DNA of 64,000 nt from a virus. Positions 1 to 64,000 of the stretch are shown here, in pieces. The DNA lies in IMG/VR virus record IMGVR_UViG_3300032287_003712, positions 3,429 to 67,428 of that record; one strand, written 5' to 3'. The position numbers and the translations under genes are program-made. How positions within the stretch are numbered: the stretch's first letter is position 1; every line of letters begins with the position of its first letter. Below the pieces are notes generated by a model. The model saw only the letters and a program-made list of their open reading frames with translations, searched no databases and had not been told where the DNA came from.

Positions 1-503
1 TGTTTTCACCACAGGACTATGAGTTAGCGGCCCGGTTGCTCGGTCTCCCGGTTCCCCAAACTCCTGCTGAGTGTGCTGCGGCTGCGCCGATGACCGCAGC
101 TGTTCTTCGTTCGTACTATCGGGCTCCGGCTCCGATGCCCGGGCACGAACGCGACGGCGTGGTTACTGGTGCGACTCGCTCGCTCAACCCGCAACCGCAA
201 GTTGCTCAACCCGAAGCTCGGGATCAGCTGGCCCATCGACTGCAGGCTGGCTTAGTTACACGTGACGACGATATCGAAGTTCGCCGGATCATGTCGCTGA
301 TCGTGAACGATCCTGAGATTCAGGATATGTTTATGAACTTCCTGGGTCAGGCGCTGCAGCGTGGGAACGAAGGTGCTGAGTACTTAAGTCGTCAGCGTCC
401 TGCTGAGTACGACATGCCTAACTATGGCGGTCAATACTCCATGCTGAATGCTCCGTCGACTTCGACGGTTCCCGCGTCTGTTCGTTATCAGGAGCTTGGG
501 TGA
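1..503 (+). CDS. hypothetical phage protein (5' partial)
   Basis: Frame is open from the window edge (FSPQDYELAARLLGLP...). Its stop overlaps the next ATG (GTGA/TGATG). Confidence 0.7.
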   Translation, partial: FSPQDYELAARLLGLPVPQTPAECAAAAPMTAAVLRSYYRAPAPMPGHERDGVVTGATRSLNPQPQVAQPEARDQLAHRLQAGLVTRDDDIEVRRIMSLIVNDPEIQDMFMNFLGQALQRGNEGAEYLSRQRPAEYDMPNYGGQYSMLNAPSTSTVPASVRYQELG

Positions 504-733
504 TGACTCCGACTGAGGCTCGTTTGCGGGAACAGGACGTTCGTCACGGGTCTGAGCCCTTAAATCCGCAAAAGTTTCTCCAGTTTTATCTGCAATCAAA
601 TTTTCCGCAGACTGCTGCTATGGCTTCGCCTGAGCAGAAAGAGCGGGATGTTGAAGAAGAGCATAAAAAGGTAGACTATAAAAGTGCAAAGCCGTTGAGC
701 GGGACGTCCTACGACAGCCCTGGTCGTTACTGA
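500..733 (+). CDS. hypothetical protein
   Basis: 77-aa ORF coupled to the upstream gene. Confidence 0.6.
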   Translation: MMTPTEARLREQDVRHGSEPLNPQKFLQFYLQSNFPQTAAMASPEQKERDVEEEHKKVDYKSAKPLSGTSYDSPGRY

Positions 734-741
734 GGTAAATC

Positions 742-1473
742 ATGGTACTTCCTCTTCTCCCCTCTTCCGTTGCTGCCGCCGCTCCTGCTGCAGCGGCTGT
801 TGCTCCCGTAGCGCCCGTTATTGCTGGTGGCAGTTCCTCGGCGGCACAAGGACTTCTGAGTGCAACGTTGGCAAACCTGCTGGCAGATGTAGCAGGTCAG
901 GGCGTCAATAAGATGTTATTTAATCCGGCGGGCGGTGCCCTCGGACCGTCTTCTTATGAAACTGCGGATCCTATGGGGCGCAGTAAGTACTTCACAAGCA
1001 CTACCGAACAGCTCGCTGTTCAACAGTATTTAGCCAACGAACAATTCAAACGGGCTTTACTTGGCGCCGTGGGCTTGGGCAATATGCTGCCTGAGTTACC
1101 TAGTCGAGAAGCTCTTGTTGGCGGTTTCCAAGACGGTAAATTTACAGGCGCTGCCGCATTGCGCGAAGCTCAGGCCGAGAGTCTGACGGCACGTGAAATT
1201 GCTCGAATTCGCGCAGAGAAGGAATTTGATTACGCAGCCCGATTAGCTGAGGCGCAGGCTTCAATTCAACGGGAAAAAGTTCGCGCTTTATCGGACGCTC
1301 AAGCCCGCGTGGAATCCCAAAAGGTCACTTCACTGGGCGATATTCAGCGTCAACGTCTGCAATCTCAGTACTCCACGGCGTCTAATCTTTTAGATAGCGT
1401 CATAAAAAATATTGGGTTCCGCGATAAGATTGAGTCAGGCGCAACGCTTACCGAGTTAGCACGAGCTGTTTGA
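742..1473 (+). CDS. putative internal virion/ejection protein
   Basis: Ala/Gln-rich with a helical coiled-coil C-terminus. GAGG RBS. Tightly packed operon. Confidence 0.55.
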   Translation: MVLPLLPSSVAAAAPAAAAVAPVAPVIAGGSSSAAQGLLSATLANLLADVAGQGVNKMLFNPAGGALGPSSYETADPMGRSKYFTSTTEQLAVQQYLANEQFKRALLGAVGLGNMLPELPSREALVGGFQDGKFTGAAALREAQAESLTAREIARIRAEKEFDYAARLAEAQASIQREKVRALSDAQARVESQKVTSLGDIQRQRLQSQYSTASNLLDSVIKNIGFRDKIESGATLTELARAV

Positions 1474-1474
1474 T

Positions 1475-2311
1475 ATGAGCGACTCCACGTCAGCTATTCG
1501 GTTCGCTGGATCGGTGTTGGGTCCGTTAGTGTTTGGACCTTTTAGTGCTTTTGTCCCTGCCGGCTCGGCCTTAGTCGAGGGGGCTGCAGGTCTTCTTAAA
1601 AGTAATAAGCCCCCGCGTGGTTCTGAATTAACTAGCGCGGTCGATGCTTCAAAAATTGGTACAGTTACGTCTGTGTTGAACGGACGTCCCTATAAAGTGT
1701 ATGCCGGTAAAGACTTTGGCGAACAAACGTTCGACACGTATTTAGCTTTACGTGCCAAAGATCCGGGTCGTTTTCCTGAGATTAAGGCTTCGCCTCTAGC
1801 GTCTTCAACTCCTCCTGCTCCTACGCTGCCTGCCCCGACTTTAGAGACCGGCCCAAGCACTGCTCCCGATTGGAATAGCCAGCCTGGAACCACGATCCCT
1901 GGGGCTCCTGCCGATGTAAGCGCCGGTGGGTTTGGCGCGGAAGCCCAAAAGCCGCAAGCAGATCCCGAGATCAAAGATCTCATGGATTTGATTAAGAAAG
2001 GGATGTCTCCCGAGTATGGCGAGCAGGCGACACGTCGTGCAATTCAACAGTACGCTGCAACCGCTGCCATCACTCAAGCCCTGGGCGCAGGTAAAGACGA
2101 GGCCCGTCGTAGGCGTGAAGTTGAGTTAGAGCGTATGCGCCAGTGGACGGATTTGCAGAAGACAACGCTGCAAACAAATCTGTTGTCGCAAGCGATGCTG
2201 GGTACTGCTCTTATTCAAGCTCAGCAACCAAACGTTGGAGCGGCTGCGATAATGAATACGGCGGCTCAGACCGCAGCCAACGCCCTCGGCAGTTACAAAC
2301 TGGCTACGTGA
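1475..2311 (+). CDS. putative internal virion protein
   Basis: Ala/Pro/Gln-rich 278-aa ORF with IRFAG near the N-terminus. Confidence 0.55.
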   Translation: MSDSTSAIRFAGSVLGPLVFGPFSAFVPAGSALVEGAAGLLKSNKPPRGSELTSAVDASKIGTVTSVLNGRPYKVYAGKDFGEQTFDTYLALRAKDPGRFPEIKASPLASSTPPAPTLPAPTLETGPSTAPDWNSQPGTTIPGAPADVSAGGFGAEAQKPQADPEIKDLMDLIKKGMSPEYGEQATRRAIQQYAATAAITQALGAGKDEARRRREVELERMRQWTDLQKTTLQTNLLSQAMLGTALIQAQQPNVGAAAIMNTAAQTAANALGSYKLAT

Positions 2312-2312
2312 T

Positions 2313-3032
2313 ATGCCTTTTCCTTTCTTAGGTGCGCTTGGAGCTTTTGGGTCCGCTGCGGGCGGAATCGGAGCAGCCGCAGGCGGTATCAGTTCACTTA
2401 TTGGCGCCTTCCGTGGCGGCGGCGGTGCGGGAACTGCAGGCGGGGCAGATCTTGCGTCACTGTATCCAGAGTTAGCTTACGGCCAACTCCCGATTACATT
2501 AGAACAACAGAAGTTTGCATATAACATGCAGCCGTACCTGCAACTGCAGGGCGGCCAGAATCAAATCCTCACGCAGACGGCGTATAATCAATATCAAAAT
2601 TCATTAAATAAAGATCAGACAGCAGCGGGTATGTTGGCGGGCATTGCCTCGCAGTATGCCAACAACGCCGTGGACTTGCTCACCAAAGGTAAGCAAGCTC
2701 AAATGGGTATGGAGGTTCTCGGTGCGGAGAACGCCAGCAAAATTGCACAAACTTACGCCGCAGCTGCTGGAACTTTACAGAACCAAATTTTGACGGGTGA
2801 GTCGGGCATGTTGACGCCGACGGCTCAGGCGACGGCACAAGCAGGATTAGCAGCGCAAACAGGTAAGAACGAATTGGCTCGCAAGATCGGCGAAACGAAC
2901 TTGGGCATTCGTGCGGCACAAGAGCAGACTCGAAATGCTTTGGTGCAACAGCGTGCGGCGACCGAAGGTCAGCTTGCCATGAAGCGCTACGGGGCTGGAT
3001 TAGCCTTAGGTGCCCAGCGCGCCTTCGCTTGA
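2313..3032 (+). CDS. putative DNA-ejection/pilot-like virion protein
   Basis: Gly/Ala-rich hydrophobic N-terminus (LGALGAFGSAAGGIG) followed by Gln/Ala-rich helices. Confidence 0.55.
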   Translation: MPFPFLGALGAFGSAAGGIGAAAGGISSLIGAFRGGGGAGTAGGADLASLYPELAYGQLPITLEQQKFAYNMQPYLQLQGGQNQILTQTAYNQYQNSLNKDQTAAGMLAGIASQYANNAVDLLTKGKQAQMGMEVLGAENASKIAQTYAAAAGTLQNQILTGESGMLTPTAQATAQAGLAAQTGKNELARKIGETNLGIRAAQEQTRNALVQQRAATEGQLAMKRYGAGLALGAQRAFA

Positions 3033-3559
3033 TGATTTCTTCAATCGGTACGTCCGCTACGGTTGCGGATTGGCTTGCGACACTGGAAAAGTCGCAAAAG
3101 GATGCGTTTGTTTTTTACGCCAAAAACGCCACGAGCGACATTGAAGCGTACCTGTACGCACGGTTTTTGACGCCGGCGTATACGGGCAGCATCTCAGATC
3201 TGACGGCGTGGGTACAAGAGAAATACCCTAAGGAAGATCTTAGGAAGGTCTTGCTCAGGGAAATTGATATGTTGCAGCAGGATATTACAGATGTACGGTC
3301 TATGACTGTGAACTCGGCCCTGGATCCGGCTACGGCGGCCACGAAGATCTCGGCGCTGCAGAAAGAACTGCGGTCACACATTCAAGCTGTGCGTGCAATT
3401 TCAGACGGTTTGGACCGGCGTGGTTTGTTATTGGCTGGCGCGGATCGATGTTTGCGCGAGTTAATGCAAACGTTTGAAGGCCAGCCTGCTATTCAAGCAC
3501 TGCTAGATGATTCAGCACTGTTGGTATGGTCTACGTTGGAGAGGGAGGAGAAGAGTTAG
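3029..3559 (+). CDS. hypothetical helical protein
   Basis: 176-aa ORF coupled to the upstream gene. Confidence 0.7.
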   Translation: MMISSIGTSATVADWLATLEKSQKDAFVFYAKNATSDIEAYLYARFLTPAYTGSISDLTAWVQEKYPKEDLRKVLLREIDMLQQDITDVRSMTVNSALDPATAATKISALQKELRSHIQAVRAISDGLDRRGLLLAGADRCLRELMQTFEGQPAIQALLDDSALLVWSTLEREEKS

Positions 3560-4791
3560 CGTTTGGTTAGGGCGATGAGTTGGGAGTTTGGTAGACGCAG
3601 GGGCCAGTAGGTAAGACGGGATAAAGTGCCATTTAAGTAACCACTAACAAAATCGCGGCCTAATTGCAGTTGGTCGCTAACTGGAATAGATCCAGATGTA
3701 TCTACGGCGGCTGCTTGACCGTTAGCAACGACGGCAAAGTCATTCGCAGCGAACCTAGACGCTATTCTGCTAAGCGATCCGGATGTGTACGCACCGCCAG
3801 ATTGAAGTTCCGCTTGTCCCAAGCTATTGATGACAACACGCAAGCGGTGATCTACACCATTTACGACTAGATTGCCGATAACACTCGTACTTGATCCGGG
3901 ACTTGTTGGGAATATTTGCGCCAAGCCGCGAGTTCCAATTGCGGGGAATCTTGCGCTAGTAAAAAGGGTACCTCCGTTCTGGTTATACCAACTACTAAAA
4001 TTCGTACCCGTAATATTCGCCACGTCTGCGGTGCGGGTTACGGTTGAGCCTGCCGTGGGGATGTAGCTGGTGGGGAAGGAGCCGGCTTCTAGTTGGGCGC
4101 CCCATAAGTAGACGCCAGAGATGCCGTCTCCTGCATAAGAAACACTGTTAGAGCTATTTGCCGTCCAGATTCTGGATTGAGTATTGAAGGCTGTGCCATT
4201 TGTATTCACAAAGACCGAGCAGCGATACCATCCATTTGAAAGCTTTTGAATAGAACTGGAAAACGTCCAGCTATAAGCATTAGTAGTCGAAGATACGACA
4301 CCTGCTGACAGGTCAAATACCGCATAAGTAAAAGGGTATCCTATGGCTATTCTGGTAAGTTCAGCGGCCTTAGCGTAACAACTAAACGTAGCTCCAGTAG
4401 CCAGCCCGCCAAACAGAACATTGGAGCCACTAATTGAGTGCTCGCCAGTGCTGCTGTCGTTGACCAGCTTGTCTGCCGTAGTCGCTCCATCTGGTGCGGT
4501 AGATGTATTAGCTGTAACAGAGGAAGCGCTCTTGCTCCATGCCGCATTGTCAAACTGCTCGCTATGCAGCGCCACGTTTGTCCTCTGCTCCTCCACCAGC
4601 AGCCCCAAACTCTGCCCAGTAGCCGGGTAGTGGTCGAACCGAGGCTGATCGATATTCGCAGTTTTAATTAACCCGTCGGCATCAACATACGTACCCGTCG
4701 ACGACCGCCGAAACGTAATACGCGGGTCGAGCTGCCGTGAATTCGCAAAATCTAAATTTAAAGTCGGAGCAACGACGGGAAAGTCCGACAT
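3556..4791 (-). CDS. tail fibre/receptor-binding-like protein, paralogue A (carbohydrate-binding/LamG-like modules)
   Basis: Blocks LNLDFAN, RITFRRSSTGTYV, PRFDH..GLLVEE.RTN, WGAQLEAG.FPTSYIPT and YWP.RL are shared with 45434 and 47069. Confidence 0.75.
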   Translation of the reverse strand: MSDFPVVAPTLNLDFANSRQLDPRITFRRSSTGTYVDADGLIKTANIDQPRFDHYPATGQSLGLLVEEQRTNVALHSEQFDNAAWSKSASSVTANTSTAPDGATTADKLVNDSSTGEHSISGSNVLFGGLATGATFSCYAKAAELTRIAIGYPFTYAVFDLSAGVVSSTTNAYSWTFSSSIQKLSNGWYRCSVFVNTNGTAFNTQSRIWTANSSNSVSYAGDGISGVYLWGAQLEAGSFPTSYIPTAGSTVTRTADVANITGTNFSSWYNQNGGTLFTSARFPAIGTRGLAQIFPTSPGSSTSVIGNLVVNGVDHRLRVVINSLGQAELQSGGAYTSGSLSRIASRFAANDFAVVANGQAAAVDTSGSIPVSDQLQLGRDFVSGYLNGTLSRLTYWPLRLPNSQLIALTKR

Positions 4792-4835
4792 ATACGCGCT
4801 GTGGCCACTAGATACGTGTAGTTTACTTTAACTCG

Positions 4836-5924
4836 TCAGTCTTCGGCGCTTTCTGCAAGTCCCAAAATATTCTGTAGCGGACATCTGAACACGCCCATAA
4901 ACGCATCATTCACACCTAAGCTCATTACAAGCTCAGATTGATTTATATACGCGCCGAATGGCAGAATGACTGCAGGCTGACTGGACACAGGACCGCCCGC
5001 GTAGTCCGTCCACGTGATCAAACGGTCGTTAAGCGAACCTGAGAACAGAGGCCGCTTAATAATATGTGTAATTTTACTAAATTTATGGTCAACAATATAA
5101 GCACTTAAATGATACTGCAGATAATGAGTACCGTCAGGCTTAAATGTCAGATGCTTCCAATGATAAAACACCAGATATCCGTACTTCAGACTAATCGGAG
5201 GCGTAGAGTTAAACGTTGGGTGCTTGTGTGTGACTTGATCCAACACATCCGTATTTACCTCCGTACGGTTACCCTGTTCCCGCTCGATAATTAAAGGCCG
5301 CGTGGAGTATAAGCAGCACAATTCGTCGTCGTGCGAAAAGAAACACCAGTTTTTTTCTGGTTCTTCTTTGACCCTGTTCTTTCCAATTGGTGGGATTGCT
5401 GCCGACACAGCGTCACCGTTCTCATTCACATAGCAGACCACAACTTTAGGCTGTGCGAATAACTTATTCCTAAATCGATCGTATTTACTGGCATACGTCG
5501 AGCCTACGAACTGAACGTAAAGTTCGTCATCCGGGCCCGTAAACAGACGCGGATCCTCGTAACTCAACCGATGTTTTTTGTTGCGCAGTTTCTTTGTACC
5601 GACGATCGTCGAGTCATCAGCCAGTTCGCCAATATAAATATCTGTAGGTGCGCCATTCAGGTAGAAATACTTCATGTCATGCCGGAATCCAAAAGGTTCT
5701 GGCTGGGAGCGCCACGCGATGAAAGTTTTACCGTTGTGCTTCAGGATGCTTGGGCTGAAATTTGCGACCGAATTTTCAGGCAGCCCGTGGAGGATCCGAG
5801 TGAACTTGCCTCCGAGCGCTTCGGCTTGCCTATAAACGTTTGGAACGCCAGGCTGATCGATTTTGATTGGGTACAGCTGATCGCTGTACATGTGATAAAA
5901 ACGATGAGTAGATTGCATGATCAA
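4836..5924 (-). CDS. beta-propeller glycosidase/glycosyltransferase-like protein (GH130-like)
   Basis: FSPSI, EDPRLF, EKNWCFF and GVND motifs. Confidence 0.6.
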   Translation of the reverse strand: MIMQSTHRFYHMYSDQLYPIKIDQPGVPNVYRQAEALGGKFTRILHGLPENSVANFSPSILKHNGKTFIAWRSQPEPFGFRHDMKYFYLNGAPTDIYIGELADDSTIVGTKKLRNKKHRLSYEDPRLFTGPDDELYVQFVGSTYASKYDRFRNKLFAQPKVVVCYVNENGDAVSAAIPPIGKNRVKEEPEKNWCFFSHDDELCCLYSTRPLIIEREQGNRTEVNTDVLDQVTHKHPTFNSTPPISLKYGYLVFYHWKHLTFKPDGTHYLQYHLSAYIVDHKFSKITHIIKRPLFSGSLNDRLITWTDYAGGPVSSQPAVILPFGAYINQSELVMSLGVNDAFMGVFRCPLQNILGLAESAED

Positions 5925-7093
5925 TTCAGTAAATCGGAGACAGCTTGAGCAAAACCATTGGCGACAGATTCCCAGCGATACTCAGGACGTTGTGTCACTG
6001 CGTAGCACGCTTCGGCCACTTCCTTGTAGACCTCTTTGTCGCTGTACAGTTCATTTAATTTTGCAACTGCGTCGTCGACGTTAATCAATCCGCGCTCAAC
6101 GCCTAAATCCTTGTCCGTAACCCACGTGGCAATGTCGACAAGTTGAGCCGCACCTTCCCAAATGTCTTTACACGCTGTGTGATTGGGCACGACCTGCGGT
6201 TTTTTGCAGCTTGCGTGTTCAAAACTGACCAGACCCCAACCCTCGCCGTCGGCTGAGTTAAAGCCAACATCGCACGCGTTGTAGATCCGATTGAGCACGT
6301 CGTCGGGCGGCGCGTCTACATAATTTATATTTTCAGAAGTCAGGATCAGACGCTGTTGTCCGTCGACACCGTACTTGCCCATCTCGCGATGGAACAGCGG
6401 CAGAATATCCCAACCAAGATCCTTGGCGCCCATGTGTAAATACAGCATGGCGTTGGGTTTGTCTGCAGCAAACTTAGCGAACGCCTGGATCGTCAGATCG
6501 ATGCGCTTGCGTGGCTGGTTCCGATTGCCGTTAAATACGATGAATTTGTCCTGCGGTAGCCCAAGTTCTTCGCGTGCTTTCTTTTTGTCCATCGGCGAGA
6601 ACTTCGAGATGTCCACGCCGTGAGGCAGAACGCCGAGCTTCGGCACGCCGACTTCATGTGCCAGGATCCGATGCGCCGAATTAACGGTGAACGTGATGGC
6701 TAAATCCCACTGCGCGATGTTTCGCAGCATCTCGGGATAGTACCGCTCGCTGTCGATCGGGAAATACGCGACGAATTTAAATTTGATTTCATCTTTGAGG
6801 AACTGGCAGCGTTCCCAAAACTGATTAACAATCCAGATGTCGTTAAGGCAGATAATGACGTCAGGACGCTCTTTCAGTAGCACCTCGGGAATCCGCTGAA
6901 TGCCGAAACGATCTCCGGTGTGCATCGTGCAAGCCGGATAAATGTTGTAGGGGTGCCCGTGTGGGTCACCGGTGTAGTTCACGCCGAGCACAACAACTTC
7001 ATGGTATTTACGCAGATGCTCAAGCACACTATGTGTTACACGTCCAAATCCTGTATTACTGCAGGCGTCTCCGTACCAGAGAATTTTCGCCAT
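5921..7093 (-). CDS. glycosyltransferase family 4 (GT-B)
   Basis: TGFGRV, PHGVD, NRNQPRKRID and EGWGLVSFE (Ex7E) motifs. Confidence 0.9.
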   Translation of the reverse strand: MAKILWYGDACSNTGFGRVTHSVLEHLRKYHEVVVLGVNYTGDPHGHPYNIYPACTMHTGDRFGIQRIPEVLLKERPDVIICLNDIWIVNQFWERCQFLKDEIKFKFVAYFPIDSERYYPEMLRNIAQWDLAITFTVNSAHRILAHEVGVPKLGVLPHGVDISKFSPMDKKKAREELGLPQDKFIVFNGNRNQPRKRIDLTIQAFAKFAADKPNAMLYLHMGAKDLGWDILPLFHREMGKYGVDGQQRLILTSENINYVDAPPDDVLNRIYNACDVGFNSADGEGWGLVSFEHASCKKPQVVPNHTACKDIWEGAAQLVDIATWVTDKDLGVERGLINVDDAVAKLNELYSDKEVYKEVAEACYAVTQRPEYRWESVANGFAQAVSDLLN

Positions 7094-7147
7094 TCCTGAG
7101 GTAGCATTCAGATACGCTCAATATAGCAACACTGTCAATTTACTGAT

Positions 7148-8668
7148 ATGCCCAGCCGGGAAACTTTTGCGTATCGGCGTGGTGCACAACTACGTGCCGT
7201 CAGAGCTACTGAGAAAACTGCAGACAGTTTAGACAGCGTGTACGGCCGTGCGGCCAATGACTTCCACACGTTCTGTACGTTACTCGATAAACCTCCAGCA
7301 AAGCATATGCTGGAATGGCACAGGCACTTGATAACAGGAGAGTCAAATAAGTACTTATTAGATATTGCTGGGGCAAATCTTGATATTCTGGCGCCCCGAG
7401 GTTCAGCGAAGTCAACGGTGCTAAACCTGTTTACTGCATGGACTATAGGCCGTCACACGACGGAAAAACGCCCTCTGCAAATTATTTATGTCTCGTACAA
7501 CATTGCGACGGCTATACCGAAGAGTCGCATTATTAAGCAAATTATTGACTCGCCCGAATACCGCAAGATTTTTCCCCGCGTGCAACTGCGGTCCGGGATG
7601 CAGTCGGACATTGGTTGGTCGATTGATTTCGACTATGCCGGAATCCCGCGCCTGGGTGATGAAGAATTCACACTTAGGGCAGCTGGTCTTCGCGGCTCCA
7701 TTACTTCTAAGCGCGCTCATTTGGTCATTGTGGACGACCCTATTAAGTCGAGCGCAGACATTAAAAACCCGGCAATTAGAGAAGAGATGAACAACAACTG
7801 GAGTTCTGTGATATCTCCGATTATTTTTGAAGGCGGGCGCGCCATGTGTTTAGGGACGCGATTCCATCCGTTAGATATTCATAAAACTATGTTCGTGCCG
7901 GAGAAGGGTTGGAAACAAGTAACGCAAGAGGCTATTACATACGATGACCGTGGCGCGCCCGTTAGCTATTGGCCTGAGCAGTGGTCAGCTGACTACCTGC
8001 TGGAGCAGAAGGAATTAGATCCTGTCGCTTTTGCGTACCAGTATCAGCAGCAACCTGTGATGACATCGGATCTGGTCATCTCGCCAGACCTGCTTATTAA
8101 AGGCGAAGTTGTCACGGAGTTCGATTCACTTGCCGTGGGCATCGACCTGTCGGCCAGTAAGAACGAAACCAGCGACTACACAGCATTTGTGTTGGGCGGA
8201 CGCCTTAAGGACAAGTACTACATCATCGATGCGCATCAGTGCCGATCTATCGGAAACTTGGAAAAAATCGATCTGTTGTGCGACATGCTGTTGGAGTGGG
8301 GCATCCTTACTGAGGTAGACGGCGTCTACATGCCCACGTATTCGACGGTAACCCTCGTGGTCGAATCTGTTGCATACCAGGCATCTTTGGCAGCAGACCT
8401 TCGACGCGTTTTAATCCAAGAGCGGGAACTGTCGAACCTGCACGTTCACGAAGTTAAAGGTTTCCGGGGCGACAAGATCGCTCGATTCCGGGGAACTCTC
8501 GGGTTGCTGGAAAACAAGAAAGTCACGTTTAACAAATACCGCAAGTTTGACGCATTGTTTGACCAGTTGATCAACGTCGGTGCCACGGCGCATGACGATC
8601 TGCTTGACGCATACACTTGGCTGATCACGTTTTTGCAGCGGCGTGGTGAATTTTCCATTGAATACTGA
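7148..8668 (+). CDS. terL: terminase large subunit
   Basis: Walker A APRGSAKST, Walker B IVDD, GTRFH, nuclease motifs GIDL and HDDLLDA. Confidence 0.92.
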   Translation: MPSRETFAYRRGAQLRAVRATEKTADSLDSVYGRAANDFHTFCTLLDKPPAKHMLEWHRHLITGESNKYLLDIAGANLDILAPRGSAKSTVLNLFTAWTIGRHTTEKRPLQIIYVSYNIATAIPKSRIIKQIIDSPEYRKIFPRVQLRSGMQSDIGWSIDFDYAGIPRLGDEEFTLRAAGLRGSITSKRAHLVIVDDPIKSSADIKNPAIREEMNNNWSSVISPIIFEGGRAMCLGTRFHPLDIHKTMFVPEKGWKQVTQEAITYDDRGAPVSYWPEQWSADYLLEQKELDPVAFAYQYQQQPVMTSDLVISPDLLIKGEVVTEFDSLAVGIDLSASKNETSDYTAFVLGGRLKDKYYIIDAHQCRSIGNLEKIDLLCDMLLEWGILTEVDGVYMPTYSTVTLVVESVAYQASLAADLRRVLIQERELSNLHVHEVKGFRGDKIARFRGTLGLLENKKVTFNKYRKFDALFDQLINVGATAHDDLLDAYTWLITFLQRRGEFSIEY

Positions 8669-9605
8669 ATTTTCCAACGTGACCACAACTACACTCGACG
8701 AAGCTCTCGGCTTAAGCGAGCCGAACATGCGAGAAAAAAAGCTTTGGGTCGCCATCACTGCACACAATCCTCTGGCGCGCATCGACCCGCTGCTGAATGT
8801 CCTGCGCGAGTACTCAAAATTTCCGTGCCAAGTCGAGATTTATATCTATATCAACTACGAAGTTCAGGACTGTGTGCCTGATTTAGAGAAAATCGTCAGC
8901 ACGATTCCGAATATTTCGGTCGAAATCAAGGTTGCCTCGCCTGGTTATCAATTTTGGTACCTGACTTGGGCGCACAAAACCGACTTGGCACTCGCAATTC
9001 TTAATCGACGTGCAGATTTTTACATTTACCAAGAAAATGACATGCTTATTCGGCCCGATAACTTCTTGTACTGGGTCAAATGGAAGCCAAGGCTGAAACG
9101 ACTGGGTTTAGAGCCCGGTTTTTTAAGGTATGAGTCGTATTCAGGCAAACAAGTTCCATTCGATAACCATTTTCCATACTCTTTGATCCGCGAAACCCCG
9201 AAAATCTGGGGCGACGTGGGCTTCACGGTTCCCAAGATCCTGGTCATTGACCGCGACATCAATTTTTTCGTGCAGTTAGCTAATCCTTATTACGGTGCGA
9301 TGATTTTGGACCAAGCCGACGGCGAAGAGTACATCCGCACGCCTAGTTTTGACCCGGAAAACAGTTATTCCCGCGTGGGCATTCGAAACTGGCCAATTGC
9401 CGACCGCAGTTCAATGGGTTTGGCGTTTGAAAACGTGCCTTCTGGGTACGAGCATCGTCGTTGCGTGCCTGTTTGTCGTCAACGCGACGTTTACAGACCC
9501 CATGTTTTTGGCATGATTTGCCACGACGACGATAAATACTCGAAAGAGATGGATTCGCGTAGTGTGCCTTTGATGGACTGTCAGGACTTGCTGAGTCTCA
9601 CGTGA
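8643..9605 (+). CDS. putative glycosyltransferase-like protein (start may be 8727)
   Basis: GT-A-like VAITAH...YIYQENDM. Sits next to other glycosyltransferases. Confidence 0.5.
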   Translation: MVNFPLNTEFSNVTTTTLDEALGLSEPNMREKKLWVAITAHNPLARIDPLLNVLREYSKFPCQVEIYIYINYEVQDCVPDLEKIVSTIPNISVEIKVASPGYQFWYLTWAHKTDLALAILNRRADFYIYQENDMLIRPDNFLYWVKWKPRLKRLGLEPGFLRYESYSGKQVPFDNHFPYSLIRETPKIWGDVGFTVPKILVIDRDINFFVQLANPYYGAMILDQADGEEYIRTPSFDPENSYSRVGIRNWPIADRSSMGLAFENVPSGYEHRRCVPVCRQRDVYRPHVFGMICHDDDKYSKEMDSRSVPLMDCQDLLSLT

Positions 9606-9919
9606 GACAGTCGATCAGCAATTTACGTAAAGCTTTGGAGCCTTTAATGGAATTTTTCAACAATCCGCTGCCTGACGACGCGGCCGGCGAGCCCAAAGTT
9701 GACATGGTCAACAGCCCGCCTCACTACAACTTTGGCGGCGTGGAGTGCATCGACGCACTACAAGCAGCTCTCGGTCCAGAAGGGTTTAAGGCGTACTGCC
9801 GCGGTGCGTGTATGAAATATCTGTGGCGCTGTGAACACAAGAACGGACTTGAAGATCTTCGTAAATGCCGATGGTATTTAAATCGTCTTATTGACGCGCA
9901 CCTTTTGGATGAGGTTTGA
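9602..9919 (+). CDS. DUF3310 protein (T7 gp1.7-like nucleotide kinase family)
   Basis: DMVNSPPHY..GGVECID...KYLWR...KNGLEDLRK.RWYL signature. Confidence 0.85.
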   Translation: MRQSISNLRKALEPLMEFFNNPLPDDAAGEPKVDMVNSPPHYNFGGVECIDALQAALGPEGFKAYCRGACMKYLWRCEHKNGLEDLRKCRWYLNRLIDAHLLDEV

Positions 9920-9953
9920 ATTAAAGTAAGCTAGGGCAAAAGTTTGAACAGTA

Positions 9954-10238
9954 ATGGACGTTCGGGCATTCGGATCGTATTACTCGCAGTCTGCTTCGCT
10001 GCCTTATGCAAGCGGATTTTTCGTGTTAGCTAGTGGCGCCAGCATTAACTTCCCTGCGTGTCGTGCGTTTTACATCAACGACGGTGGCAGCAACCACGAG
10101 CTTCAGGTTGTTTTTGCTGACGGCCCTAAAAATCCTATTACGTTAGATAACGTAAGCGCCAACGTCATTTATCCGTTTTCTATTACTACAATTAGTGGAG
10201 CCCAGACAACGGTCCACAGCGTTCTGGTGCTCTACTGA
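9954..10238 (+). CDS. hypothetical (possible small virion) protein
   Basis: 94-aa beta-rich ORF with ASG motifs. Confidence 0.65.
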   Translation: MDVRAFGSYYSQSASLPYASGFFVLASGASINFPACRAFYINDGGSNHELQVVFADGPKNPITLDNVSANVIYPFSITTISGAQTTVHSVLVLY

Positions 10239-10438
10239 TGGCCGAAATCGCTAAAAAAAGCGACCCTGCAAAATGGGCCGCCGCCAAAGCTAAAGCTAGG
10301 GCGAAGATGGGTAAGCACAGTGCGCGTGCAATGATGCTTGCTACTAAGTACTATAAAGAAATGGGCGGCAAGTACAAGGGAGGTAAGTCCTCTGAAAACC
10401 GCCTAACAGAGTGGTCGAAGAGCGAAGAGAACGAGTAA
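10238..10438 (+). CDS. small basic phage protein
   Basis: Lys/Ala-rich KW...HSARAM.LA..YY..GGKY pattern. Coupled to the upstream stop. Confidence 0.65.
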   Translation: MAEIAKKSDPAKWAAAKAKARAKMGKHSARAMMLATKYYKEMGGKYKGGKSSENRLTEWSKSEENE

Positions 10439-10453
10439 TTTTTAGAGGCTCTA

Positions 10454-10687
10454 ATGGCACAAGCGACCGCTCAAGCTTTATTAGCTGCTTTAACTGGCGA
10501 AGACGTCGGTTACAGAGAGAGCGAACTGCCGACTTCTCGGAGTCTCCTGAAAGAGATTCGTGATCCTGACGATCGCGCATCTTTGATTCTTCGTCTCGTC
10601 AGTCCTCTTAAGGACGAGTTGCTGTCTTTGGCAGCTTCTAATCGCACCCTGCTCACGCGTGGCGCTGAAAATCGTTCCTTTGTCTAA
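10454..10687 (+). CDS. hypothetical protein
   Basis: GAGG RBS, 77 aa. Confidence 0.6.
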   Translation: MAQATAQALLAALTGEDVGYRESELPTSRSLLKEIRDPDDRASLILRLVSPLKDELLSLAASNRTLLTRGAENRSFV

Positions 10688-10701
10688 CTTCTTTCGGGAC
10701 C

Positions 10702-11019
10702 ATGGCCGATAACTTTGCTGGTGCGGGGTCTTTCTTTAATCGAGCGTTAGCGGCTCAGCAGAGTGCGGCTGCGGGCCAAAGAGATTCAGACCGTGGATAC
10801 GCCGACGACGCCGAGAGAAACCCTTTTTCACAGTCGTTACATATTGGCGCTGTGCCGCCTGACGTAAATCAAGTTAGTGAAGAGGATTCACCGCAGTCAA
10901 ATTTTTTAAGCGACGTTAAAGAAGATCTGCTAAGTCGAGCGCAGCAGAAACGACGCCCTACAGATGGCGAACCTGCGTACCGAGCAGGCGGTGGAATCAA
11001 TTACGCGGTTAAGCGCTAA
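10702..11019 (+). CDS. hypothetical protein
   Basis: 105-aa ORF within the operon. Confidence 0.6.
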   Translation: MADNFAGAGSFFNRALAAQQSAAAGQRDSDRGYADDAERNPFSQSLHIGAVPPDVNQVSEEDSPQSNFLSDVKEDLLSRAQQKRRPTDGEPAYRAGGGINYAVKR

Positions 11020-11043
11020 TATACTGGCAGCCTCACTACGCCA

Positions 11044-11880
11044 GTGCTTTTTGATTGTTTTTTGTATTTTGATGAAAAAGAGCTGTTAGAGCTTCGCATC
11101 AATTTACTTAAAGATATTGTAGACGGCTTCATCATCACGGATGCCGACCGAACGTTTAAGGGCGATCCTAAGCCCTTTACGTGTGTAGAAACGATCCGGG
11201 AGTTAGGTCTGCCTGAGGAACGGATTCAAGTACTGCACGTCGAACTGCCTACACCAGAGCAAGCACCCAGCCCCTGGATCCGTGAGTACGCCCAACGCGA
11301 TGCACTTGCTGTGGGCATGCGGATGACTCCGCCGGATTCTGTCTTTTTCTTCAGTGATGTCGACGAAATTCCTAAACCTGAAGCTCTTCTTGAGGCTGTT
11401 GCGCTGGCTAAGGAAAATCCTGACCGGTGTGTCCGGTTGTCGATGCCGATGTTCTACGGCCGCGCCGATCTGCGGGTCATCAACCCGAAAGGGAAGCCGA
11501 CGGAAGCGCCTAACAACTGGACCTGCGGCACCGTGGTTTTATACGAACACTTAGAACAGACTCTCTCGGAAATTCGCCGTAATCCGAATGACGTGATTGT
11601 TGGTGACTGCGATGCGGGCTGGCATTTCAGCTGGATGGGCGACGCAGCGCGGATGAAACGTAAGGTTACGTCGTTCTCACATTGCTATGACGATATTCCT
11701 AATTCTGTAGCTCCCGCCTACAGTCAAGAAATGCTTGATTTTATCGATAATTACAAAGCTACTGAGGGCGCTACAGACCCCTTAGGGCGTTCGGACCACA
11801 TTTTGACATCGTATCCCCACGATTTATTACCCGCAGAATTGTTTAAACTTGAAAGAGTTAAGCAGTATCTCTTGCCGTGA
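11044..11880 (+). CDS. glycosyltransferase family 17 (beta-1,4-GlcNAc transferase-like)
   Basis: DCFLYFDEKELLELRI, E..QRD, SDVDEIP and GWHFSWMG motifs. Confidence 0.85.
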   Translation: MLFDCFLYFDEKELLELRINLLKDIVDGFIITDADRTFKGDPKPFTCVETIRELGLPEERIQVLHVELPTPEQAPSPWIREYAQRDALAVGMRMTPPDSVFFFSDVDEIPKPEALLEAVALAKENPDRCVRLSMPMFYGRADLRVINPKGKPTEAPNNWTCGTVVLYEHLEQTLSEIRRNPNDVIVGDCDAGWHFSWMGDAARMKRKVTSFSHCYDDIPNSVAPAYSQEMLDFIDNYKATEGATDPLGRSDHILTSYPHDLLPAELFKLERVKQYLLP

Positions 11881-11945
11881 GCCGAGGTGTCGTATTATCG
11901 GCATTATTTGCTACCGGTCTGCTCAATTGAGGTTTTAGATATCTG

Positions 11946-14171
11946 ATGGCGGACACAATCGGCGTTCGGCAACGATTTACCGAGATTCTGGAGGCGTCCA
12001 GGACACAGGATCGGTCGCGCCAGTCTGCCACGATGGTGGTGCTCAGCCATCTTCAGCAGATGGTCCTTCTGATGATTAAGAAGGGCCTCTTTTTCTACTG
12101 CGAACAAGACAGTTTTAAGGCTCGTACAAAGTTTCTTCAGGATTTACTTGACCTAAACCGTTTAGATATCCGTTTTCCTTCGATTATTCGTAACTTTTTA
12201 ATCGACGGTTGCGGGCTTTTTTACTTCCGCCCAGATCCCAAACTTAAATATCAGATTTACTTCTTTCAGAAGGATCAGTACAGGGTATATCACGACGTCA
12301 ACGGAGCTATAGAAGAAGTAATCATCATCTATAGCTACAAAGTTCGTAACTCCAACATCGGGTTGCCTGCCGACTCGTACGGAATGAACGAGCGGTACGT
12401 TCGAATCTCGATCACAGCTGACTCAATCTCTGAATTTGAGGCGAACACTGAACTTAGTTTTGACATTGAACCCGGCGTGGTTCTGACACCTAAGTCCAGT
12501 CGGCCAAACACGCTCGGTTTCATCCCTGCAGTTGAGGTTTTAAACAAACCGAACAGCAGCGGCACCGAAGGCGAGGGCGAATTTGAGCCCTTCATGGAGC
12601 AGATTGTGCTTCATGACCAGATGATGCGAAATATTGCGAAGAATATTGAATTCTTTGGTAATCCCACGCTGATCAGCTCTCGTCCCCGTAGCGATCTGGT
12701 CGAAGCTTCGGATTCTGACCGTACGTTCCGCCCGACTATTAGTAGTCAAAGCGGATTTGCCGGAAAAGACACGCCGTCGACCCGAGCTTCGGATCCGTTC
12801 GGCGCAAATATGTCGTTAGGCGGTCTGCGAGTTCCTCGCATCATCGCCAACGTCGAGCCGAACGACCGCGTGGGCTACATGACGCCCGACCCGGTTAACG
12901 GCGACATGAACCGGTATGCTCTGCTGCTGCGTGAAGAGATTCGAACGGCACTTGGCGGTGTGGACGAGATCTCTGTGTCCGCCGGTGCAACCGCAACCGA
13001 AATTAAAGGTCTTATGGGTCGGGCTCAGGCCACGGCGCTTCGTAAAAATAAGAGTTTTTTAACATACGGCTTCTGCCAGATCCTGGAGATGATTATTTAT
13101 CACCAGGAGCAGATTTTTAGGGAAAGTTTCGCTGCCGTTACGGAGTTAAAGAAGCCGAAACCGCCTAAAGAACAGACGCCTGAGGCTGTTGAGAAATATG
13201 AAGCGTCTCTTCAGAGGTTCGAGGCGAAATTAGACGCAGCGATTCAAAAAGCGCTCGAAGAGAGGCGTGTTCCGCCTGGTGTGTATGGTCTGCCACCGGA
13301 TGGCGACCGCGAGGTCTCGTATCGCTTCCAGGGCGACGTCTATGAAGACACAGCGTACGATTTAAACCAAAAATCTATCGTTGTCCGAAACCTACAGGAA
13401 CTCGGCGTGGACTCGGTCGAGGCAATTAAGTACCTCTTCCCGGATAAAACCGACTCCGAACGTGCGGAAATGTTGAAGGGTTTTCCCTTCCGCATGATTC
13501 AACAGACACAAAGCGCATTTCAGCAATTTTTAGTATTATTAAGTCAGATGTTGCAGACGCCACATCCTCTTGCGCCGAATCAACCCCTAGCGGCTGATCC
13601 TCGGCTAAACCTCACGCCCCTGTTTTACAGGACGTTTGATCACCTTGCGCAAGAACTGACTTACTCGGGCAGCTATGAGCCAGCAGATCCCAGCTTCGAT
13701 CCCGAGCCCGGTCTCCCCGGCGGTAGCGGCCCCGCAGGCAGCGCCCTCGGCGGACATGGGCTCCACCGCCTACCCCCAATGGGTGGCCAATACCCAGGCG
13801 GTCGCTTCGGCGACTATGCCTCAAGCGCCGTCGCCGGCAACACCGGTTACGGCCCCTTCTACCAACAACCAGTACAGCCAGTATCCGTCAACCTCCTCCC
13901 CGTCCAATCCGTGGGAAGCGGCGATGGGCAGTCTGGAGCGGGTGGTTTCCCGAATCTCCCCGTCCCCCAGCCAGGCACAACAGTATCCTCAGTACCTGAC
14001 GGCTCCGCAGGATACTCAACAGTACAGTCAAATTTCACAGGCCCAGCCGTGGCAGTTCCAAGCCCCTACGGCTCAGCCGACCTCGTTCAGCAACGGGTCT
14101 ACAACCCCGACTTCTTATCAGACTTCTACGGGTCAACCACAGCTAAGCGAGGCAAGCGCGGCCGTAGTTAA
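11946..14171 (+). CDS. portal protein
   Basis: Large helical protein between terL and scaffold/capsid, with LGFIPAVEV.N.P...GEGEF portal-like segment. The C-terminal ~165 codons overlap the next gene. Confidence 0.7.
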   Translation: MADTIGVRQRFTEILEASRTQDRSRQSATMVVLSHLQQMVLLMIKKGLFFYCEQDSFKARTKFLQDLLDLNRLDIRFPSIIRNFLIDGCGLFYFRPDPKLKYQIYFFQKDQYRVYHDVNGAIEEVIIIYSYKVRNSNIGLPADSYGMNERYVRISITADSISEFEANTELSFDIEPGVVLTPKSSRPNTLGFIPAVEVLNKPNSSGTEGEGEFEPFMEQIVLHDQMMRNIAKNIEFFGNPTLISSRPRSDLVEASDSDRTFRPTISSQSGFAGKDTPSTRASDPFGANMSLGGLRVPRIIANVEPNDRVGYMTPDPVNGDMNRYALLLREEIRTALGGVDEISVSAGATATEIKGLMGRAQATALRKNKSFLTYGFCQILEMIIYHQEQIFRESFAAVTELKKPKPPKEQTPEAVEKYEASLQRFEAKLDAAIQKALEERRVPPGVYGLPPDGDREVSYRFQGDVYEDTAYDLNQKSIVVRNLQELGVDSVEAIKYLFPDKTDSERAEMLKGFPFRMIQQTQSAFQQFLVLLSQMLQTPHPLAPNQPLAADPRLNLTPLFYRTFDHLAQELTYSGSYEPADPSFDPEPGLPGGSGPAGSALGGHGLHRLPPMGGQYPGGRFGDYASSAVAGNTGYGPFYQQPVQPVSVNLLPVQSVGSGDGQSGAGGFPNLPVPQPGTTVSSVPDGSAGYSTVQSNFTGPAVAVPSPYGSADLVQQRVYNPDFLSDFYGSTTAKRGKRGRS

Positions 14172-14589
14172 CCACTTCGGTCTCGAAGCTCCTGCTGTTC
14201 TGAACGAGTACGCCGTCACTCTCGAAGACGCTTTAATCAAGCAGAACGAGACGATGGAGGCTCTGGGTGCCCGCGCTGGCGCCATGGAGCATATGCTGAC
14301 GGATCCTGATCAACTCGCCGACTACACCAACCGGTTCTTCACTGAGGTGTACCCAGTCGACGATACCGCTACTGACGTGTATCCCTCCCAGGGTTACGAG
14401 CCTCAGTACGATCAGATGCCTGCTGTTCCCGCGGCTGCCACCGGCGGTGCGCGCAACGTCGATCCCGACACTCAGTGGCAAGGTTTCAACCAGACCATGA
14501 ACCGCTCTCCCGAGCAGGCGTGGCGCTATCTGTCACAAATGTCTCCCGACGCTCTGCGCAGCAAGCTGCTCTTCATGGATAACGGCTGA
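13675..14589 (+). CDS. putative capsid scaffolding/assembly protein
   Basis: Q/P/S/T-rich N-terminus and helical C-terminus. Lies between portal and capsid and is followed by a terminator. Confidence 0.6.
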   Translation: MSQQIPASIPSPVSPAVAAPQAAPSADMGSTAYPQWVANTQAVASATMPQAPSPATPVTAPSTNNQYSQYPSTSSPSNPWEAAMGSLERVVSRISPSPSQAQQYPQYLTAPQDTQQYSQISQAQPWQFQAPTAQPTSFSNGSTTPTSYQTSTGQPQLSEASAAVVNHFGLEAPAVLNEYAVTLEDALIKQNETMEALGARAGAMEHMLTDPDQLADYTNRFFTEVYPVDDTATDVYPSQGYEPQYDQMPAVPAAATGGARNVDPDTQWQGFNQTMNRSPEQAWRYLSQMSPDALRSKLLFMDNG

Positions 14590-14614
14590 TATAATCCAGG
14601 CGTAAGAGGACATT

Positions 14615-14639
14615 ACCCCGCCTCGTGCGGGGTTTTTTT
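14615..14639 (+). terminator. rho-independent terminator
   Basis: ACCCCGC-CTCGT-GCGGGGT hairpin followed by a T tract. Confidence 0.75.
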
Positions 14640-15305
14640 ATGAACGCCCGGCACGCCTTTCAGTCTTACTTTCTTTCCGTCGACGACGACCGAGCAGCTC
14701 AAAATTTCAAAGATTATGCGTATGTTTTAGAGGCGCTTCGGTACGCAGCGTTTAACGAGATCGTTCCAGACTTTGAGTTTGCTAATGCGTTCCCGGGAGA
14801 TCACTACAGACTTTTAAGTGGCCTCATTCGAACTGGGCGCCCACGCACCGTGGTCGACATCGGCACTTATCGCGGTTGTTCTGCCCGGGTAATGCTGGAT
14901 AACTCGTTTTTAGATTGCACTGTTCATACGTTTGACCTATATGACTACAAACATTTTGATTGGACTGTTCTCAACGAGTCTGATTTTGCGTCGGGTCGTT
15001 TGATTCAACATCTAGACGATTTGATTGACCCCGGCAGTTTTAAGAAGCACAAATCGTTGCTTGAGTCTGCTGATTTCATCATGCTTGATGGTCCCAAGGA
15101 CAGTAATTTTGAGCCCAAGTTTCTGCAGCTTCTGACAACACTGCAACCTACAAATAAATTCAAGTGGCTTTTTATTGACGACATTCGTTTTGACAACATG
15201 CTGCCCCTTTGGCGCGCCATCAAGTCGCCAAAACTAGATTTAAGTTCTTTCGGGCATTTTTCTGGCTCGGGACTGGTTAATATACAAGGAGGACTTGTTA
15301 TCTAA
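14640..15305 (+). CDS. class I SAM-dependent methyltransferase (Methyltransf_24-like)
   Basis: VVDIGTYRGCS, DFIMLDGPK and FIDDI motifs. Confidence 0.8.
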   Translation: MNARHAFQSYFLSVDDDRAAQNFKDYAYVLEALRYAAFNEIVPDFEFANAFPGDHYRLLSGLIRTGRPRTVVDIGTYRGCSARVMLDNSFLDCTVHTFDLYDYKHFDWTVLNESDFASGRLIQHLDDLIDPGSFKKHKSLLESADFIMLDGPKDSNFEPKFLQLLTTLQPTNKFKWLFIDDIRFDNMLPLWRAIKSPKLDLSSFGHFSGSGLVNIQGGLVI

Positions 15306-15306
15306 A

Positions 15307-15576
15307 ATGCCTTTCGCCAGTGAGGCTCAGCGCCGTAAGTTCTATGCCATGGCCGAGCGGGGTGAAATTTCAAAGGGCAAGGTGCGCGAATACGAAAAAG
15401 AAACCAAAGGCGATATCCCTGAGAAAGTAAAAAAAGTCAAAGAAGAAACTCTTGATGACGCTAAACGGCGCGCTGCGTATCTCGCTGAGCAAGGCAAAAG
15501 ACAAAAGCATTCGAAAGAAGCGGCTCGTTTGGCTAAATCAAAAGCCAAAAAAGCTGCCGCAAAACGTAGAGGTTGA
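15307..15576 (+). CDS. small basic phage protein
   Basis: MPFASEAQRRKFYA N-terminus and Lys/Ala-rich tail. AGGAGG upstream. Confidence 0.7.
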   Translation: MPFASEAQRRKFYAMAERGEISKGKVREYEKETKGDIPEKVKKVKEETLDDAKRRAAYLAEQGKRQKHSKEAARLAKSKAKKAAAKRRG

Positions 15577-15580
15577 TCAA

Positions 15581-15757
15581 ATGTCTGCACTGCATCGTCG
15601 GTACGGGGCTCTCCGCCCACTCAACTCGGAACTCGACGAGTTGAAGAAAGATCTTGAAACGCTTAAAGCGTTGTATACGCAGGATATGCAAAGCATATCC
15701 GCTGATATTCAGACGCTGAGCGATCAAATCTCAAGCGTGGCTCCGTCCGGCGTTTGA
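15581..15757 (+). CDS. small coiled-coil protein
   Basis: GAGG RBS and heptad pattern. Confidence 0.55.
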   Translation: MSALHRRYGALRPLNSELDELKKDLETLKALYTQDMQSISADIQTLSDQISSVAPSGV

Positions 15758-15797
15758 GTCGCAGGGATTTAAACTATAAATATCTGAGGGCGCGCCA

Positions 15798-16547
15798 ATG
15801 TATACGCCGTTGAGCAATTGGCGTCACGATGTCGGCCCACGTCGGGTTGAGTCTGGTCCTGCCCACGAGGGTTTCATAGTTGTCAGCTCTGGTATTCAAG
15901 ATCAGGGCGCTGACCTAGGTGTTGTTACCGCTGGACCCCCAGATCGTTACACCGGACTTTTAAGCACCGCGTGGCGCGCCGTACCTCCTGCGGTGTCTGG
16001 GTACTGGACTGACTTTTCTAACGTTGACTACGCGCCGAGTGGCGCACTTAGTAGCTACGTAGGGTATCGACCACTCGGTACTTCAAAGATTGCTAACGCC
16101 AAAGTTTCCAGTGCATACGGGCCGCAGTTTGGCGCTCGTGATGCTGGCGCTTACACGTACTTCCGAGGTACCGCACCCGACACTCAAAGGTATACCCCGT
16201 ACAACACACCTGATAACAACAGCGCTGCTCAGGGTTATACGGGCGGCGGTGTAACCCACGCTCGGTACGAGGGCGGAATCCTTACGAACCCGACTAACGA
16301 CACGTCGGGCTCACGCGCCTCGTGGCAGTACAACCCTCCTGTTTACTGTCAGACATTCACTGAAACCGTCCGGTCCACGACTCCTGGTTTGATGTCTTCG
16401 CCTTTGAGATTTGTGTACCGCGGCAAATCCTCTAGGTACGCTTACAACTACGGTTCTATTTACTACCAGGCGCCTGAAGGTGTTCGTACGATGCTGCATC
16501 GGTTTAGTCCCACGGTCAATTCGAGCAATCAAAAAAATATTGGCTAA
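15798..16547 (+). CDS. hypothetical virion-associated protein
   Basis: 249-aa Y/G/S/T-rich ORF upstream of the capsid gene. Confidence 0.65.
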   Translation: MYTPLSNWRHDVGPRRVESGPAHEGFIVVSSGIQDQGADLGVVTAGPPDRYTGLLSTAWRAVPPAVSGYWTDFSNVDYAPSGALSSYVGYRPLGTSKIANAKVSSAYGPQFGARDAGAYTYFRGTAPDTQRYTPYNTPDNNSAAQGYTGGGVTHARYEGGILTNPTNDTSGSRASWQYNPPVYCQTFTETVRSTTPGLMSSPLRFVYRGKSSRYAYNYGSIYYQAPEGVRTMLHRFSPTVNSSNQKNIG

Positions 16548-16631
16548 ATCCCGCTAAAAATGCGACACATACTCAGCGCATTCAGTCGGTTTTAGGTAAA
16601 GTAGTTATGTAGTTCTTCGGGAGTTGGCGCT

Positions 16632-18742
16632 TTGTTCGTCGACAATGATTTTCCGAAGCTGCTCGGTGCCGAATTATACCGTCCGCATCCTGCGTACGTT
16701 GTAGAAATGGCAGCTGAGCCCGTGGTTGTTCACGACTTGGACGCACGCGTCTAGAGTCCCTCTAGGTGAAAGCCTTTAGGTTAAACTCCGTGAATTGCTG
16801 GAAAGCCGGACCCGAAAGGGAGGCCAATCAGCAGCCAAGCCAGTCCGAAAAGACTGGAAGGTTCAACGACTAACACTGCTCGAATGCTCTCTCGAAGCGA
16901 CCGCTCCTTTCTTAAAGGGGTCTGTTTGGGCGATGGCTGCCTCAGGCAGATAACGACTTACCCAAGTCTTCATCTAACCCACTCCAAAAAACAGTTTGAG
17001 TTTCTCCGCTGGAAAGTGGGAAGGTTAAATCGTATTTTTGGAATAAAACAGCCCATTAAAAGCAGAGAAGCAAACTGTCAGACAGGAAGTTTTCCTGCTT
17101 GTCAGTGGTGGTCTAATCAACAAGAGCTGTTATTACCTATTTATAGGGAACTCTACCCTCACGGTAAAAAAGAGTTTACTGCTTCTTTTTTACGAGACGT
17201 AGGGTTAGAAGGGCTGTCTCTCCTTTATATGGATGACGGCACTTTACATCTCCGCAAGCGTGGCTCATACACGCGTACAGGAGAACCTTATATCAGGGAA
17301 CGCATTGTAGAGCTAGCTTTATATATCCCGTACGACACAGCTTTAGTTGTCTCGGATTGGATAGAAAGCCTTACAGGCGCCTCATTGGTTCCTCGGGTTC
17401 CGATGGCTAAAAAGAATCCTGATTTATGGAATCTCAGAGCCAACGGTACGTCCGCCAGGCAATTCGTCGAGGTTTTAAAGCCTTACGGTTGTAAAGCTAT
17501 GAGCTACAAATTCGACCTTCGCTACGACACCCGAACAAATCGGGGTAAGTCGAAGTGGAGCGAGGCTGACCGCAACAAATTTGTTGTAGAAGCCGATAAG
17601 GTGACACGAGTGCGGAGCACCCAAACAGAGGTTATACCTGCTGTGGGTGAAGATATAGTCTACTCATCAACGCCCTTAAGTTGATGTTACGTAAGGATAA
17701 AGAGCCTTACGGTGCTTGCTAAAGCATTACAGGTAGCAAACAACCCGGCCAGACCGTTCAGCTTGACCGTTATCGCTTCTGGGGCAACCCCGGTAGCAAG
17801 GAATCACGCGAGCGTACTGCAGAGCAGACCATTGGTACTGCAAGCAGCAGGAACATTGTCAAGGACAAAGTTCTTGTAACGCTCCGTGAGTATACAGGCC
17901 CTGCGGATCCGTCTGATCCTACTCAGCCCAGCACTTTCAAGATTGCGCGTGAGACGTTAATCACCGCGCAACGTTTGCTGTTGGACACCGGTAATCTTAC
18001 CGCGTTCCACCAGTCCATCGGCTCCTTAACTCTTCTCGACGACTATCGTCGTTGGCGCGACCGGGTGTTCATCAACGAACTCCTTAAAGCTGTTTCTAAG
18101 GGCCAAGCTTCTGACACCCAAGGTGGTTATTACTACCCTGGCGATCTCGCTGTCGGCAGCCTGACTTACGCCAACGCCGAACAAGCTAAGTTCGACGTTA
18201 AGGATGACCTGCTGCGCGTGGTGAAGAGCCTGCGTAAGCGGAATACTCCCACGTATCAGGACGGTTTCTATCGCTGCGTTTGCGATCCGACCTTCCTTAT
18301 GCACCTCCGCCAGAACAGCGACTTCCGCGAAGTTGCTCGTTACCCTGGCAACGGGCAGATCAACCCTCTCATGTCCTCGATGCAGCCTAACGCTGCCATC
18401 TACATGGGTCAGGGTTTTGGCCAAGCTACTTTTGTGGCTGGCGAGCCCATCATGCCCACCGGCTTCGTGTTCGAAGGCGTTCGCTTCTTCGAGTCCACGA
18501 ACATGCCCTCGCAGGCTCAGTCTGCGACTATCGGTGGTACTGCTGCTTCTTACGAAGCTGCGATCGGTATGTTCTTCGGTCCCCAGAGCGTTGGCGTCGG
18601 CATCGGCGGCAACAATGCTCAGGTGCTCCTGAACAACAACGACGACTTCAGCCGTTTCATCATGATGATTTGGAGCCTGTACGCAGGTTTCGAACTTCTG
18701 AACGCTGACTTCGCGACCATCGCTTACTCCTTTAACGCTTGA
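16632..18742 (+). CDS. major capsid protein, spliced: join(16632..16738,17734..18742), 371 aa
   Basis: Exon 1 from TTG reads MFVDNDFPKLLGAELYRPHPAYVVEMAAEPVVVHD+TT. Exon 2 gives T+AGC AAA CAA (F-SKQPGQTVQLDRYRFWG), in frame with ORF 17975..18742 (GFVFEGVRFFES, DDFSRF). Position and codon bias fit a capsid gene. Confidence 0.85.
16739..17733 (+). ncRNA. group I self-splicing intron (IA-like)
   Basis: P GAATTGCTGGAAA (16792), Q AATCAGCAGCC (16826), R GTTCAACGACTAA (16861), S AAGATATAGTCT (17650). Exon 1 ends in U paired to G in P1 (GACTT/GAGTC). Terminal G at 17733. Confidence 0.92.
16884..17684 (+). CDS. intron-encoded LAGLIDADG homing endonuclease
   Basis: Two motifs, FLKGVCLGDGCL and GLSLLYMDDGTL. 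AT-richer than the flanking exons. Confidence 0.88.
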   Translation: MLSRSDRSFLKGVCLGDGCLRQITTYPSLHLTHSKKQFEFLRWKVGRLNRIFGIKQPIKSREANCQTGSFPACQWWSNQQELLLPIYRELYPHGKKEFTASFLRDVGLEGLSLLYMDDGTLHLRKRGSYTRTGEPYIRERIVELALYIPYDTALVVSDWIESLTGASLVPRVPMAKKNPDLWNLRANGTSARQFVEVLKPYGCKAMSYKFDLRYDTRTNRGKSKWSEADRNKFVVEADKVTRVRSTQTEVIPAVGEDIVYSSTPLS

Positions 18743-18756
18743 GGAGATAACTAACG

Positions 18757-19629
18757 ATGGCCATCAATCCTAAACAGCTCGCCGTTACCAAGATCTATCC
18801 TGGTAACTATACGAACGTTCTTCGTTACTGGCATGACCCTAAGACGGTCACCTCCCTTAACGAAAACGGCACCAGTCAGAATCTGGTTAACCAGCCTGTC
18901 GGCGGCCCCGTGGGCGTCGTCGTTCAGCCTGGTTGGGTCGCACAACAGGCCGTAGGCTACGTCGACCTCTCCTACCAGAACCTGGGTAGCGTCAACCAGC
19001 TGGAGTACTACGCTACTCCTTTCGGCTCTGGTGGCGCTGACTACAGCACCTTCATCAGTGGTGCTGTGATCATTCCGTCCCCCGACTATCACAAAGATAT
19101 TCGGACGGATATCACCAACGGTATCGTGGTGCCTTCGGGTGCTTACGTGTATCGCGCCTCCATCCGTCTCGACGGCGGCGACGTGATCTCCAGCGGCGTA
19201 ACGGGCGGTTCTGCCACCCCGACTCTGGGCCTCGGCCCCGCTGTCGCCGTGGGTCTGAACACCACGCCTTCCCCCAGCGGTTTCTTTGCAACCCTGGTCG
19301 GCGCCAACAGCCGGATCGAAAACGGTTCGCAGAATTCCGCCAACGCGTGGAACACTGCAAACATGCACCGTGTGGCCGCAGACGCTACCTACCGTCTGTT
19401 CACTGTCGCCAACCTTGGCGGTGCCGCAGCTTCGGGTCTCACTCAAGCCGCCGGCGGTGTTTACGATCCTCGTGCTAAGGCTGGCAAACTCACCGGCCGC
19501 GATAAAGCACTCGCAATCTGCGAAGTGTGCTGGTTCGTTCCCGACGAAGCTCCCACCCGGAGCGACCTCGCCCTTCAGCCGGCAGGTGTGGTCGAATCCA
19601 GCATCTATACCTCGACATCCCCGACCTGA
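18757..19629 (+). CDS. putative capsid decoration/minor capsid protein
   Basis: Directly after the capsid gene with GAGGAG RBS, the same codon bias and a shared terminator. Confidence 0.65.
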   Translation: MAINPKQLAVTKIYPGNYTNVLRYWHDPKTVTSLNENGTSQNLVNQPVGGPVGVVVQPGWVAQQAVGYVDLSYQNLGSVNQLEYYATPFGSGGADYSTFISGAVIIPSPDYHKDIRTDITNGIVVPSGAYVYRASIRLDGGDVISSGVTGGSATPTLGLGPAVAVGLNTTPSPSGFFATLVGANSRIENGSQNSANAWNTANMHRVAADATYRLFTVANLGGAAASGLTQAAGGVYDPRAKAGKLTGRDKALAICEVCWFVPDEAPTRSDLALQPAGVVESSIYTSTSPT

Positions 19630-19650
19630 TAAACTCAGGTTGAAGGATGG

Positions 19651-19677
19651 GGCCCCCTCTTCGGAGGGGGTTTTTTA
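19651..19677 (+). terminator. rho-independent terminator
   Basis: CCCCCTC-TTCG-GAGGGGG hairpin followed by a T tract. Confidence 0.85.
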
Positions 19678-19682
19678 TTGCC

Positions 19683-20084
19683 TCAGAACGACGGCGGCAC
19701 AGACGTCATGCCACGCGCGGCCTTTAGAAACTGTTGAGTTTGTTCATAACGTTTTTCTTCAAGCAGCGCGTTCACAGCTTTTTCTATATATCGATCTGGG
19801 TTTGTTACAGCCGCCCCTTCTGATATAGCCCGTTCCGTGGGCGACAGCCTTCCGTTTTTAGCGGCTTTAACTGCTGTCATAACAACATCGGTCATGCCGG
19901 GCACGAAATCCGCGCCTCCCGTCACCGCCGATGCTGCCGCACCTCCTAAACCGGTTAAGATTGCCGCAGGAATTGCGCGTGGGGTGCCCGCATGTCTACC
20001 TAACGTCCCTGTTATTACGGCGTTTAAGACATCTCCTGCAAAAGGAACGCTACCTAAGAATTTCCCCGCCATTCGGAAATCCAT
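19683..20084 (-). CDS. hypothetical Gly/Ala-rich protein
   Basis: Probable start MDFRMAGK. Hydrophobic Gly/Ala segments. Confidence 0.5.
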   Translation of the reverse strand: MDFRMAGKFLGSVPFAGDVLNAVITGTLGRHAGTPRAIPAAILTGLGGAAASAVTGGADFVPGMTDVVMTAVKAAKNGRLSPTERAISEGAAVTNPDRYIEKAVNALLEEKRYEQTQQFLKAARGMTSVPPSF

Positions 20085-20153
20085 TAGTTTTCTGTAATCT
20101 GATACTTCTTCGATTAACACTGTAGCCTATACTGACCGAAGGCTTATGTTCAC

Positions 20154-20591
20154 ATGATGACTGCCTCCTTAGTTAAAGAGTACACGTTTACTCCCAACGG
20201 CGTTAAGGTCGAAGTCCTCGGCACGCATGATGACGGCGAGTACTTCATGGTGCGATCTTTAACTACCGGTAAAGTTTTTTTTGCCCATAAAAACCAGATC
20301 GTTGAGGAAGCTAAAGAAGTAGAAAGCTCGGAAAAACCCGTTAAGCAAAGGCGTGGTCGACAGATCGTTAAGCCCGAAGTGGCGGCTCACAACCGGATCA
20401 ATCTCAACGGCGCTACCCCGCAGCTCTTGACTCAAATTCTTAAAGGTATTGGCCTTAAGACTGCTATCGAAATCAAAGAACTGCAGCAATCTTTACCTGG
20501 CGAACGGTTTACTAAGTTAGATCAGCTGCGCGCTATTTCGCGTGTTGATTGGGATAGTGTTCTTGAAAGCGGTGACGTTTACGTAGAATAA
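20154..20591 (+). CDS. helix-hairpin-helix (ComEA-like) DNA-binding domain protein
   Basis: RINLNGAT..LL..ILKGIG.KTA.EI...F..LDQL motif. Confidence 0.7.
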   Translation: MMTASLVKEYTFTPNGVKVEVLGTHDDGEYFMVRSLTTGKVFFAHKNQIVEEAKEVESSEKPVKQRRGRQIVKPEVAAHNRINLNGATPQLLTQILKGIGLKTAIEIKELQQSLPGERFTKLDQLRAISRVDWDSVLESGDVYVE

Positions 20592-20614
20592 ATTTAATGA
20601 ACGCTTGCTGAGCC

Positions 20615-21235
20615 GTGGCTCCGTTATCGCCGCAAGAACTGGAGCAAATCCAGAGTTATTTATCGCAGCAAGGCGTTGTCTTCCAACCGGACACGACTGA
20701 CGCAACAAAGCGCGAGGTCGTATATGCGGCGATTAATCAGATAACCCGAAACCCGGCTCAGGTTTTTGGTTTTAAGCTCGACGACTTTAACTTTAGTCGT
20801 GTTGCATATCACTTAGGGTACAATATTGCTACCGTACCTGCTGGGGATTACGCCAGGCTAATTGAAGCTAGTCAGAGTATCCCCAGTGAGTTTTATTACG
20901 ATAAAATAGTTCAGCAAGTCGAGCGTTGTGAGGAGGCTGAGCGCTTAACTGAATTGGCAACGGGACGGGCAACCAGTCGCCAGGAGACAATTTTGGGCGA
21001 CGTCAGCCGCTCAATCAACATTCAAGATAAAAGAGAGACTGCAAAAATTTGGCGTGAAAACTATTTGTATGAGTGCGACCGGTTAGCACACATGCTTTAC
21101 GTTCCAAATTACCGAGACCCCGTGGCAGCTCGTTACAGATTTGAAAGAAGTGGCGGGGAGTTTATTCAAGCAATACCGGGTCCTCCTGATGTGTCTCGTT
21201 CTGATCGTCTGTACTTTTACGCAAACTGGCGATAA
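20615..21235 (+). CDS. hypothetical (possible head-completion) protein
   Basis: 206-aa helical ORF downstream of the capsid genes. Confidence 0.6.
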   Translation: MAPLSPQELEQIQSYLSQQGVVFQPDTTDATKREVVYAAINQITRNPAQVFGFKLDDFNFSRVAYHLGYNIATVPAGDYARLIEASQSIPSEFYYDKIVQQVERCEEAERLTELATGRATSRQETILGDVSRSINIQDKRETAKIWRENYLYECDRLAHMLYVPNYRDPVAARYRFERSGGEFIQAIPGPPDVSRSDRLYFYANWR

Positions 21236-21270
21236 ACGCTATATTTATCTAAGGACCGTGTAGCGTCGTA

Positions 21271-22938
21271 ATGTCCACGGAAGGCTGGTCAAAAGCCGTA
21301 GAACTAGGCATGGGGGTCATGCGGAACCCCCAAGTTTTACGCGCTCTTCAAAATGTTCCGGGCGCTACTGCCGAAGCGGTTTCGGACGCGTTAGAGAATT
21401 TCGGTCGGGCTGCCCGTGCTGGTCTGCTTGGACCTGACATCAAGAACAAAGTTACCTATGGCGGACCTCCTGTACCTGCAGGTCCAATTCCGACAAGGCG
21501 AGCAGAAGTTCAACAGCTTCCGTTAGCTTTACGGACCCGCGGTGGTAGGCCCGTTACAGGTTCCGCTCCGCGTCCAACGCCTCGTAACGCCGAGACTATC
21601 CGTCTATCTCGACAGCCCTCCGTGGCTGACACAGCTTCGTTTGAGCGGGCATATCGGCAATTGCGTCCGGGCGAAGCTCCGGGTCAACAAAATCTGTTTG
21701 CTGCCCCCGAACCACAGTTCCGTACAACTCCTCGGGAACTTCCCTCGTCGGAAGCTGCTAAGACTTTGTACGCGCAGCAGCCCGGCACTTATAACGCTAT
21801 TCAAACTCTGGCCGATCGAGCTTCGGCGCATTACGGCGTTCCTGTTACTTTTGATGATCTGGTTGGTCCTAAAGGTACTCTCATTCTTCAAGAATTAGAA
21901 TACGGGCCTTTAGCTATTCAGAAAGCTGCTGGTGGAGGCATGGTGCCTCCGTCTTCTGCCGGGCGTTTGGCTGAGTTTGAACCTGGCGGTCCGCTTACCG
22001 TTTCCCCTGGCGGTGCTTTAGGTCGTCCTGCTCCTGCCACCGCCAGCGCCGACAACATCATTGATCTGGATTACAGCGTTATTCGAGATCTTCCTCAAGG
22101 CATGCGTGGCGCAGTCCCGTCCGCTACCACCGATCTAGGCAAAACCGCATCTGGTGCTCGACTGAGCCGCGAACAGTTAATTGCTCTCGGCTTAGGAGCA
22201 GGCGCAGTGGGCGGAGGTACGCTTGCCAGTTACTTACGAGGAGGCGCCCCTCAAGGTCAACCCGAGCAACTTACCGAAGAGCAAATCCGAGGAGCTGCAG
22301 CGCAGTTGACCGAACAGCCAATGCCCGAAAGCGGGATTGGTTTACGTGAAGCCCCCGTCATGCCCGCCACCAGCGTGGCCGGTCAGATTGGCAGCGGGCC
22401 CGCTGTTATCCGTCAGGACGATCGCGAAAGTAACTACCGCCAAGCTCGGGCCAACGCGATTGCTGCGGCTCTTGGCAAACCAGGCGCACCGAAAGAAGCC
22501 GGCCAGTACGACAAAATCAGTAAATACTACGCCGAGCGTGAACGGTACGCTAAGCAACCCGAAATGCGAGCCGAGCTGGCTGCTAAGGCTGCCGCATTAG
22601 AAGGCATGCCGCCTAATGCGCTGCAGTGGGCTGCTGCCAACCCCACGCTGGCGTACGAATTACTTAAGCGCGCTAATTCGCGACCTGAGCTTTCGCAGCA
22701 AACTCCGCAACCGCAGGGCGCGACGGTCGGCACTCAGCTAGGCGACAACTCGCAAAACAATATGGTCGGCAATGCCCAAGCCGCTGCAGCTACCGCCGTG
22801 GAAGGTACCGCGGGCGCCTCAGATTTGGAAGATGCGACACGTCCATTAATTCGTCCGGCTCTTAATCGTGTTCCTCTCGGTGGCCGTTTTGTTCCCTTAG
22901 GCGGCTCGGCCGCATACCCCACCGTTCCTTTCGTTTGA
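21271..22938 (+). CDS. hypothetical Ala/Pro/Gly-rich protein (possible internal virion protein)
   Basis: 555-aa ORF with a short hydrophobic Gly-rich segment. Confidence 0.65.
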   Translation: MSTEGWSKAVELGMGVMRNPQVLRALQNVPGATAEAVSDALENFGRAARAGLLGPDIKNKVTYGGPPVPAGPIPTRRAEVQQLPLALRTRGGRPVTGSAPRPTPRNAETIRLSRQPSVADTASFERAYRQLRPGEAPGQQNLFAAPEPQFRTTPRELPSSEAAKTLYAQQPGTYNAIQTLADRASAHYGVPVTFDDLVGPKGTLILQELEYGPLAIQKAAGGGMVPPSSAGRLAEFEPGGPLTVSPGGALGRPAPATASADNIIDLDYSVIRDLPQGMRGAVPSATTDLGKTASGARLSREQLIALGLGAGAVGGGTLASYLRGGAPQGQPEQLTEEQIRGAAAQLTEQPMPESGIGLREAPVMPATSVAGQIGSGPAVIRQDDRESNYRQARANAIAAALGKPGAPKEAGQYDKISKYYAERERYAKQPEMRAELAAKAAALEGMPPNALQWAAANPTLAYELLKRANSRPELSQQTPQPQGATVGTQLGDNSQNNMVGNAQAAAATAVEGTAGASDLEDATRPLIRPALNRVPLGGRFVPLGGSAAYPTVPFV

Positions 22939-22947
22939 GCCAAAACA

Positions 22948-23382
22948 ATGACTCTGTTTCCTCCGACGACTCCTCTTCCTACGTTTGACCCGACTCTCCC
23001 GTCGCGTTTACCGGGCGGTCCCTCTGGGCAGTACAAGCCGGAAGTTCCGGCAATTTTTACACCTCAACCTGCCAGCCCAAAAATGCCCGGGTGGGGCGAG
23101 CAGCTCAACCAGTTTTTTACGGGAATTGGCCGTCTTGCCGGCGGCGTGGGCAGCGCAGTCGCTGCTTTTAAAGGAATGCCGATGGCTGGCGCTCAAATGA
23201 TGAGCCAGTTTGGTATGGACGACACCGGTGCGAAAACGCCCGAAGATAATGTTGCGAATTTAGAAAACGTCTTAAAAATTCTCCAGCAGTACGGCGTAAT
23301 TGGGTCTGGGTCTAAAGGCTCGGAATCCAAGAGCCCTGAGCTGACCTTAGATGTCGGCGCCGGCAACACTCGAATCGGCTGA
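22948..23382 (+). CDS. hypothetical protein
   Basis: 144-aa ORF within the operon. Confidence 0.6.
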   Translation: MTLFPPTTPLPTFDPTLPSRLPGGPSGQYKPEVPAIFTPQPASPKMPGWGEQLNQFFTGIGRLAGGVGSAVAAFKGMPMAGAQMMSQFGMDDTGAKTPEDNVANLENVLKILQQYGVIGSGSKGSESKSPELTLDVGAGNTRIG

Positions 23383-23416
23383 TCTTCAGATCTGTTCTCA
23401 AACCCCACGCGGATAA

Positions 23417-23971
23417 ATGGCCTCGACCTCCACTAACAAAAGCCCCTGTCTTATCGACCGCCCGTTTCTGCGTGGGGCTCGAATTACCAGTTCAACTGGT
23501 ACCTGTGATTCAACTAATCCGAATCTGACGGATCTGATTCAACTTGTTCGCGTCGGCGATCTGCCGTCCGAGGATGCGGCGCTAGTCGAAGACATCACCG
23601 TCGTTAGTAACGAAGGTTATCGCGACAACAGTGGCGTACGTACCTGCGAACTTGGCTTGTACGTTTATGCGCCTAATCAGGCTGCGCCTTCGACTTCGTC
23701 TGCGTTGATGATCGGGCGCGTCGAGGTCGGCTTAAGTGGTTCGACTCAAGGGTATCCACAGAGCGTGCAGTTGTTCGCAACTAACGCTCCGGTACCTCAA
23801 GTCGGCAACACGAACCTGTTGGCTCCAATTCAAATCGGTAAGAGCGAAGGGCTGTACTTAGAGAAGGGTTACATTCTCGCCGTGGGTTACTTAGGCGCGG
23901 GCCCTGCTGCTGTGTCTGGTGGTTTAAGTCCTTCTGGTATCACTGTGTGGGCTCAGGGCGGATTCTATTGA
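23417..23971 (+). CDS. putative virion structural protein
   Basis: Beta-rich, ends in AQGGFY. Confidence 0.6.
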   Translation: MASTSTNKSPCLIDRPFLRGARITSSTGTCDSTNPNLTDLIQLVRVGDLPSEDAALVEDITVVSNEGYRDNSGVRTCELGLYVYAPNQAAPSTSSALMIGRVEVGLSGSTQGYPQSVQLFATNAPVPQVGNTNLLAPIQIGKSEGLYLEKGYILAVGYLGAGPAAVSGGLSPSGITVWAQGGFY

Positions 23972-23972
23972 T

Positions 23973-25514
23973 ATGGGCCGCCGTAAGGGGTCTGATAATT
24001 TTGGTTTTCGCGAATTAAAAGCTACAAAAAGCGTAGAGCTGCCTAAAACTATACGAGGAGCGGATAACGTTCAAGAGTTATCTAATCCTCTTTCGTTCGA
24101 TCGCCGCTTTCGTCCGGCGTTAAATACAAAGGATTTCAGTTTAGTTAGCGAGTACGATTACGCGTCGCTTTGGACTCGTTGGCGCCGTGGCTATGAGTTA
24201 GCCATGTACTCGCAGCAGGCTTACGACGGCCTTACGTATTCGTTTAAGTACTATCCGACAGGCACAACCGGCGTAGGTGTTTACCTGCCTGGAGTCTGTT
24301 TTATGTACCCGACGATGCGCTCGGATATGCGCATGTGGATGGTCGGCGTCCGCCCCCGTAATTCTTTCAACTTCTTAGACGTCGGTTACTCCATAACTTC
24401 TGTAACGCAATACGACGACAGCACATACGCTGTTCGGCTAAGTTCCAGGTTTGGTGCTCCTGTCTCCTTTTTTACTGGAGAAGTCGTTTCTAATAAGTTT
24501 AACGCGGACGGTACAGAGAAAGCGTACAACTACAATAATTACACAGTTACAGCAGTTGGTATAAACGATGTACCAAGGTCTCCTACGTATGCCCCTATAT
24601 TCAATACTTTATTTTTATCTGTTGCGAGAGATAAAAGCTGGTCTGTCGTCGACGCGAATACGCTAGCGGTTCCTGCCACGGGTGCTCCCCTCGTAGGCGA
24701 ATACTTGACTACGGAGATGCGGGCACAGTGCACCTGTCCAGACTTCTTAAGTCGCGAAAATGTAAATCTCTGGGAAACAAGTCTCAAGAAACGATATCCG
24801 TTTACTCGTGTTCAGAACTTGGACCCCGGTATTTACGACGCCGGTGCCGGGCGTACGCCCCGCGTGGTCAACGCTCCGGACGACCCCGGTTTTGCACGTT
24901 CCTTTGGTTTTATATACCTCAACCAAATTTACGATATTCCCAAGTTCGATGAGCGCCCTTACTCAGATCCTAACGTTTATTACTACCAGCCTAAATGGTG
25001 CAAACACATATATGCTGCTATGTGGGACATGCAGTTGCGTTACAACCAACAAAACGCAACATCTCCGTGGGTGTTACATCAACCAAGTGACGAACCTTTA
25101 AACGAGTACTACCGAGAAAAGTTCGACAAAGATTTAGCTAAACAGTCTGATTTTTTAGAGAGGGAGAGAAATCTGGTTTGGTGGCAGCGGCACAGTCCTG
25201 CTAAGGACGCTATGCCTAATCGGATGATGAAATCCGATATGTATAACATGATGAGTAAAACATTAAACTCAGGCGATTTAGACAGCTTAAACGAACTTAG
25301 AGCGCCTTCGTTTGAGATGTATACATTTGATGAGTTTAATCCGTTTGAGCCTATTACGTTGACTGGACTTCAAGTTTATGACGGAGGCACATATACTGCA
25401 GGCTCTAACGTCGTGTATCCTGGGTCGCCGGTTCGAACGCTTGACGGCAGCACATACGCTAACGGAACTCAAATCCCGCCTCTTGCGTATTCTCTGAACG
25501 GAGGAACTTACTAA
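23973..25514 (+). CDS. protein with split SWIM-like zinc finger
   Basis: CTCPDF ... WCKHIYA, with C-terminal DGGTY-like repeats. Confidence 0.6.
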   Translation: MGRRKGSDNFGFRELKATKSVELPKTIRGADNVQELSNPLSFDRRFRPALNTKDFSLVSEYDYASLWTRWRRGYELAMYSQQAYDGLTYSFKYYPTGTTGVGVYLPGVCFMYPTMRSDMRMWMVGVRPRNSFNFLDVGYSITSVTQYDDSTYAVRLSSRFGAPVSFFTGEVVSNKFNADGTEKAYNYNNYTVTAVGINDVPRSPTYAPIFNTLFLSVARDKSWSVVDANTLAVPATGAPLVGEYLTTEMRAQCTCPDFLSRENVNLWETSLKKRYPFTRVQNLDPGIYDAGAGRTPRVVNAPDDPGFARSFGFIYLNQIYDIPKFDERPYSDPNVYYYQPKWCKHIYAAMWDMQLRYNQQNATSPWVLHQPSDEPLNEYYREKFDKDLAKQSDFLERERNLVWWQRHSPAKDAMPNRMMKSDMYNMMSKTLNSGDLDSLNELRAPSFEMYTFDEFNPFEPITLTGLQVYDGGTYTAGSNVVYPGSPVRTLDGSTYANGTQIPPLAYSLNGGTY

Positions 25515-26260
25515 TGACTTCCACACCTGTTGTATTTCTATTAAAAAGATCTGGTCTCGCGTCAGATAGACCTAGCGGTACGATCTTGACGCCCGGCGAA
25601 CCGGCAATTTGTTTCGCCGCCGTGGATCCCGGCGTCTATTTTGAAGATTCTGCCGGCTCTATTCGAAAAGTTGGACCGCCGCACTACGGCACTTCCGGAC
25701 CTAACTCCACGCCGGCAGGGCTTCCTGGAAACTCAATCGGCGAATTATGGACTGACTCAAACGGCGGTTACGCATATTTAAAAGTTTGGACCGGCGCAGC
25801 TTGGAAGAAAGTTGATTCCGGATACGCCGATGTCGCCGGTACAGCGCTCAGTGGAACGTTTGCTTCACAAGCCGATACAGCAATTCTGGCGTCAGGCGCT
25901 GTACTTGCGTCAGGAGCTATTGGAGCACGTATTGCATCAGGTACCTTAATTGCGTCAGGTGCTATAACTGCTAATACAGCAACGCTTTCTTCGGGTTCGG
26001 TCTTAGCCTCTGGCGCAATCGGTGCGTTCTTAGCTTCGGGCGCAATTAGCGCATCAGGTGCTGTTTCGGCTAATACAGCAACCTTGGCATCCGGTTGCAT
26101 ACTGGCCTCAGGAGTTGTTGCTGGAGCCAGCGTGGTTAGTAGCGGACTACCTACAGCAGCAAGCTACCCGTCAGGCACCTTCTACTACACGGTGTATGGA
26201 TCCGGTGCGTTCACAGCCGGACTCTACATTCGTGCCTCGGATACCTGGCTTCTGGTTTAA
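25514..26260 (+). CDS. fibre-like virion protein with ASG repeats
   Basis: LLKRS...P...GE N-terminus, GELW.D..LKVW.G..W, then (L/I)ASGA repeats. Confidence 0.65.
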   Translation: MTSTPVVFLLKRSGLASDRPSGTILTPGEPAICFAAVDPGVYFEDSAGSIRKVGPPHYGTSGPNSTPAGLPGNSIGELWTDSNGGYAYLKVWTGAAWKKVDSGYADVAGTALSGTFASQADTAILASGAVLASGAIGARIASGTLIASGAITANTATLSSGSVLASGAIGAFLASGAISASGAVSANTATLASGCILASGVVAGASVVSSGLPTAASYPSGTFYYTVYGSGAFTAGLYIRASDTWLLV

Positions 26261-26787
26261 TTCCTGAGAGTGCTCTTGAGGAACCACGAGGCTTTGAAGC
26301 TTGCCCCGACTAAGTCGGCCATGTAGTTCTCGACGTCAGGCGCTTGAACCTTTCGAGCCAGTGTGCCTACGTCTTTTGCCATGAAGCCACAGGTCTCAAG
26401 ATTTTTCAAATAAACCGTTAGGGCTTCGCGGGCTTCGTAAGATTTAACGTGCTTAAAGCCCTTGTATGCCGTCAGCAAACCTCGCTGACACATCGGCATA
26501 AGGAAGTCCATCGACCGCACGAACTCAGCAATGGCGTCGAACTGAGTAATGTGTGCGTCGTACTGACCTTTTAAGAACTCGTGGATGGGTAGAAAAAGCG
26601 GCCCCTCGATGTTTAAGTGAATTAAGTGACTCTGTGTGTAGAGCTGGTGTACATACGACGAAAGAGACACCAGCGAGAGGATTAATTCCTCCACTGGTGC
26701 CTCGGTTTCGACTTCCGGGCCTTCGTTGGGCTCAACTTCCCCGTCTGTAGGAACCTGAGCCGTGTTGAAAGAACCGGAAAACGTCAT
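26257..26787 (-). CDS. dps: Dps/ferritin-like protein
   Basis: H.NIEG..F..IH.FL..QY.....D.IAE..R Dps ferroxidase pattern and C-terminal K..WFL. Confidence 0.75.
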   Translation of the reverse strand: MTFSGSFNTAQVPTDGEVEPNEGPEVETEAPVEELILSLVSLSSYVHQLYTQSHLIHLNIEGPLFLPIHEFLKGQYDAHITQFDAIAEFVRSMDFLMPMCQRGLLTAYKGFKHVKSYEAREALTVYLKNLETCGFMAKDVGTLARKVQAPDVENYMADLVGASFKASWFLKSTLRN

Positions 26788-26795
26788 GATCTAGC

Positions 26796-27059
26796 TCAAA
26801 TGGTGCAGTTAGCTGCCGTGGCAACCTCGTCTTCTACTTTAGTGGCAGAAGAACTCTTGAGGTAATCCTCCAGAGCGCTCTTGTTGACACGGTACAGGGA
26901 CTTGGCGCCGTTGGGCTGCAGGTTCACGTACACCGACTTGGGCCAACCGCCAGGCTGACTCGCTTCAGATAACGCAATGCGCTTGCGGACAAAACCGGAG
27001 CTGCAGTTCAGTAATTCAGCTGTTTCTGCGATGGTGAGGAGAGATTTACCTTCCGACAT
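26796..27059 (-). CDS. excisionase-like helix-turn-helix DNA-binding protein
   Basis: LLTIAETAELLNCS..FVRKRI...YRV.K.ALEDYL pattern. Confidence 0.7.
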   Translation of the reverse strand: MSEGKSLLTIAETAELLNCSSGFVRKRIALSEASQPGGWPKSVYVNLQPNGAKSLYRVNKSALEDYLKSSSATKVEDEVATAANCTI

Positions 27060-27188
27060 TAGAGAAGCGGAATAAAAGCAACGGCTATATATTACCTTTA
27101 TTTGCTGTGTGCGCAAGCGTATGTGCCAAACCTAATGCCTTTTTTATGTTTCGGTTGGTATGCTTGTAAGAGCCACCTGAGACCAAAA

Positions 27189-27434
27189 ATGATTCGGCTA
27201 GCAGGAGAGGTCTTTAAAGGGTACAATCAGCCGAAACGAGACGTTCAAAGCGGCAAAGAGTACTCCGTGGCAGCTAAAGAAGGCAATACGGTGCGCCTAG
27301 TCCGCTTTGGCGACCCCAACATGAAGAACCGCAGCAACGAACCGGACCGTAAAGCTGCGTTCAGGTCTCGCCACAGCTGTGACGAGCAAAAAAGCAAACT
27401 GAGCGCAGGATACTGGTCCTGTAAAAACTGGTAA
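27189..27434 (+). CDS. conserved small phage protein
   Basis: VRFGDPNM...RKAAFRSRH.C......SAGYWSCK.W pattern. Starts MIRLAG. Confidence 0.7.
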   Translation: MIRLAGEVFKGYNQPKRDVQSGKEYSVAAKEGNTVRLVRFGDPNMKNRSNEPDRKAAFRSRHSCDEQKSKLSAGYWSCKNW

Positions 27435-27553
27435 ATTTGTACCTTTTGTGATCTGGGTACAGTGGTCCCTGCGCGTCGCCTGGCGATACTGGTCGAAGTG
27501 TTGTCGCTCAGCTACCTTGACACGGTTAAACTGAGAGTACTTGGAGTCCTTTT

Positions 27554-27805
27554 ATGGCTTCGCGTAAAGGGGGGAACATCGAATGCGGGCTTACGCTCGA
27601 AGACGAATTTGTGTTGACTCGAATCAGAGCCAAAGCTCACTCGTTAAAAAGCAAAGACCGAGATTCGTATCTTTGGAAGACTATTCTTAAATTAATATGT
27701 ACAGAGCGCGCTTATAAGACTGTTTTAAAAGAAGTCGGCGTCCGCGTGGATACAAATATCAATTTATTCGACGACGAAGACACCCAGCCTGCTGATCATG
27801 CCTGA
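27554..27805 (+). CDS. NblA-like protein (putative phycobilisome degradation adaptor)
   Basis: LTLEDEF.L...(helix)...L..L...ERAYK.VLK resembles the NblA pattern. GGAG RBS. Confidence 0.45.
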   Translation: MASRKGGNIECGLTLEDEFVLTRIRAKAHSLKSKDRDSYLWKTILKLICTERAYKTVLKEVGVRVDTNINLFDDEDTQPADHA

Positions 27806-29162
27806 CACAACCAGCCGCCGTCTCGGTCTTACTCCTGCTGAACGTAATGCTCTAATTCTGCTTAGCGGACTTGAGGCTCATCGCGGAGGCGCTGGTCGGG
27901 ATATTGCTGCTGTTACTGCCAACGTTATCAACCGACGGTTAAGCGGTAAATATCCGGTCAATATTTTAAATATTGCTAAACAGCCGAACCAGTACGCTGC
28001 TGTGTTTCCCTACACGATGCAGCAAATTAGCGACCCTACTTTCGGTCGTAGGTTGCTCGGCAAAGAGTACGACAGGGTTGCGGCGGTTGTTGATAATCCG
28101 TCTTTAATTGCACAGGAGATTAAGAATCTTAGAGGTGCTACAGAGTTTAGGGGACAGGCCAACTTAAAATATAAAAAGCCAGAAGATTACATGGCGGATC
28201 CCCGCGGTAACTTCTATTTCAATTTCAGTCCAGATATTCAACAGAAAGGTTTAAAACTCTTCGGATCGCCTACGCAAGCTCCGACCTCCGCCGCTCCTGT
28301 ACCTAGTCAAAACCCCTCAGTTTCTCCTGGCGCACCGGCCCCCGCACTGTTTGACCTAAAAGGAGCGATCAAAAAATTCTTGCTGCGTTCTTCTATAGAA
28401 GGTCTTGCGGCCCCCACCGTGGGCGCAGGGGCAATTGCTCTGCAGCAAGAGGCCGACGCTCTGCGAGATAGCGGTAACGACAATGCGGCGGACATTAAAG
28501 AGTCGCAGGTGATGTCCAGTCTGTTAAGCGATACTCAGAAAGAAACAGGGCTCAGTCCGTCCAGTTTAATACAGGGTTTGCTTGATATTAAGCTACAGCA
28601 ACGAGAGTATAATAATGCAATTGAAGGTTCGTCTCAGAATTTAACCGCGAGTCAAACTGCCCAAGGCATCGGAACAAATGCCGCAACCGGTGCTCGAATG
28701 GCTCAAGGCATCTCTTATCCGGGAGCTGTGGTCACGTCGCCAAGGGATGTTACTGGCGAACCCGGACTTGATTTTGCTTTAGCAGGCGGTCGCGGCGCGA
28801 TGTTTGCATCGCCTTTTCGAGCGCAAGTTTTAAAAGTTGTTCGAGAAGCCAATTCGGCTAATCGCGGACCCGGCGGCCGTGGCTATGGAAATTATGTGGA
28901 ATTGCGAGGGGTTACGCCCGAAGGGAAACCTTTCGATACCCTGATCGCTCACTTCGATCAACTTAATCCGAATCTTCGCCCAGGCATGACCATTGAACCT
29001 GGAACTCGAATCGGAACCCAAGGAGAAACTGGACGGGCTACTGGTCCTCATATTTCGATGGATTTCTTCGATCCTGGCAAACCATCCGCAAGCAGTGATA
29101 TTTTGAGGCTACGTGACATTGTTGCTAGTAGAATACAAAAAGGATTATCACCGTTTGGATAA
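27798..29162 (+). CDS. virion-associated cell-wall hydrolase: SleB-like N-terminus and degenerate M23 peptidase C-terminus
   Basis: ANVINR...QPNQY...GATEFR, then GLDFA, GYGNYVEL, AH and G.TG.ATGPH. Confidence 0.65.
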   Translation: MPDTTSRRLGLTPAERNALILLSGLEAHRGGAGRDIAAVTANVINRRLSGKYPVNILNIAKQPNQYAAVFPYTMQQISDPTFGRRLLGKEYDRVAAVVDNPSLIAQEIKNLRGATEFRGQANLKYKKPEDYMADPRGNFYFNFSPDIQQKGLKLFGSPTQAPTSAAPVPSQNPSVSPGAPAPALFDLKGAIKKFLLRSSIEGLAAPTVGAGAIALQQEADALRDSGNDNAADIKESQVMSSLLSDTQKETGLSPSSLIQGLLDIKLQQREYNNAIEGSSQNLTASQTAQGIGTNAATGARMAQGISYPGAVVTSPRDVTGEPGLDFALAGGRGAMFASPFRAQVLKVVREANSANRGPGGRGYGNYVELRGVTPEGKPFDTLIAHFDQLNPNLRPGMTIEPGTRIGTQGETGRATGPHISMDFFDPGKPSASSDILRLRDIVASRIQKGLSPFG

Positions 29163-29695
29163 TGGGCTTATTTGGTCCGTCTCCTCAGGAGCAGGCTCGT
29201 CAGGCCGTCGAAAAAGCTAAAGAGGCTCAAAAGAAATCTGCAAGCTATCTGAAAAAAGAGAACAAAAGCATTCGTCAGAAGTACAGGAGTTTAAAGCAAG
29301 AGGTATCGACTCTTACGGGTCTTGCTCCTAAAGAGGCAGCGCAGGGCTTTAACGAAAATTTCTATAAAACTATTGCAGGTATTGGTGCTGCGTATGCGGG
29401 TCAGCTTGCGAAGTACGATCCAAACGTTCTTGGCTCTCAGTCCGCTAGACGTTTTGCAGGAGCCGTAAATGCCTCTCTGAAAGATTACACTACTCGATTG
29501 AATGCTGTGAGTCGCGAGGGCAGTGCGCGCATGTATCAGGCTTTGGCCGCTCCTATTGCGCAGTTTCAAAGGATCGCTCAAGACCCTGCTTTCAATAACT
29601 TAATGGATACTACTTACATGGAGTACGCCAAGAATCCGCCTACTGTTACTAGCGATGTAGAGTCTATGAAGAATCTCTACACGTACAATGTCTGA
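29162..29695 (+). CDS. hypothetical helical protein
   Basis: Coupled ORF with MGLFG start. Confidence 0.65.
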   Translation: MGLFGPSPQEQARQAVEKAKEAQKKSASYLKKENKSIRQKYRSLKQEVSTLTGLAPKEAAQGFNENFYKTIAGIGAAYAGQLAKYDPNVLGSQSARRFAGAVNASLKDYTTRLNAVSREGSARMYQALAAPIAQFQRIAQDPAFNNLMDTTYMEYAKNPPTVTSDVESMKNLYTYNV

Positions 29696-29993
29696 CGAAA
29701 TACGGGAGTCTAGCCACGAACGCAAAGTTCGGTTTCACGGCGACGCTCCCTTTGCAAAACACGATTACCGATACCGTAGTCGTGATGTGATTCGTATGGC
29801 CGGCAAAGTCTGGGCCGAGAGTCCACGTGAACGACAGTTCCGCTTAGCTAAAACTCGTTCTTTAGCTAAATCTAGGGAAACGCCTGTGGGCCTAGGCTTT
29901 TCCGAAAAGGATGAATTCGGCCCAGATAACTCGTACAACTCAATTCAAAGTCTTAATAGTACACCCGGCCCAGAGAGCTATATGTTTCGCTAA
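29688..29993 (+). CDS. hypothetical protein
   Basis: Coupled ORF containing IRMAG. Confidence 0.55.
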   Translation: MSDEIRESSHERKVRFHGDAPFAKHDYRYRSRDVIRMAGKVWAESPRERQFRLAKTRSLAKSRETPVGLGFSEKDEFGPDNSYNSIQSLNSTPGPESYMFR

Positions 29994-30531
29994 ATTCTAA
30001 AACTCTTTTTGAAGTGTTGTGTAAGCTGGGAAAATAATACACAAAACCAAAGCATCTGGTATTTGTTAGTTTCGGCAGACCCGGGGTATCTAAAAATAGA
30101 TCTGGCCGTGTCTTCATAATGCACAACGGAAAATCAATCCCCAGTTTTTGCGTGGTTATTAAAGCAACTTCAGAAGATGTCAGTAGCACAACAGCCTCAT
30201 CGAATTCCCGTTTTAAATAGCGCTTATAGCATTCTTCAAGCCACACACGTTGTGCGGACTTTATAAAACGTTTTGGTTTTTTAAAGACATGTCTAGTTTT
30301 TGGTTGTTCGTCATAGGACATTAATTCCCTAGGAGGGTACAGATATATGTTTTTGGCTTTCCAAGATTGTGCCAATCCGTTCGACCGCGGGGTGAAATAA
30401 CGATTGGCGTTGATAAGAGTGTTGGCCTCGTCGCTGGACGCTGGATCGAGGTCAATCTCGCCCCCAAAAAATGAGGTTGTTACTCCTACTAGATCTGGGG
30501 GCGAAACGAAATCAAAGTCGGCTATAGGCAT
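29953..30531 (-). CDS. phage Dam-like adenine methyltransferase homologue, degenerate
   Basis: DLDPASS..AN....RYFT...NGL...W...IYLYPP, with NPPY replaced by YPPR. Confidence 0.6.
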   Translation of the reverse strand: MPIADFDFVSPPDLVGVTTSFFGGEIDLDPASSDEANTLINANRYFTPRSNGLAQSWKAKNIYLYPPRELMSYDEQPKTRHVFKKPKRFIKSAQRVWLEECYKRYLKREFDEAVVLLTSSEVALITTQKLGIDFPLCIMKTRPDLFLDTPGLPKLTNTRCFGFVYYFPSLHNTSKRVLEFSETYSSLGRVYY

Positions 30532-30934
30532 CTGCTATTTCGTCAATGTGCTTATTAATTTCATTTAAATCCATGGTAAACAAGGCTAACTTTTTATTAT
30601 CTACAAGTACAACAATTGAATTTTCTGAATCTGCTTCTTTATCTACGACCTTAGACAGAATTTTCAAAAACTTAGCAGTTTCTTCGTCACAGAGTTCTTC
30701 TGCTAAAGCTATGTCGTTTCTAATCTCAGGCAGCGTCAGATATGTGCTCTTTTCTGGATTAAAGGGGTTGAAAAACAGTGCTCCATAACCCTTTGCTTTT
30801 TTAAACTCTGCGTACAGAGTGCACACATCCCCGAAAATGACCTTAAGCGCACTTTTAGAGATACGATTTTGAACTTCGCTTTTGCCGAAAAGTTTTTGAC
30901 CAAAGCTCTTAAGATTGTTACCGAAATTAGTCAT
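30512..30934 (-). CDS. hypothetical protein
   Basis: Likely start MTNFG, overlapping the upstream stop. Confidence 0.6.
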   Translation of the reverse strand: MTNFGNNLKSFGQKLFGKSEVQNRISKSALKVIFGDVCTLYAEFKKAKGYGALFFNPFNPEKSTYLTLPEIRNDIALAEELCDEETAKFLKILSKVVDKEADSENSIVVLVDNKKLALFTMDLNEINKHIDEIADAYSRL

Positions 30935-31259
30935 TCTCGTAGTTTGTGAAGTTAGTCCAGGCTGCCTCAAGTACTTTAATCGAGTCAAACAAAAAGTTTG
31001 AAATGTTTGCTTCGGTAGGATCCAGTTTACAGTAATGTACTCCTTCAATAAGACCAGAAGTGCCACCAGATGTAATCCCTTGATATACAAGTTTATCGAT
31101 AACCACAGGAGCAACCCCAAGCCGAGCTGCGACAACCTTTCGATTAACAAACGCCGTGGTTTTCTTCGATGTTTTGGCATTAGCTAAAATTTGCAAACTT
31201 AAGTCGATACTCTGAAGAACATCTACAACTTTTTTGAGATCTGACCTAATTAAATCCAT
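30927..31259 (-). CDS. putative HTH DNA-binding protein
   Basis: VAARLGV....I..L and LIEGVHY motifs. Confidence 0.55.
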   Translation of the reverse strand: MDLIRSDLKKVVDVLQSIDLSLQILANAKTSKKTTAFVNRKVVAARLGVAPVVIDKLVYQGITSGGTSGLIEGVHYCKLDPTEANISNFLFDSIKVLEAAWTNFTNYEND

Positions 31260-31283
31260 TTAGATGAAGATAGAGAGTTAAGA

Positions 31284-31366
31284 GGAGGGCCGCCTCACCT
31301 CCTGACGTCAGGAAGCAAGGTTCGCTTGCGGCTCAAGGGAAAAGGCTAAAACCCTGAGCGCCCTCC
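31284..31366. ncRNA. candidate structured RNA (four-way junction)
   Basis: GGAGGGC/GCCCTCC closes three hairpins (TCCTG/CAGGA, GCAAG/CTTGC, GCTCA(A)GGG/CCCTGAGC) in an intergenic gap. Confidence 0.45.
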
Positions 31367-31413
31367 AGGATACTACGATGCGGCCTTTCTTACGACATCG
31401 CAGTGCTACCAGT

Positions 31414-31839
31414 TTAAGGTTGTCGTAACCATTCCGCATCGCTCAATGCGTTGACATCCTTAAGTTTTCGATTGAACCCGCTTCGTACTTTCTTTACGAT
31501 CTGAGGTTTCTCGAAACGCGACAGCAAATGCGCCGGATTAACGCAATCGGGTCGCCTGCAGATGTTTTTTAGAGCCGCAGAGCCCACGTCCGCTTTAAAA
31601 AACGCGTATAAAACGTTACTGATTGGCCATTTTTTGCCATCGAGGGTGATGCCCGCGTGGCTAGTTCTCCAACACTTCGTAAAATCTGTGTTCTGAAGGG
31701 TTAGCTGTGTAACCAACCCTCTTAATTCGGGCTCGATTTGGTTTAAGTCAGGGAATACCAGAGGATTATTTATTTCTTTTAAACAATCCTGGCATACTTC
31801 ACTTGTTTTCGTGTGTTTTGTGTTTTTTAAACACTTCAT
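31414..31839 (-). CDS. HNH-like zinc-binding protein, catalytic His absent
   Basis: CW...NICRRPDCVNPAHL. Confidence 0.55.
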   Translation of the reverse strand: MKCLKNTKHTKTSEVCQDCLKEINNPLVFPDLNQIEPELRGLVTQLTLQNTDFTKCWRTSHAGITLDGKKWPISNVLYAFFKADVGSAALKNICRRPDCVNPAHLLSRFEKPQIVKKVRSGFNRKLKDVNALSDAEWLRQP

Positions 31840-32258
31840 AGAAGTTTTTCAAGTTGTCCAACAAAGTCTGTAGGGTCTTCGATCAGCAAATTGATCAAAG
31901 TTTTTACTGTCTTCTCAAGTTCCGACGTCTCGGCGTCTCTTTCGTTTAGCAGTAACCAGTACGTGTAGGCGTTAAGTAAGTACAGGTGCGTCTGTTTTGC
32001 TCGCAGAGCCTGTGCTTTCCACTTTTCGTAATCGAATGCGCTGTTGTGACGGCTGTTGCCTGTTTTTAATTCGAGTTCACGAATTTCGATCTGTAAATCG
32101 ATGTCCTTGATGGTGTACTTCGTTGCTGAGATTTTGGCCTTGCAGTCAGCTAGTGATGTGGGCTGATTGTTGTCCGTATAAATCCAGACTGGAAGGTTGT
32201 CGATGACATAATTTTTATCCCAAAGAAGAGCTTTGGCTGGCGTGGCCGTAAAAGTCAT
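31836..32258 (-). CDS. hypothetical coiled-coil protein
   Basis: 140-aa coupled ORF. Confidence 0.65.
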   Translation of the reverse strand: MTFTATPAKALLWDKNYVIDNLPVWIYTDNNQPTSLADCKAKISATKYTIKDIDLQIEIRELELKTGNSRHNSAFDYEKWKAQALRAKQTHLYLLNAYTYWLLLNERDAETSELEKTVKTLINLLIEDPTDFVGQLEKLL

Positions 32259-32587
32259 AGAGCGAGGACTGTATTTATAAGTGAATTAAACTCGCCGTTA
32301 ACACAATACAGAATGTGTTGCTCAAAAATAATTTTGATGACGATTCTGTACTTGATCAGCCTGTTTAAATCTCGCAAAACCCGAGGTTTTGAGAAACCTA
32401 AAGAAGCTACTAGATCGCGTGTCGACAACGGTTGCTCGCATGTTAGCAGATGAAGCAAATCGGAATGATGCGCTATGCAAGCGCAGATTTTTTTATGTTC
32501 GTAATCGTGCGCATCGAAAACTTGCGGTTGTACTTCTCCGCGAGCAAGTTTTGAATCATTTGGTTGGTTGCCCTCTTGGAAATCCAT
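32255..32587 (-). CDS. winged-helix DNA-binding protein (start uncertain)
   Basis: LLHLL....PLSTRDLVASLGFSKPRVLRDLNRL. Confidence 0.55.
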   Translation of the reverse strand: MDFQEGNQPNDSKLARGEVQPQVFDAHDYEHKKICACIAHHSDLLHLLTCEQPLSTRDLVASLGFSKPRVLRDLNRLIKYRIVIKIIFEQHILYCVNGEFNSLINTVLAL

Positions 32588-33180
32588 GTTTTTACATCTG
32601 CCAGCATGGCCGGTGTGACCTTTGTAGCTGGGCTGGCAGCACGAAGCATATGATGCGGGTTCACGCAATCGGGGTCTCCGCAAGTCGTGAGAATCTTATC
32701 CTTTTCTGAAAGAGTTACATTGTTGAACTTGGCGTAAACGAACCGCCGTGGACGCATAATTGTTTTATCTGTAGCATCCACAAGGCGTGCAAATGTACAA
32801 GGTAGATGGACGTGTTGGTCTGGTGTGATGGCGTACTTGTTTTGACGGAACCACACGGCGATCTTGTCAGAGGGGCTTCGGGCTTGGCGGAGTTCCTCTA
32901 AGCAGAGCGGGCAGGCGTAGAGACCAGCGACAGGGTGCGCCTTCTCCAGGTCCGTCGTAGCCACGAGCAGGGCGTGGTAGCGACCGCATTTGCAAATCAG
33001 TTTTGAAGTCGCGCCGTGCTCTTCGACTCGGAATGAGTCCAAGGTGTACACACGCGATACGGGTGTATCGGAGGGTTCGACCGGGGTCTGCACTAACAGG
33101 CCCAGGATCGAAACCAGTACGGGGTCGATCATGGCGTGCTTTGTATGTGCCTGAAGCTCACCTAACCATAGCACGGACAA
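32473..33180 (-). CDS. zinc-ribbon + degenerate HNH + HTH-like protein
   Basis: CKCG, CPLC and TTCGDPDCVNPHH motifs, with a helical C-terminus. Confidence 0.55.
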   Translation of the reverse strand: MSVLWLGELQAHTKHAMIDPVLVSILGLLVQTPVEPSDTPVSRVYTLDSFRVEEHGATSKLICKCGRYHALLVATTDLEKAHPVAGLYACPLCLEELRQARSPSDKIAVWFRQNKYAITPDQHVHLPCTFARLVDATDKTIMRPRRFVYAKFNNVTLSEKDKILTTCGDPDCVNPHHMLRAASPATKVTPAMLADVKTWISKRATNQMIQNLLAEKYNRKFSMRTITNIKKSALA

Positions 33181-33482
33181 CCTGGCCCTTAGAAATCAAT
33201 TTATCTCTTAAGGCCCCGCTTAACAAAACTTGCCTGTCGCAGCTGTGTCGCAGCACGGTTCGCCTAGTTACGTGTTTTTGCTAATTGCGTGCTTACTGTA
33301 TTTCTAAATTAATTTTTAGACTATTTAAATACGCTAATTTGCACGCAACTTACGTTAAGTCCAGACTCTGAAAGCTTTTTTTCTCGCCATGCTGATGAGA
33401 TCAGGCGTGGATTTCCGTACTACTCACGTTTTTTTAAGGTTATGACGTAATATTGGGTCACATAAATCCGTACCTGACTCCA

Positions 33483-33647
33483 ATGGCTCCGGTACCTCCT
33501 GTATCTTCGAATACCGATCTCGATCCCGATGTGGAGTTTTGGCAAGAGTGCCGTCGGCGCGCCTTAGAGCTTCATGTGCCCGCCTGGCAACTTGCTGAGG
33601 AACGCTTCACACACCGCACTGTTGACACTGGCTCAACAGACCGGTAA
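33483..33647 (+). CDS. small hypothetical protein
   Basis: 54-aa ORF after the divergent AT-rich region. Confidence 0.4.
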   Translation: MAPVPPVSSNTDLDPDVEFWQECRRRALELHVPAWQLAEERFTHRTVDTGSTDR

Positions 33648-33670
33648 GGTCCGCCTGTTGCTTTTTGGGT

Positions 33671-34018
33671 ATGCTCACTAAAAAAGACGTACAGGAGCGC
33701 CAAGAGCGTTTTGAATCTATTTATAACATGTACTTTGCGGGGTACAGCTATCGGCAGATAGCGCACGAATTCAGTATTTCCGCTGAACGTGTCCGACAGA
33801 TTTTGCATCAGTATGCTTCGCCGACTCAACGTATAGCACTGCATGATGAAATCAGTAAGCGCCGTGAAACCAGCTGGCAATCAAAAGAAATTGAGTATTT
33901 GCTAGAGGCAGGTAATACGTGTAAAACGGTAGCCAATATCCTCAATGTCTCTATAGATGTAGTTAAACGCGTCAGTGCTCGCCATCGGAGAACCAAGCTA
34001 GAAACCGCTCGTAGTTAA
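33671..34018 (+). CDS. sigma-70 region-4-like double HTH regulator
   Basis: GYSYRQIAHEFSISAERVRQI and GNTCKTVANILNVS. Confidence 0.7.
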   Translation: MLTKKDVQERQERFESIYNMYFAGYSYRQIAHEFSISAERVRQILHQYASPTQRIALHDEISKRRETSWQSKEIEYLLEAGNTCKTVANILNVSIDVVKRVSARHRRTKLETARS

Positions 34019-34068
34019 AATTAATGGAGGTATAATTACGTCTAGGAGGGGGACTTTTTCGTCTGATT

Positions 34069-34866
34069 ATGACTGCGTGTCCCCATTATCCTGTTCGTAA
34101 GGCTTTTCACCAAGCAAACTTCAACGGCATAATCGAGGCCGTTGTCGACGTCATCTATGTAATCAGCGGCGTGGGCACCACAAGTTTTACTCTGGATCCC
34201 CGAGGCTACGCCCCTAATTTTGATGGTGTCGTACAGGTTCTTGAAGATTTAGCTTATACGATCAGCGGAATTCAAGCAGGTGGCGGCGGCGGTATTGTAA
34301 TCTCCGGCATTGGCGTATCTGGGATCGTTGCCGGTCCAGGTATGCAGGTAACTTCCTCGGGCAGCTATCTGGTTTTTGGTACCAATGCGTCTGGTATTGG
34401 CGGCACTACTACCAGTTACAGCGGATCCACCTTAATAATTAACAGCACTAAGTACGCCAACACGGTTGTATCTGGCACCGCACCTGCCGACGCTACAAAC
34501 GGTACGCTTTGGTTCGATCAAAACGAAGGCCGCTTGTTCGTGTATGCCAGCGGCGGCGTGGCGACGGGCAGTGGCGGTTGGTATCAAACCAATGCGGACG
34601 CCGTTGTCGTCAAGAGCGAAGTTCCGCCATCTGGCACTGGTGCAAATGCCCCGGTCCGCGACGGTCTGCTCTGGTTCAATACCTTACAGGGTTCACTGTT
34701 TATTTACGACGCTGTTACCAGCGGCTGGTATGAGACTGCTCCTGGACCTAAGGGTGCCGAGTACTCGACCGGTGCTCCAATTCCTGAGAAACAGGGTGAC
34801 CTTTGGTACTCGGTCGATGAGACTGTTCTCAAGGTTTGGGATGGCACCGCGTGGATCTCTACTTAA
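34069..34866 (+). CDS. tail fibre-like virion protein
   Basis: Three G.LW(F/Y)....L.(V/I)(Y/W)....W repeats. Confidence 0.7.
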   Translation: MTACPHYPVRKAFHQANFNGIIEAVVDVIYVISGVGTTSFTLDPRGYAPNFDGVVQVLEDLAYTISGIQAGGGGGIVISGIGVSGIVAGPGMQVTSSGSYLVFGTNASGIGGTTTSYSGSTLIINSTKYANTVVSGTAPADATNGTLWFDQNEGRLFVYASGGVATGSGGWYQTNADAVVVKSEVPPSGTGANAPVRDGLLWFNTLQGSLFIYDAVTSGWYETAPGPKGAEYSTGAPIPEKQGDLWYSVDETVLKVWDGTAWIST

Positions 34867-34915
34867 GCTTCTAAGTTTCAAACACGGTAAACTGTAGATA
34901 CTTACTGGCAAACCA

Positions 34916-36172
34916 GTGCCGATATCTATTTTTCGAGCTGGCGAGACAATTACACCGGGAAATATTGTCGCGGTTACTCACAATTCCGTTGTTAAAAAAG
35001 CTTCGGTTAACGATCCGGAGACTTTTAGAGCTATTGGGGTAGCTACGACGTCGGGGTATGCGGGGGATGCTGTAAAAGTTGTTGTTGATGATCAGGTTCA
35101 TATTTTTTCTGGTTTAACTCCTGGCAGTCAGTTATATTTGAGCCCAACTCCTGGGCTTTATACGACTTCTTACACGACAATTACATCGGGTGTTGGCTTA
35201 TCGCTTAACGGATCCTCGAATTTAAGTCCGTTTGCTCGGGCTATTTCGGCGTCGGGCATAACGCTGCAGACTCCAGCCGCTGTGGTTGCTGATGTGTCTT
35301 CTGAAAGTATTGTTTTAGAAAATACGCCGACAAATAATATTTTTGGTTTTTTAACAGAGGGGTATTTTGATGTTGTAAAAGAATCTGGAGATTCCCCTTA
35401 TATTCCTTATGATCCCGAGGCATATGCTTATATACGTGCTGTCGAAAACGCAGACGGCCAGTTTTTAGAAAACAATGTGCGGCAGGCAATTGACAACTTC
35501 GTCTTGGGGTGCAAGGCGGATGGTATTTGGAGTGCCATTAAAGCAAGTTGCATCCTTGCTGGTGCCCGCACTCTGAGTGGGGCGCTGGTTCCGTTGGTTG
35601 GCACAGCACCTACCAATCCCAGCAACGTCTTTGTGCAGGCTGACTACAACCGAAAGACGGGGCTGGTGGGGAATGGGACCACAAAGTATCTGGATAGCGG
35701 CAGGTTAAGCAGCTCTGACCCGCAAGATAACGTTCATCTGAGCACTTATGTAACCACCGCAGCCAGTGCCGGAAACACCTTTTACATGGGCTCCGCTTCC
35801 ACAACTGAGGGCGGCAGTGAGTTAATACTTGGACAAACTACAACACCAGTCTTCAGAGTGCGGTGCAGGAATGGTACACCTTTTGATGTGACGGTGACAG
35901 GGGCTTTGGAAGGATTTTTTGGTGCTTCGCGATTATCTTCAGCCAATTTTACCGTAAGAGCAGGTTCGTCTAATGCAACAGCAACTAGTGTTTCTCAAAG
36001 TCTTACTACGGGGCTTCCACTTTATATTTATGGACGGTATCTGAACGGGGCGCTAGCTGCTCCTGTCAACGCCCGCCTCGCCTTCTACAGCATCGGCGAA
36101 TCCCTCAACCTAGCCCTCCTCGACGCCCGCGTCACCGACCTGATCAACGCATTCGCAGCTGCTATCTCATAA
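34916..36172 (+). CDS. fibre protein with C-terminal lectin-like module
   Basis: FRAGE...GN.V N-terminus, then AYIRAVE.ADG...GCKADGIW...DYNRKTGLVGNG..KYL...ARLAFYSIGE. Confidence 0.7.
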   Translation: MPISIFRAGETITPGNIVAVTHNSVVKKASVNDPETFRAIGVATTSGYAGDAVKVVVDDQVHIFSGLTPGSQLYLSPTPGLYTTSYTTITSGVGLSLNGSSNLSPFARAISASGITLQTPAAVVADVSSESIVLENTPTNNIFGFLTEGYFDVVKESGDSPYIPYDPEAYAYIRAVENADGQFLENNVRQAIDNFVLGCKADGIWSAIKASCILAGARTLSGALVPLVGTAPTNPSNVFVQADYNRKTGLVGNGTTKYLDSGRLSSSDPQDNVHLSTYVTTAASAGNTFYMGSASTTEGGSELILGQTTTPVFRVRCRNGTPFDVTVTGALEGFFGASRLSSANFTVRAGSSNATATSVSQSLTTGLPLYIYGRYLNGALAAPVNARLAFYSIGESLNLALLDARVTDLINAFAAAIS

Positions 36173-36207
36173 CAGACTGTATAATTTAAAAAAATAGTAA
36201 CCGCAGC

Positions 36208-37110
36208 GTGGCTTCCGAAAAGATCTCTCAGTTTCCGGATCTAACCGCTGTAGCTAGCGGTGACTTTTTTCCGGTCGTCGATATATCCGAAGCTGATCCA
36301 TATTTACAGAATAAAAAAGTACAAATTGGCGCACTTGATGCGCGTTACGTTAATGCAGACGGTGATACCGCATCTGGAACTTTTTCGTTCCAAAACCTTG
36401 TTATTCCTAGCGGCGGTTCGTTAACCCTTGCCGACGGCGCGACCGCATATAACCTTCCCGACACCACTCAACTTATTAACCGGTCGATTCCAGAAATAAA
36501 CCTGAACCTCGTCCGCGGCGACTCGTGGGATGGGTTCTATATGTATTTACAAGAGCCCGACGGCACTCCCTCTAACCTGACCGACTCGACTGTCTCCGCT
36601 TCCGCCCGTACATCAACCTACGCTCAGATCACCCCTCTGAACGCCACGATTGTTGGTCCGGCGTCCGGTTACGTCCGAATTTGGGGCTCGTCCGCTCAAA
36701 CTGCTCAGCTTCCTATTACTTCTGGCCAACAGGTTTTCTGGGAAGTCAGCCGCGTGTCTAACTCCCGCGTGGCTACGATTTCAGGCTTCACAAATAGCGC
36801 CTCGGGAACGCTTTCGGTCATCACCGTTGAATATCCCGGCGTTTCCTCTTACGACAACGTTTTTATCAGCGGTGTTCTAGCCAGTGGCTTGCCGGCCAAC
36901 ACATACAACGTTTTATATCCTACAACAACCAGCGGTCAGGATCGTCTTAACCTAATTACTTCTACTCCTCCGTATTCCTTCGCAATTCCTCAGTTATCTA
37001 CGTCCGGCACTGATGTTGCAGGTACCGGTGTATATCCTACGGGCGTCTCGTTATATCAGCGCCGCACGGATACGATGGTGCGCGGCATTATTTTTGTGAC
37101 GCTACCTTGA
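36208..37110 (+). CDS. baseplate/tail structural protein (BppU-like)
   Basis: KISQ(F/L) N-terminus and NL...RGDSW...PDGTP.NLT segment. Confidence 0.55.
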   Translation: MASEKISQFPDLTAVASGDFFPVVDISEADPYLQNKKVQIGALDARYVNADGDTASGTFSFQNLVIPSGGSLTLADGATAYNLPDTTQLINRSIPEINLNLVRGDSWDGFYMYLQEPDGTPSNLTDSTVSASARTSTYAQITPLNATIVGPASGYVRIWGSSAQTAQLPITSGQQVFWEVSRVSNSRVATISGFTNSASGTLSVITVEYPGVSSYDNVFISGVLASGLPANTYNVLYPTTTSGQDRLNLITSTPPYSFAIPQLSTSGTDVAGTGVYPTGVSLYQRRTDTMVRGIIFVTLP

Positions 37111-37195
37111 TTCAGTAACAGGATTCTGTTTGAAGAGGTAAGATGTGTAAAAGCCTCTTCTTTAGTTAACACTACCGAGGCGCTGCTTTAGACAC

Positions 37196-38950
37196 ATGGC
37201 GGACGTTAACGCGACAGTTATCACAATCGGCCGCACCCCGCCGATTCCGCCCGGCCAGCAGACGATGGAGAACAGTCTGCCCGTGGTTGTCGCGAGCGAT
37301 CAGACTGCCGTCCCCGTTTCAATTCAAAATCAACAAATCAGCGAAGTCAGCTTAAGCCTGCTGGGTATACCTAGGGCTGAAACTGCACTGGGTATTTTTT
37401 CTGACGTAACCACATATGATATTAACCCTAACGAATGGGCTAGCGCAGGGTCTGGCACAGTCGTTCACTTAGCGTCTGAAAGTGCTGCTCAAATTGTTGT
37501 TTCTGGTAACCAAACTAATAGTTTTGAGGTTCTAAGCAGTAAGCGTTTCTTCCGATATCAACCGGGTCGTGTCAGCTCTGCCACTTTTGGCGTCCGGTTT
37601 GCGTCTAGCACCGATGAAACCGATCTCAAGAAAGCTGGCGCATTCGACAGCCGCGACGGTTACTACTGGGAAGTTCAAGGCGGTTCGCAAACTTCTGCCG
37701 GAGATCCGCGCACTAATAAACCTGTAAATTTCTTAGCTGTTCGTCGCAGCAGCGCATTCGAAACTGCAGCGTCCGGCATTCGTTTCCCCGATCCCGCTGA
37801 TGGCGACCGGGGCACCGCCGGCACCGACCTCGTGATCGTGCGTGGCGGCCTCACGTACATTCACGCTGCGCTTTACGATCGCAGTCTTCGTCAAAATACC
37901 ACCGGTATCAACATCGGCGGTAACTCGTCTTCGACTGGTACGACGACGGTTTCCGGCAACTTCCTGACCGTTGCCAGCGGCTCGCGCTATACCTATGAGT
38001 ATCGCGTACCCCGTAAATATTTCAGCGGTGATCGTCTCGACGGCACGACCGATTCGCTGTTCTATTCCGATCGTACGCCCGGCAAGAACAGTTTCACCCT
38101 GCACGCCAGTGGTTCGATTGATCGTCCCTTAGTTTCTTACATCGACGGTTCGCGTGTTACCGATTCGGTCGGTAACTTCCTAACCGACACTTCAGTCTGG
38201 AACTACGACTTCACCAAAGTCACCATGCTGAAGATCGACTACTCCTGGTATGGAGCAGTCGGCGCCCGATTCTTCGCCTTGGTTCCCGATTCCACCACTG
38301 CCGGCACAGCCCAGTGGGTCCGGGTCCACGACATTCGCACGTCAAACCAGCTCGCAGGTCCGAGCCTCTCGAACCCGACGTTACCAATTACTTACGTTGC
38401 TCAAAAAGCCAACAGCGCTAACGACTCGACCGTCTACAAGTACGGTGCTTCGTACTACATCGACGGCGGCGACAAGGGCACCGTCGTGGCCAGGTCGGCT
38501 AGCAACGCGGCAGACCGCTCCGTCACAACTGCCGGCGAAGCACTGTTAGCTCTGCGCGTTCGCGAAAACATCAATAACGTTCGCAACCGTATGCAGGTCT
38601 ACCCGACCCGCCTCGGTGTCGGTACCAGCGCACGCGGCACTGTCAAACTCATTAAAAACCCTGTAATTATCTCGGGTTTCCCGACGTTCACGACCGCCGA
38701 CACCCTCAGCCCCATTCAGTACGCCGACGCCAGCGGAGTTACCGTTATTAGTGGCGGCACGACGGTTGCAACGTTCTTCGTTGGCGCAGGCGGCGTGGAT
38801 ATCGACCTGGCGCCTTACTTCGGATACAACAAAGACTACTTATCGTTCCCGCTGACTGCTGCGTCCGGCGACGCCCTGTATGTTTATGCTCAGAGTTCTG
38901 CTGGCACGATGAATGCCAGCACCTCCCTGACCTGGGAAGAGCAAATCTGA
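37196..38950 (+). CDS. virion structural protein, paralogue 1
   Basis: SLLGIPRAET, FRYQPGR, YSWYGAVGARF, YIDGGDKG and TWEEQ motifs. Confidence 0.7.
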   Translation: MADVNATVITIGRTPPIPPGQQTMENSLPVVVASDQTAVPVSIQNQQISEVSLSLLGIPRAETALGIFSDVTTYDINPNEWASAGSGTVVHLASESAAQIVVSGNQTNSFEVLSSKRFFRYQPGRVSSATFGVRFASSTDETDLKKAGAFDSRDGYYWEVQGGSQTSAGDPRTNKPVNFLAVRRSSAFETAASGIRFPDPADGDRGTAGTDLVIVRGGLTYIHAALYDRSLRQNTTGINIGGNSSSTGTTTVSGNFLTVASGSRYTYEYRVPRKYFSGDRLDGTTDSLFYSDRTPGKNSFTLHASGSIDRPLVSYIDGSRVTDSVGNFLTDTSVWNYDFTKVTMLKIDYSWYGAVGARFFALVPDSTTAGTAQWVRVHDIRTSNQLAGPSLSNPTLPITYVAQKANSANDSTVYKYGASYYIDGGDKGTVVARSASNAADRSVTTAGEALLALRVRENINNVRNRMQVYPTRLGVGTSARGTVKLIKNPVIISGFPTFTTADTLSPIQYADASGVTVISGGTTVATFFVGAGGVDIDLAPYFGYNKDYLSFPLTAASGDALYVYAQSSAGTMNASTSLTWEEQI

Positions 38951-38957
38951 GGCTCGA

Positions 38958-41300
38958 ATGACCGTTTTATCCGGATACTACCAGCTGCCTGAGGGTATCA
39001 GTACTGCTGGTCTCACCGCCACTGAAGTCGAATTATTAGATTTTTCGACTGGTCAGCTCCTGGTTGAATCCGGTACGAGCACGGTATTAACAGCTACAGA
39101 AGATATTGTCGTTGCATCTGGCGCCTTATCCGTGCCGGTTGTTATCAACAATACCTCCGAGTCTGTAATCTCCGTAAATGCGCCTAACTACGGGCAGCCT
39201 AGCGCCGTTTCTACGTCTCTTCTGGGCATACCTAAAGAGGAGACCAAACTTGCAATTTTTGAATCTGTAAATACTTACGGCGCGAACTCTCAATATTGGG
39301 GCTCATATGCAAGTTATACGTACTTTCAAGACCCTTCAGCGTGGACGTTTAGGGACACGTACGGATATTTTGCTCAGTCTCTGACAACTGAGGCTGCATT
39401 ACAGGCCTACGTGTACCCGGTGCCCGTCAGTTTCACGTATACTTACGACGATAATACAGGTCGTTACCCTGGCGGCTACACTAACGGTGTACAGACTGCT
39501 ATTTGGCGCACTAAGAAGAATTTTCGATACCAGCCTGGCCGGATCACGGGCGTCACACTTGGCGTTCGTATGTCTACGAACAGCCAGTTACCTGGCGAAG
39601 TGATTCAATGGGGCGTCAAGAACGATGTTGGCGACGGGTATTACTTCCAACTTGAGCGCGGCACGGATCTCTACATCGTCAGAACGTCCCCCGATTTAGG
39701 GACTTTAAAAGTTGCCCGTGACGACTGGAACGGCGACCCGATCACAGCAACTAGCCCCGCGGCGTGGAACTTAGATTTATCTAAAACCACCATGTTTGCC
39801 ATCGAGTTTGGTTGGTATGGTGCTATCGGTGCTCGTTTCCTAGCTTACGTTCCTAGCGCATACAGAGATTCTCGCTGGGTCGTGCTGCATGAAATTACAG
39901 CATGTAACGAATACGCGTATCCGAGCCTTCGTTCGCCGTTCATGTACGTGTTCGGCCAAGTTCAATCTGTTGCTGGCGCAACCCAACCAACATTTATAAA
40001 CCTTTACGGGTCCAGCGTTTACATCGATGGCGGCGACAAAGGTACGATTAACGTTAATAGTGCCGCTACTCCTACGCCGCTCTTAGTTGATTCAAAAGAA
40101 CGTACGTTACTAGGGCTTCAGATCCGACCCACTGTTAATAACGTTACAAACGTTCAAACAGCGTATCCGATTAGTGCAACGGCTACTGCTGATGTCGACG
40201 CAAAACTCAGTTTTGTATTTGCCCCTAATCGAACTACAGATATAAACTATTCTCCCGGTTACGGCACAATTTTAAGTCGAGGGGCTAGCGCACCTATTAC
40301 CGTAACTTGTCCGACTCCGACGACACTTAGCGGGTCGTTCCCGAATATCTCCGGTGAACTCAGCGGCACTTTGACGTATACGACGGGACGCCGCGTCAAA
40401 GTTGTTGGCGCCGGCATCTACGCCACTCATGTTCAGTCCGTCAGTGCCGACGGACGTGTCGTTACCGTCACTTCTCCTCAGGATTTGCCCTCTGGTACGA
40501 CGTCGGTCACGTTATCTCGATTCAACGCGTGGGCGCTAAGTAGCGGCACAATTTCGTCTGGAGTAACTCAAGGCTCTATTTATTACACAGATGGCGGCGG
40601 CTATTGGCGAATTGGACTTGTTCCTAACGCATCGGGCACCACGTACAACACGAACACGAACGTTGTCTGGGCTGCTACAAGTTATCCAGGCGTAAATTAC
40701 AACTTAGCAGGGCAGATTGTCGGCGAGTCGGCTTTCCCGCAAGACGACTACAGCACAAGTTTTACTATTACGTCCGGCACTAGCTCGACGATTACTGCCG
40801 GCGGCCAAACTCTGACTCTTTCCGGCGTAACTAACCCGTACCCGGTCAAGATTGTCGTAGAAATGCAAGATAACTCTCAGTTATCTGATTTAGTTTATAC
40901 AACTGTCAGCTCTTCTGCTATTACGAGCGCCCCTGCAAACTCCACCGTCGCACTTACGGAGTGGACAACCAGCGGCGTGGCAATCACCTCAACCGACGCA
41001 GGCGGTCCTACGTACCGCTCAAATCAATTCAGCGTTCCGTCGAGCAATCGCTTGTCCGCATGTCTTGTCGATACGCAAGGATATAGAATTTTAGAAACGC
41101 CAGAACGCGTCGCTACTTATTTTGTGGCAAGCGGCCAAGTCGTCACGCTTGATCTATCGAACATCTTCGGTCCCGACAAACGGTACCTGGCTGGTCCCCT
41201 TACCAGTGTATTCAGCACAGGCTCTCTTTACTTAACTGGTCAAGCGCGTACAGGTTCTGGATTTGCTCAAGCAACTCTTAACTGGGAGGAGCAACAGTAA
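38958..41300 (+). CDS. virion structural protein, paralogue 2
   Basis: SLLGIPKEET, FRYQPGR, FGWYGAIGARF, YIDGGDKG and NWEEQ motifs. Confidence 0.7.
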   Translation: MTVLSGYYQLPEGISTAGLTATEVELLDFSTGQLLVESGTSTVLTATEDIVVASGALSVPVVINNTSESVISVNAPNYGQPSAVSTSLLGIPKEETKLAIFESVNTYGANSQYWGSYASYTYFQDPSAWTFRDTYGYFAQSLTTEAALQAYVYPVPVSFTYTYDDNTGRYPGGYTNGVQTAIWRTKKNFRYQPGRITGVTLGVRMSTNSQLPGEVIQWGVKNDVGDGYYFQLERGTDLYIVRTSPDLGTLKVARDDWNGDPITATSPAAWNLDLSKTTMFAIEFGWYGAIGARFLAYVPSAYRDSRWVVLHEITACNEYAYPSLRSPFMYVFGQVQSVAGATQPTFINLYGSSVYIDGGDKGTINVNSAATPTPLLVDSKERTLLGLQIRPTVNNVTNVQTAYPISATATADVDAKLSFVFAPNRTTDINYSPGYGTILSRGASAPITVTCPTPTTLSGSFPNISGELSGTLTYTTGRRVKVVGAGIYATHVQSVSADGRVVTVTSPQDLPSGTTSVTLSRFNAWALSSGTISSGVTQGSIYYTDGGGYWRIGLVPNASGTTYNTNTNVVWAATSYPGVNYNLAGQIVGESAFPQDDYSTSFTITSGTSSTITAGGQTLTLSGVTNPYPVKIVVEMQDNSQLSDLVYTTVSSSAITSAPANSTVALTEWTTSGVAITSTDAGGPTYRSNQFSVPSSNRLSACLVDTQGYRILETPERVATYFVASGQVVTLDLSNIFGPDKRYLAGPLTSVFSTGSLYLTGQARTGSGFAQATLNWEEQQ

Positions 41301-41851
41301 TGCCACAGACAGGCCTCGAAGCTGCCGAGAACCTACGGGATCTAACGAATACAACAACAGCATGGAATAACTTGGGCGCCGGCGTCACGTACGCGTCTGG
41401 TGTTTCTACAGTTACTCTTCAAATCGTTGCTGGCGACATGTACGCCGCTAGCGGCGCGGCGTGCGTTCCTAGACAAGATTTACTTCTCCTCCGAAATCTG
41501 AGCGATCGGGTTCAGCCCCGAATGACCACGATCTCCGGCGTGGTTGCCAGCGGTCTCGGGCTTCGCGATAAAGCTTTACCTAAATTAAATCCCACGTCCA
41601 GTGGATTTTTTGGCATTACTGAAGGTGTGCTTAGCGGCACAGCTCTTCGGATTAACGGTGTTGCTGTTACATCTCTGTCTACTACACCATTTACCGGCAC
41701 GACTGCAATATCTCCTATTAAGTTGGACACAATTCGTTTGAGTACGAATGTCCGCTGGGCCCAACCGGTTGTTTCAGGAACTTTAGCTAGCGGTGTTAAA
41801 GCTATTCCTGTTCAGTACGGCGGTTTTATAATGTATCTTAAAGCTGGCTGA
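41300..41851 (+). CDS. tail-associated protein
   Basis: GL.A..NL.DL.....AW.NLG N-terminal motif, shared with 41854 and 48229. Confidence 0.6.
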   Translation: MPQTGLEAAENLRDLTNTTTAWNNLGAGVTYASGVSTVTLQIVAGDMYAASGAACVPRQDLLLLRNLSDRVQPRMTTISGVVASGLGLRDKALPKLNPTSSGFFGITEGVLSGTALRINGVAVTSLSTTPFTGTTAISPIKLDTIRLSTNVRWAQPVVSGTLASGVKAIPVQYGGFIMYLKAG

Positions 41852-41853
41852 TT

Positions 41854-43200
41854 ATGGCGCTTTATCAGCGATACGGCTTACGTGCTGATTTAAATTTATC
41901 TGACGTCGCTAGTCGTAACACGACTTGGGATAACTTAGGGTTTACTCGATCTGATTTAGCGTGTTTAGTTAATACAGGCGCATCGGGTGTCACCGCTGCC
42001 GATTATATTGCTTGTTCTGGCCTTAGTTACAACTTAGAGACCCAAGTCGTCGCCGTCCTGCCGCGTGCCCTTAGCTACGTAAATCAACTTGGCCAATACG
42101 TTTCGACGTCTGGCGATACCCGCATCAACTCAATCTTTGCCAATACGGTCAACAACGACCGTGGCTACTACGACACCTCTAACTACATTTATTCAACTTC
42201 AACTAACACCTTTTTCTCTACCACTAATTCCTCTGGACTTTACACTCAGGAAGCTCAGTACTTACTCGGTCCGGTTCGCGCCACGACTGCGACCATTAGT
42301 GGTCTGAACTTCCGCGGCGATGCCAAGGATTTCAGCTCATACTACGTACAGTACAAGCAATATCTACAAATTCAAGAATCGCCATCTTTTGCTACTCGGT
42401 ATACGCCGACATACCTGGCGCCCCCGACTGCGTACGCATCCAACATTCTTTGGTTTGACTCGGAATACAGCGCCGTTTCAATTGACGGCAGCCGCCGCGT
42501 GGCCTCCTGGTCTGACGTCATGGGGCGCGGGTCGGCTGTACAGACAACTGACGCCAATAAACCGTTATACACGCTCAACTTGTTAAATAATAAGCCTGGC
42601 GTTGTTTTTGACGGATCGAACGACTTCTTAACGATTCCACAAGCCTCGATCCCGGTCACCGATGCGGCCACCGTGGTCATTATCGCACGCGTACAGGATA
42701 CTGAGTACAACATCATGGGCAACAGCCTTAACACGGCTGCTCGCTGGCGCAGTGCTTCTACTGGTGACGGAAACTTTGGACTGTTTGTTAAGCAAGCAGG
42801 TACCGCGACGACGCCCGTTCCAAACTTCCCCTCTGCGATGCCAGCTAACGGCACACTGTTGTTCAGCATCCGCGCTAACCGGGCGTTTGGTTTGACTTTT
42901 GACGTCAACAAAGCACGTAGCGTTCCGTATCCTGGCGGTCAATTTGAGTTCGTTAATACCGGCACGATGTATATCGGCACCGCTGTTGACGGTTCTAGCG
43001 GCGCCTTTAACGGGGAAATTTACGCTATTGCAATATTCAATGCTATTTTGTCGGACTTAGAACTCTCCAGCGTGGAAGAATATTTTGCATGGCGTTATAA
43101 TTTCGTGTATGACCCCGAACGATTCCAGCCCATAGAAGCTGAGCTAGAATCAGACGGAGACTTTAAGACTGAGAACTTCGTCTCGTTCCAGATTGGGTAA
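41854..43200 (+). CDS. tail protein with LamG/concanavalin-like domain
   Basis: LWFD, V.SW.D, NNKPGVVFDGSNDFL and FNGEIY...FN..LS..E...VE.Y. Confidence 0.7.
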   Translation: MALYQRYGLRADLNLSDVASRNTTWDNLGFTRSDLACLVNTGASGVTAADYIACSGLSYNLETQVVAVLPRALSYVNQLGQYVSTSGDTRINSIFANTVNNDRGYYDTSNYIYSTSTNTFFSTTNSSGLYTQEAQYLLGPVRATTATISGLNFRGDAKDFSSYYVQYKQYLQIQESPSFATRYTPTYLAPPTAYASNILWFDSEYSAVSIDGSRRVASWSDVMGRGSAVQTTDANKPLYTLNLLNNKPGVVFDGSNDFLTIPQASIPVTDAATVVIIARVQDTEYNIMGNSLNTAARWRSASTGDGNFGLFVKQAGTATTPVPNFPSAMPANGTLLFSIRANRAFGLTFDVNKARSVPYPGGQFEFVNTGTMYIGTAVDGSSGAFNGEIYAIAIFNAILSDLELSSVEEYFAWRYNFVYDPERFQPIEAELESDGDFKTENFVSFQIG

Positions 43201-43202
43201 TT

Positions 43203-45431
43203 ATGCCAGCGGGATCCGGAATCAGAATTAGCCAGCTTACCGACATTGGCTCTGGCTTAGCTCCTGGCGACCAGTTTATTCTCCGAGACGTTAGTGATGC
43301 TGTTACGCCTAACAAGGCTGTAACCATCAGTGGTTTATCTGCGTATTTCAACTTAGGTACTGCCGGCGGCGGTTCGTTTGTACCGAGCGAAGCCGAGGCT
43401 GAATCTGACGCCCGCATCCAGCGCGACGGTTATCAACGAAGCGGTTTCATCACGCGTGGGAACGCAGTTGTTTTTGCGTCGGGTATTCGCACAACGAGCA
43501 CCGTTGTTGACACGTTCCAAGTCGGCGATAGCACGGTTTCCTTTAACCCTGATGCGTCGTATCCGTACATTAATGCTTTCGGATACCCTCTGCGTGTTGA
43601 GTACGTAAACACTACTACAGCACTCACAAACCGGGTTCAACTGCCTCCCGCTTCGTCAGGCACTGAGACTTATAACACCACCACAAACGTCTATACGGTT
43701 TTTTCTGGGTATCAGCAAGCATTTGATACTGATACTCAGTCCATTACGTTTAACCAGGCTCAAACGCTTGCCGACAACACCGTTATTACTCAGTCGGGTA
43801 ACTACGATGTTCTGATTCTGTCGGCCACCGCTAGCGTGCCGGCCGGCTCCGTCGTGACCCAGTCTGGTATCACGGCCAGCGGCGTGGTCCGACGCAGTAC
43901 TTACGGTTCGTACGCGCTAGAGGTTTACCGGTTGTCGGCTAGCGGCTTCGCGGCGGCCGGTTCTGGTTATCAGTTAATTTCGACCGTTACGGGGTCCGGT
44001 CTCGGCTCCACTGTGTTCCCTAGTGGCGTCAGTACTTCTGGATTCCTTGCGTCTGGTCTGACCTTCGGTTCGATTACATCGAACGTTTCGGTCACGATGG
44101 ACGGCTTAACCAGCCAGCCGTTCGTGGCCATATCGGGGTTTGAGGTCTCCGGCAGCGGCGTTACCGCAGGTACTTATCTAACTACGGTCGGTTCGCGTAC
44201 CTCTAACGTCATTCTGAACCGTCAAGACCTCGTCGCGCTTGAGGTTTGGCACGAGAAAGTTAACGCACGAGACTACGTCTATCCGTACGGCAACATTCAA
44301 AACTCGTCGATAACTTACACGGCGCCAGACGGGACCTCGCTGTCGATGGCACCGCCTTCCAGTGGTACCGCCACGACTAATGGCAGTGGGTACGGCACAG
44401 AGTTTTCAACATACTGGGGCAGCGTCACGCATCGAGGTGCGGCTGTGCCTAGCTCGCAGACCTACAGCTTGTTCGGTAGCTGGCAGGCTGCTGGCGGTCT
44501 GGTCGGACGCGGCACGCGGTGGTCGACTCTGACGACGACGGCTCAGAAGAGCTTCGCCGCAGACCCGAATAACAACATGTATTTCAGTGATGACGGCGAC
44601 TTCGTGCAAGTCCGTTATCGCTTCAGGACCCTGGCCGGTTACGGCAGCGACTGGACTGGGTATGATCCGGCCCAACACGCCGACATCCGATACGAAAACG
44701 CTTGGAGTATGTATCTCCAAGGCCAGACCTCGTCTGCGTCGGGTGATTTCGAGAGTACGGACCGCTGGTCTCAGATCACCAGCCCGTATACCGACGACGG
44801 CCTGTGGCTGGGAACCCGTTTTGCGTACAACAACAAAGCGTACGCGCTGCCGATCGCGCTGGTCGCCCGCCGCAACCAGGGCGCTTATCACCCGCTGCTG
44901 AACCCCAGTGGCGCCGCCACGTTCATCAATACGAACGGTTCGACCGAAACGACTTACGCCACGACCGATCAATCCGTTCTGGCACCTGTCGATGCGTTCA
45001 AGTTTGTTAAAGCTGGTGAAGGTGCTATTGGTCAGACCAGCGGCCGTGATGACGGCTATTTCTATGACGGCATTGTGTGGGTCGACATTAACGACCAGCG
45101 CAAGCAAGCGTTTAATGATCTGACGTATAACATCGCGGGCACGGAGCCGGACAACGTGCCGCTGGTCGGCATGCTGGGCCAGCTTGCGTTCATGGACGAC
45201 TACGCGCCCGCAGGTATGCGCCCGGCCGGCGGCGGTTTGGATTATTTCCAAGTGATCGCGTCCGGTACGACGGGTAGCGGTGTGCTGGCGATGAACAACG
45301 TTCAGGTCAGCGGCACCGCTTCGGGTCTGTTTACTACCGTTGTAAATAAACCCGGTACTCAATCCGCTGCCAGCACATGGGTCAGCGTGGTTATTGACGG
45401 TACTCAGTTCTATATGCCTGCCTGGCGCTGA
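43203..45431 (+). CDS. long tail fibre/spike protein
   Basis: RISQL N-terminus, S/T/G-rich, 742 aa, in the tail module. Confidence 0.65.
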   Translation: MPAGSGIRISQLTDIGSGLAPGDQFILRDVSDAVTPNKAVTISGLSAYFNLGTAGGGSFVPSEAEAESDARIQRDGYQRSGFITRGNAVVFASGIRTTSTVVDTFQVGDSTVSFNPDASYPYINAFGYPLRVEYVNTTTALTNRVQLPPASSGTETYNTTTNVYTVFSGYQQAFDTDTQSITFNQAQTLADNTVITQSGNYDVLILSATASVPAGSVVTQSGITASGVVRRSTYGSYALEVYRLSASGFAAAGSGYQLISTVTGSGLGSTVFPSGVSTSGFLASGLTFGSITSNVSVTMDGLTSQPFVAISGFEVSGSGVTAGTYLTTVGSRTSNVILNRQDLVALEVWHEKVNARDYVYPYGNIQNSSITYTAPDGTSLSMAPPSSGTATTNGSGYGTEFSTYWGSVTHRGAAVPSSQTYSLFGSWQAAGGLVGRGTRWSTLTTTAQKSFAADPNNNMYFSDDGDFVQVRYRFRTLAGYGSDWTGYDPAQHADIRYENAWSMYLQGQTSSASGDFESTDRWSQITSPYTDDGLWLGTRFAYNNKAYALPIALVARRNQGAYHPLLNPSGAATFINTNGSTETTYATTDQSVLAPVDAFKFVKAGEGAIGQTSGRDDGYFYDGIVWVDINDQRKQAFNDLTYNIAGTEPDNVPLVGMLGQLAFMDDYAPAGMRPAGGGLDYFQVIASGTTGSGVLAMNNVQVSGTASGLFTTVVNKPGTQSAASTWVSVVIDGTQFYMPAWR

Positions 45432-45433
45432 TC

Positions 45434-46654
45434 ATGAGTGATTATCCGACATCCCGTCCGCGCTTAGTACTTGATTTTGCTAATTCGAAAAAGCTAGATC
45501 GTCGAATTACATTTCGTCGGTCCTCGTCCGGTACTTATGTTGGCGCGGACGGGTTAATTAAGACTGCGAATATTGATCAGCCTCGGTTCGATCACGACCC
45601 GGTTACTGGGCAGAGTTTGGGGTTGTTGGTGGAAGAGAGTAGGACGAATTCTTGGACATACAGCGAACAACTTGAAAATGCAGCGTGGACAAAGACTGAC
45701 ACAACAGTAACAGCAAATTCAGCAACTGCCCCAGACGGAACAACTACAGCAAGCAAAATTACTTCTACTGCGACGACTGCCGTACATAGCATCTCTCGCC
45801 TCAAAACAGTTGTATCTCCCGCATGGGTAACGGTTTATCTAAAGGCAGCCGAATATACTATTTGCGATGTATACGATGTAAATATCGACACAGGGTTTCG
45901 TATCAACTTGTTGACGGGTGCTCTTTCTGAATCTCCTGCTTTTGTAGGCAAGTTTATAAGTGGGAGATACGGCATTAGTTCCGCCGGAAACGGTTGGTTC
46001 CGTGTGCAACTTGGTTTAGCTACCTCAGACGCAACAGTAAATAATCCTGTACGCATTTATCCCAACGGCGCTCAAAGCTATTTAGGGGATGGCACTTCCG
46101 GCATTCTTGTCTGGGGCGCCCAGCTAGAAGCCGGCGCCTTCCCCACCTCCTACATCCCCACGGCGGGCTCAACCGTAACCCGCAGCGCGGATCTGGCGAG
46201 TATTACGGGGACGAATTTTAGTTCGTGGTATAACTTTAACGAAGGTTCGTTATGTGTAGAAACGCCTCAAGGTTTAGTTTTGCCTACATCAGCTAACACT
46301 ACGGTATTAGGGTTTTCTGCCGGAACTTTATCTGCCAGTTTGTCAACAGGCGACGGGATTAAATACGGTAGTGGAAACACTGGTACAAATACTAGAGTTC
46401 AAATTATCACTAACAGCAGCACGGTTTTTGATAACGGTTCCTCTACTAACGCTCGTAAAGTCTTAATTAGTTATAAAAAAGATAATTTTGCTATTGCGAG
46501 AAACGGCGTTTTAGGAGTAGACAATAGCGGGGACGTGCCACTTACTGTCGATAGATTTACTTTACGAGCCGGAGGGGCCACTTCTTACTCTCGTATTCTT
46601 TACTGGCCCAAACGCCTGCCCGACTCCCAGCTCATCGCCCTAACCCGGCGCTAA
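45434..46654 (+). CDS. tail fibre/receptor-binding-like protein, paralogue B
   Basis: Same conserved blocks as 3556 and 47069. Confidence 0.75.
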   Translation: MSDYPTSRPRLVLDFANSKKLDRRITFRRSSSGTYVGADGLIKTANIDQPRFDHDPVTGQSLGLLVEESRTNSWTYSEQLENAAWTKTDTTVTANSATAPDGTTTASKITSTATTAVHSISRLKTVVSPAWVTVYLKAAEYTICDVYDVNIDTGFRINLLTGALSESPAFVGKFISGRYGISSAGNGWFRVQLGLATSDATVNNPVRIYPNGAQSYLGDGTSGILVWGAQLEAGAFPTSYIPTAGSTVTRSADLASITGTNFSSWYNFNEGSLCVETPQGLVLPTSANTTVLGFSAGTLSASLSTGDGIKYGSGNTGTNTRVQIITNSSTVFDNGSSTNARKVLISYKKDNFAIARNGVLGVDNSGDVPLTVDRFTLRAGGATSYSRILYWPKRLPDSQLIALTRR

Positions 46655-46680
46655 ACTGACTAATAACCCCACACAGCACA

Positions 46681-47064
46681 ATGTACGCCGCATATTACTT
46701 ACGTTTTGCAGACGAGACGGAAGGCAACACAGTACTGAGTGCTGTTGGATATCGTACGTGTCAAATGGTGCCGGCGCCCCCGGCGGAGCCGGTAGAAGGC
46801 GAACCCCCAGCCGAAGACCCTGCGCCCGAAGTCGAACAGTGCTGGTACACGACCGGCGAACAAGACGGCGCCGTGGACATTGTCGGCACTCTGTATAACA
46901 ACGACGCCGTTATCGATCCGGATACCGGCGAAACCATCACGCCGCCGACCCCCATCCCCGGCTGGCACGTCAATATCGCACTGTCCGGCGCCCTGCCCGC
47001 CGACCTGCAATCTTATCTTGTTGAACCTCAGCACCCCCGTCGCATTTTCGCTGGTTTAGGTTGA
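46681..47064 (+). CDS. fibre-associated small protein (putative chaperone/tip)
   Basis: YLRFADE...DIVGT...GWHVN...P..P.RIFAG, located between fibre paralogues. Confidence 0.6.
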   Translation: MYAAYYLRFADETEGNTVLSAVGYRTCQMVPAPPAEPVEGEPPAEDPAPEVEQCWYTTGEQDGAVDIVGTLYNNDAVIDPDTGETITPPTPIPGWHVNIALSGALPADLQSYLVEPQHPRRIFAGLG

Positions 47065-47068
47065 TCCG

Positions 47069-48187
47069 ATGTCTGATTATCCGTCGATTCGCCCCAGCCT
47101 TAATTTAAATTTTGCGCGGACGAAGAAGCTTGACCCGCGTATTACGTTTCGGCGGTCGTCGACGGGTACGTATGTTGATTCGGATGGGTTGATTAAGACT
47201 GCGGGGATTAATGTCCCGCGGTTTGACCACAACCCCACCACGGGCGAAAGCCTGGGGCTGTTGGTGGAGGAGGCGAGGACGAATGTAGTTACCTATAGCG
47301 TGATTGACGCTACCAATTGGACTACAACTGACGGAGCAACAATCACGGCCAACGCTGCGGTTGCACCCGATGGAACCCTTACAGCAGCATTAGTTACATT
47401 TCCAGGAGCTAATGTTCCCAGAATCAATAGATCTTTAACTGTTGGGGCGGGAACCGTTACTCAAACAGTATGGCTCAAGGCTGTCACTGGAACCGTGTCG
47501 ATACGGGTCGGCAATCCAAGCGATTACGGTGCCAACCAAACGATAGGAACTACTTGGACTCGCGTATCCGCTTCCTACGCATCCGGTAGCAATTCGTTTG
47601 GCATTTATTGCTCTAGCCCTGTATCAGCAGCATCGTTCTATGCCTGGGGTGCCCAGATGGAACTTGGCTCCTTCCCCACCTCCTACATCCCCACGACCGC
47701 ATCAACCGTAACCCGCAGCTTGGATTTGGCGAGTATGACGGGGACGAACTTCAGCTCGTGGTATAACCAGAGCGAGGGAAGTTTATTAACAATCGCAGCA
47801 TTTCCGGCAAGCGGCACCCGTGGTCTGGCTCAAATAGCCTCTAATAGTCCTTCTTCAAATGTAATTGGAAATATAGTCGTAAATAACGCCGATCCTCGAT
47901 TGAGAGTAGTATCAAATTCAATCCAACAAGCCGAGATACAATCAGGAGGTCCGTATCTTTCAAATTCTATATGCAAACTTGTTTCTAGATTTTCGTTAAA
48001 TGATTTCGCTGTTTGTTTTAACGGCGGTAGTCTTACTTTTGATAAATCTGGGTCATTACCTATTGTTGATAGATTGGGTATTGGGCGTGATTTTGTATCT
48101 GGATTTTTGAACGGCACCATTTCCCGCATCGCCTATTGGCCAAAACGCCTACCCGACGCGCAGCTCCAAGCCCTAACCCGGCGCTAA
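47069..48187 (+). CDS. tail fibre/receptor-binding-like protein, paralogue C
   Basis: Same conserved blocks. The C-terminal module is homologous to paralogue A. Confidence 0.75.
   Translation: MSDYPSIRPSLNLNFARTKKLDPRITFRRSSTGTYVDSDGLIKTAGINVPRFDHNPTTGESLGLLVEEARTNVVTYSVIDATNWTTTDGATITANAAVAPDGTLTAALVTFPGANVPRINRSLTVGAGTVTQTVWLKAVTGTVSIRVGNPSDYGANQTIGTTWTRVSASYASGSNSFGIYCSSPVSAASFYAWGAQMELGSFPTSYIPTTASTVTRSLDLASMTGTNFSSWYNQSEGSLLTIAAFPASGTRGLAQIASNSPSSNVIGNIVVNNADPRLRVVSNSIQQAEIQSGGPYLSNSICKLVSRFSLNDFAVCFNGGSLTFDKSGSLPIVDRLGIGRDFVSGFLNGTISRIAYWPKRLPDAQLQALTRR
47132..47179 (+). repeat. 48-bp perfect inverted repeat of 4681..4728
   Basis: GACCCGCGTATTACGTTTCGGCGGTCGTCGACGGGTACGTATGTTGAT occurs here and as its reverse complement at 4681. 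Confidence 0.9.
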
Positions 48188-48228
48188 TTAAATGCCTAGA
48201 TTTAAAATAATGTATATGCCTGACTGAC

Positions 48229-48756
48229 ATGCCGGTCGGATTATTACGCGATAACAACTTATCTGATCTTCCGGATCGCCAGCAGGCGCTCCGAAATCTC
48301 GGGTTTTCGGACACAGCCATCCGCAACCTAAATGGCGTGGCGTTTCCGGGCGGCGTTCGCGCTGTCGATATTCAACGAATCTCGAACTCCAGCGGCAATT
48401 ACCAGGGGCAGCTGGACGGTTTCAATATCAATCTAAATAGTATAAATTTTTCTCAATACGTCTTACGCGCTGGCGATACGATCTCCGGCACCTGGACTAA
48501 CTACGGCCGGATTCAAGCACGAGCGTTTTACGCCAACGGCGTGGTCCGCACACCCTCTACCGACTCGGTGTTTAGCCACAACCGAGACGGGCAATTTGAG
48601 TTAACTACCGCGACGATTAATTACAACCGGGGCGTCAGCACAGTCAATATTGCCGATTTCGACAACGCAATTATGAGCGGTGTGTTAGTTCCTAATAAGA
48701 TTATGCCTGTTCAAATTAATGGTGTATCTTACAACTTAGAGACGGTTGCGCTTTAA
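48229..48756 (+). CDS. tail-associated protein
   Basis: GL..DNNLSDL.D...A..NLG motif. Confidence 0.6.
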   Translation: MPVGLLRDNNLSDLPDRQQALRNLGFSDTAIRNLNGVAFPGGVRAVDIQRISNSSGNYQGQLDGFNINLNSINFSQYVLRAGDTISGTWTNYGRIQARAFYANGVVRTPSTDSVFSHNRDGQFELTTATINYNRGVSTVNIADFDNAIMSGVLVPNKIMPVQINGVSYNLETVAL

Positions 48757-48782
48757 AATTAGATATATCGAACTGAGCAGCA

Positions 48783-49292
48783 GTGCCTAACCGTAATATC
48801 TTTTCTCGTAGCTACACCGGCTTTAACTCCGGCGGCACCGAGGTATTCGTAATTGACGGCGCAGGGGTATCAACCACTCTGCCTACAACTCGTACGTTTA
48901 CAGCTGGCGAGCCTCTAATTCAAGGTGATTTTGTCTACGTCAGCGGCACTCAGGTTCTTAAAGCCTCTGCTTTGAGCGGCGTGGCCGCGACCCGTTACGG
49001 CGTAATTGGCGCCACGACTTCTGCGGCCTCGACAGGTAGCGGCGTTTCTGTCAGCACTGACGGAGTTGTGACCGTCAGTTCCGCCAACATTACCGCGGAT
49101 GTGTCCTTAGTTCCTGGCCAGTATTACTATTTGTCGAAGTATTCCGGACAAATTACTCGGTATGCGACGGCGTCCGGAACTGTTACTTTATCTGGCACAA
49201 ACCAGTATCAAGCTGCTGTAAATGTTGGTGTTGCCGTCAGCAACACGGAACTCGAACTTGAAATCCAACCGCCCATAGTTCTTTATTACTGA
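48783..49292 (+). CDS. virion structural protein
   Basis: FTAGE.L..GD.VY...L.PG..YYLS, similar to the N-terminus of 34916. Confidence 0.6.
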   Translation: MPNRNIFSRSYTGFNSGGTEVFVIDGAGVSTTLPTTRTFTAGEPLIQGDFVYVSGTQVLKASALSGVAATRYGVIGATTSAASTGSGVSVSTDGVVTVSSANITADVSLVPGQYYYLSKYSGQITRYATASGTVTLSGTNQYQAAVNVGVAVSNTELELEIQPPIVLYY

Positions 49293-49323
49293 TTAGCTAT
49301 GATGGTGAAAGGAGACTAAGATT

Positions 49324-49932
49324 ATGGCCGCTCGCAGACCGCTTGTTTTAATCAGTGGCGTTCTTACCGAGCTGCCCCCTGGCGACGGTGTGCTCGGCGG
49401 GGAAATTACTGCCGGTAGTGGCTTAGCCGGCGGCGGTTTACTTAATCCGACAGCACGTTTCGACGTCAACCTGGCTCCGAACCCCAGCGGTCTGATTTTT
49501 GTAAACGGCGCGCTCGGGATTGACGGCAAAGCCGAAGCTTCTGGCTTGGCGGCTCAGCAACTCGCAGCCGCTGCATACAATCTTGCACTGAGTGGACCGT
49601 ATTCCCCTGATCAGGGCGAAGTCAAGTTCCTCGATTCTCAGATCTCGTACGCCACTGTCGGCGAACAGCTTGATTCGTTCCCTAGCGGCACGTTCCGTAA
49701 CTGCATCTACACCGTTCAAGTTGCGCGTGGTAACGAATCGCAAAGCTCTCAGCTTCACTTAGTACACAATAACTTAGCTGTTACTCTTTCTACTATTTCA
49801 AATCTTGTCACCAGCGGCACTCTGGCTGCGTACAGCGGCGCGCTTGTCGGTGGCACAATCGAGCTGAATGCGTTCCCGACAACCGCCGACGCTACTCGCT
49901 TCCGGATTCTTCGTCAGGGGCAGGCTTACTAA
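49324..49932 (+). CDS. virion structural protein
   Basis: GGAG RBS, AGSGLAGGG motif and beta-rich C-terminus. Confidence 0.6.
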   Translation: MAARRPLVLISGVLTELPPGDGVLGGEITAGSGLAGGGLLNPTARFDVNLAPNPSGLIFVNGALGIDGKAEASGLAAQQLAAAAYNLALSGPYSPDQGEVKFLDSQISYATVGEQLDSFPSGTFRNCIYTVQVARGNESQSSQLHLVHNNLAVTLSTISNLVTSGTLAAYSGALVGGTIELNAFPTTADATRFRILRQGQAY

Positions 49933-50843
49933 ACCGCTAGTTTCTGACACATTGCTGTGAACTCGTTGCGCCAACGAGTTTTCCAGTGCTCCCAAAATCC
50001 GTTACATAATTTTTGAAGGGTTGGCCATTCGCCCTGCTTTTCGACCTGCTCGACAATTTCGAAGCACTCGGCCCACGTATTTCCGATGATGAACGGCAAG
50101 TCCGTTTCGCCCAGAAACACGGCGTGCCAATACGAAGGCTGAATGTTCATGCGTTCTGTTGACCGCAGTGCCACTGGTACGCAACCGGCTTCTAGCGCCT
50201 CGTACAGCCTGAACGAATCCATGCTGTCCTGCCCCGGCGGGCATAGTGCGTATCTGCTGTCTTGCAACATGTTTACGTAGTCTTGTGTATCTAAAGCGTC
50301 CGCGGCCCCAAATCCGCTACACGAGTGCGTTTTATTCGGACCCAGCTTGGCAAACGTATCGAGCATCTTTTGCCGTTCACCGTGCAGAGTTCCTGCGAAC
50401 GACCAAATCAAGTCCCGCTCAACTCCTGTGTTTTTTAGATATTTCTGGAAGTCCCGCTTGTAGCCCAATCCAAATGTCTTGATTTTTGGGTGCGTGAATT
50501 GCAGCGGATTGAAGTAGTTACGTAGTAATCCAACACACGCTGGGTCGTGCAGCCACTCGCAGGGTTCGATAAGATTCTCGTCCGAAGTTAAAACAATTAC
50601 ATAACGCTTTGAGTTCTGTCGCAGTCGTTCCAGAATCGGCCTGTAGTTAACCGCGTGGTTAGCAATTAGAACTGTATTTTTATCTGTTCTAATTTTTGTC
50701 TGCTCGAATTCGATGTCGATGTAGTCCGACACATCTCCCAACAGGTACCTGAGCCAATCAACTTCCCAAAATGTTTCGTCTTTTGTCAACCATTGAACGT
50801 TTACCGGATTCATTTTGATTGTGGAAAGGTTGACCCAGTGCAA
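49929..50843 (-). CDS. exostosin-like glycosyltransferase (GT47)
   Basis: WSFAG, Y..ML..S.YALCPPG and SFRLYEALEAGCVPV. Confidence 0.8.
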   Translation of the reverse strand: MHWVNLSTIKMNPVNVQWLTKDETFWEVDWLRYLLGDVSDYIDIEFEQTKIRTDKNTVLIANHAVNYRPILERLRQNSKRYVIVLTSDENLIEPCEWLHDPACVGLLRNYFNPLQFTHPKIKTFGLGYKRDFQKYLKNTGVERDLIWSFAGTLHGERQKMLDTFAKLGPNKTHSCSGFGAADALDTQDYVNMLQDSRYALCPPGQDSMDSFRLYEALEAGCVPVALRSTERMNIQPSYWHAVFLGETDLPFIIGNTWAECFEIVEQVEKQGEWPTLQKLCNGFWEHWKTRWRNEFTAMCQKLAV

Positions 50844-50893
50844 GCCGTCAGTAGTGTAGGCGTTAAAATTGGTTGTGGTTTGGAGTTCCTGAT

Positions 50894-51250
50894 GTGAGCG
50901 GTAAGCACTGTGTGCAGGAACTGTACCGAGCCAATTCGGCCAAGCTCAACGATGAGGCTTACCTGCGCACTGCCCTAGCAGCGGCCGCCGAGGCCTCAAA
51001 CGCGACCCTGTTGGACATCCGCACTCACGCGTTCGAGCCCCAAGGCGTCACTGGTTTTGCGTTGCTTGCCGAAAGTCACATCAGTATCCACACGTGGCCC
51101 GAGCACGGCTATGCCGCCGTGGATGTATTTACCTGCGGCGATACGACCGATCCCGAGCGCGCCTGTTCGTATCTTGCAGAAGCTCTAGAAGCTCGGAGTC
51201 AACACGTAATTACTTTAGATCGATACCTTCCAGAATTATCTAAAACTTAA
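50894..51250 (+). CDS. speD: S-adenosylmethionine decarboxylase proenzyme
   Basis: H.FEPQGVTG..LLAESHISIHTWPEHGYAAVDVFTCG, including the E/SH autocleavage site. Confidence 0.93.
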   Translation: MSGKHCVQELYRANSAKLNDEAYLRTALAAAAEASNATLLDIRTHAFEPQGVTGFALLAESHISIHTWPEHGYAAVDVFTCGDTTDPERACSYLAEALEARSQHVITLDRYLPELSKT

Positions 51251-51300
51251 TCCCCTTGTACCGGTTTCCTTTTTAGACTGGGGCAGGTCGCACGTTACGT

Positions 51301-51690
51301 GTGAACGAAGGTGAACTTCTGTTCGAACTCAAGTGCCTTCAACGTAGCAAAGCGAGAAAACGATTTCGAAAAGATATCTTCGAGTTTTGGGAAGCCTGCG
51401 CTTACTGCGGGACTAAAAACCCCTCAACCTTGGACCACGTAATCGCCAAATCACGCGGAGGCTCCACAACCCGCAGCAATCTGGTTGCCTCGTGCGCTTG
51501 TTGCAATTTAAATAAATCTGATATGTCCTGGTTTTCCTGGTTTCGTGCTCAGGATTTCTGGTCCGAGGAACGCGAGCTTAAGATTCTCGCGTGGCTGCAT
51601 CAGAACTCGAATGAAGTGGAGTCGGCCCGGGTCTACACAACCCTGTGCGCGACTCCACTTTTCGACCCTTGTGAATCACTCAGCGCTTAG
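51301..51690 (+). CDS. HNH endonuclease
   Basis: CAYCG...TLDHVI..SRGG.....NLV.SC..CN..K. Confidence 0.85.
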
Positions 51691-51856
51691 CTAAACGAGT
51701 CACGATACCGGCCAACAGCTCTACAAGTTTGTAGTACTTATAGACTGCTTCGTTATCTTTCGGGGTGGGCGTTAAGTTAACGAAAAACAAAGCAATCACA
51801 TGGACTGCGAACAGAACTTGAATCAAGTTCTCAGCGTGGCCAATAATTTGTGCCAT
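51680..51856 (-). CDS. putative holin-like membrane protein (58 aa, absent from the ORF track)
   Basis: [36 protein letters not shown]...: a TM helix followed by TPTPKD. Confidence 0.6.
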
Positions 51857-51882
51857 GGAAAGTGGCCTCTACTGCTTTTATC

Positions 51883-52197
51883 TTACTCTCGTTTAAATGT
51901 ACTTTTTATTTCGATTGCGCCGCCGAGCAGTTTTTGAGCTTCTGAGCCGTTTGGTTCGTGCTCGACGATTATGAACTTTGGGGGTTGCTCAGCCTCCCAC
52001 TGTTTTTGAATTTTTTCTATATCTCGATCGACTGATTTTAAAGTCGACTCAACTTTCCACAACACCCAATCGTGTTTACAGTACGCCAGGATCAATTTCA
52101 CCCATTTATTACTTCTTAATTTTTTGTAATGTTCTTTTAAGGCCGTCAAAATTTCGTAAGTTAGAGCAAACCAAAGATTGTACTTAGATTTTTTCAT
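51883..52197 (-). CDS. hypothetical protein
   Basis: 104-aa coupled ORF. Confidence 0.55.
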   Translation of the reverse strand: MKKSKYNLWFALTYEILTALKEHYKKLRSNKWVKLILAYCKHDWVLWKVESTLKSVDRDIEKIQKQWEAEQPPKFIIVEHEPNGSEAQKLLGGAIEIKSTFKRE

Positions 52198-52453
52198 TAG
52201 GTTTGCCCATGATTAACCTGTCCAATTTGTCGTTGATGTTGCGCAGCCAAGTTCTTATATCGTCTAAATCTCCGTCTAAGTCTGCTTTTAGCACGTACTT
52301 CACTGGAAGTTCTTCCAGCTTGCCTTCAGCAGCTTCCAGGCGTCTCTTAATCGAATCAAACCGGGCGTTAGTGACCTGCTGCCGCTGTTGGTGCGACCAC
52401 GTGAGAAGCCCCGCGCCCAAAGTTATTGCGGCTATGAAAGCTTCCAACCCCAC
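52184..52453 (-). CDS. membrane-anchored coiled-coil protein (lysis-associated?)
   Basis: N-terminal TM, KYVLK.D and C-terminal I.DKLDRLI. Confidence 0.6.
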   Translation of the reverse strand: MGLEAFIAAITLGAGLLTWSHQQRQQVTNARFDSIKRRLEAAEGKLEELPVKYVLKADLDGDLDDIRTWLRNINDKLDRLIMGKPNEKI

Positions 52454-52543
52454 GACCGGTTTTTAACTATCTCAATTTTAGAGGACTGTTCGCCGTCTGA
52501 TTGATCTTTATCATTTAAAATAAACGCATAGAGGAACTCAGAA

Positions 52544-52981
52544 ATGAGCCAGTTCACTAAGAATTTAGAGCTTGATACCGTTTTGGCAAGCGGTACTGCG
52601 CTGTCTAACTGGCGCTCGGCTTCGACAAGTTTTGACCAGCGTCGCATCCTCGATGCCAGCGGCGTGGTTGTAAACACCGTAGCTGCTCGTACGTACATTG
52701 CCGACGGTATTTACGGCATCTCTGACTACTATCCTTTAACGGTCAACGGTACCGGAATCTTACAAGTCGACATCCGCAACCAAAATAATTGTGGCGACGT
52801 TGTCGTTCTTAATTCGACGGGTGCTGAAGTTCTTGTCGCTTCGCCGTCTAAGTTGAGCGCACGCAAGACTGCTGTTACGCAGGCTCGAATTGCAGCTAGC
52901 GGCACGTATTACACCTACGTTCAGTTAAAAGGTCGTTCCGGTACGGAGTATCGTATTGGTATTGATCTCCAAGTTCGGTGA
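52544..52981 (+). CDS. hypothetical beta-sandwich protein
   Basis: GAGG RBS and DYY...ASGTYY pattern. Confidence 0.65.
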   Translation: MSQFTKNLELDTVLASGTALSNWRSASTSFDQRRILDASGVVVNTVAARTYIADGIYGISDYYPLTVNGTGILQVDIRNQNNCGDVVVLNSTGAEVLVASPSKLSARKTAVTQARIAASGTYYTYVQLKGRSGTEYRIGIDLQVR

Positions 52982-54216
52982 ACTTTTCAGACAACGGATT
53001 CTCCTTATTAAAGGAATTCGAAGGCTGTCGTTTAAAAGCGTATAAAGATGTAGGCGGTGTGTGGACCATTGGCTACGGCGCCACTGGTCCCGACGTTTAC
53101 GAGGGGTTAGTCATTTCGCAAGAGCAAGCCGACACGTGGCTTCGCCAAGACGTTTCTTACTTTGCTAAATCTGTCAACGATTTCGTAACTGTAAAATTAA
53201 ATCAAAATGAATTTGATGCTTTAGTTTGTCTGTCGTACAATATCGGCTTAGGTGCGTTTAAATCGTCCACATTACTTAAACTGCTCAACGGTAACACTGA
53301 TCGCAGCTTAGTCGCATCAGAGTTTTTAAAGTGGTGTAAAGTTGATGGGAAAGTTGTAGAAGGTCTAAAACGTCGGCGCGAGCGCGAAAAATCGCTATTC
53401 TTGACGAAGGCTCTTCATCCTCTCTTGGCCACCTCCATCCTTGCTCAAAAAGATACGTGGCTTAAGCGTGAGCCCAAGCAGGCCGCCGACTTGCCGGCCG
53501 AAAAAAAACTATTCGTGCCCAAGGGATCTGCGCACGAGTGGGCATCTATAACGATGGTGCCAGGAGAGCCGCACTTCAAGATTTCACTTAAGGCCCAGCC
53601 AGACGCCACGTGGTGGTTTTGGCCAGCTGATTTCAAAATCATCAACGACGTTGCGCCAGTCGTCGAAGAGCCGTCTGCGACTCTGCCAAAACTTGTTCTT
53701 GACGTTCCGTACTACAGCCAACGGGACAACTACACGAATCCTCTGTCCACGTGCTACTCCAGTGCATGCGCGATGCTCTTGAAGTACTTGCGTCCCGGTG
53801 CTATATCCTCCGATGACGAATACTTAAAGACTGTTTATAAGTACGGTGAGTCCGAAGAGGCGTCGGCGCAGCTTGCGGCATTGAAGCATTACGGTCTGCA
53901 GGCCGAATTCAGGCAAGACGGCTCGTGGTCAGACCTCGAAAGCCTCCTGGTTCAAGGAATTCCAATTCCCATCGGAATCCTTCATAAAGGACCAGTGTCA
54001 AATCCGACAGGTAACGGACATTGGATTACCGTCATCGGCCGCACTGCCGATAACAAGGGCTTGATTGTCAACGATCCGTTTGGCGACTTAGACCTCGTCA
54101 AAGGCACTTATATCAGCACGAACGGCAAGTCTCTTACTTACTCCAAGAAGAACTTAGGACCGCGTTGGATGGTTCCCGTCAGCGGCAACGGTTGGTTTAT
54201 TAAGGCCAAAAAATGA
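52978..54216 (+). CDS. endolysin: GH24 lysozyme + C39-like peptidase
   Basis: FEG.RL.AY.D..G.WTIGYG (E-x8-D-x5-T) and GL.RRR..E, then VPYYSQ.DN...C.SS..AM...GHW...NDP. Confidence 0.88.
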   Translation: MNFSDNGFSLLKEFEGCRLKAYKDVGGVWTIGYGATGPDVYEGLVISQEQADTWLRQDVSYFAKSVNDFVTVKLNQNEFDALVCLSYNIGLGAFKSSTLLKLLNGNTDRSLVASEFLKWCKVDGKVVEGLKRRREREKSLFLTKALHPLLATSILAQKDTWLKREPKQAADLPAEKKLFVPKGSAHEWASITMVPGEPHFKISLKAQPDATWWFWPADFKIINDVAPVVEEPSATLPKLVLDVPYYSQRDNYTNPLSTCYSSACAMLLKYLRPGAISSDDEYLKTVYKYGESEEASAQLAALKHYGLQAEFRQDGSWSDLESLLVQGIPIPIGILHKGPVSNPTGNGHWITVIGRTADNKGLIVNDPFGDLDLVKGTYISTNGKSLTYSKKNLGPRWMVPVSGNGWFIKAKK

Positions 54217-54404
54217 CGCCTAGCGATTGGCTCAACGTGGCTCGGTGCGCTAACATTCGAGCCGATGCCAAAACATTTAACTGGGACGAGGACGACAGTC
54301 CCCTCGGTGAATTAATTACGCGTGAAGCGGCACGAATGCTCGCTTACCGTAAGGCATTAATTGATGCTGTCATTGCGGACTTTGTATCCCACGGTTTCCC
54401 ATGA
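54213..54404 (+). CDS. hypothetical protein
   Basis: Coupled by ATGA overlap. Confidence 0.5.
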   Translation: MTPSDWLNVARCANIRADAKTFNWDEDDSPLGELITREAARMLAYRKALIDAVIADFVSHGFP

Positions 54405-54664
54405 GCGAAAACTCGTCTGATTGGCAACAAGTTCTTTTGACTTGGGACGTAAAAGCCGAACAAGAGAAAGCAGACTTTCTTGAAATTCTTTATAAATTTT
54501 GCGAGCCGAAAGACCACACTTACACTGGTCTCTACCAATCTTTTTGTGAAGCAGCGCCCCAAATCCTTAAACGGATTGTCTTGCAGAACTTCTCAACAGA
54601 CTCAAGTTCTTCTAATGATACCGATTCGCGCCGCGATCCTCAACAGCCTATTTGCGACGTTTAG
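54401..54664 (+). CDS. hypothetical protein
   Basis: Coupled by ATGA overlap. HTYTGLY motif. Confidence 0.5.
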   Translation: MSENSSDWQQVLLTWDVKAEQEKADFLEILYKFCEPKDHTYTGLYQSFCEAAPQILKRIVLQNFSTDSSSSNDTDSRRDPQQPICDV

Positions 54665-54723
54665 GCGATTCACCGTGGCGATAAAAGAGGCGCTTCTAAA
54701 ATACGTGTAGCTAGTTATCTGCC

Positions 54724-54945
54724 ATGAGTCGCGACTATAAAAAAGAGTACGAAGAGTACCACGCTAAGCCAGAGCAAATCAAGCGAAGGGCTTCCCGTAA
54801 TAAGGCTAGGGCTTACATGATGAAGAATGGTCGCGCACACAAAGGCGACGGGAAAGAAGTCGATCACCGTAATCACAATCCCTTAGATAATTCCTCTGAC
54901 AATATTAGAATGAGGGACAAAAGGGCCAATCGGCGCGATCAGTAA
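54724..54945 (+). CDS. small HNH-like protein
   Basis: RDYKKEY...RASRNKAR...GDGKEVDH......N...N.R......NR. Confidence 0.7.
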   Translation: MSRDYKKEYEEYHAKPEQIKRRASRNKARAYMMKNGRAHKGDGKEVDHRNHNPLDNSSDNIRMRDKRANRRDQ

Positions 54946-55442
54946 TGGCTATTGTTCCCGGTGTAGGCGGAACCGGCGCGCCTGAGGCGACTCCCCAACC
55001 TAAGTTTCTGCAGGGACGCCTCGGCTACAACCGCGAACCTGAGCTATCGGTCCGTCGGATCGCGTCGATCGACTCGATTACCCGCGTGGCCGCTCAGCTT
55101 GAGCACGATCGGGGCGTTTACCGCCGTCCCCCGGTTCAAACGGTCGAGTACGGAGAGGGCAATATTAAGAAGAGTCATTATGTGACTGGAGCCGGGGGCT
55201 ACAACCAGCGCGCTATTGCCGCTCCGGACAGTGCTGACGACATGTCGCAAGAGCAATACATGCTGTCAGCAGCTCAGATGAAGCCCGATCAGCGTCTTCG
55301 ACTTCAACAGGAGCTAGTTCTGAACGCAAAACAGAACTTTTTAAATACAAAAGTTCTGGCAACCGACTACCCCCAGCACAGTCACAATATGATCGACAAT
55401 CTTATGTCGATCGCCAAAGCTAAGAAGCAAGGTAACGCATGA
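54945..55442 (+). CDS. hypothetical protein
   Basis: Coupled 165-aa ORF. Confidence 0.6.
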   Translation: MAIVPGVGGTGAPEATPQPKFLQGRLGYNREPELSVRRIASIDSITRVAAQLEHDRGVYRRPPVQTVEYGEGNIKKSHYVTGAGGYNQRAIAAPDSADDMSQEQYMLSAAQMKPDQRLRLQQELVLNAKQNFLNTKVLATDYPQHSHNMIDNLMSIAKAKKQGNA

Positions 55443-55573
55443 TGTCTCACAACGATTTCCCTATTCGCATGGCCGGTCAGCGCCTGAATCTCGACGCCAC
55501 TAAGCTTGCAGGGATTACGCCGAGTGAGGTCACCCGCCGACTTCGGTATCAGGAAGCCTTCCCACGCAGTTAA
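55439..55573 (+). CDS. small hypothetical protein (44 aa, absent from the ORF track)
   Basis: ATGA overlap. MMSHNDFPIRMAGQRLNLDATKLAGITPSEVTRRLRYQEAFPRS. Confidence 0.5.
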   Translation: MMSHNDFPIRMAGQRLNLDATKLAGITPSEVTRRLRYQEAFPRS

Positions 55574-55597
55574 TATGCGGGCAGCCTGACCGCTGCC

Positions 55598-56335
55598 GTG
55601 GCCGCACCAAAAGATTTATCGAGTGTAAAACTCGATTGGATTACGTTTGAAGCTGAGAAAGTAATTGCCAAACACGCTAGGGTCTCCACAAAAGACCCCG
55701 AGCGAGAAGATTATGTAAAACTTTTAAAGTATTGTCTGCGTGAGAACCACGTAAGTATTTTTGAACAAGCATCTATTTCGTTTGAGATTATTACATCTCG
55801 TGCTGTGTCGGCGCAGCTGATTCGTCACCGTAGTTTCCACTTCCAGGAACTGTCTGCTCGGTACTCGGACCCAAGCTATGTCTTGGATTCGTATGCGGAA
55901 AAGTGCTGGCAGTTTGAGTTGCGTGCTCAGGACGCCAAAAACCGTCAGAACAGTCTGGAGTACGAGGATTCAGATATTGAAGATCAATTCAGAGACCGGA
56001 TTAAAGATCTGTTTGACCAAAACCAAAAGCTCTACCGCGACATGCTTACAGCCGGCGTGGCCAAAGAGTGTGCTCGAAACCTGCTCTGGATGTGTATGCC
56101 GACCCGACTTCACATGAGCGGCACGGTCCGTGACTGGTTGTTCTACGTTGGCGTCAGGTCTGCGCCTGGCACTCAGAAAGAGCACAAGTACATCTCAGAT
56201 CGCATCGGGTGCTTTATGTCTAGTTACCTGCCGACGATCGCCCTCGCTGTCCGTGAACTAGCCGAGGAAGATAAAAACCCCGGATTGAAGGGGTGGAAGC
56301 ATATCGATGATTTCTGGAAAACAGTTTTGATTTAA
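55598..56335 (+). CDS. thyX: FAD-dependent thymidylate synthase
   Basis: H.SIFE, RHRSFHFQELSARY (RHRx7S), GVAKECAR and TQKEH. Confidence 0.93.
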   Translation: MAAPKDLSSVKLDWITFEAEKVIAKHARVSTKDPEREDYVKLLKYCLRENHVSIFEQASISFEIITSRAVSAQLIRHRSFHFQELSARYSDPSYVLDSYAEKCWQFELRAQDAKNRQNSLEYEDSDIEDQFRDRIKDLFDQNQKLYRDMLTAGVAKECARNLLWMCMPTRLHMSGTVRDWLFYVGVRSAPGTQKEHKYISDRIGCFMSSYLPTIALAVRELAEEDKNPGLKGWKHIDDFWKTVLI

Positions 56336-56338
56336 AAA

Positions 56339-56375
56339 GCGAAAGGGGGGCTTCATGGGCCCCCTTCATCGCCTT
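56339..56375. terminator. hairpin between convergent genes (possible bidirectional terminator)
   Basis: GAAAGGGGGGC...GCCCCCTTC stem between the thyX and 56388 stops. Confidence 0.5.
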
Positions 56376-56387
56376 TGCGCGCAGTAT

Positions 56388-56981
56388 TTATTTTATCAGG
56401 TTTTGCCACGGATCTTGCGATTCCGCTGGTGAAACTGGAACCTGCCCCGGCGTGGACAGCTGGTTCATCTTGGCGATCACATTTTGCACCATGCCAAGCT
56501 GCTGTTTTAATGCTGCGTTTTCGGACGCCAGAGCTGTGTTTCGGCTTTCAGCCCATGCAGTTGCGTTGGCCGTCAGCTGATCCAGCACGTTCTCTGGGTG
56601 CGGCAGCTTGAACATCACGCTATTTTCCGTCGGGATTGCTTGCCCGCCTTGGCTCTCAGCCAACGCAGCTAAAAAAGTTTTAGCTTTATCGAACGGAATG
56701 TCTGAGTTGAACGCTAATTGCTCTGGAATTAGCAGACCCTTGTTCTGCTCGTACAGGTAGTTGAAAACCTTAGCGACCTTGGCTGCTTCAACAGCGTCTT
56801 CTTCCGACTTGCGCCGGATTTCGCTTGCGACCGAGGCGCCGGTCAACAAACCCCCCGTGGCCGACATAGCCACTGAAATGTATTCAGGCCGGACAACTGC
56901 AGTTGATAAGGTGCCCAGTGCGCCGACTGCGATCAGCGAGCTAAACAGGTGTTTCTGTAGAAAGTCCATCGTGAGCTTCAA
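56388..56981 (-). CDS. membrane protein with coiled-coil C-terminus
   Basis: Two N-terminal hydrophobic helices. Confidence 0.6.
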   Translation of the reverse strand: MKLTMDFLQKHLFSSLIAVGALGTLSTAVVRPEYISVAMSATGGLLTGASVASEIRRKSEEDAVEAAKVAKVFNYLYEQNKGLLIPEQLAFNSDIPFDKAKTFLAALAESQGGQAIPTENSVMFKLPHPENVLDQLTANATAWAESRNTALASENAALKQQLGMVQNVIAKMNQLSTPGQVPVSPAESQDPWQNLIK

Positions 56982-59700
56982 AGGCTGTTTGCCAAAAAGA
57001 TTGAACTGGATTCGAGGCCCATTCCACGGGGGAGGGCAAACGGTTGTCGCCGCTGGCGGCTCGGTCCGTACTCGGATCGTAGGGCTTCAATCGTAGCCCG
57101 CTGAAGACCGCCTTACCATTAATAAACTTTGGAGCAACGCCATCGATCTTGAGAACATTACGCACAGTCTCTTTAAGGCGGTCAACAAAACGAGGTTTCG
57201 CTGAGTGTTTGTAGCCGTTTGATTTGCAGAAGTTCACGTAGCTTGCATACAGCTCTGAGTATGCGTTTTTAACAAACATGCCTCGTTCGCTCTCGTCTGT
57301 GTTGGGGCGGAACGCACCGCCGCCGATCAGCGCGTGGCTGTTTGGGGCGTACATGGTGCATTCAGCAAGCCAAGCGACATACGGGTTGTTGAAGATCAAC
57401 GCTTCGAGGTTGGTCGCGTTGAGTGAGGGTACGTGCTTAACGGGGTTGGCCAACACATCCCGCATATCGTCAAACGGCATATCCAACGCCCAGGACACCA
57501 CGCCGCTGAGTTCCGGCACCAGCTCACCTTCGATCCGGTCCTGGTATACGTTGAGCAGGTCGCGCCGCTCAGATGCGGGCACGACTCGATCCATGATGAT
57601 GGTGAGTCGTCGCCGCTCTAGGCCGCTACTGATATCGGAGCTGCTGATGTGCTCGTTAGATGCGATGCAGACCAGAGCTTCGGGCTTGAAGCTGATTACC
57701 TCTTTGCCGTACTTACGTTCTGCACGCAGGGTGTCGGATGCTGATGTGATCTTTTTAAGAACGTCGAGTCGCTTGTTGAAGTTTGCCTCGTCCGTGAGCA
57801 ACAGCAACTTCTTACCGATTAGGTTATGACACTCAAATTTGTTCGTCTCGATGATCTCCAGGTTGCTTGTGTGAGTCGCGCCAAACCCTGCGAGTGCAAT
57901 CAGAAGCTGCTGCAGCGTGGACTTACCCGTGCCTCCAGGACCAACCAAATGCAGGAATCGCTCGCCCGTTGTGTAGCCCGTCAGTAGCGCACGGCAGAAT
58001 GCTCGGACAATTACAACACGTTCCGTACCTACGCAGGAGTCAATCCAGGTAAGGAACTTGGGGCACTGTGCATTCGGCTTGTAGGGGTACGCCAGGCGGC
58101 TACGCAGATACAGCTCCTTCTGGTTGTCTTCCTCAAAGTTAAAGTTTTCGGCGTTGAGCACCCCGTTTGTGAATGGGATCTTGCCTCGTGACTTGCTCCA
58201 GATTGAAGTACGACCGCCGTCGACCGATTTCAACAGCTTTGCCTTCAAGATCTGGTAGACGGAGCTGACCGTTGCTGAGTTGTACCTGGGCAGCACGCCA
58301 GCGGTCACAAACGTATCAAGAGTCTTTACGATTCGCCGTTTGATGTGCTGCTCGTCTTGGATATACCAAATGCCACGGTCGTTGTCGTAGGTAAAGAACT
58401 CATCTAGCGACGAGTCAAACAGAAAATCCGTGCCGTAGTTGTTGACGATAATGTCAGCAACGTCGTTCTCCGAGAACTGTCGATTGTTTTGCTGTATCTG
58501 AACGAGTTGAGCCGGCGTGGCTGGAGTCTGCGTCACTGTCGGAGCCTTCTCTGTTGGTGTTGATGTTGATGTAGGCGTCTCTTCGAGCAGTTCGTCGAAG
58601 GACAGAATTGAATTCGAAGCCTTTGGTTTCTTGGCTGCAATCTCGGTCTTTATGGACTCAGGACAATGCGTCTCGTAAATCTCTTTATAAGATTGGCGCA
58701 CGCGACGCCAGACTGCAGCTTCCCCGTCGTCTGAAGCAATCGCGATTGCTGGTTGCAGATCCTGCGCATCAGTGATGCTGTTCAGGATCCTGTAAAACTT
58801 GCCATCCAGTGCCGGGTCGTACTCGTAGATATTCTCGAACACCAGTTGTGCGGTTGTCAAGGGGTCCGCAATTGCCGGCAACCCGTGAGTGTTCAACCAG
58901 TTGCACCAGCCGATCAGCTCTTTGAGGGCCAGGGCCATCGAGAACGACCTGTCGTCGACCTCCTCCCCTTCCAGGATCGCCCTGACGGCACCGCTCGCCA
59001 CCCGTGACAGATCGATGCCTGCCAGGCTCACCTCCGTTTTGAGACGCTCCTCCGCGTCGTACTCAGCCGGCGTGGTCTTAGGCAGCGACTCGTACAGGGC
59101 AAACGCCTCGTCGATTTTTGAACTGGGTATATATCTGTCAGTTACACAGATTCGACTTTCTACGCCCGCGCCGCCGTAGAACAGGTTGGGCACCTGAGTG
59201 GCTCGCCGATCAGACCCTGGGATCTGATTCGCGATGTAACGAGTAAACCACTGATAGAACCCCGTATCCGTAATCTCTTTCTCAAGCCCAAACACGAGCC
59301 TGAACCGAGGCCAATCCGCCGCGTGGCTAGGTGAGTAGTAAGCAAAACTTAAATAGTTTTTGCAGAGTTCTAGTTCTAGTGCTTGCTCAACGCTTAATTG
59401 TTGATCTTGAATCTTGTTACCGTTTTCATCTTTACCGTCTGCTTGATTATCGATGTCAATAATTATCAACCCGCTCTTTAGACAACCTGTCTCTTTTTCT
59501 TTCCGTTTGCCGTCAGTTAAGTGCCACGCGCACAATCCGTTTTGCTTGTCGCAAACGAATTCCGCAAGCTTATCGACATCACCTTCACAAGCGATCCAGT
59601 TCTCGTTAAACGCGCGGAAATTGCCGCCGGGCGCGATCTTGCCAGACTTGGCGTTTATATATTTTTGAACCTCCTCGTTGCGGCTGAAGTAAAAGTCCAC
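56941..59700 (-). CDS. primase-helicase (primase-like N-terminus + D5/P4-type SF3 helicase)
   Basis: IDIDN, Y.SPSH...PRFRLVF, D5_N-like IPF.NGVL, Walker A GPGGTGKS, LLTDE, ASN. Confidence 0.85.
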   Translation of the reverse strand: MDFYFSRNEEVQKYINAKSGKIAPGGNFRAFNENWIACEGDVDKLAEFVCDKQNGLCAWHLTDGKRKEKETGCLKSGLIIIDIDNQADGKDENGNKIQDQQLSVEQALELELCKNYLSFAYYSPSHAADWPRFRLVFGLEKEITDTGFYQWFTRYIANQIPGSDRRATQVPNLFYGGAGVESRICVTDRYIPSSKIDEAFALYESLPKTTPAEYDAEERLKTEVSLAGIDLSRVASGAVRAILEGEEVDDRSFSMALALKELIGWCNWLNTHGLPAIADPLTTAQLVFENIYEYDPALDGKFYRILNSITDAQDLQPAIAIASDDGEAAVWRRVRQSYKEIYETHCPESIKTEIAAKKPKASNSILSFDELLEETPTSTSTPTEKAPTVTQTPATPAQLVQIQQNNRQFSENDVADIIVNNYGTDFLFDSSLDEFFTYDNDRGIWYIQDEQHIKRRIVKTLDTFVTAGVLPRYNSATVSSVYQILKAKLLKSVDGGRTSIWSKSRGKIPFTNGVLNAENFNFEEDNQKELYLRSRLAYPYKPNAQCPKFLTWIDSCVGTERVVIVRAFCRALLTGYTTGERFLHLVGPGGTGKSTLQQLLIALAGFGATHTSNLEIIETNKFECHNLIGKKLLLLTDEANFNKRLDVLKKITSASDTLRAERKYGKEVISFKPEALVCIASNEHISSSDISSGLERRRLTIIMDRVVPASERRDLLNVYQDRIEGELVPELSGVVSWALDMPFDDMRDVLANPVKHVPSLNATNLEALIFNNPYVAWLAECTMYAPNSHALIGGGAFRPNTDESERGMFVKNAYSELYASYVNFCKSNGYKHSAKPRFVDRLKETVRNVLKIDGVAPKFINGKAVFSGLRLKPYDPSTDRAASGDNRLPSPVEWASNPVQSFWQTAFEAHDGLSTETPV

Positions 59701-59758
59701 GTCCCCTCCTAGTCAAGCCATTGTGCCACGGCCGCCCCGCCGCTGACGGTGCAAAACC

Positions 59759-60538
59759 TTAAGTCTGGCCTAGGTTCTCGTAGAACTTTTGTAAAACCGC
59801 CAGCCATTGTGTTTCGTGTTTTTCAACTTCTTTTGGGCCGAAAGTGAATACTTGAACTGAGTACTCCGGCACCGGAGTAGACACGATAATTTGAGTTTTA
59901 TCGATAGAGATACCCAAGCATCTTTCGGCAGCCATTTTGTACGCAGCCAGCTGCAGTTGTGTTTTCTTAAGTTTGAAAACTCCCGATACGAGCGCTTTAC
60001 GAGTGGCGTCGTCTAGTTGTGCGGTTGCGCGTGGGAAATTACAGCTGTACGGCCCAGTCGACGTTTTGAAGTCTCCTAGGATTGTTTCGCCGTTATGGTC
60101 TCTATAAATGATGTCACAGCACCCCGCGTAACCGTGCTGCGTCTTTTCGTCATAATAATGAATTCTGCCTACACCATCTTCACCTACGTATTTAGCCCAC
60201 GCAGGTTGGTTAAAAGGCTTCTCTGACCACAGGATTTTGCCACCGTCTAGAAGCTCTTCAAGTTTTTCTGGCATCCCGTCCCAATACGGCTTGTAGTCCG
60301 CAGGCGGGTGTACTGCTAGGCCGCGCACATAATTTTCTACACAGTTATGAATCCATGTCCCTCTTTCAGCTGCTTTATCTGCTACACCCGGATTCATCAG
60401 ATTCCAGTGCGCCAGCTTTTTTCGGGTCTCCTCGGTCTGCGTGGCTGACAAAACAGACGTAACAGATGGTAATGGCCTTGGAACGCCATCACACACGTAA
60501 TGTCTTAGTCCGTTTAATGTTAGCCTTGTCGAGGACAC
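59759..60538 (-). CDS. PD-(D/E)XK exonuclease
   Basis: PSVTSVL, AA.RGT.IH, YAG..D, DFKTS and QLAAY. Confidence 0.8.
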   Translation of the reverse strand: MSSTRLTLNGLRHYVCDGVPRPLPSVTSVLSATQTEETRKKLAHWNLMNPGVADKAAERGTWIHNCVENYVRGLAVHPPADYKPYWDGMPEKLEELLDGGKILWSEKPFNQPAWAKYVGEDGVGRIHYYDEKTQHGYAGCCDIIYRDHNGETILGDFKTSTGPYSCNFPRATAQLDDATRKALVSGVFKLKKTQLQLAAYKMAAERCLGISIDKTQIIVSTPVPEYSVQVFTFGPKEVEKHETQWLAVLQKFYENLGQT

Positions 60539-60577
60539 TTAATAATGCTAATCAAGCCCCAGTTTACCCGATCTTAA

Positions 60578-60940
60578 TCACCACGCCATTGTAAAATTTG
60601 GCGCCGGAGGCGCATCTTCGTCATCCTCGTCATCTTCATCTTCTTCGTACAACTCTTCGTCCTCTGCCTCAATGAAAAATTCTGATTTCTGATACTGAAA
60701 CTCCTGAGTACGGTTTTTAAGATCCTCGGCCAGACACATGCCCGCCATGTAGCTTTCGCTTACTATTTCTGCGCATTCAGTGGCAGAGCGCGCCTCGCCG
60801 TCTGGCGAGACACACTCTTGCAACAACTGATTTGAGATCAATAAAGCGTTTATCTTTTCCAATAGCTCGTTGTTCTTAGTTAAAAGATCTACAACGTCCC
60901 TTTGGAACTTTTCAAATTTTTGAGCGCGTGTGAAACTCAT
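60578..60940 (-). CDS. hypothetical protein with acidic tail
   Basis: Coupled ORF with EEDEDDEDDED. Confidence 0.6.
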   Translation of the reverse strand: MSFTRAQKFEKFQRDVVDLLTKNNELLEKINALLISNQLLQECVSPDGEARSATECAEIVSESYMAGMCLAEDLKNRTQEFQYQKSEFFIEAEDEELYEEDEDDEDDEDAPPAPNFTMAW

Positions 60941-61479
60941 GCTAATGGTGGCAACGGTTCAACCCTGTCCCAATTCAAACCAAAAGTAATTTGTGTGCCA
61001 TCGTGCCACAGCTCAGGACGCTGGAAAACAAACCAGCAACTTGTGACTGAGTCTCTGGTCGAGCCGATGGCGCGGAACTTAGGACGAGGGTTGAGCACAA
61101 TCATATTGCTGATCTTGTTTGCCAGCAGAAAACTTTTACGTTTAGCCACTGGTTCGATAAATGATAGGCGATCAAGAACGGCTATGCCCTGTGTAGCAAT
61201 CTGAATGCCGTATTCGAGAATATATTCGGTGTGATCGCCCAACCCCGTGGTCGCAGCTACGACCCAGTCGTACTTCTTTTCCTTTTGCGCCGTCCACCAG
61301 ATCGGGTCGGTCAGATTTGATTCATCCGTGTTGGTCGTGACCGTAAACCTGTGTTTCCGCAGTTGATCGCTAAGGACCGAAAGCGGATCGTAAGGCACCA
61401 GGATTGTTCCTGTGATGTAAGAGTGCTTCACCAGCGCGTGGGTGACGCCGGCTGGAATTGTGTAAAACGAGTCTTGCAT
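60937..61479 (-). CDS. adenine methyltransferase-like homologue, degenerate
   Basis: FY..P, IL.P, DWVV, RLSFIEP...R, R..F....DS.T.CWFVF framework with NPP(F/Y) missing. Confidence 0.55.
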   Translation of the reverse strand: MQDSFYTIPAGVTHALVKHSYITGTILVPYDPLSVLSDQLRKHRFTVTTNTDESNLTDPIWWTAQKEKKYDWVVAATTGLGDHTEYILEYGIQIATQGIAVLDRLSFIEPVAKRKSFLLANKISNMIVLNPRPKFRAIGSTRDSVTSCWFVFQRPELWHDGTQITFGLNWDRVEPLPPLA

Positions 61480-61594
61480 GAGAAGTTAAGACACACATCA
61501 TATGGGTCTGAGTCAGAGTTTAAACAAAATTTCCAGCCACGGCTTGATCTGTTGCTTAAGATAATGCTAGTAAATTCTATAAGTTTTCTTGCAC

Positions 61595-61828
61595 ATGGAG
61601 TGGTTAAGCACGGAGCAAGAGTTTATGCACAAGAGTGCGATGATCGAAGCAGAGAAATTAGATCGAGAAAAGTTACTTGATGTGCTGCAGAAAGTTCATA
61701 AACAATATCTTATTTATCACAACTTGTTTTCTAAGATGGTGCTCTGGTGCGGACGCAAGCAAATAATGCTTCCATCTTTTTCCGAGTTGCTTGAGCTTTC
61801 GTCTTCAATATCGTCTAAAGACGCATAA
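61595..61828 (+). CDS. NblA-like protein
   Basis: LSTEQEF.......AEKLDREKL...L...HKQYL...NLF..MV resembles NblA. Confidence 0.55.
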   Translation: MEWLSTEQEFMHKSAMIEAEKLDREKLLDVLQKVHKQYLIYHNLFSKMVLWCGRKQIMLPSFSELLELSSSISSKDA

Positions 61829-61854
61829 AAAAGAGCGGCTTTTGTTAGCCGCTC
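61827..61854 (-). terminator. rho-independent terminator (minus strand)
   Basis: GAGCGGCT/AGCCGCTC hairpin preceded by an A tract, downstream of the 61895 gene. Confidence 0.7.
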
Positions 61855-61894
61855 CGGTGTTCCTAGAGGTTACCCAGCGTTAGTTTAGCGCTAG

Positions 61895-62686
61895 TCAGAA
61901 ATCAATTCCGAGCATTTTGGCCTGTTCTTCGGTCAGCTCCATAGACTTCTTTTCTTTCGAAGCAGTCGGAGGAGCAGCAGTCGGTAACTGCTTTGCCGGT
62001 TTTTCAGCTTGGAACGCAGGAACCGGATTGTTCCGGGTTTCCGCGAACTTCGCTTTAATCTCAGCGTGGTCTGAGCCGAGCGGCAGTTCAACCAAATCGG
62101 ATCCCGGAATGTGAGATTTTAAGGCAGCGGAAATCAGATTGATTCCCTTGTCTGCAATCCACACATCGATGTCATCGACCAGCTTTTGTTCGTCGTCGTT
62201 ACCCGGCGGGCGATCAGTGAATTCAAGCGCGTTGAAGTTAATCTTCGCGCCGTCCGCTCCCGTCATTGGGTCGCGCTCGTTGAAGCTCTTCGTTACGAAC
62301 TTAGTTGTCGTGATTAAAGAGGCACAATTAATACGGTTGTTATAAAGAGTTTGGAAGTAACTAATAAAGTTTTTCTGGGAGGACTTGCCCGAAATCATTG
62401 AGGTTGTGACGCACCGTGGCGGCAACAGTCGATGGTTCGGCGACACGCCAATGTAAGCGATGCGTATAAATTCCTCACCGTTTCGCATACCCAGGTTGCC
62501 GTAAAAAGGCGTGAACCCGAGGAGAACGAATTCAATAGGAATGCCGTTGTCATTTCTGTCGATGATCGCAGACTCAGGGTCTACGTCAGACTTCCAGCGA
62601 CGAGCCTGTAAATCAATCCGGAGAGTGTGCGGCGGAACGTTACAGAGAATTTCGTCGCGCGAAAATTGGCCAGCGATAAACACCAT
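61895..62686 (-). CDS. hypothetical replication/recombination protein
   Basis: 263-aa ORF between the SSB-like gene and the exonuclease. Ends GIDF. Confidence 0.6.
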   Translation of the reverse strand: MVFIAGQFSRDEILCNVPPHTLRIDLQARRWKSDVDPESAIIDRNDNGIPIEFVLLGFTPFYGNLGMRNGEEFIRIAYIGVSPNHRLLPPRCVTTSMISGKSSQKNFISYFQTLYNNRINCASLITTTKFVTKSFNERDPMTGADGAKINFNALEFTDRPPGNDDEQKLVDDIDVWIADKGINLISAALKSHIPGSDLVELPLGSDHAEIKAKFAETRNNPVPAFQAEKPAKQLPTAAPPTASKEKKSMELTEEQAKMLGIDF

Positions 62687-62700
62687 TAGTAGTACCTAGA

Positions 62701-63345
62701 TCAGAGTGAGAAATCGATCGAACCGATAGCGGCAGCAGCTACCTTGCCTTTTTCTGGGTCTACAGCTTTTTTAGGAGCGGACTTAGTCGACTTAGGCAGA
62801 TAAAGAACTTTATCTAGATTATAGTTTAAATAGAGCTTACTGTCTTTTTCGCTTGTCGAGACTTTACCCACAGCGATTGTAGGTGTACCGGGGCTCAATT
62901 CTGCCAGCTGTGTGGACAATTCCCCCCAAGCTGTCAGTTTGAACCACGCCGTTTCGCTTTCGTCTGTCTGCCATGCGAGAGACCGATTAGTTACGGTCGT
63001 ATCATTTACTTCGGTTTCCTCTGTCTTGGGCCCAAGACCCCCCGTGGCAAAGAAGACGTTGATTGCCAGCAGATCGTTGAAGTTTTCCTCTGTTACGACC
63101 AGCATGGCCTGCATCTTCAGCACGCCGTCCAGGGTCGGTTTAGTTGGACCCAAAGCTAAGACGGTTTGTCCTACCTCTAAGTTTTTAAGAAGCTTTCCGA
63201 CGTAGTGATTTGCTTGTTGTAAGAGTTGCACTTTAGTCGCAACCCGTTTTTCGTTTGAAGGCAGGTTTTCCGCAAGTACGTTTACTAAGCCTTCATCTTC
63301 CTGCGCAGTAGCAGTGATCTTTAGCCCCAGCAAAAACAGATTCAT
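62701..63345 (-). CDS. single-stranded DNA-binding protein-like (tandem OB folds)
   Basis: GGLG, T.WF.LTAWG....LAE...G....VGKV, and an IDFSL tail. Confidence 0.6.
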   Translation of the reverse strand: MNLFLLGLKITATAQEDEGLVNVLAENLPSNEKRVATKVQLLQQANHYVGKLLKNLEVGQTVLALGPTKPTLDGVLKMQAMLVVTEENFNDLLAINVFFATGGLGPKTEETEVNDTTVTNRSLAWQTDESETAWFKLTAWGELSTQLAELSPGTPTIAVGKVSTSEKDSKLYLNYNLDKVLYLPKSTKSAPKKAVDPEKGKVAAAAIGSIDFSL

Positions 63346-63874
63346 GCTTTAGGTTTCTGTAAATGGTTGAACGATGGACGTTAAGCACCTTGGCGATCTG
63401 GGTGATCCCGGCGCCGCGGCTCCGATAGGCTACTAGCAGTCGGCGGTCGCCGCTTGAAATTTTTTCATTTTTACTGGAACTGTATTTGAAGTGATACGGA
63501 TTTATACAAGTCTTGTTTCCGCAACTTGGCCTGGCGCAACTGTCTTCTTTTGGGATATCTAAGTACCTGAGAATGACGTTGCGGATGTAGTGGCGTTCTT
63601 GTAGAGCGTAGCAACAGGGAATACCATTACACACAGACCCTGCCCACAGTGTGCACACACTGTGGTGGAAACTGTTGTCAGCTAAATCTTTGAAAATATC
63701 CGAGACTACGGTATCTTTTGACGGCTCGTACAACAAATCGTACAAGTTTGCACCAAAGGCACGAGCAATATCCGCCGCTTGAGCTTGCGCGTGGCCACAG
63801 TCTTGTGCCCATATCGCAAGCTTTAGTGTTTTAGAACGTTTGCCTAGTCGAAGCGTATAACAGTCTTTACTCAC
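63293..63874 (-). CDS. degenerate HNH + HTH protein
   Basis: C.LW.G, PSCGNKTCINPYH, and QIAKVLNVHRSTIYR. Confidence 0.6.
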   Translation of the reverse strand: MSKDCYTLRLGKRSKTLKLAIWAQDCGHAQAQAADIARAFGANLYDLLYEPSKDTVVSDIFKDLADNSFHHSVCTLWAGSVCNGIPCCYALQERHYIRNVILRYLDIPKEDSCARPSCGNKTCINPYHFKYSSSKNEKISSGDRRLLVAYRSRGAGITQIAKVLNVHRSTIYRNLKHESVFAGAKDHCYCAGR

Positions 63875-63880
63875 GTATTT

Positions 63881-64000
63881 TTACTTCTTTTTATTGTTGC
63901 CCGAACGGTTGCCGCTGCTGTTACCACTACTCGATCTCGCAGGTGCAGGTGCCGCAGTAGGTCGGTTATTACCACTACTCGATCTCGCAGGTGCAGGTGC
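63881..64000 (-). CDS. 3' end of a gene with a low-complexity repeat tail (partial)
   Basis: ...APAPARSSSGNNRPTAAPAPARSSSGNSSGNRSGNNKKK-stop. In-frame repeat with 48-nt period. Confidence 0.55.
   Translation of the reverse strand, partial: APAPARSSSGNNRPTAAPAPARSSSGNSSGNRSGNNKKK

Follow-up and report, generated by a model that had tools for sequence, protein, structure and literature searches.

Mirror-image silent-site skews border exchangeable modules in tail or baseplate protein genes of a cyanophage-like virus and in related phage genes

Introduction

Diversity-generating retroelements and invertase shufflons diversify phage tail proteins at their receptor-binding ends, and the exchange of tail-fibre motifs among T-even phages is the classic case of exchange at module boundaries. 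With regard to silent sites, the closest known kind is GRINS, a class of bacterial skew repeats in which G+T and C+A skews are correlated, peak at third codon positions and have been tied to gene conversion (PMC8256042). As defined in that paper, GRINS are >500 bp long and share >80% identity with a second copy within their cluster; phages are mentioned a single time in its main text, as a category in SI Fig. S7.

The window analysed here is a 64,000-nt stretch (positions 3,429 to 67,428) of IMG/VR record IMGVR_UViG_3300032287_003712, a cyanophage-like virus whose record of 67,428 bases is 84% complete by CheckV. A sequence-only reading of the window had described variable fibre cassettes framed by G/T-rich upstream and C/A-rich downstream arms, and proposed a possible undescribed diversification system. 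The term undescribed was too strong, as comparable skews tied to gene conversion were reported as GRINS in 2021 (PMC8256042), although the skewed arms in this phage are, at 57–114 nt, far shorter than the GRINS definition.

Results

Four genes, A to D, were tested, of which A, B and C are paralogs (Table 1). The proteins are lectin-like (LamG or jelly-roll) tail or baseplate proteins. The AF2 model of A is confident and has two domains (pLDDT 87.4, pTM 0.84), with Foldseek best matches to baseplate chains of Pseudomonas phages Pa193 and E217, CBM40 and laminin LG4-5. Each domain of A, B and C consists of a variable middle between conserved first and last strands that are encoded by the arms. 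Gene D has the same DNA layout, but the structure model of its protein is of too low quality for the arms to be located on it. The phrog_17104 module of D is widespread (E <= 0.001 for 6615 of 8000 scored candidate proteins) and often forms a stand-alone protein of ~260 aa; no profile similarity was detectable between the D and A families (hhalign probability 1.4%).

Table 1. Positions of genes, arms and modules in the window, with counts of bases at third codon positions (G3, C3, T3, A3) over the number of codons.
Feature	Position	Strand	Description
Paralog A	3556..4791	-	411 aa, tandem LamG-like tail/baseplate protein; phrog_5939, PHROG E 3e-105
A arm 1	4552..4629 (codons 55-80)	-	G/T-ending codons, domain 1 first strands; G3 17, C3 3 /26
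A variable module 1	4117..4551	-	aa identity 31% to B, 19% to C; third positions without skew
A arm 2	4042..4116 (codons 226-250)	-	C/A-ending codons, domain 1 last strand and linker; C3 17, G3 2, T3 0 /25
A arm 3	3961..4035 (codons 253-277)	-	G/T-ending codons, G weak, T strong; G3 6, T3 11, C3 6, A3 2 /25
A variable module 2	3640..3960	-	Type as C module 2; aa identity 52% to C, 16% to B
A arm 4	3583..3639 (codons 385-403)	-	C-ending codons, domain 2 last strand; C3 8, G3 2 /19
Gene D	34916..36172	+	418 aa; C-terminal 260 aa = phrog_17104, PHROG E 7e-82
D left patch	35552..35620 (residues 213-235)	+	Family G3 0.54 vs 0.28 expected; D itself G3 6, C3 6 /23
D variable module	35723..36055 (residues 270-380)	+	Majority-residue conservation 0.23-0.47 over most of residues 270-378, <=0.57 at one patch (residues 333-344)
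D right arm	36056..36169 (residues 381-418)	+	C-ending codons; C3 27, G3 1 /38
Paralog B	45434..46654	+	406 aa; phrog_5939, E 5.8e-85
B arm 1	45596..45673	+	G3 12, C3 3 /26
B arm 2	46109..46183	+	C3 17, T3 0 /25
B arm 3	46184..46258	+	G3 9, T3 10, C3 3 /25
B arm 4	46586..46651	+	C3 12/22
Paralog C	47069..48187	+	372 aa; phrog_5939, E 1.1e-90
C arm 1	47231..47305	+	G3 12/25
C arm 2	47639..47716	+	C3 15/26
C arm 3	47717..47791	+	G3 11/25
C arm 4	48104..48184	+	C3 14/27
Exonuclease	59759-60538		phrog_298
SSB-like ORF	62701-63345		Sub-threshold, 20.6 bits vs cut-off 26

For each of 70 ORFs, 1000 within-gene synonymous shuffles that retained the protein and the gene's own codon use were scored by the range of G3–C3 in 15-codon windows. 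The four genes under test ranked as the top four for local swing between G3 and C3 (z 6.0, 6.0, 5.3 and 3.2 in descending order), followed by the portal gene (z 3.0). The range in A was 24 (shuffled 13.6 ± 1.7), in D 22 (12.5 ± 1.6) and in B 21 (12.7 ± 1.6), each reached in 0/1000 shuffles, and in C 19 (13.6 ± 1.7), reached in 4/1000. G-ending codons before and C-ending codons after the modules thus occur beyond chance and, as these extremes persist with the protein sequence fixed, are not the product of amino-acid composition, which the sequence-only reading had named as grounds for its own refutation. Two of its details were altered. In D the C-rich right arm is as described but the left G-rich arm is faint, with equal G3 and C3 over the left patch and a sole clear G excess of +8 at ~35651-35695. 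Inversion of the pattern with minus-strand gene A does occur, but is automatic, because a layout of G/T on the left and C/A on the right is its own reverse complement.

The pattern is a property of gene families, not of this phage, and ~150 related phage genes show the layout. Among 80 IMG/VR homologues (from 576 confirmed matches; 37–51% identity to A), the G+T third-position excess over expectation was +0.26 at codons 61-72, -0.34 at 235-246, +0.15 at 265-282 and -0.24 at 385-396 (A numbering), and ~0 in the modules. When genes were divided by module GC3, which ranges from 0.09 to 0.67, every quartile kept the pattern, with G3>C3 in 83/83 for arm 1 and C3>G3 in 80/83 for arm 2 and 79/81 for arm 4, where family-wide C3 is 0.53–0.60. 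A replicate set of 70 further non-identical metagenome homologues gave 68/70, 68/70 and 66/68 respectively. The G excess of arm 3 is weak (G3>C3 in 54/83 and, in the replicate, 47/70). The 78 homologues of the D family likewise have a variable region preceded by a G patch and followed by a C patch, with C3 of 0.64–0.68 in the right arm against 0.34–0.37 expected. Skew in the A family ranged from -.35 to +.29 and in the D family from -.33 to +.25, whereas the terminase family, a control of 80 sequences with well-diverged silent sites, ranged only from -.13 to +.12.

Within the arms it is the base that is retained and not the codon. Among the 80 homologues, residue L64 is encoded by TTG in 38 and CTG in 37, R70 by CGG in 40 and AGG in 26, and S242 by AGC in 44 and TCC in 32. 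The same amino acid changes its codon with the arm, Glu being GAG in 54–61 of 80 on the left and GAA in 72 of 80 on the right, and Ile being ATT in 60 and ATC in 64; Tyr in the right arm is TAC in 76. These codon family switches bear on the highly improbable reading that horizontal transfer has recently spread one and the same arm DNA, with the G/C excess a founder accident. Arms at >=85% DNA identity are indeed common to many contigs from several metagenomes, and where residues are identical, their third positions agree more often in arms (0.49–0.57) than in modules (0.37–0.43). However, the third base is kept through the switches TTG/CTG, CGG/AGG and AGC/TCC, the layout is common to two families that lack detectable profile similarity, and a founder accident would not yield mirror-image skews at four arms.

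The skew is also strand-symmetric, the codon-class frequencies of left and right arms being near mirror images. Fourfold sites are G.53, T.22, A.14 and C.11 in arm 1, and C.50, A.27, T.14 and G.09 in arm 2; G makes up.77 of NNR sites in left arms and C makes up.79 of NNY sites in right arms. Keto skew over arms 1 to 4 is +.48, -.50, +.31 and -.42 at position 3 and -.01, 0, 0 and -.18 at positions 1+2.

Mirror-image frequencies are what long-range pairing would need, in which a G/U-rich left arm and a C/A-rich right arm form a stem in mRNA or single-stranded DNA that closes each module. The sequence-only reading had seen the arms as imperfect reverse complements and possible fold-back signals. 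Its 18-mers do match at 14/18 positions, and the predicted duplex of arm 1 with arm 2 averages -39.4 kcal/mol (-62.2 in gene A), but right arms with shuffled codon order pair just as strongly (mean -39.5, z -0.02, n=81), and the same holds for arm 3 with arm 4 (z +0.45, n=79). The best shared 18-nt register pairs just 0.62 of cells, the excess of pairing over independent columns is +0.002 ± 0.008 with a maximum of +0.039 (60 and 62 distinct sequences), and no Rfam family was found in the window. With neither register-specific complementarity nor covariation, the fold-back helix is not supported, and pairing as the source of the skew is considered very unlikely.

A purely mutational footprint is also improbable. 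In such a footprint one strand would repeatedly be exposed as single-stranded DNA at each arm, and deamination of its C and A would produce C>T and A>G in left arms and the complementary changes in right arms. The polarity would suit 3' tails pointing into the module, A is down and G up in left arms while T is down and C up in right arms, and mutational origins were also weighed for GRINS by the authors of PMC8256042. The sequence-only reading had given such a strand-specific bias as its first alternative, yet a deamination-type footprint is not supported: T at left fourfold sites and A at right ones should rise, but fall from 0.35 to 0.22 and from 0.32 to 0.27. In addition, the gain of G is drawn from all three other bases, NNY sites in left arms barely shift (C 0.33 vs 0.39–0.40), and the skew peaks are fixed to the same few codons in ~150 diverged genes.

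Rare codons are conserved position-specifically in other proteins, and an effect on the kinetics or accuracy of translation was likewise weighed. As G/T-ending codons are wobble-decoded, they could slow the ribosome after each domain and aid co-translational folding, while C/A-ending codons, being Watson-Crick-decoded, could provide fast and accurate reading of the most conserved strands. Consistent with this, the arms lie at domain boundaries of the confident two-domain model, and the major-capsid ORF of this phage also favours C-ending NNY codons (NNY C 0.82). However, the same ORF has almost no A at fourfold sites (0.01), and G is its preferred base at NNR sites (0.60). By its standard the right-arm codons GAA, CAA, CTA, TCA and GTA, used in this phage despite these preferences, count as non-optimal, and GAG and CAG of the left arms as optimal, contrary to the prediction. 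Translation gives no reason for near-exact complementary frequencies in left and right arms, and the pattern is indifferent to background GC3, the skew being independent of host codon use. Members of the D family are mostly stand-alone proteins, so no earlier domain would be folding during a pause at the D G patch. On balance the translational reading is unlikely.

The variable modules, which would serve host recognition, can be exchanged as cassettes, and these exchanges break in the conserved arms, as the sequence-only reading had anticipated. In three pairs of homologues (L014/L036, L006/L007 and L027/L060) the DNA is identical or nearly so up to ~A codons 250-277 (in L027/L060 only from ~codon 30), divergent through module 2, and identical again from ~387-393; module 1 is swapped in the pairs L013/L061 and L021/L043. 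Among 68 transition events, 25 of the 29 from high to low identity fall at codons 260-279, and the 39 from low to high fall at codons 220-239 (25), 20-49 (10) and 380-389 (4). Transitions in the replicate set agree (7/9 and 13/16). Crossovers within identical DNA cannot be located precisely, so conserved arms would emerge as breakpoints whatever the mechanism of exchange.

Many unrelated metagenome contigs have the arms alone in common. In four metagenome runs, contigs of >=85% identity stack on the arms to a depth of 132–241, compared to ~8–12 or less in the flanks, and a share of 0.34–0.99 continue into unlike sequence. At B arm 2 the depth was 212 in run X3 and 147 in X4 (flanks ~9 and ~0–2), with loose contig ends at 46108-46125 and 46158-46162. 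At C arm 1 (bin 47109-47294) it was 146 in X1 and 241 in X3 over flanks of ~8–12, with loose ends at 47211-47234 and 47280-47284, and at C arm 3 (bin 47667-47852) 132 in X4 and 56 in X3. Paralog repeats in the window are 54–206 nt long at 72–85% identity, and no recent conversion tracts were found among A, B and C, whose arms 1 and 3 resemble one another no more than they resemble those of other phages. The A gene family is absent from five complete relatives (TerL 87–91% identical).

No match to RVT_1 or to the resolvase family was found in the 67,428-base record, in agreement with the sequence-only reading on reverse transcriptase and, for the resolvase type, on invertase. No recombinase was identified in the record. 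A dedicated enzyme system is not supported, since the exonuclease and the sub-threshold SSB-like ORF are all that lies nearby, and nothing ties either to the arms.

Discussion

The best reading of these data, to which we give about an even chance, is that the arms are joints for recombination carrying a strand-polar bias at silent sites. Arm DNA would be the homology used by phages for whole-module exchange, and a DNA-level force would act on its silent sites with a polarity that reverses from one side of the module to the other. This force would retain G, and then T, on the strand that runs 5'->3' towards the module, so that the coding strand would have G/T-ending codons in left arms and C/A-ending codons in right arms. 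From the observed skew, its conservation and mirror symmetry, and the swaps that break in the arms, we infer where the DNA breaks, which strand invades and why G is in excess. The module may be lost to a break or gap, and 5'->3' resection would then leave both 3' tails G/T-rich, the type of single-stranded DNA that gives the most stable RecA filaments in vitro. These tails could invade the corresponding arms in another phage or in a paralog, with the donor module filling the gap. According to PMC3763553, filaments of E. coli RecA in vitro are most stable on TGG-repeat or TG-rich single strands, while their nucleation is unaffected by TG-rich sequence or Chi. The G excess could be selected as a signal, or arise as a side effect of mismatch correction in heteroduplex that is polar and protects G; both fit the geometry and the data do not separate them. 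The depletion of G at NNR sites in arm 2 (0.17 vs 0.31–0.39 in modules) is unexplained by the polar mismatch-repair model.

Like diversity-generating retroelements and shufflons, this pattern targets the receptor-binding ends of tail proteins. It differs from them in that no reverse transcriptase or resolvase-type invertase was found in the phage record, that paralog arms were the only repeats found and no template/variable repeat pair was among them, and that, unlike in diversity-generating retroelements, whole domains differ and not scattered adenine-coded positions.

The arms also resemble Chi and the GT-rich, TGG-repeat DNA preferred by RecA, as presented in PMC3763553, in being G/T-rich in a strand-specific manner. 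Octamers identical to E. coli Chi, from which the host's Chi may differ, lie on the coding strand of A arm 1 (4593-4600) and the template strand of A arm 2 (4066-4073), both facing the module. Across the families the octamer occurs on the bottom strand of arm 2 in 28/83, the top strand of arm 1 in 6/83 and the top strand of D-left in 21/81, with 0 on the opposite strand of each, and in 0/83, 0/83 and 0/81 for arm 3, arm 4 and D-right. It is probably a by-product of the skew and not its cause, because G3 coding of Gly-Leu-Val and the complement of Pro/Ala-Thr-Ser(AGC) yield it.

At the protein level, the hotspots and linkers of receptor-binding proteins (bioRxiv 10.64898/2026.05.12.724579) are similarly described as conserved stretches of ~20–35 residues in otherwise different proteins, which act as module exchange sites at boundaries. 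The words 'skew' and 'synonymous' occur 0 times in the text of that preprint, and a strand-polar silent-site bias at the joints is no part of the hotspot concept.

As described in PMC8256042, GRINS share with the phage arms skews of G+T against C+A that switch abruptly along one strand and peak at third positions, a location inside functional genes for modular proteins, a tie to gene conversion or recombination that diversifies the modules, and a cause that is unexplained. In GRINS, conversion acts on the skewed DNA itself, whereas the phage arms flank unskewed variable modules, are short, as are the paralog repeats that contain them, leave amino-acid composition unshifted with skew of ~0 at positions 1+2, and have a polarity fixed relative to the module. 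GRINS are recent and lineage-specific in that account, whereas the phage pattern is conserved in ~150 diverged genes, where it marks the sites of module exchange.

Genes and predicted proteins of the tail region

The virus record is 67,428 bases long, with the window representing bases 3429-67428, and is 84% complete by CheckV. A large terminase, a portal, a major-head-protein ORF and a primase are encoded in the window, with no tRNA genes. Over its full length the terminase shares 52.4% identity with its counterpart in Synechococcus phage S-EIV1, the other listed phages being at ~26% or less. The major head ORF (17975-18742) aligns with the 356-position major-head profile over positions 137-343 only, and an ORF for a LAGLIDADG homing endonuclease (16884-17684) lies between it and the ORF at 15798-16547, an arrangement which suggests that an intron or intein carrying a homing endonuclease interrupts the capsid gene (15798-18742).

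The three paralogous genes A, B and C each contain two variable modules (1 and 2) flanked by four short conserved arms (1-4). Arms 1 and 3 lie to the left of a module and arms 2 and 4 to the right. Neither these genes nor D, a gene of a second family, gave a Pfam family above cut-off. An AlphaFold2 model of protein A from a 41-row alignment (pLDDT 87.4, pTM 0.84) consists of two β-sandwich domains, with the variable modules predicted to form the middles of both lectin-like domains. Foldseek matched this model in the PDB to baseplate or tail-fibre chains of the Pseudomonas phages Pa193 (9b45_1, E 3.3e-11) and E217 (8env_K, E 2.6e-10), followed by sialic-acid-binding CBM40 modules and laminin LG4-5 pairs. 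On this confident model the A-family proteins are tail or baseplate proteins with tandem LamG/concanavalin-like lectin domains, as in PB1-like Pseudomonas phages, and from the fold and the PHROG label we infer a putative receptor-binding role. The model of the C-terminal domain of D (13-row alignment, pLDDT 56.4) was too poor for structure search or arm placement. A small ORF between B and C (46681-47064) encodes an acidic, proline-rich product of 127 aa (phrog_18574), and metagenome contigs from X2 and X3 extend over it with 96-98% identity.

Genes, predicted placement of the arms on the model of protein A, and Chi octamers in the window
Feature	Position	Strand	Assignment or placement
Large terminase	7148-8668		
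Gene A	3556-4791	minus	PHROG 5939 'tail protein'
Gene B	45434-46654		PHROG 5939 'tail protein'
Gene C	47069-48187		PHROG 5939 'tail protein'
Gene D	34916-36172		C-terminal 260-residue module is PHROG 17104, which has no assigned function
Arm 1			Predicted: first strands of domain 1
Arm 2			Predicted: last strand of domain 1 and inter-domain linker
Arm 3			Predicted: first strands of domain 2
Arm 4			Predicted: last strand of domain 2, up to start of C-terminal helix
E. coli Chi octamer	823, 4066, 4593, 21928, 22367, 35662		Three of six in skewed patches

Silent-site skew in the four window genes

Third positions read in 15-codon windows showed long near-pure G and near-pure C runs at the places where the sequence-only reading had described skewed arms beside the variable modules. 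In arm 1 of A, 17 of 26 codons end in G against 3 in C; in arm 2 of A, 17 of 25 end in C against 2 in G and none in T, and arm 2 of B also has 17 of 25 ending in C. The reading had extended the pattern to D, which holds for the C-terminal right arm (27 of 38 codons ending in C, one in G) and is weaker in D's own left arm, which is barely G-rich. The reported inversion of the pattern with the gene in copy A is automatic, as a layout of G/T on the left and C/A on the right is its own reverse complement.

The skew was measured against 1000 within-gene synonymous codon shuffles per ORF, in which the protein and the gene's own codon use are retained. A, D, B and C were the four most extreme of 70 ORFs (z 6.0, 6.0, 5.3 and 3.2), the observed range being reached by no shuffle of A, D or B and by 4 of 1000 of C, and the portal gene ranked next (z 3.0). 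Since the shuffles preserve the protein, amino-acid composition does not explain the skew, and its disappearance under such control, which the earlier reading had allowed for, did not occur. The adjacent paralogous virion structural genes at 37196-41300 (584 and 780 aa, both phrog_1645) have no unusual skew (z 0.5 and -0.4), so that skew is not common to all fibre-region genes.

Other skewed stretches are present in these genes. Across the 64 kb, keto skew in 150-nt windows is most extreme inside the 'variable' modules: the start of module 1 of B (45631-45840) is C/A-rich (keto -0.32, z -3.7) and the stretch before arm 4 of C (47941-48150) is G/T-rich, mostly through T at third positions (keto +0.31, z +3.3), both being absent from the family profile. 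The N-terminal conserved region is rich in G-ending codons in C (codons 16-45, 47114-47203) and A (codons 16-30, 4702-4746).

Skew across two gene families

Searching IMG/VR with protein A yielded 576 confirmed relatives, of which the best 80, 37-51% identical to A, were kept; no homologue above 51% identity was found in the IMG/VR and metagenome scans. In the codon alignment of these 80, the fraction of codons ending in G is 0.53-0.56 at codons 56-75 versus ~0.15 in the modules, and that ending in C is 0.54-0.59 at codons 231-255 and 0.49-0.60 at codons 381-405. Relative to the codons expected from the family's own pooled codon use, which controls for amino acids, arms 1-4 have an excess of G+T-ending codons of +0.26, -0.34, +0.15 and -0.24, and both variable modules one of about zero. 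At fourfold sites the left arms have G.53, T.22, A.14 and C.11 and the right arms C.50, A.27, T.14 and G.09, the class frequencies of the two sides being nearly exact complements, as also for NNR codons ending in G (.77) on the left and NNY codons ending in C (.79) on the right.

Third-base use by codon class in the A family
Region	NNR as G	Fourfold G	NNY as C	Fourfold C
Arm 1	.77	.53	.33	.11
Arm 2	.17	.09	.79	.50
Modules	.31-.39	.16	.39-.40	.17-.18

At individual arm columns it is the base rather than the codon that is conserved, the third base being kept across codon families (Leu64 TTG 38, CTG 37; Arg70 CGG 40, AGG 26; Ser242 AGC 44, TCC 32). Glutamate is GAG on the left and GAA on the right (72 of 80), isoleucine is ATT on the left in 60 versus ATC on the right in 64, and tyrosine on the right is TAC in 76. 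The signs hold in each quartile of background GC3, which ranges from 0.09 to 0.67. G-ending codons outnumber C-ending ones in arm 1 in 83/83 sequences and C-ending ones predominate in arm 2 in 80/83 and in arm 4 in 79/81; arm 3 is weaker (G over C in 54/83). A replicate set of 80 metagenome-contig loci, reduced to 70 non-identical homologues by removal of 10 duplicates, gave the expected sign in 68/70, 68/70, 47/70 and 66/68 for arms 1-4. Codons 19-36 of the A family are mildly C-rich at third positions (0.38-0.42 versus 0.25-0.26 expected), and N-terminal swaps break at codons 20-49.

The C-terminal module of D has at least 6615 protein relatives, mostly stand-alone and of ~260 residues, and its hhalign comparison with the A family shows no profile similarity (probability 1.4%). 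Among 78 IMG/VR homologues, with two 91%-identical ones left out, a G patch at residues 219-230 (0.54 versus 0.28 expected) and a C patch at residues 381-398 (0.64-0.68 versus 0.34-0.37 expected) enclose the variable stretch at residues 270-378. The excess ranges from -0.35 to +0.29 in the A family and from -0.33 to +0.25 in the D family, compared with -0.13 to +0.12 for 80 terminase sequences taken as a control (third-position identity 0.45 at identical residues). The skew is confirmed and is a property of gene families, far broader than could be seen by a reader of the window. The sole profile alignment between D and A joins the C-terminal arm of D (36080-36140) to the N-terminus of A (4720-4785) over 18 columns (44% identity, E 0.037), and may represent chance or a shared junction motif.

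Module exchange and its breakpoints

Module 1 of A is of the type found in B (31% identity versus 19% with C), and its module 2 is of the type found in C (52% versus 16% with B). Across the family, mean pairwise amino-acid identity is 0.65-0.69 in the arms versus 0.21-0.29 in the modules, with 11 pairs at least 70% identical in module 1 and at most 40% in module 2, and 4 pairs the reverse. In three pairs of homologue loci (L014/L036, L006/L007 and L027/L060) the DNA is identical or nearly so up to about codons 250-277 of A (in L027/L060 from about codon 30), module 2 has diverged and identity resumes at about codons 387-393. Codon-by-codon comparison showed exchange of module 1 in L013/L061 and L021/L043.

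A systematic scan gave 68 transitions, which are counts of pairs rather than independent events and can be placed only to the arm where a crossover lies within identical DNA. Identity falls at codons 260-279 in 25 of 29 high-to-low transitions; the 39 low-to-high transitions fall at codons 220-239 (25), 20-49 (10) and 380-389 (4). The replicate set has its transitions at the same places (7/9 high-to-low, 13/16 low-to-high), and in the D family all 17 low-to-high transitions lie at residues 380-399. The clustering of transitions in the arms in both sets supports the earlier proposal of cassette exchange with breakpoints there. The arms are short conserved stretches at the exchange boundaries of otherwise dissimilar proteins.

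Contigs of four public metagenome runs (X1-X4) were placed on 43203-48756 at ≥85% likeness. Summed depth was 132-241 on arm bins, with flanks at ~8-12 in X1 and X3 and ~0-2 in X4. Loose contig ends fell at 46108-46125 / 46158-46162 and 47211-47234 / 47280-47284, and 34%-99% of placed records continue into unlike sequence. The depth on the arms and the unlike continuations indicate that the arms are common to many other community sequences at the DNA level and that the modules between them are not. Contig joints were considered as rearrangements of this genome; having short sides or low likeness, they are read as other phages sharing the arms. X2 and X3 contain contigs 95-99% identical to the flanking genes which leave most of the modules of B and C uncovered, such contig gaps being no evidence of absence.

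Concerted evolution of the paralogs' arms was rejected: the N-terminus, arm 2 and arm 4 have their closest counterparts within the genome, arms 1 and 3 do not, and no recent conversion tract is present. In five relatives with complete or nearly complete genomes (G001-G005, the records behind L170, L172, L174, L224 and L222; TerL 87-91% identical) nothing matches 43203-48756 at the DNA level or A at the protein level, so the three-copy fibre gene family is accessory in this lineage.

Possible causes of the skew

The sequence-only reading had described the arms as imperfect reverse complements that might act as fold-back signals. The match is 14/18, no better than composition gives. Predicted duplexes of arms 1 and 2 are strong (mean -39.4 kcal/mol); codon-order shuffles of arm 2 give -39.5 (z -0.02, n=81), and arms 3 and 4 likewise do not differ from shuffles (z +0.45, n=79), which argues against a helix in RNA or single-stranded DNA. 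In a covariation scan no antiparallel register paired above the independent-column prediction (+0.002 ± 0.008), and an Rfam scan of the window gave no match. The complementarity between arms is compositional only.

The same reading had also proposed a strand-specific mutational footprint. Deamination of exposed single strands would raise T on the left and A on the right, but fourfold T falls from 0.35 to 0.22 and A from 0.32 to 0.27, and at fourfold sites of left arms G gains from all three other bases. Plain GC-biased conversion is contradicted by the rise of G without C on the left and of C without G on the right (NNY as C 0.33 on the left; NNR as G 0.17 in arm 2). Use of optimal codons is contradicted by the capsid ORF of this phage for A-ending and NNR codons: its fourfold A is 0.01 and its NNR sites are NNG at 0.60, whereas CTA, GAA, CAA, TCA and GTA are conserved in the right arms. 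Translation as a cause gives no account of the near-exact complementarity of left and right class frequencies. Were the cause translational, the arms would show with unusual clarity synonymous selection that is position-specific and conserved across hosts.

A DNA-level, recombination-linked cause is favoured, because the skew is independent of host codon use and its islands coincide with exchange joints, and the complementary class frequencies point to one process on opposite strands. The strand with its 3' end directed toward the module is the one that carries G, and then T, and a break or gap in the module followed by 5'→3' resection would leave both surviving tails G/T-rich. According to PMC3763553, RecA filaments are most stable in vitro on TGG-repeat or TG-rich single strands, and that paper refers to previous studies of a GT preference conserved among recombinases. 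Alternatively, the same polarity would arise without selection if mismatch repair of the end-directed, long-patch type overwrites the invading strand but spares each G that G:T- and G:A-specific glycosylases protect, so that G would accumulate there. As for dedicated enzymes, the region 59759-63345 has an exonuclease and an SSB-like ORF below threshold, with no tie to the arms found.

As an extension of the recombination-linked cause, it is possible, though rather doubtful, that receptor-binding modules carry a shared, oriented 'joint code', in which junctions are C/A- and then G/T-ending at silent sites and the strand running 3' into the module is G-rich. Such a code would be a general strand-polar recombination standard, allowing in-register, one-direction exchange of lectin-like modules among unrelated phages, and would represent a viral miniature of the process that makes GRINS, the skewed repeats of bacteria. 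If the skew does mark recombination joints and their polarity, sequence alone would suffice to recognise swappable host-recognition modules in uncultured phages and to place their borders exactly. This would also account for module movement between phages with almost no other common DNA, and would provide a rule for designing module exchanges in phage-host pairs of the laboratory.

Comparison with known systems

Diversity-generating retroelements have a reverse transcriptase and a template/variable repeat pair. No PF00078 match was found in the 67-kb record (84% complete), control genomes did match, and no such pair was found among the repeats of the window. Shufflons of the Cin/Min type have a serine invertase and short inverted crossover sites; the record has no match to PF00239 (resolvase-type invertase), and the sole inverted repeats are the arms of A against those of B and C, 40 kb apart.

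Chi hotspots are octamers that differ between hosts and are read by RecBCD/AddAB in a single orientation. The E. coli Chi octamer, which may not be the host's, occurs six times in the window versus 1.56 expected, with 0/100 shuffles reaching six. It faces the module in arms 1 and 2 of A, and in the families it is present in the module-facing orientation only and in three of six arms only. The orientation is striking, but the absence from three arms argues against Chi as the signal, and the octamer is treated as a by-product because it follows from G-ending coding of the common residues Gly-Leu-Val. A plus/minus pair (21928 and 22367) faces inward within an ORF with no assigned function (21271-22938).

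Short conserved recombination hotspots in receptor-binding proteins are known; a preprint (bioRxiv 10.64898/2026.05.12.724579) treats them at protein level, with no mention of skew or synonymous sites. Skewed silent sites at tail-fibre joints were not found described in the literature, where the supplement of PMC8256042 (SI Fig. S7, phage category), outside the search, may bear on the point. No paper was found on 'TSYIPT', and matches for GRINS with phage tail fibre were unrelated by title.

The formal definition of GRINS, taken here from PMC8256042, does not apply to the arms. GRINS exceed 500 bp, compared with repeats of 54-206 nt and arms of 57-114 nt in this work, and are >80% identical within a cluster or genome, compared with a borderline 72-85% here: four of eight paralog repeat pairs reach 81-85% (D2 83, D3 85, I3 82, I4 81) and four are at 72-78%. 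The mean absolute GC and TA skews of GRINS are >0.15 in 150-nt windows, which are longer than the arms and dilute their signal. At all positions the GC skew of the arms is ±0.2-0.35 with inconsistent TA skew, and the whole-window GC/TA correlation is -0.05 in 150-nt windows. GRINS also shift amino-acid composition (Gly/Val versus Pro/Thr), whereas the arms do not, their keto skew being +.48, -.50, +.31 and -.42 in arms 1-4 at third positions and -.01, 0, 0 and -.18 at positions 1+2. Furthermore, here short skewed arms frame unskewed variable cassettes with fixed polarity, conserved over ~150 diverged genes.

The arms nonetheless have, as GRINS do in the same text, correlated G+T and C+A skew focused on third positions and abrupt sign changes on the same strand. 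Third-position GC/TA skews are +.61/+.30 in arm 1, -.63/-.30 in arm 2, +.15/+.52 in arm 3, -.73/+.19 in arm 4, +.35/+.39 in the left patch of D and -.70/-.02 in its right arm, with signs agreeing in four of six. Both are linked to gene conversion in modular proteins and have no established cause; recombination diversifying modules is seen here through the arm breakpoints, the window paralogs being without recent conversion. Phage tail-fibre mosaicism is in this way linked to a bacterial phenomenon that has lacked an explanation since 2021, and the arms provide a much smaller test object for it, with 60-110 nt, third positions only and hundreds of natural replicates. Were the joint code true, arms of 60-110 nt would offer a compact means of tracing what causes GRINS. 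By analogy, the case is best placed as GRINS-like, a known kind lacking explanation.
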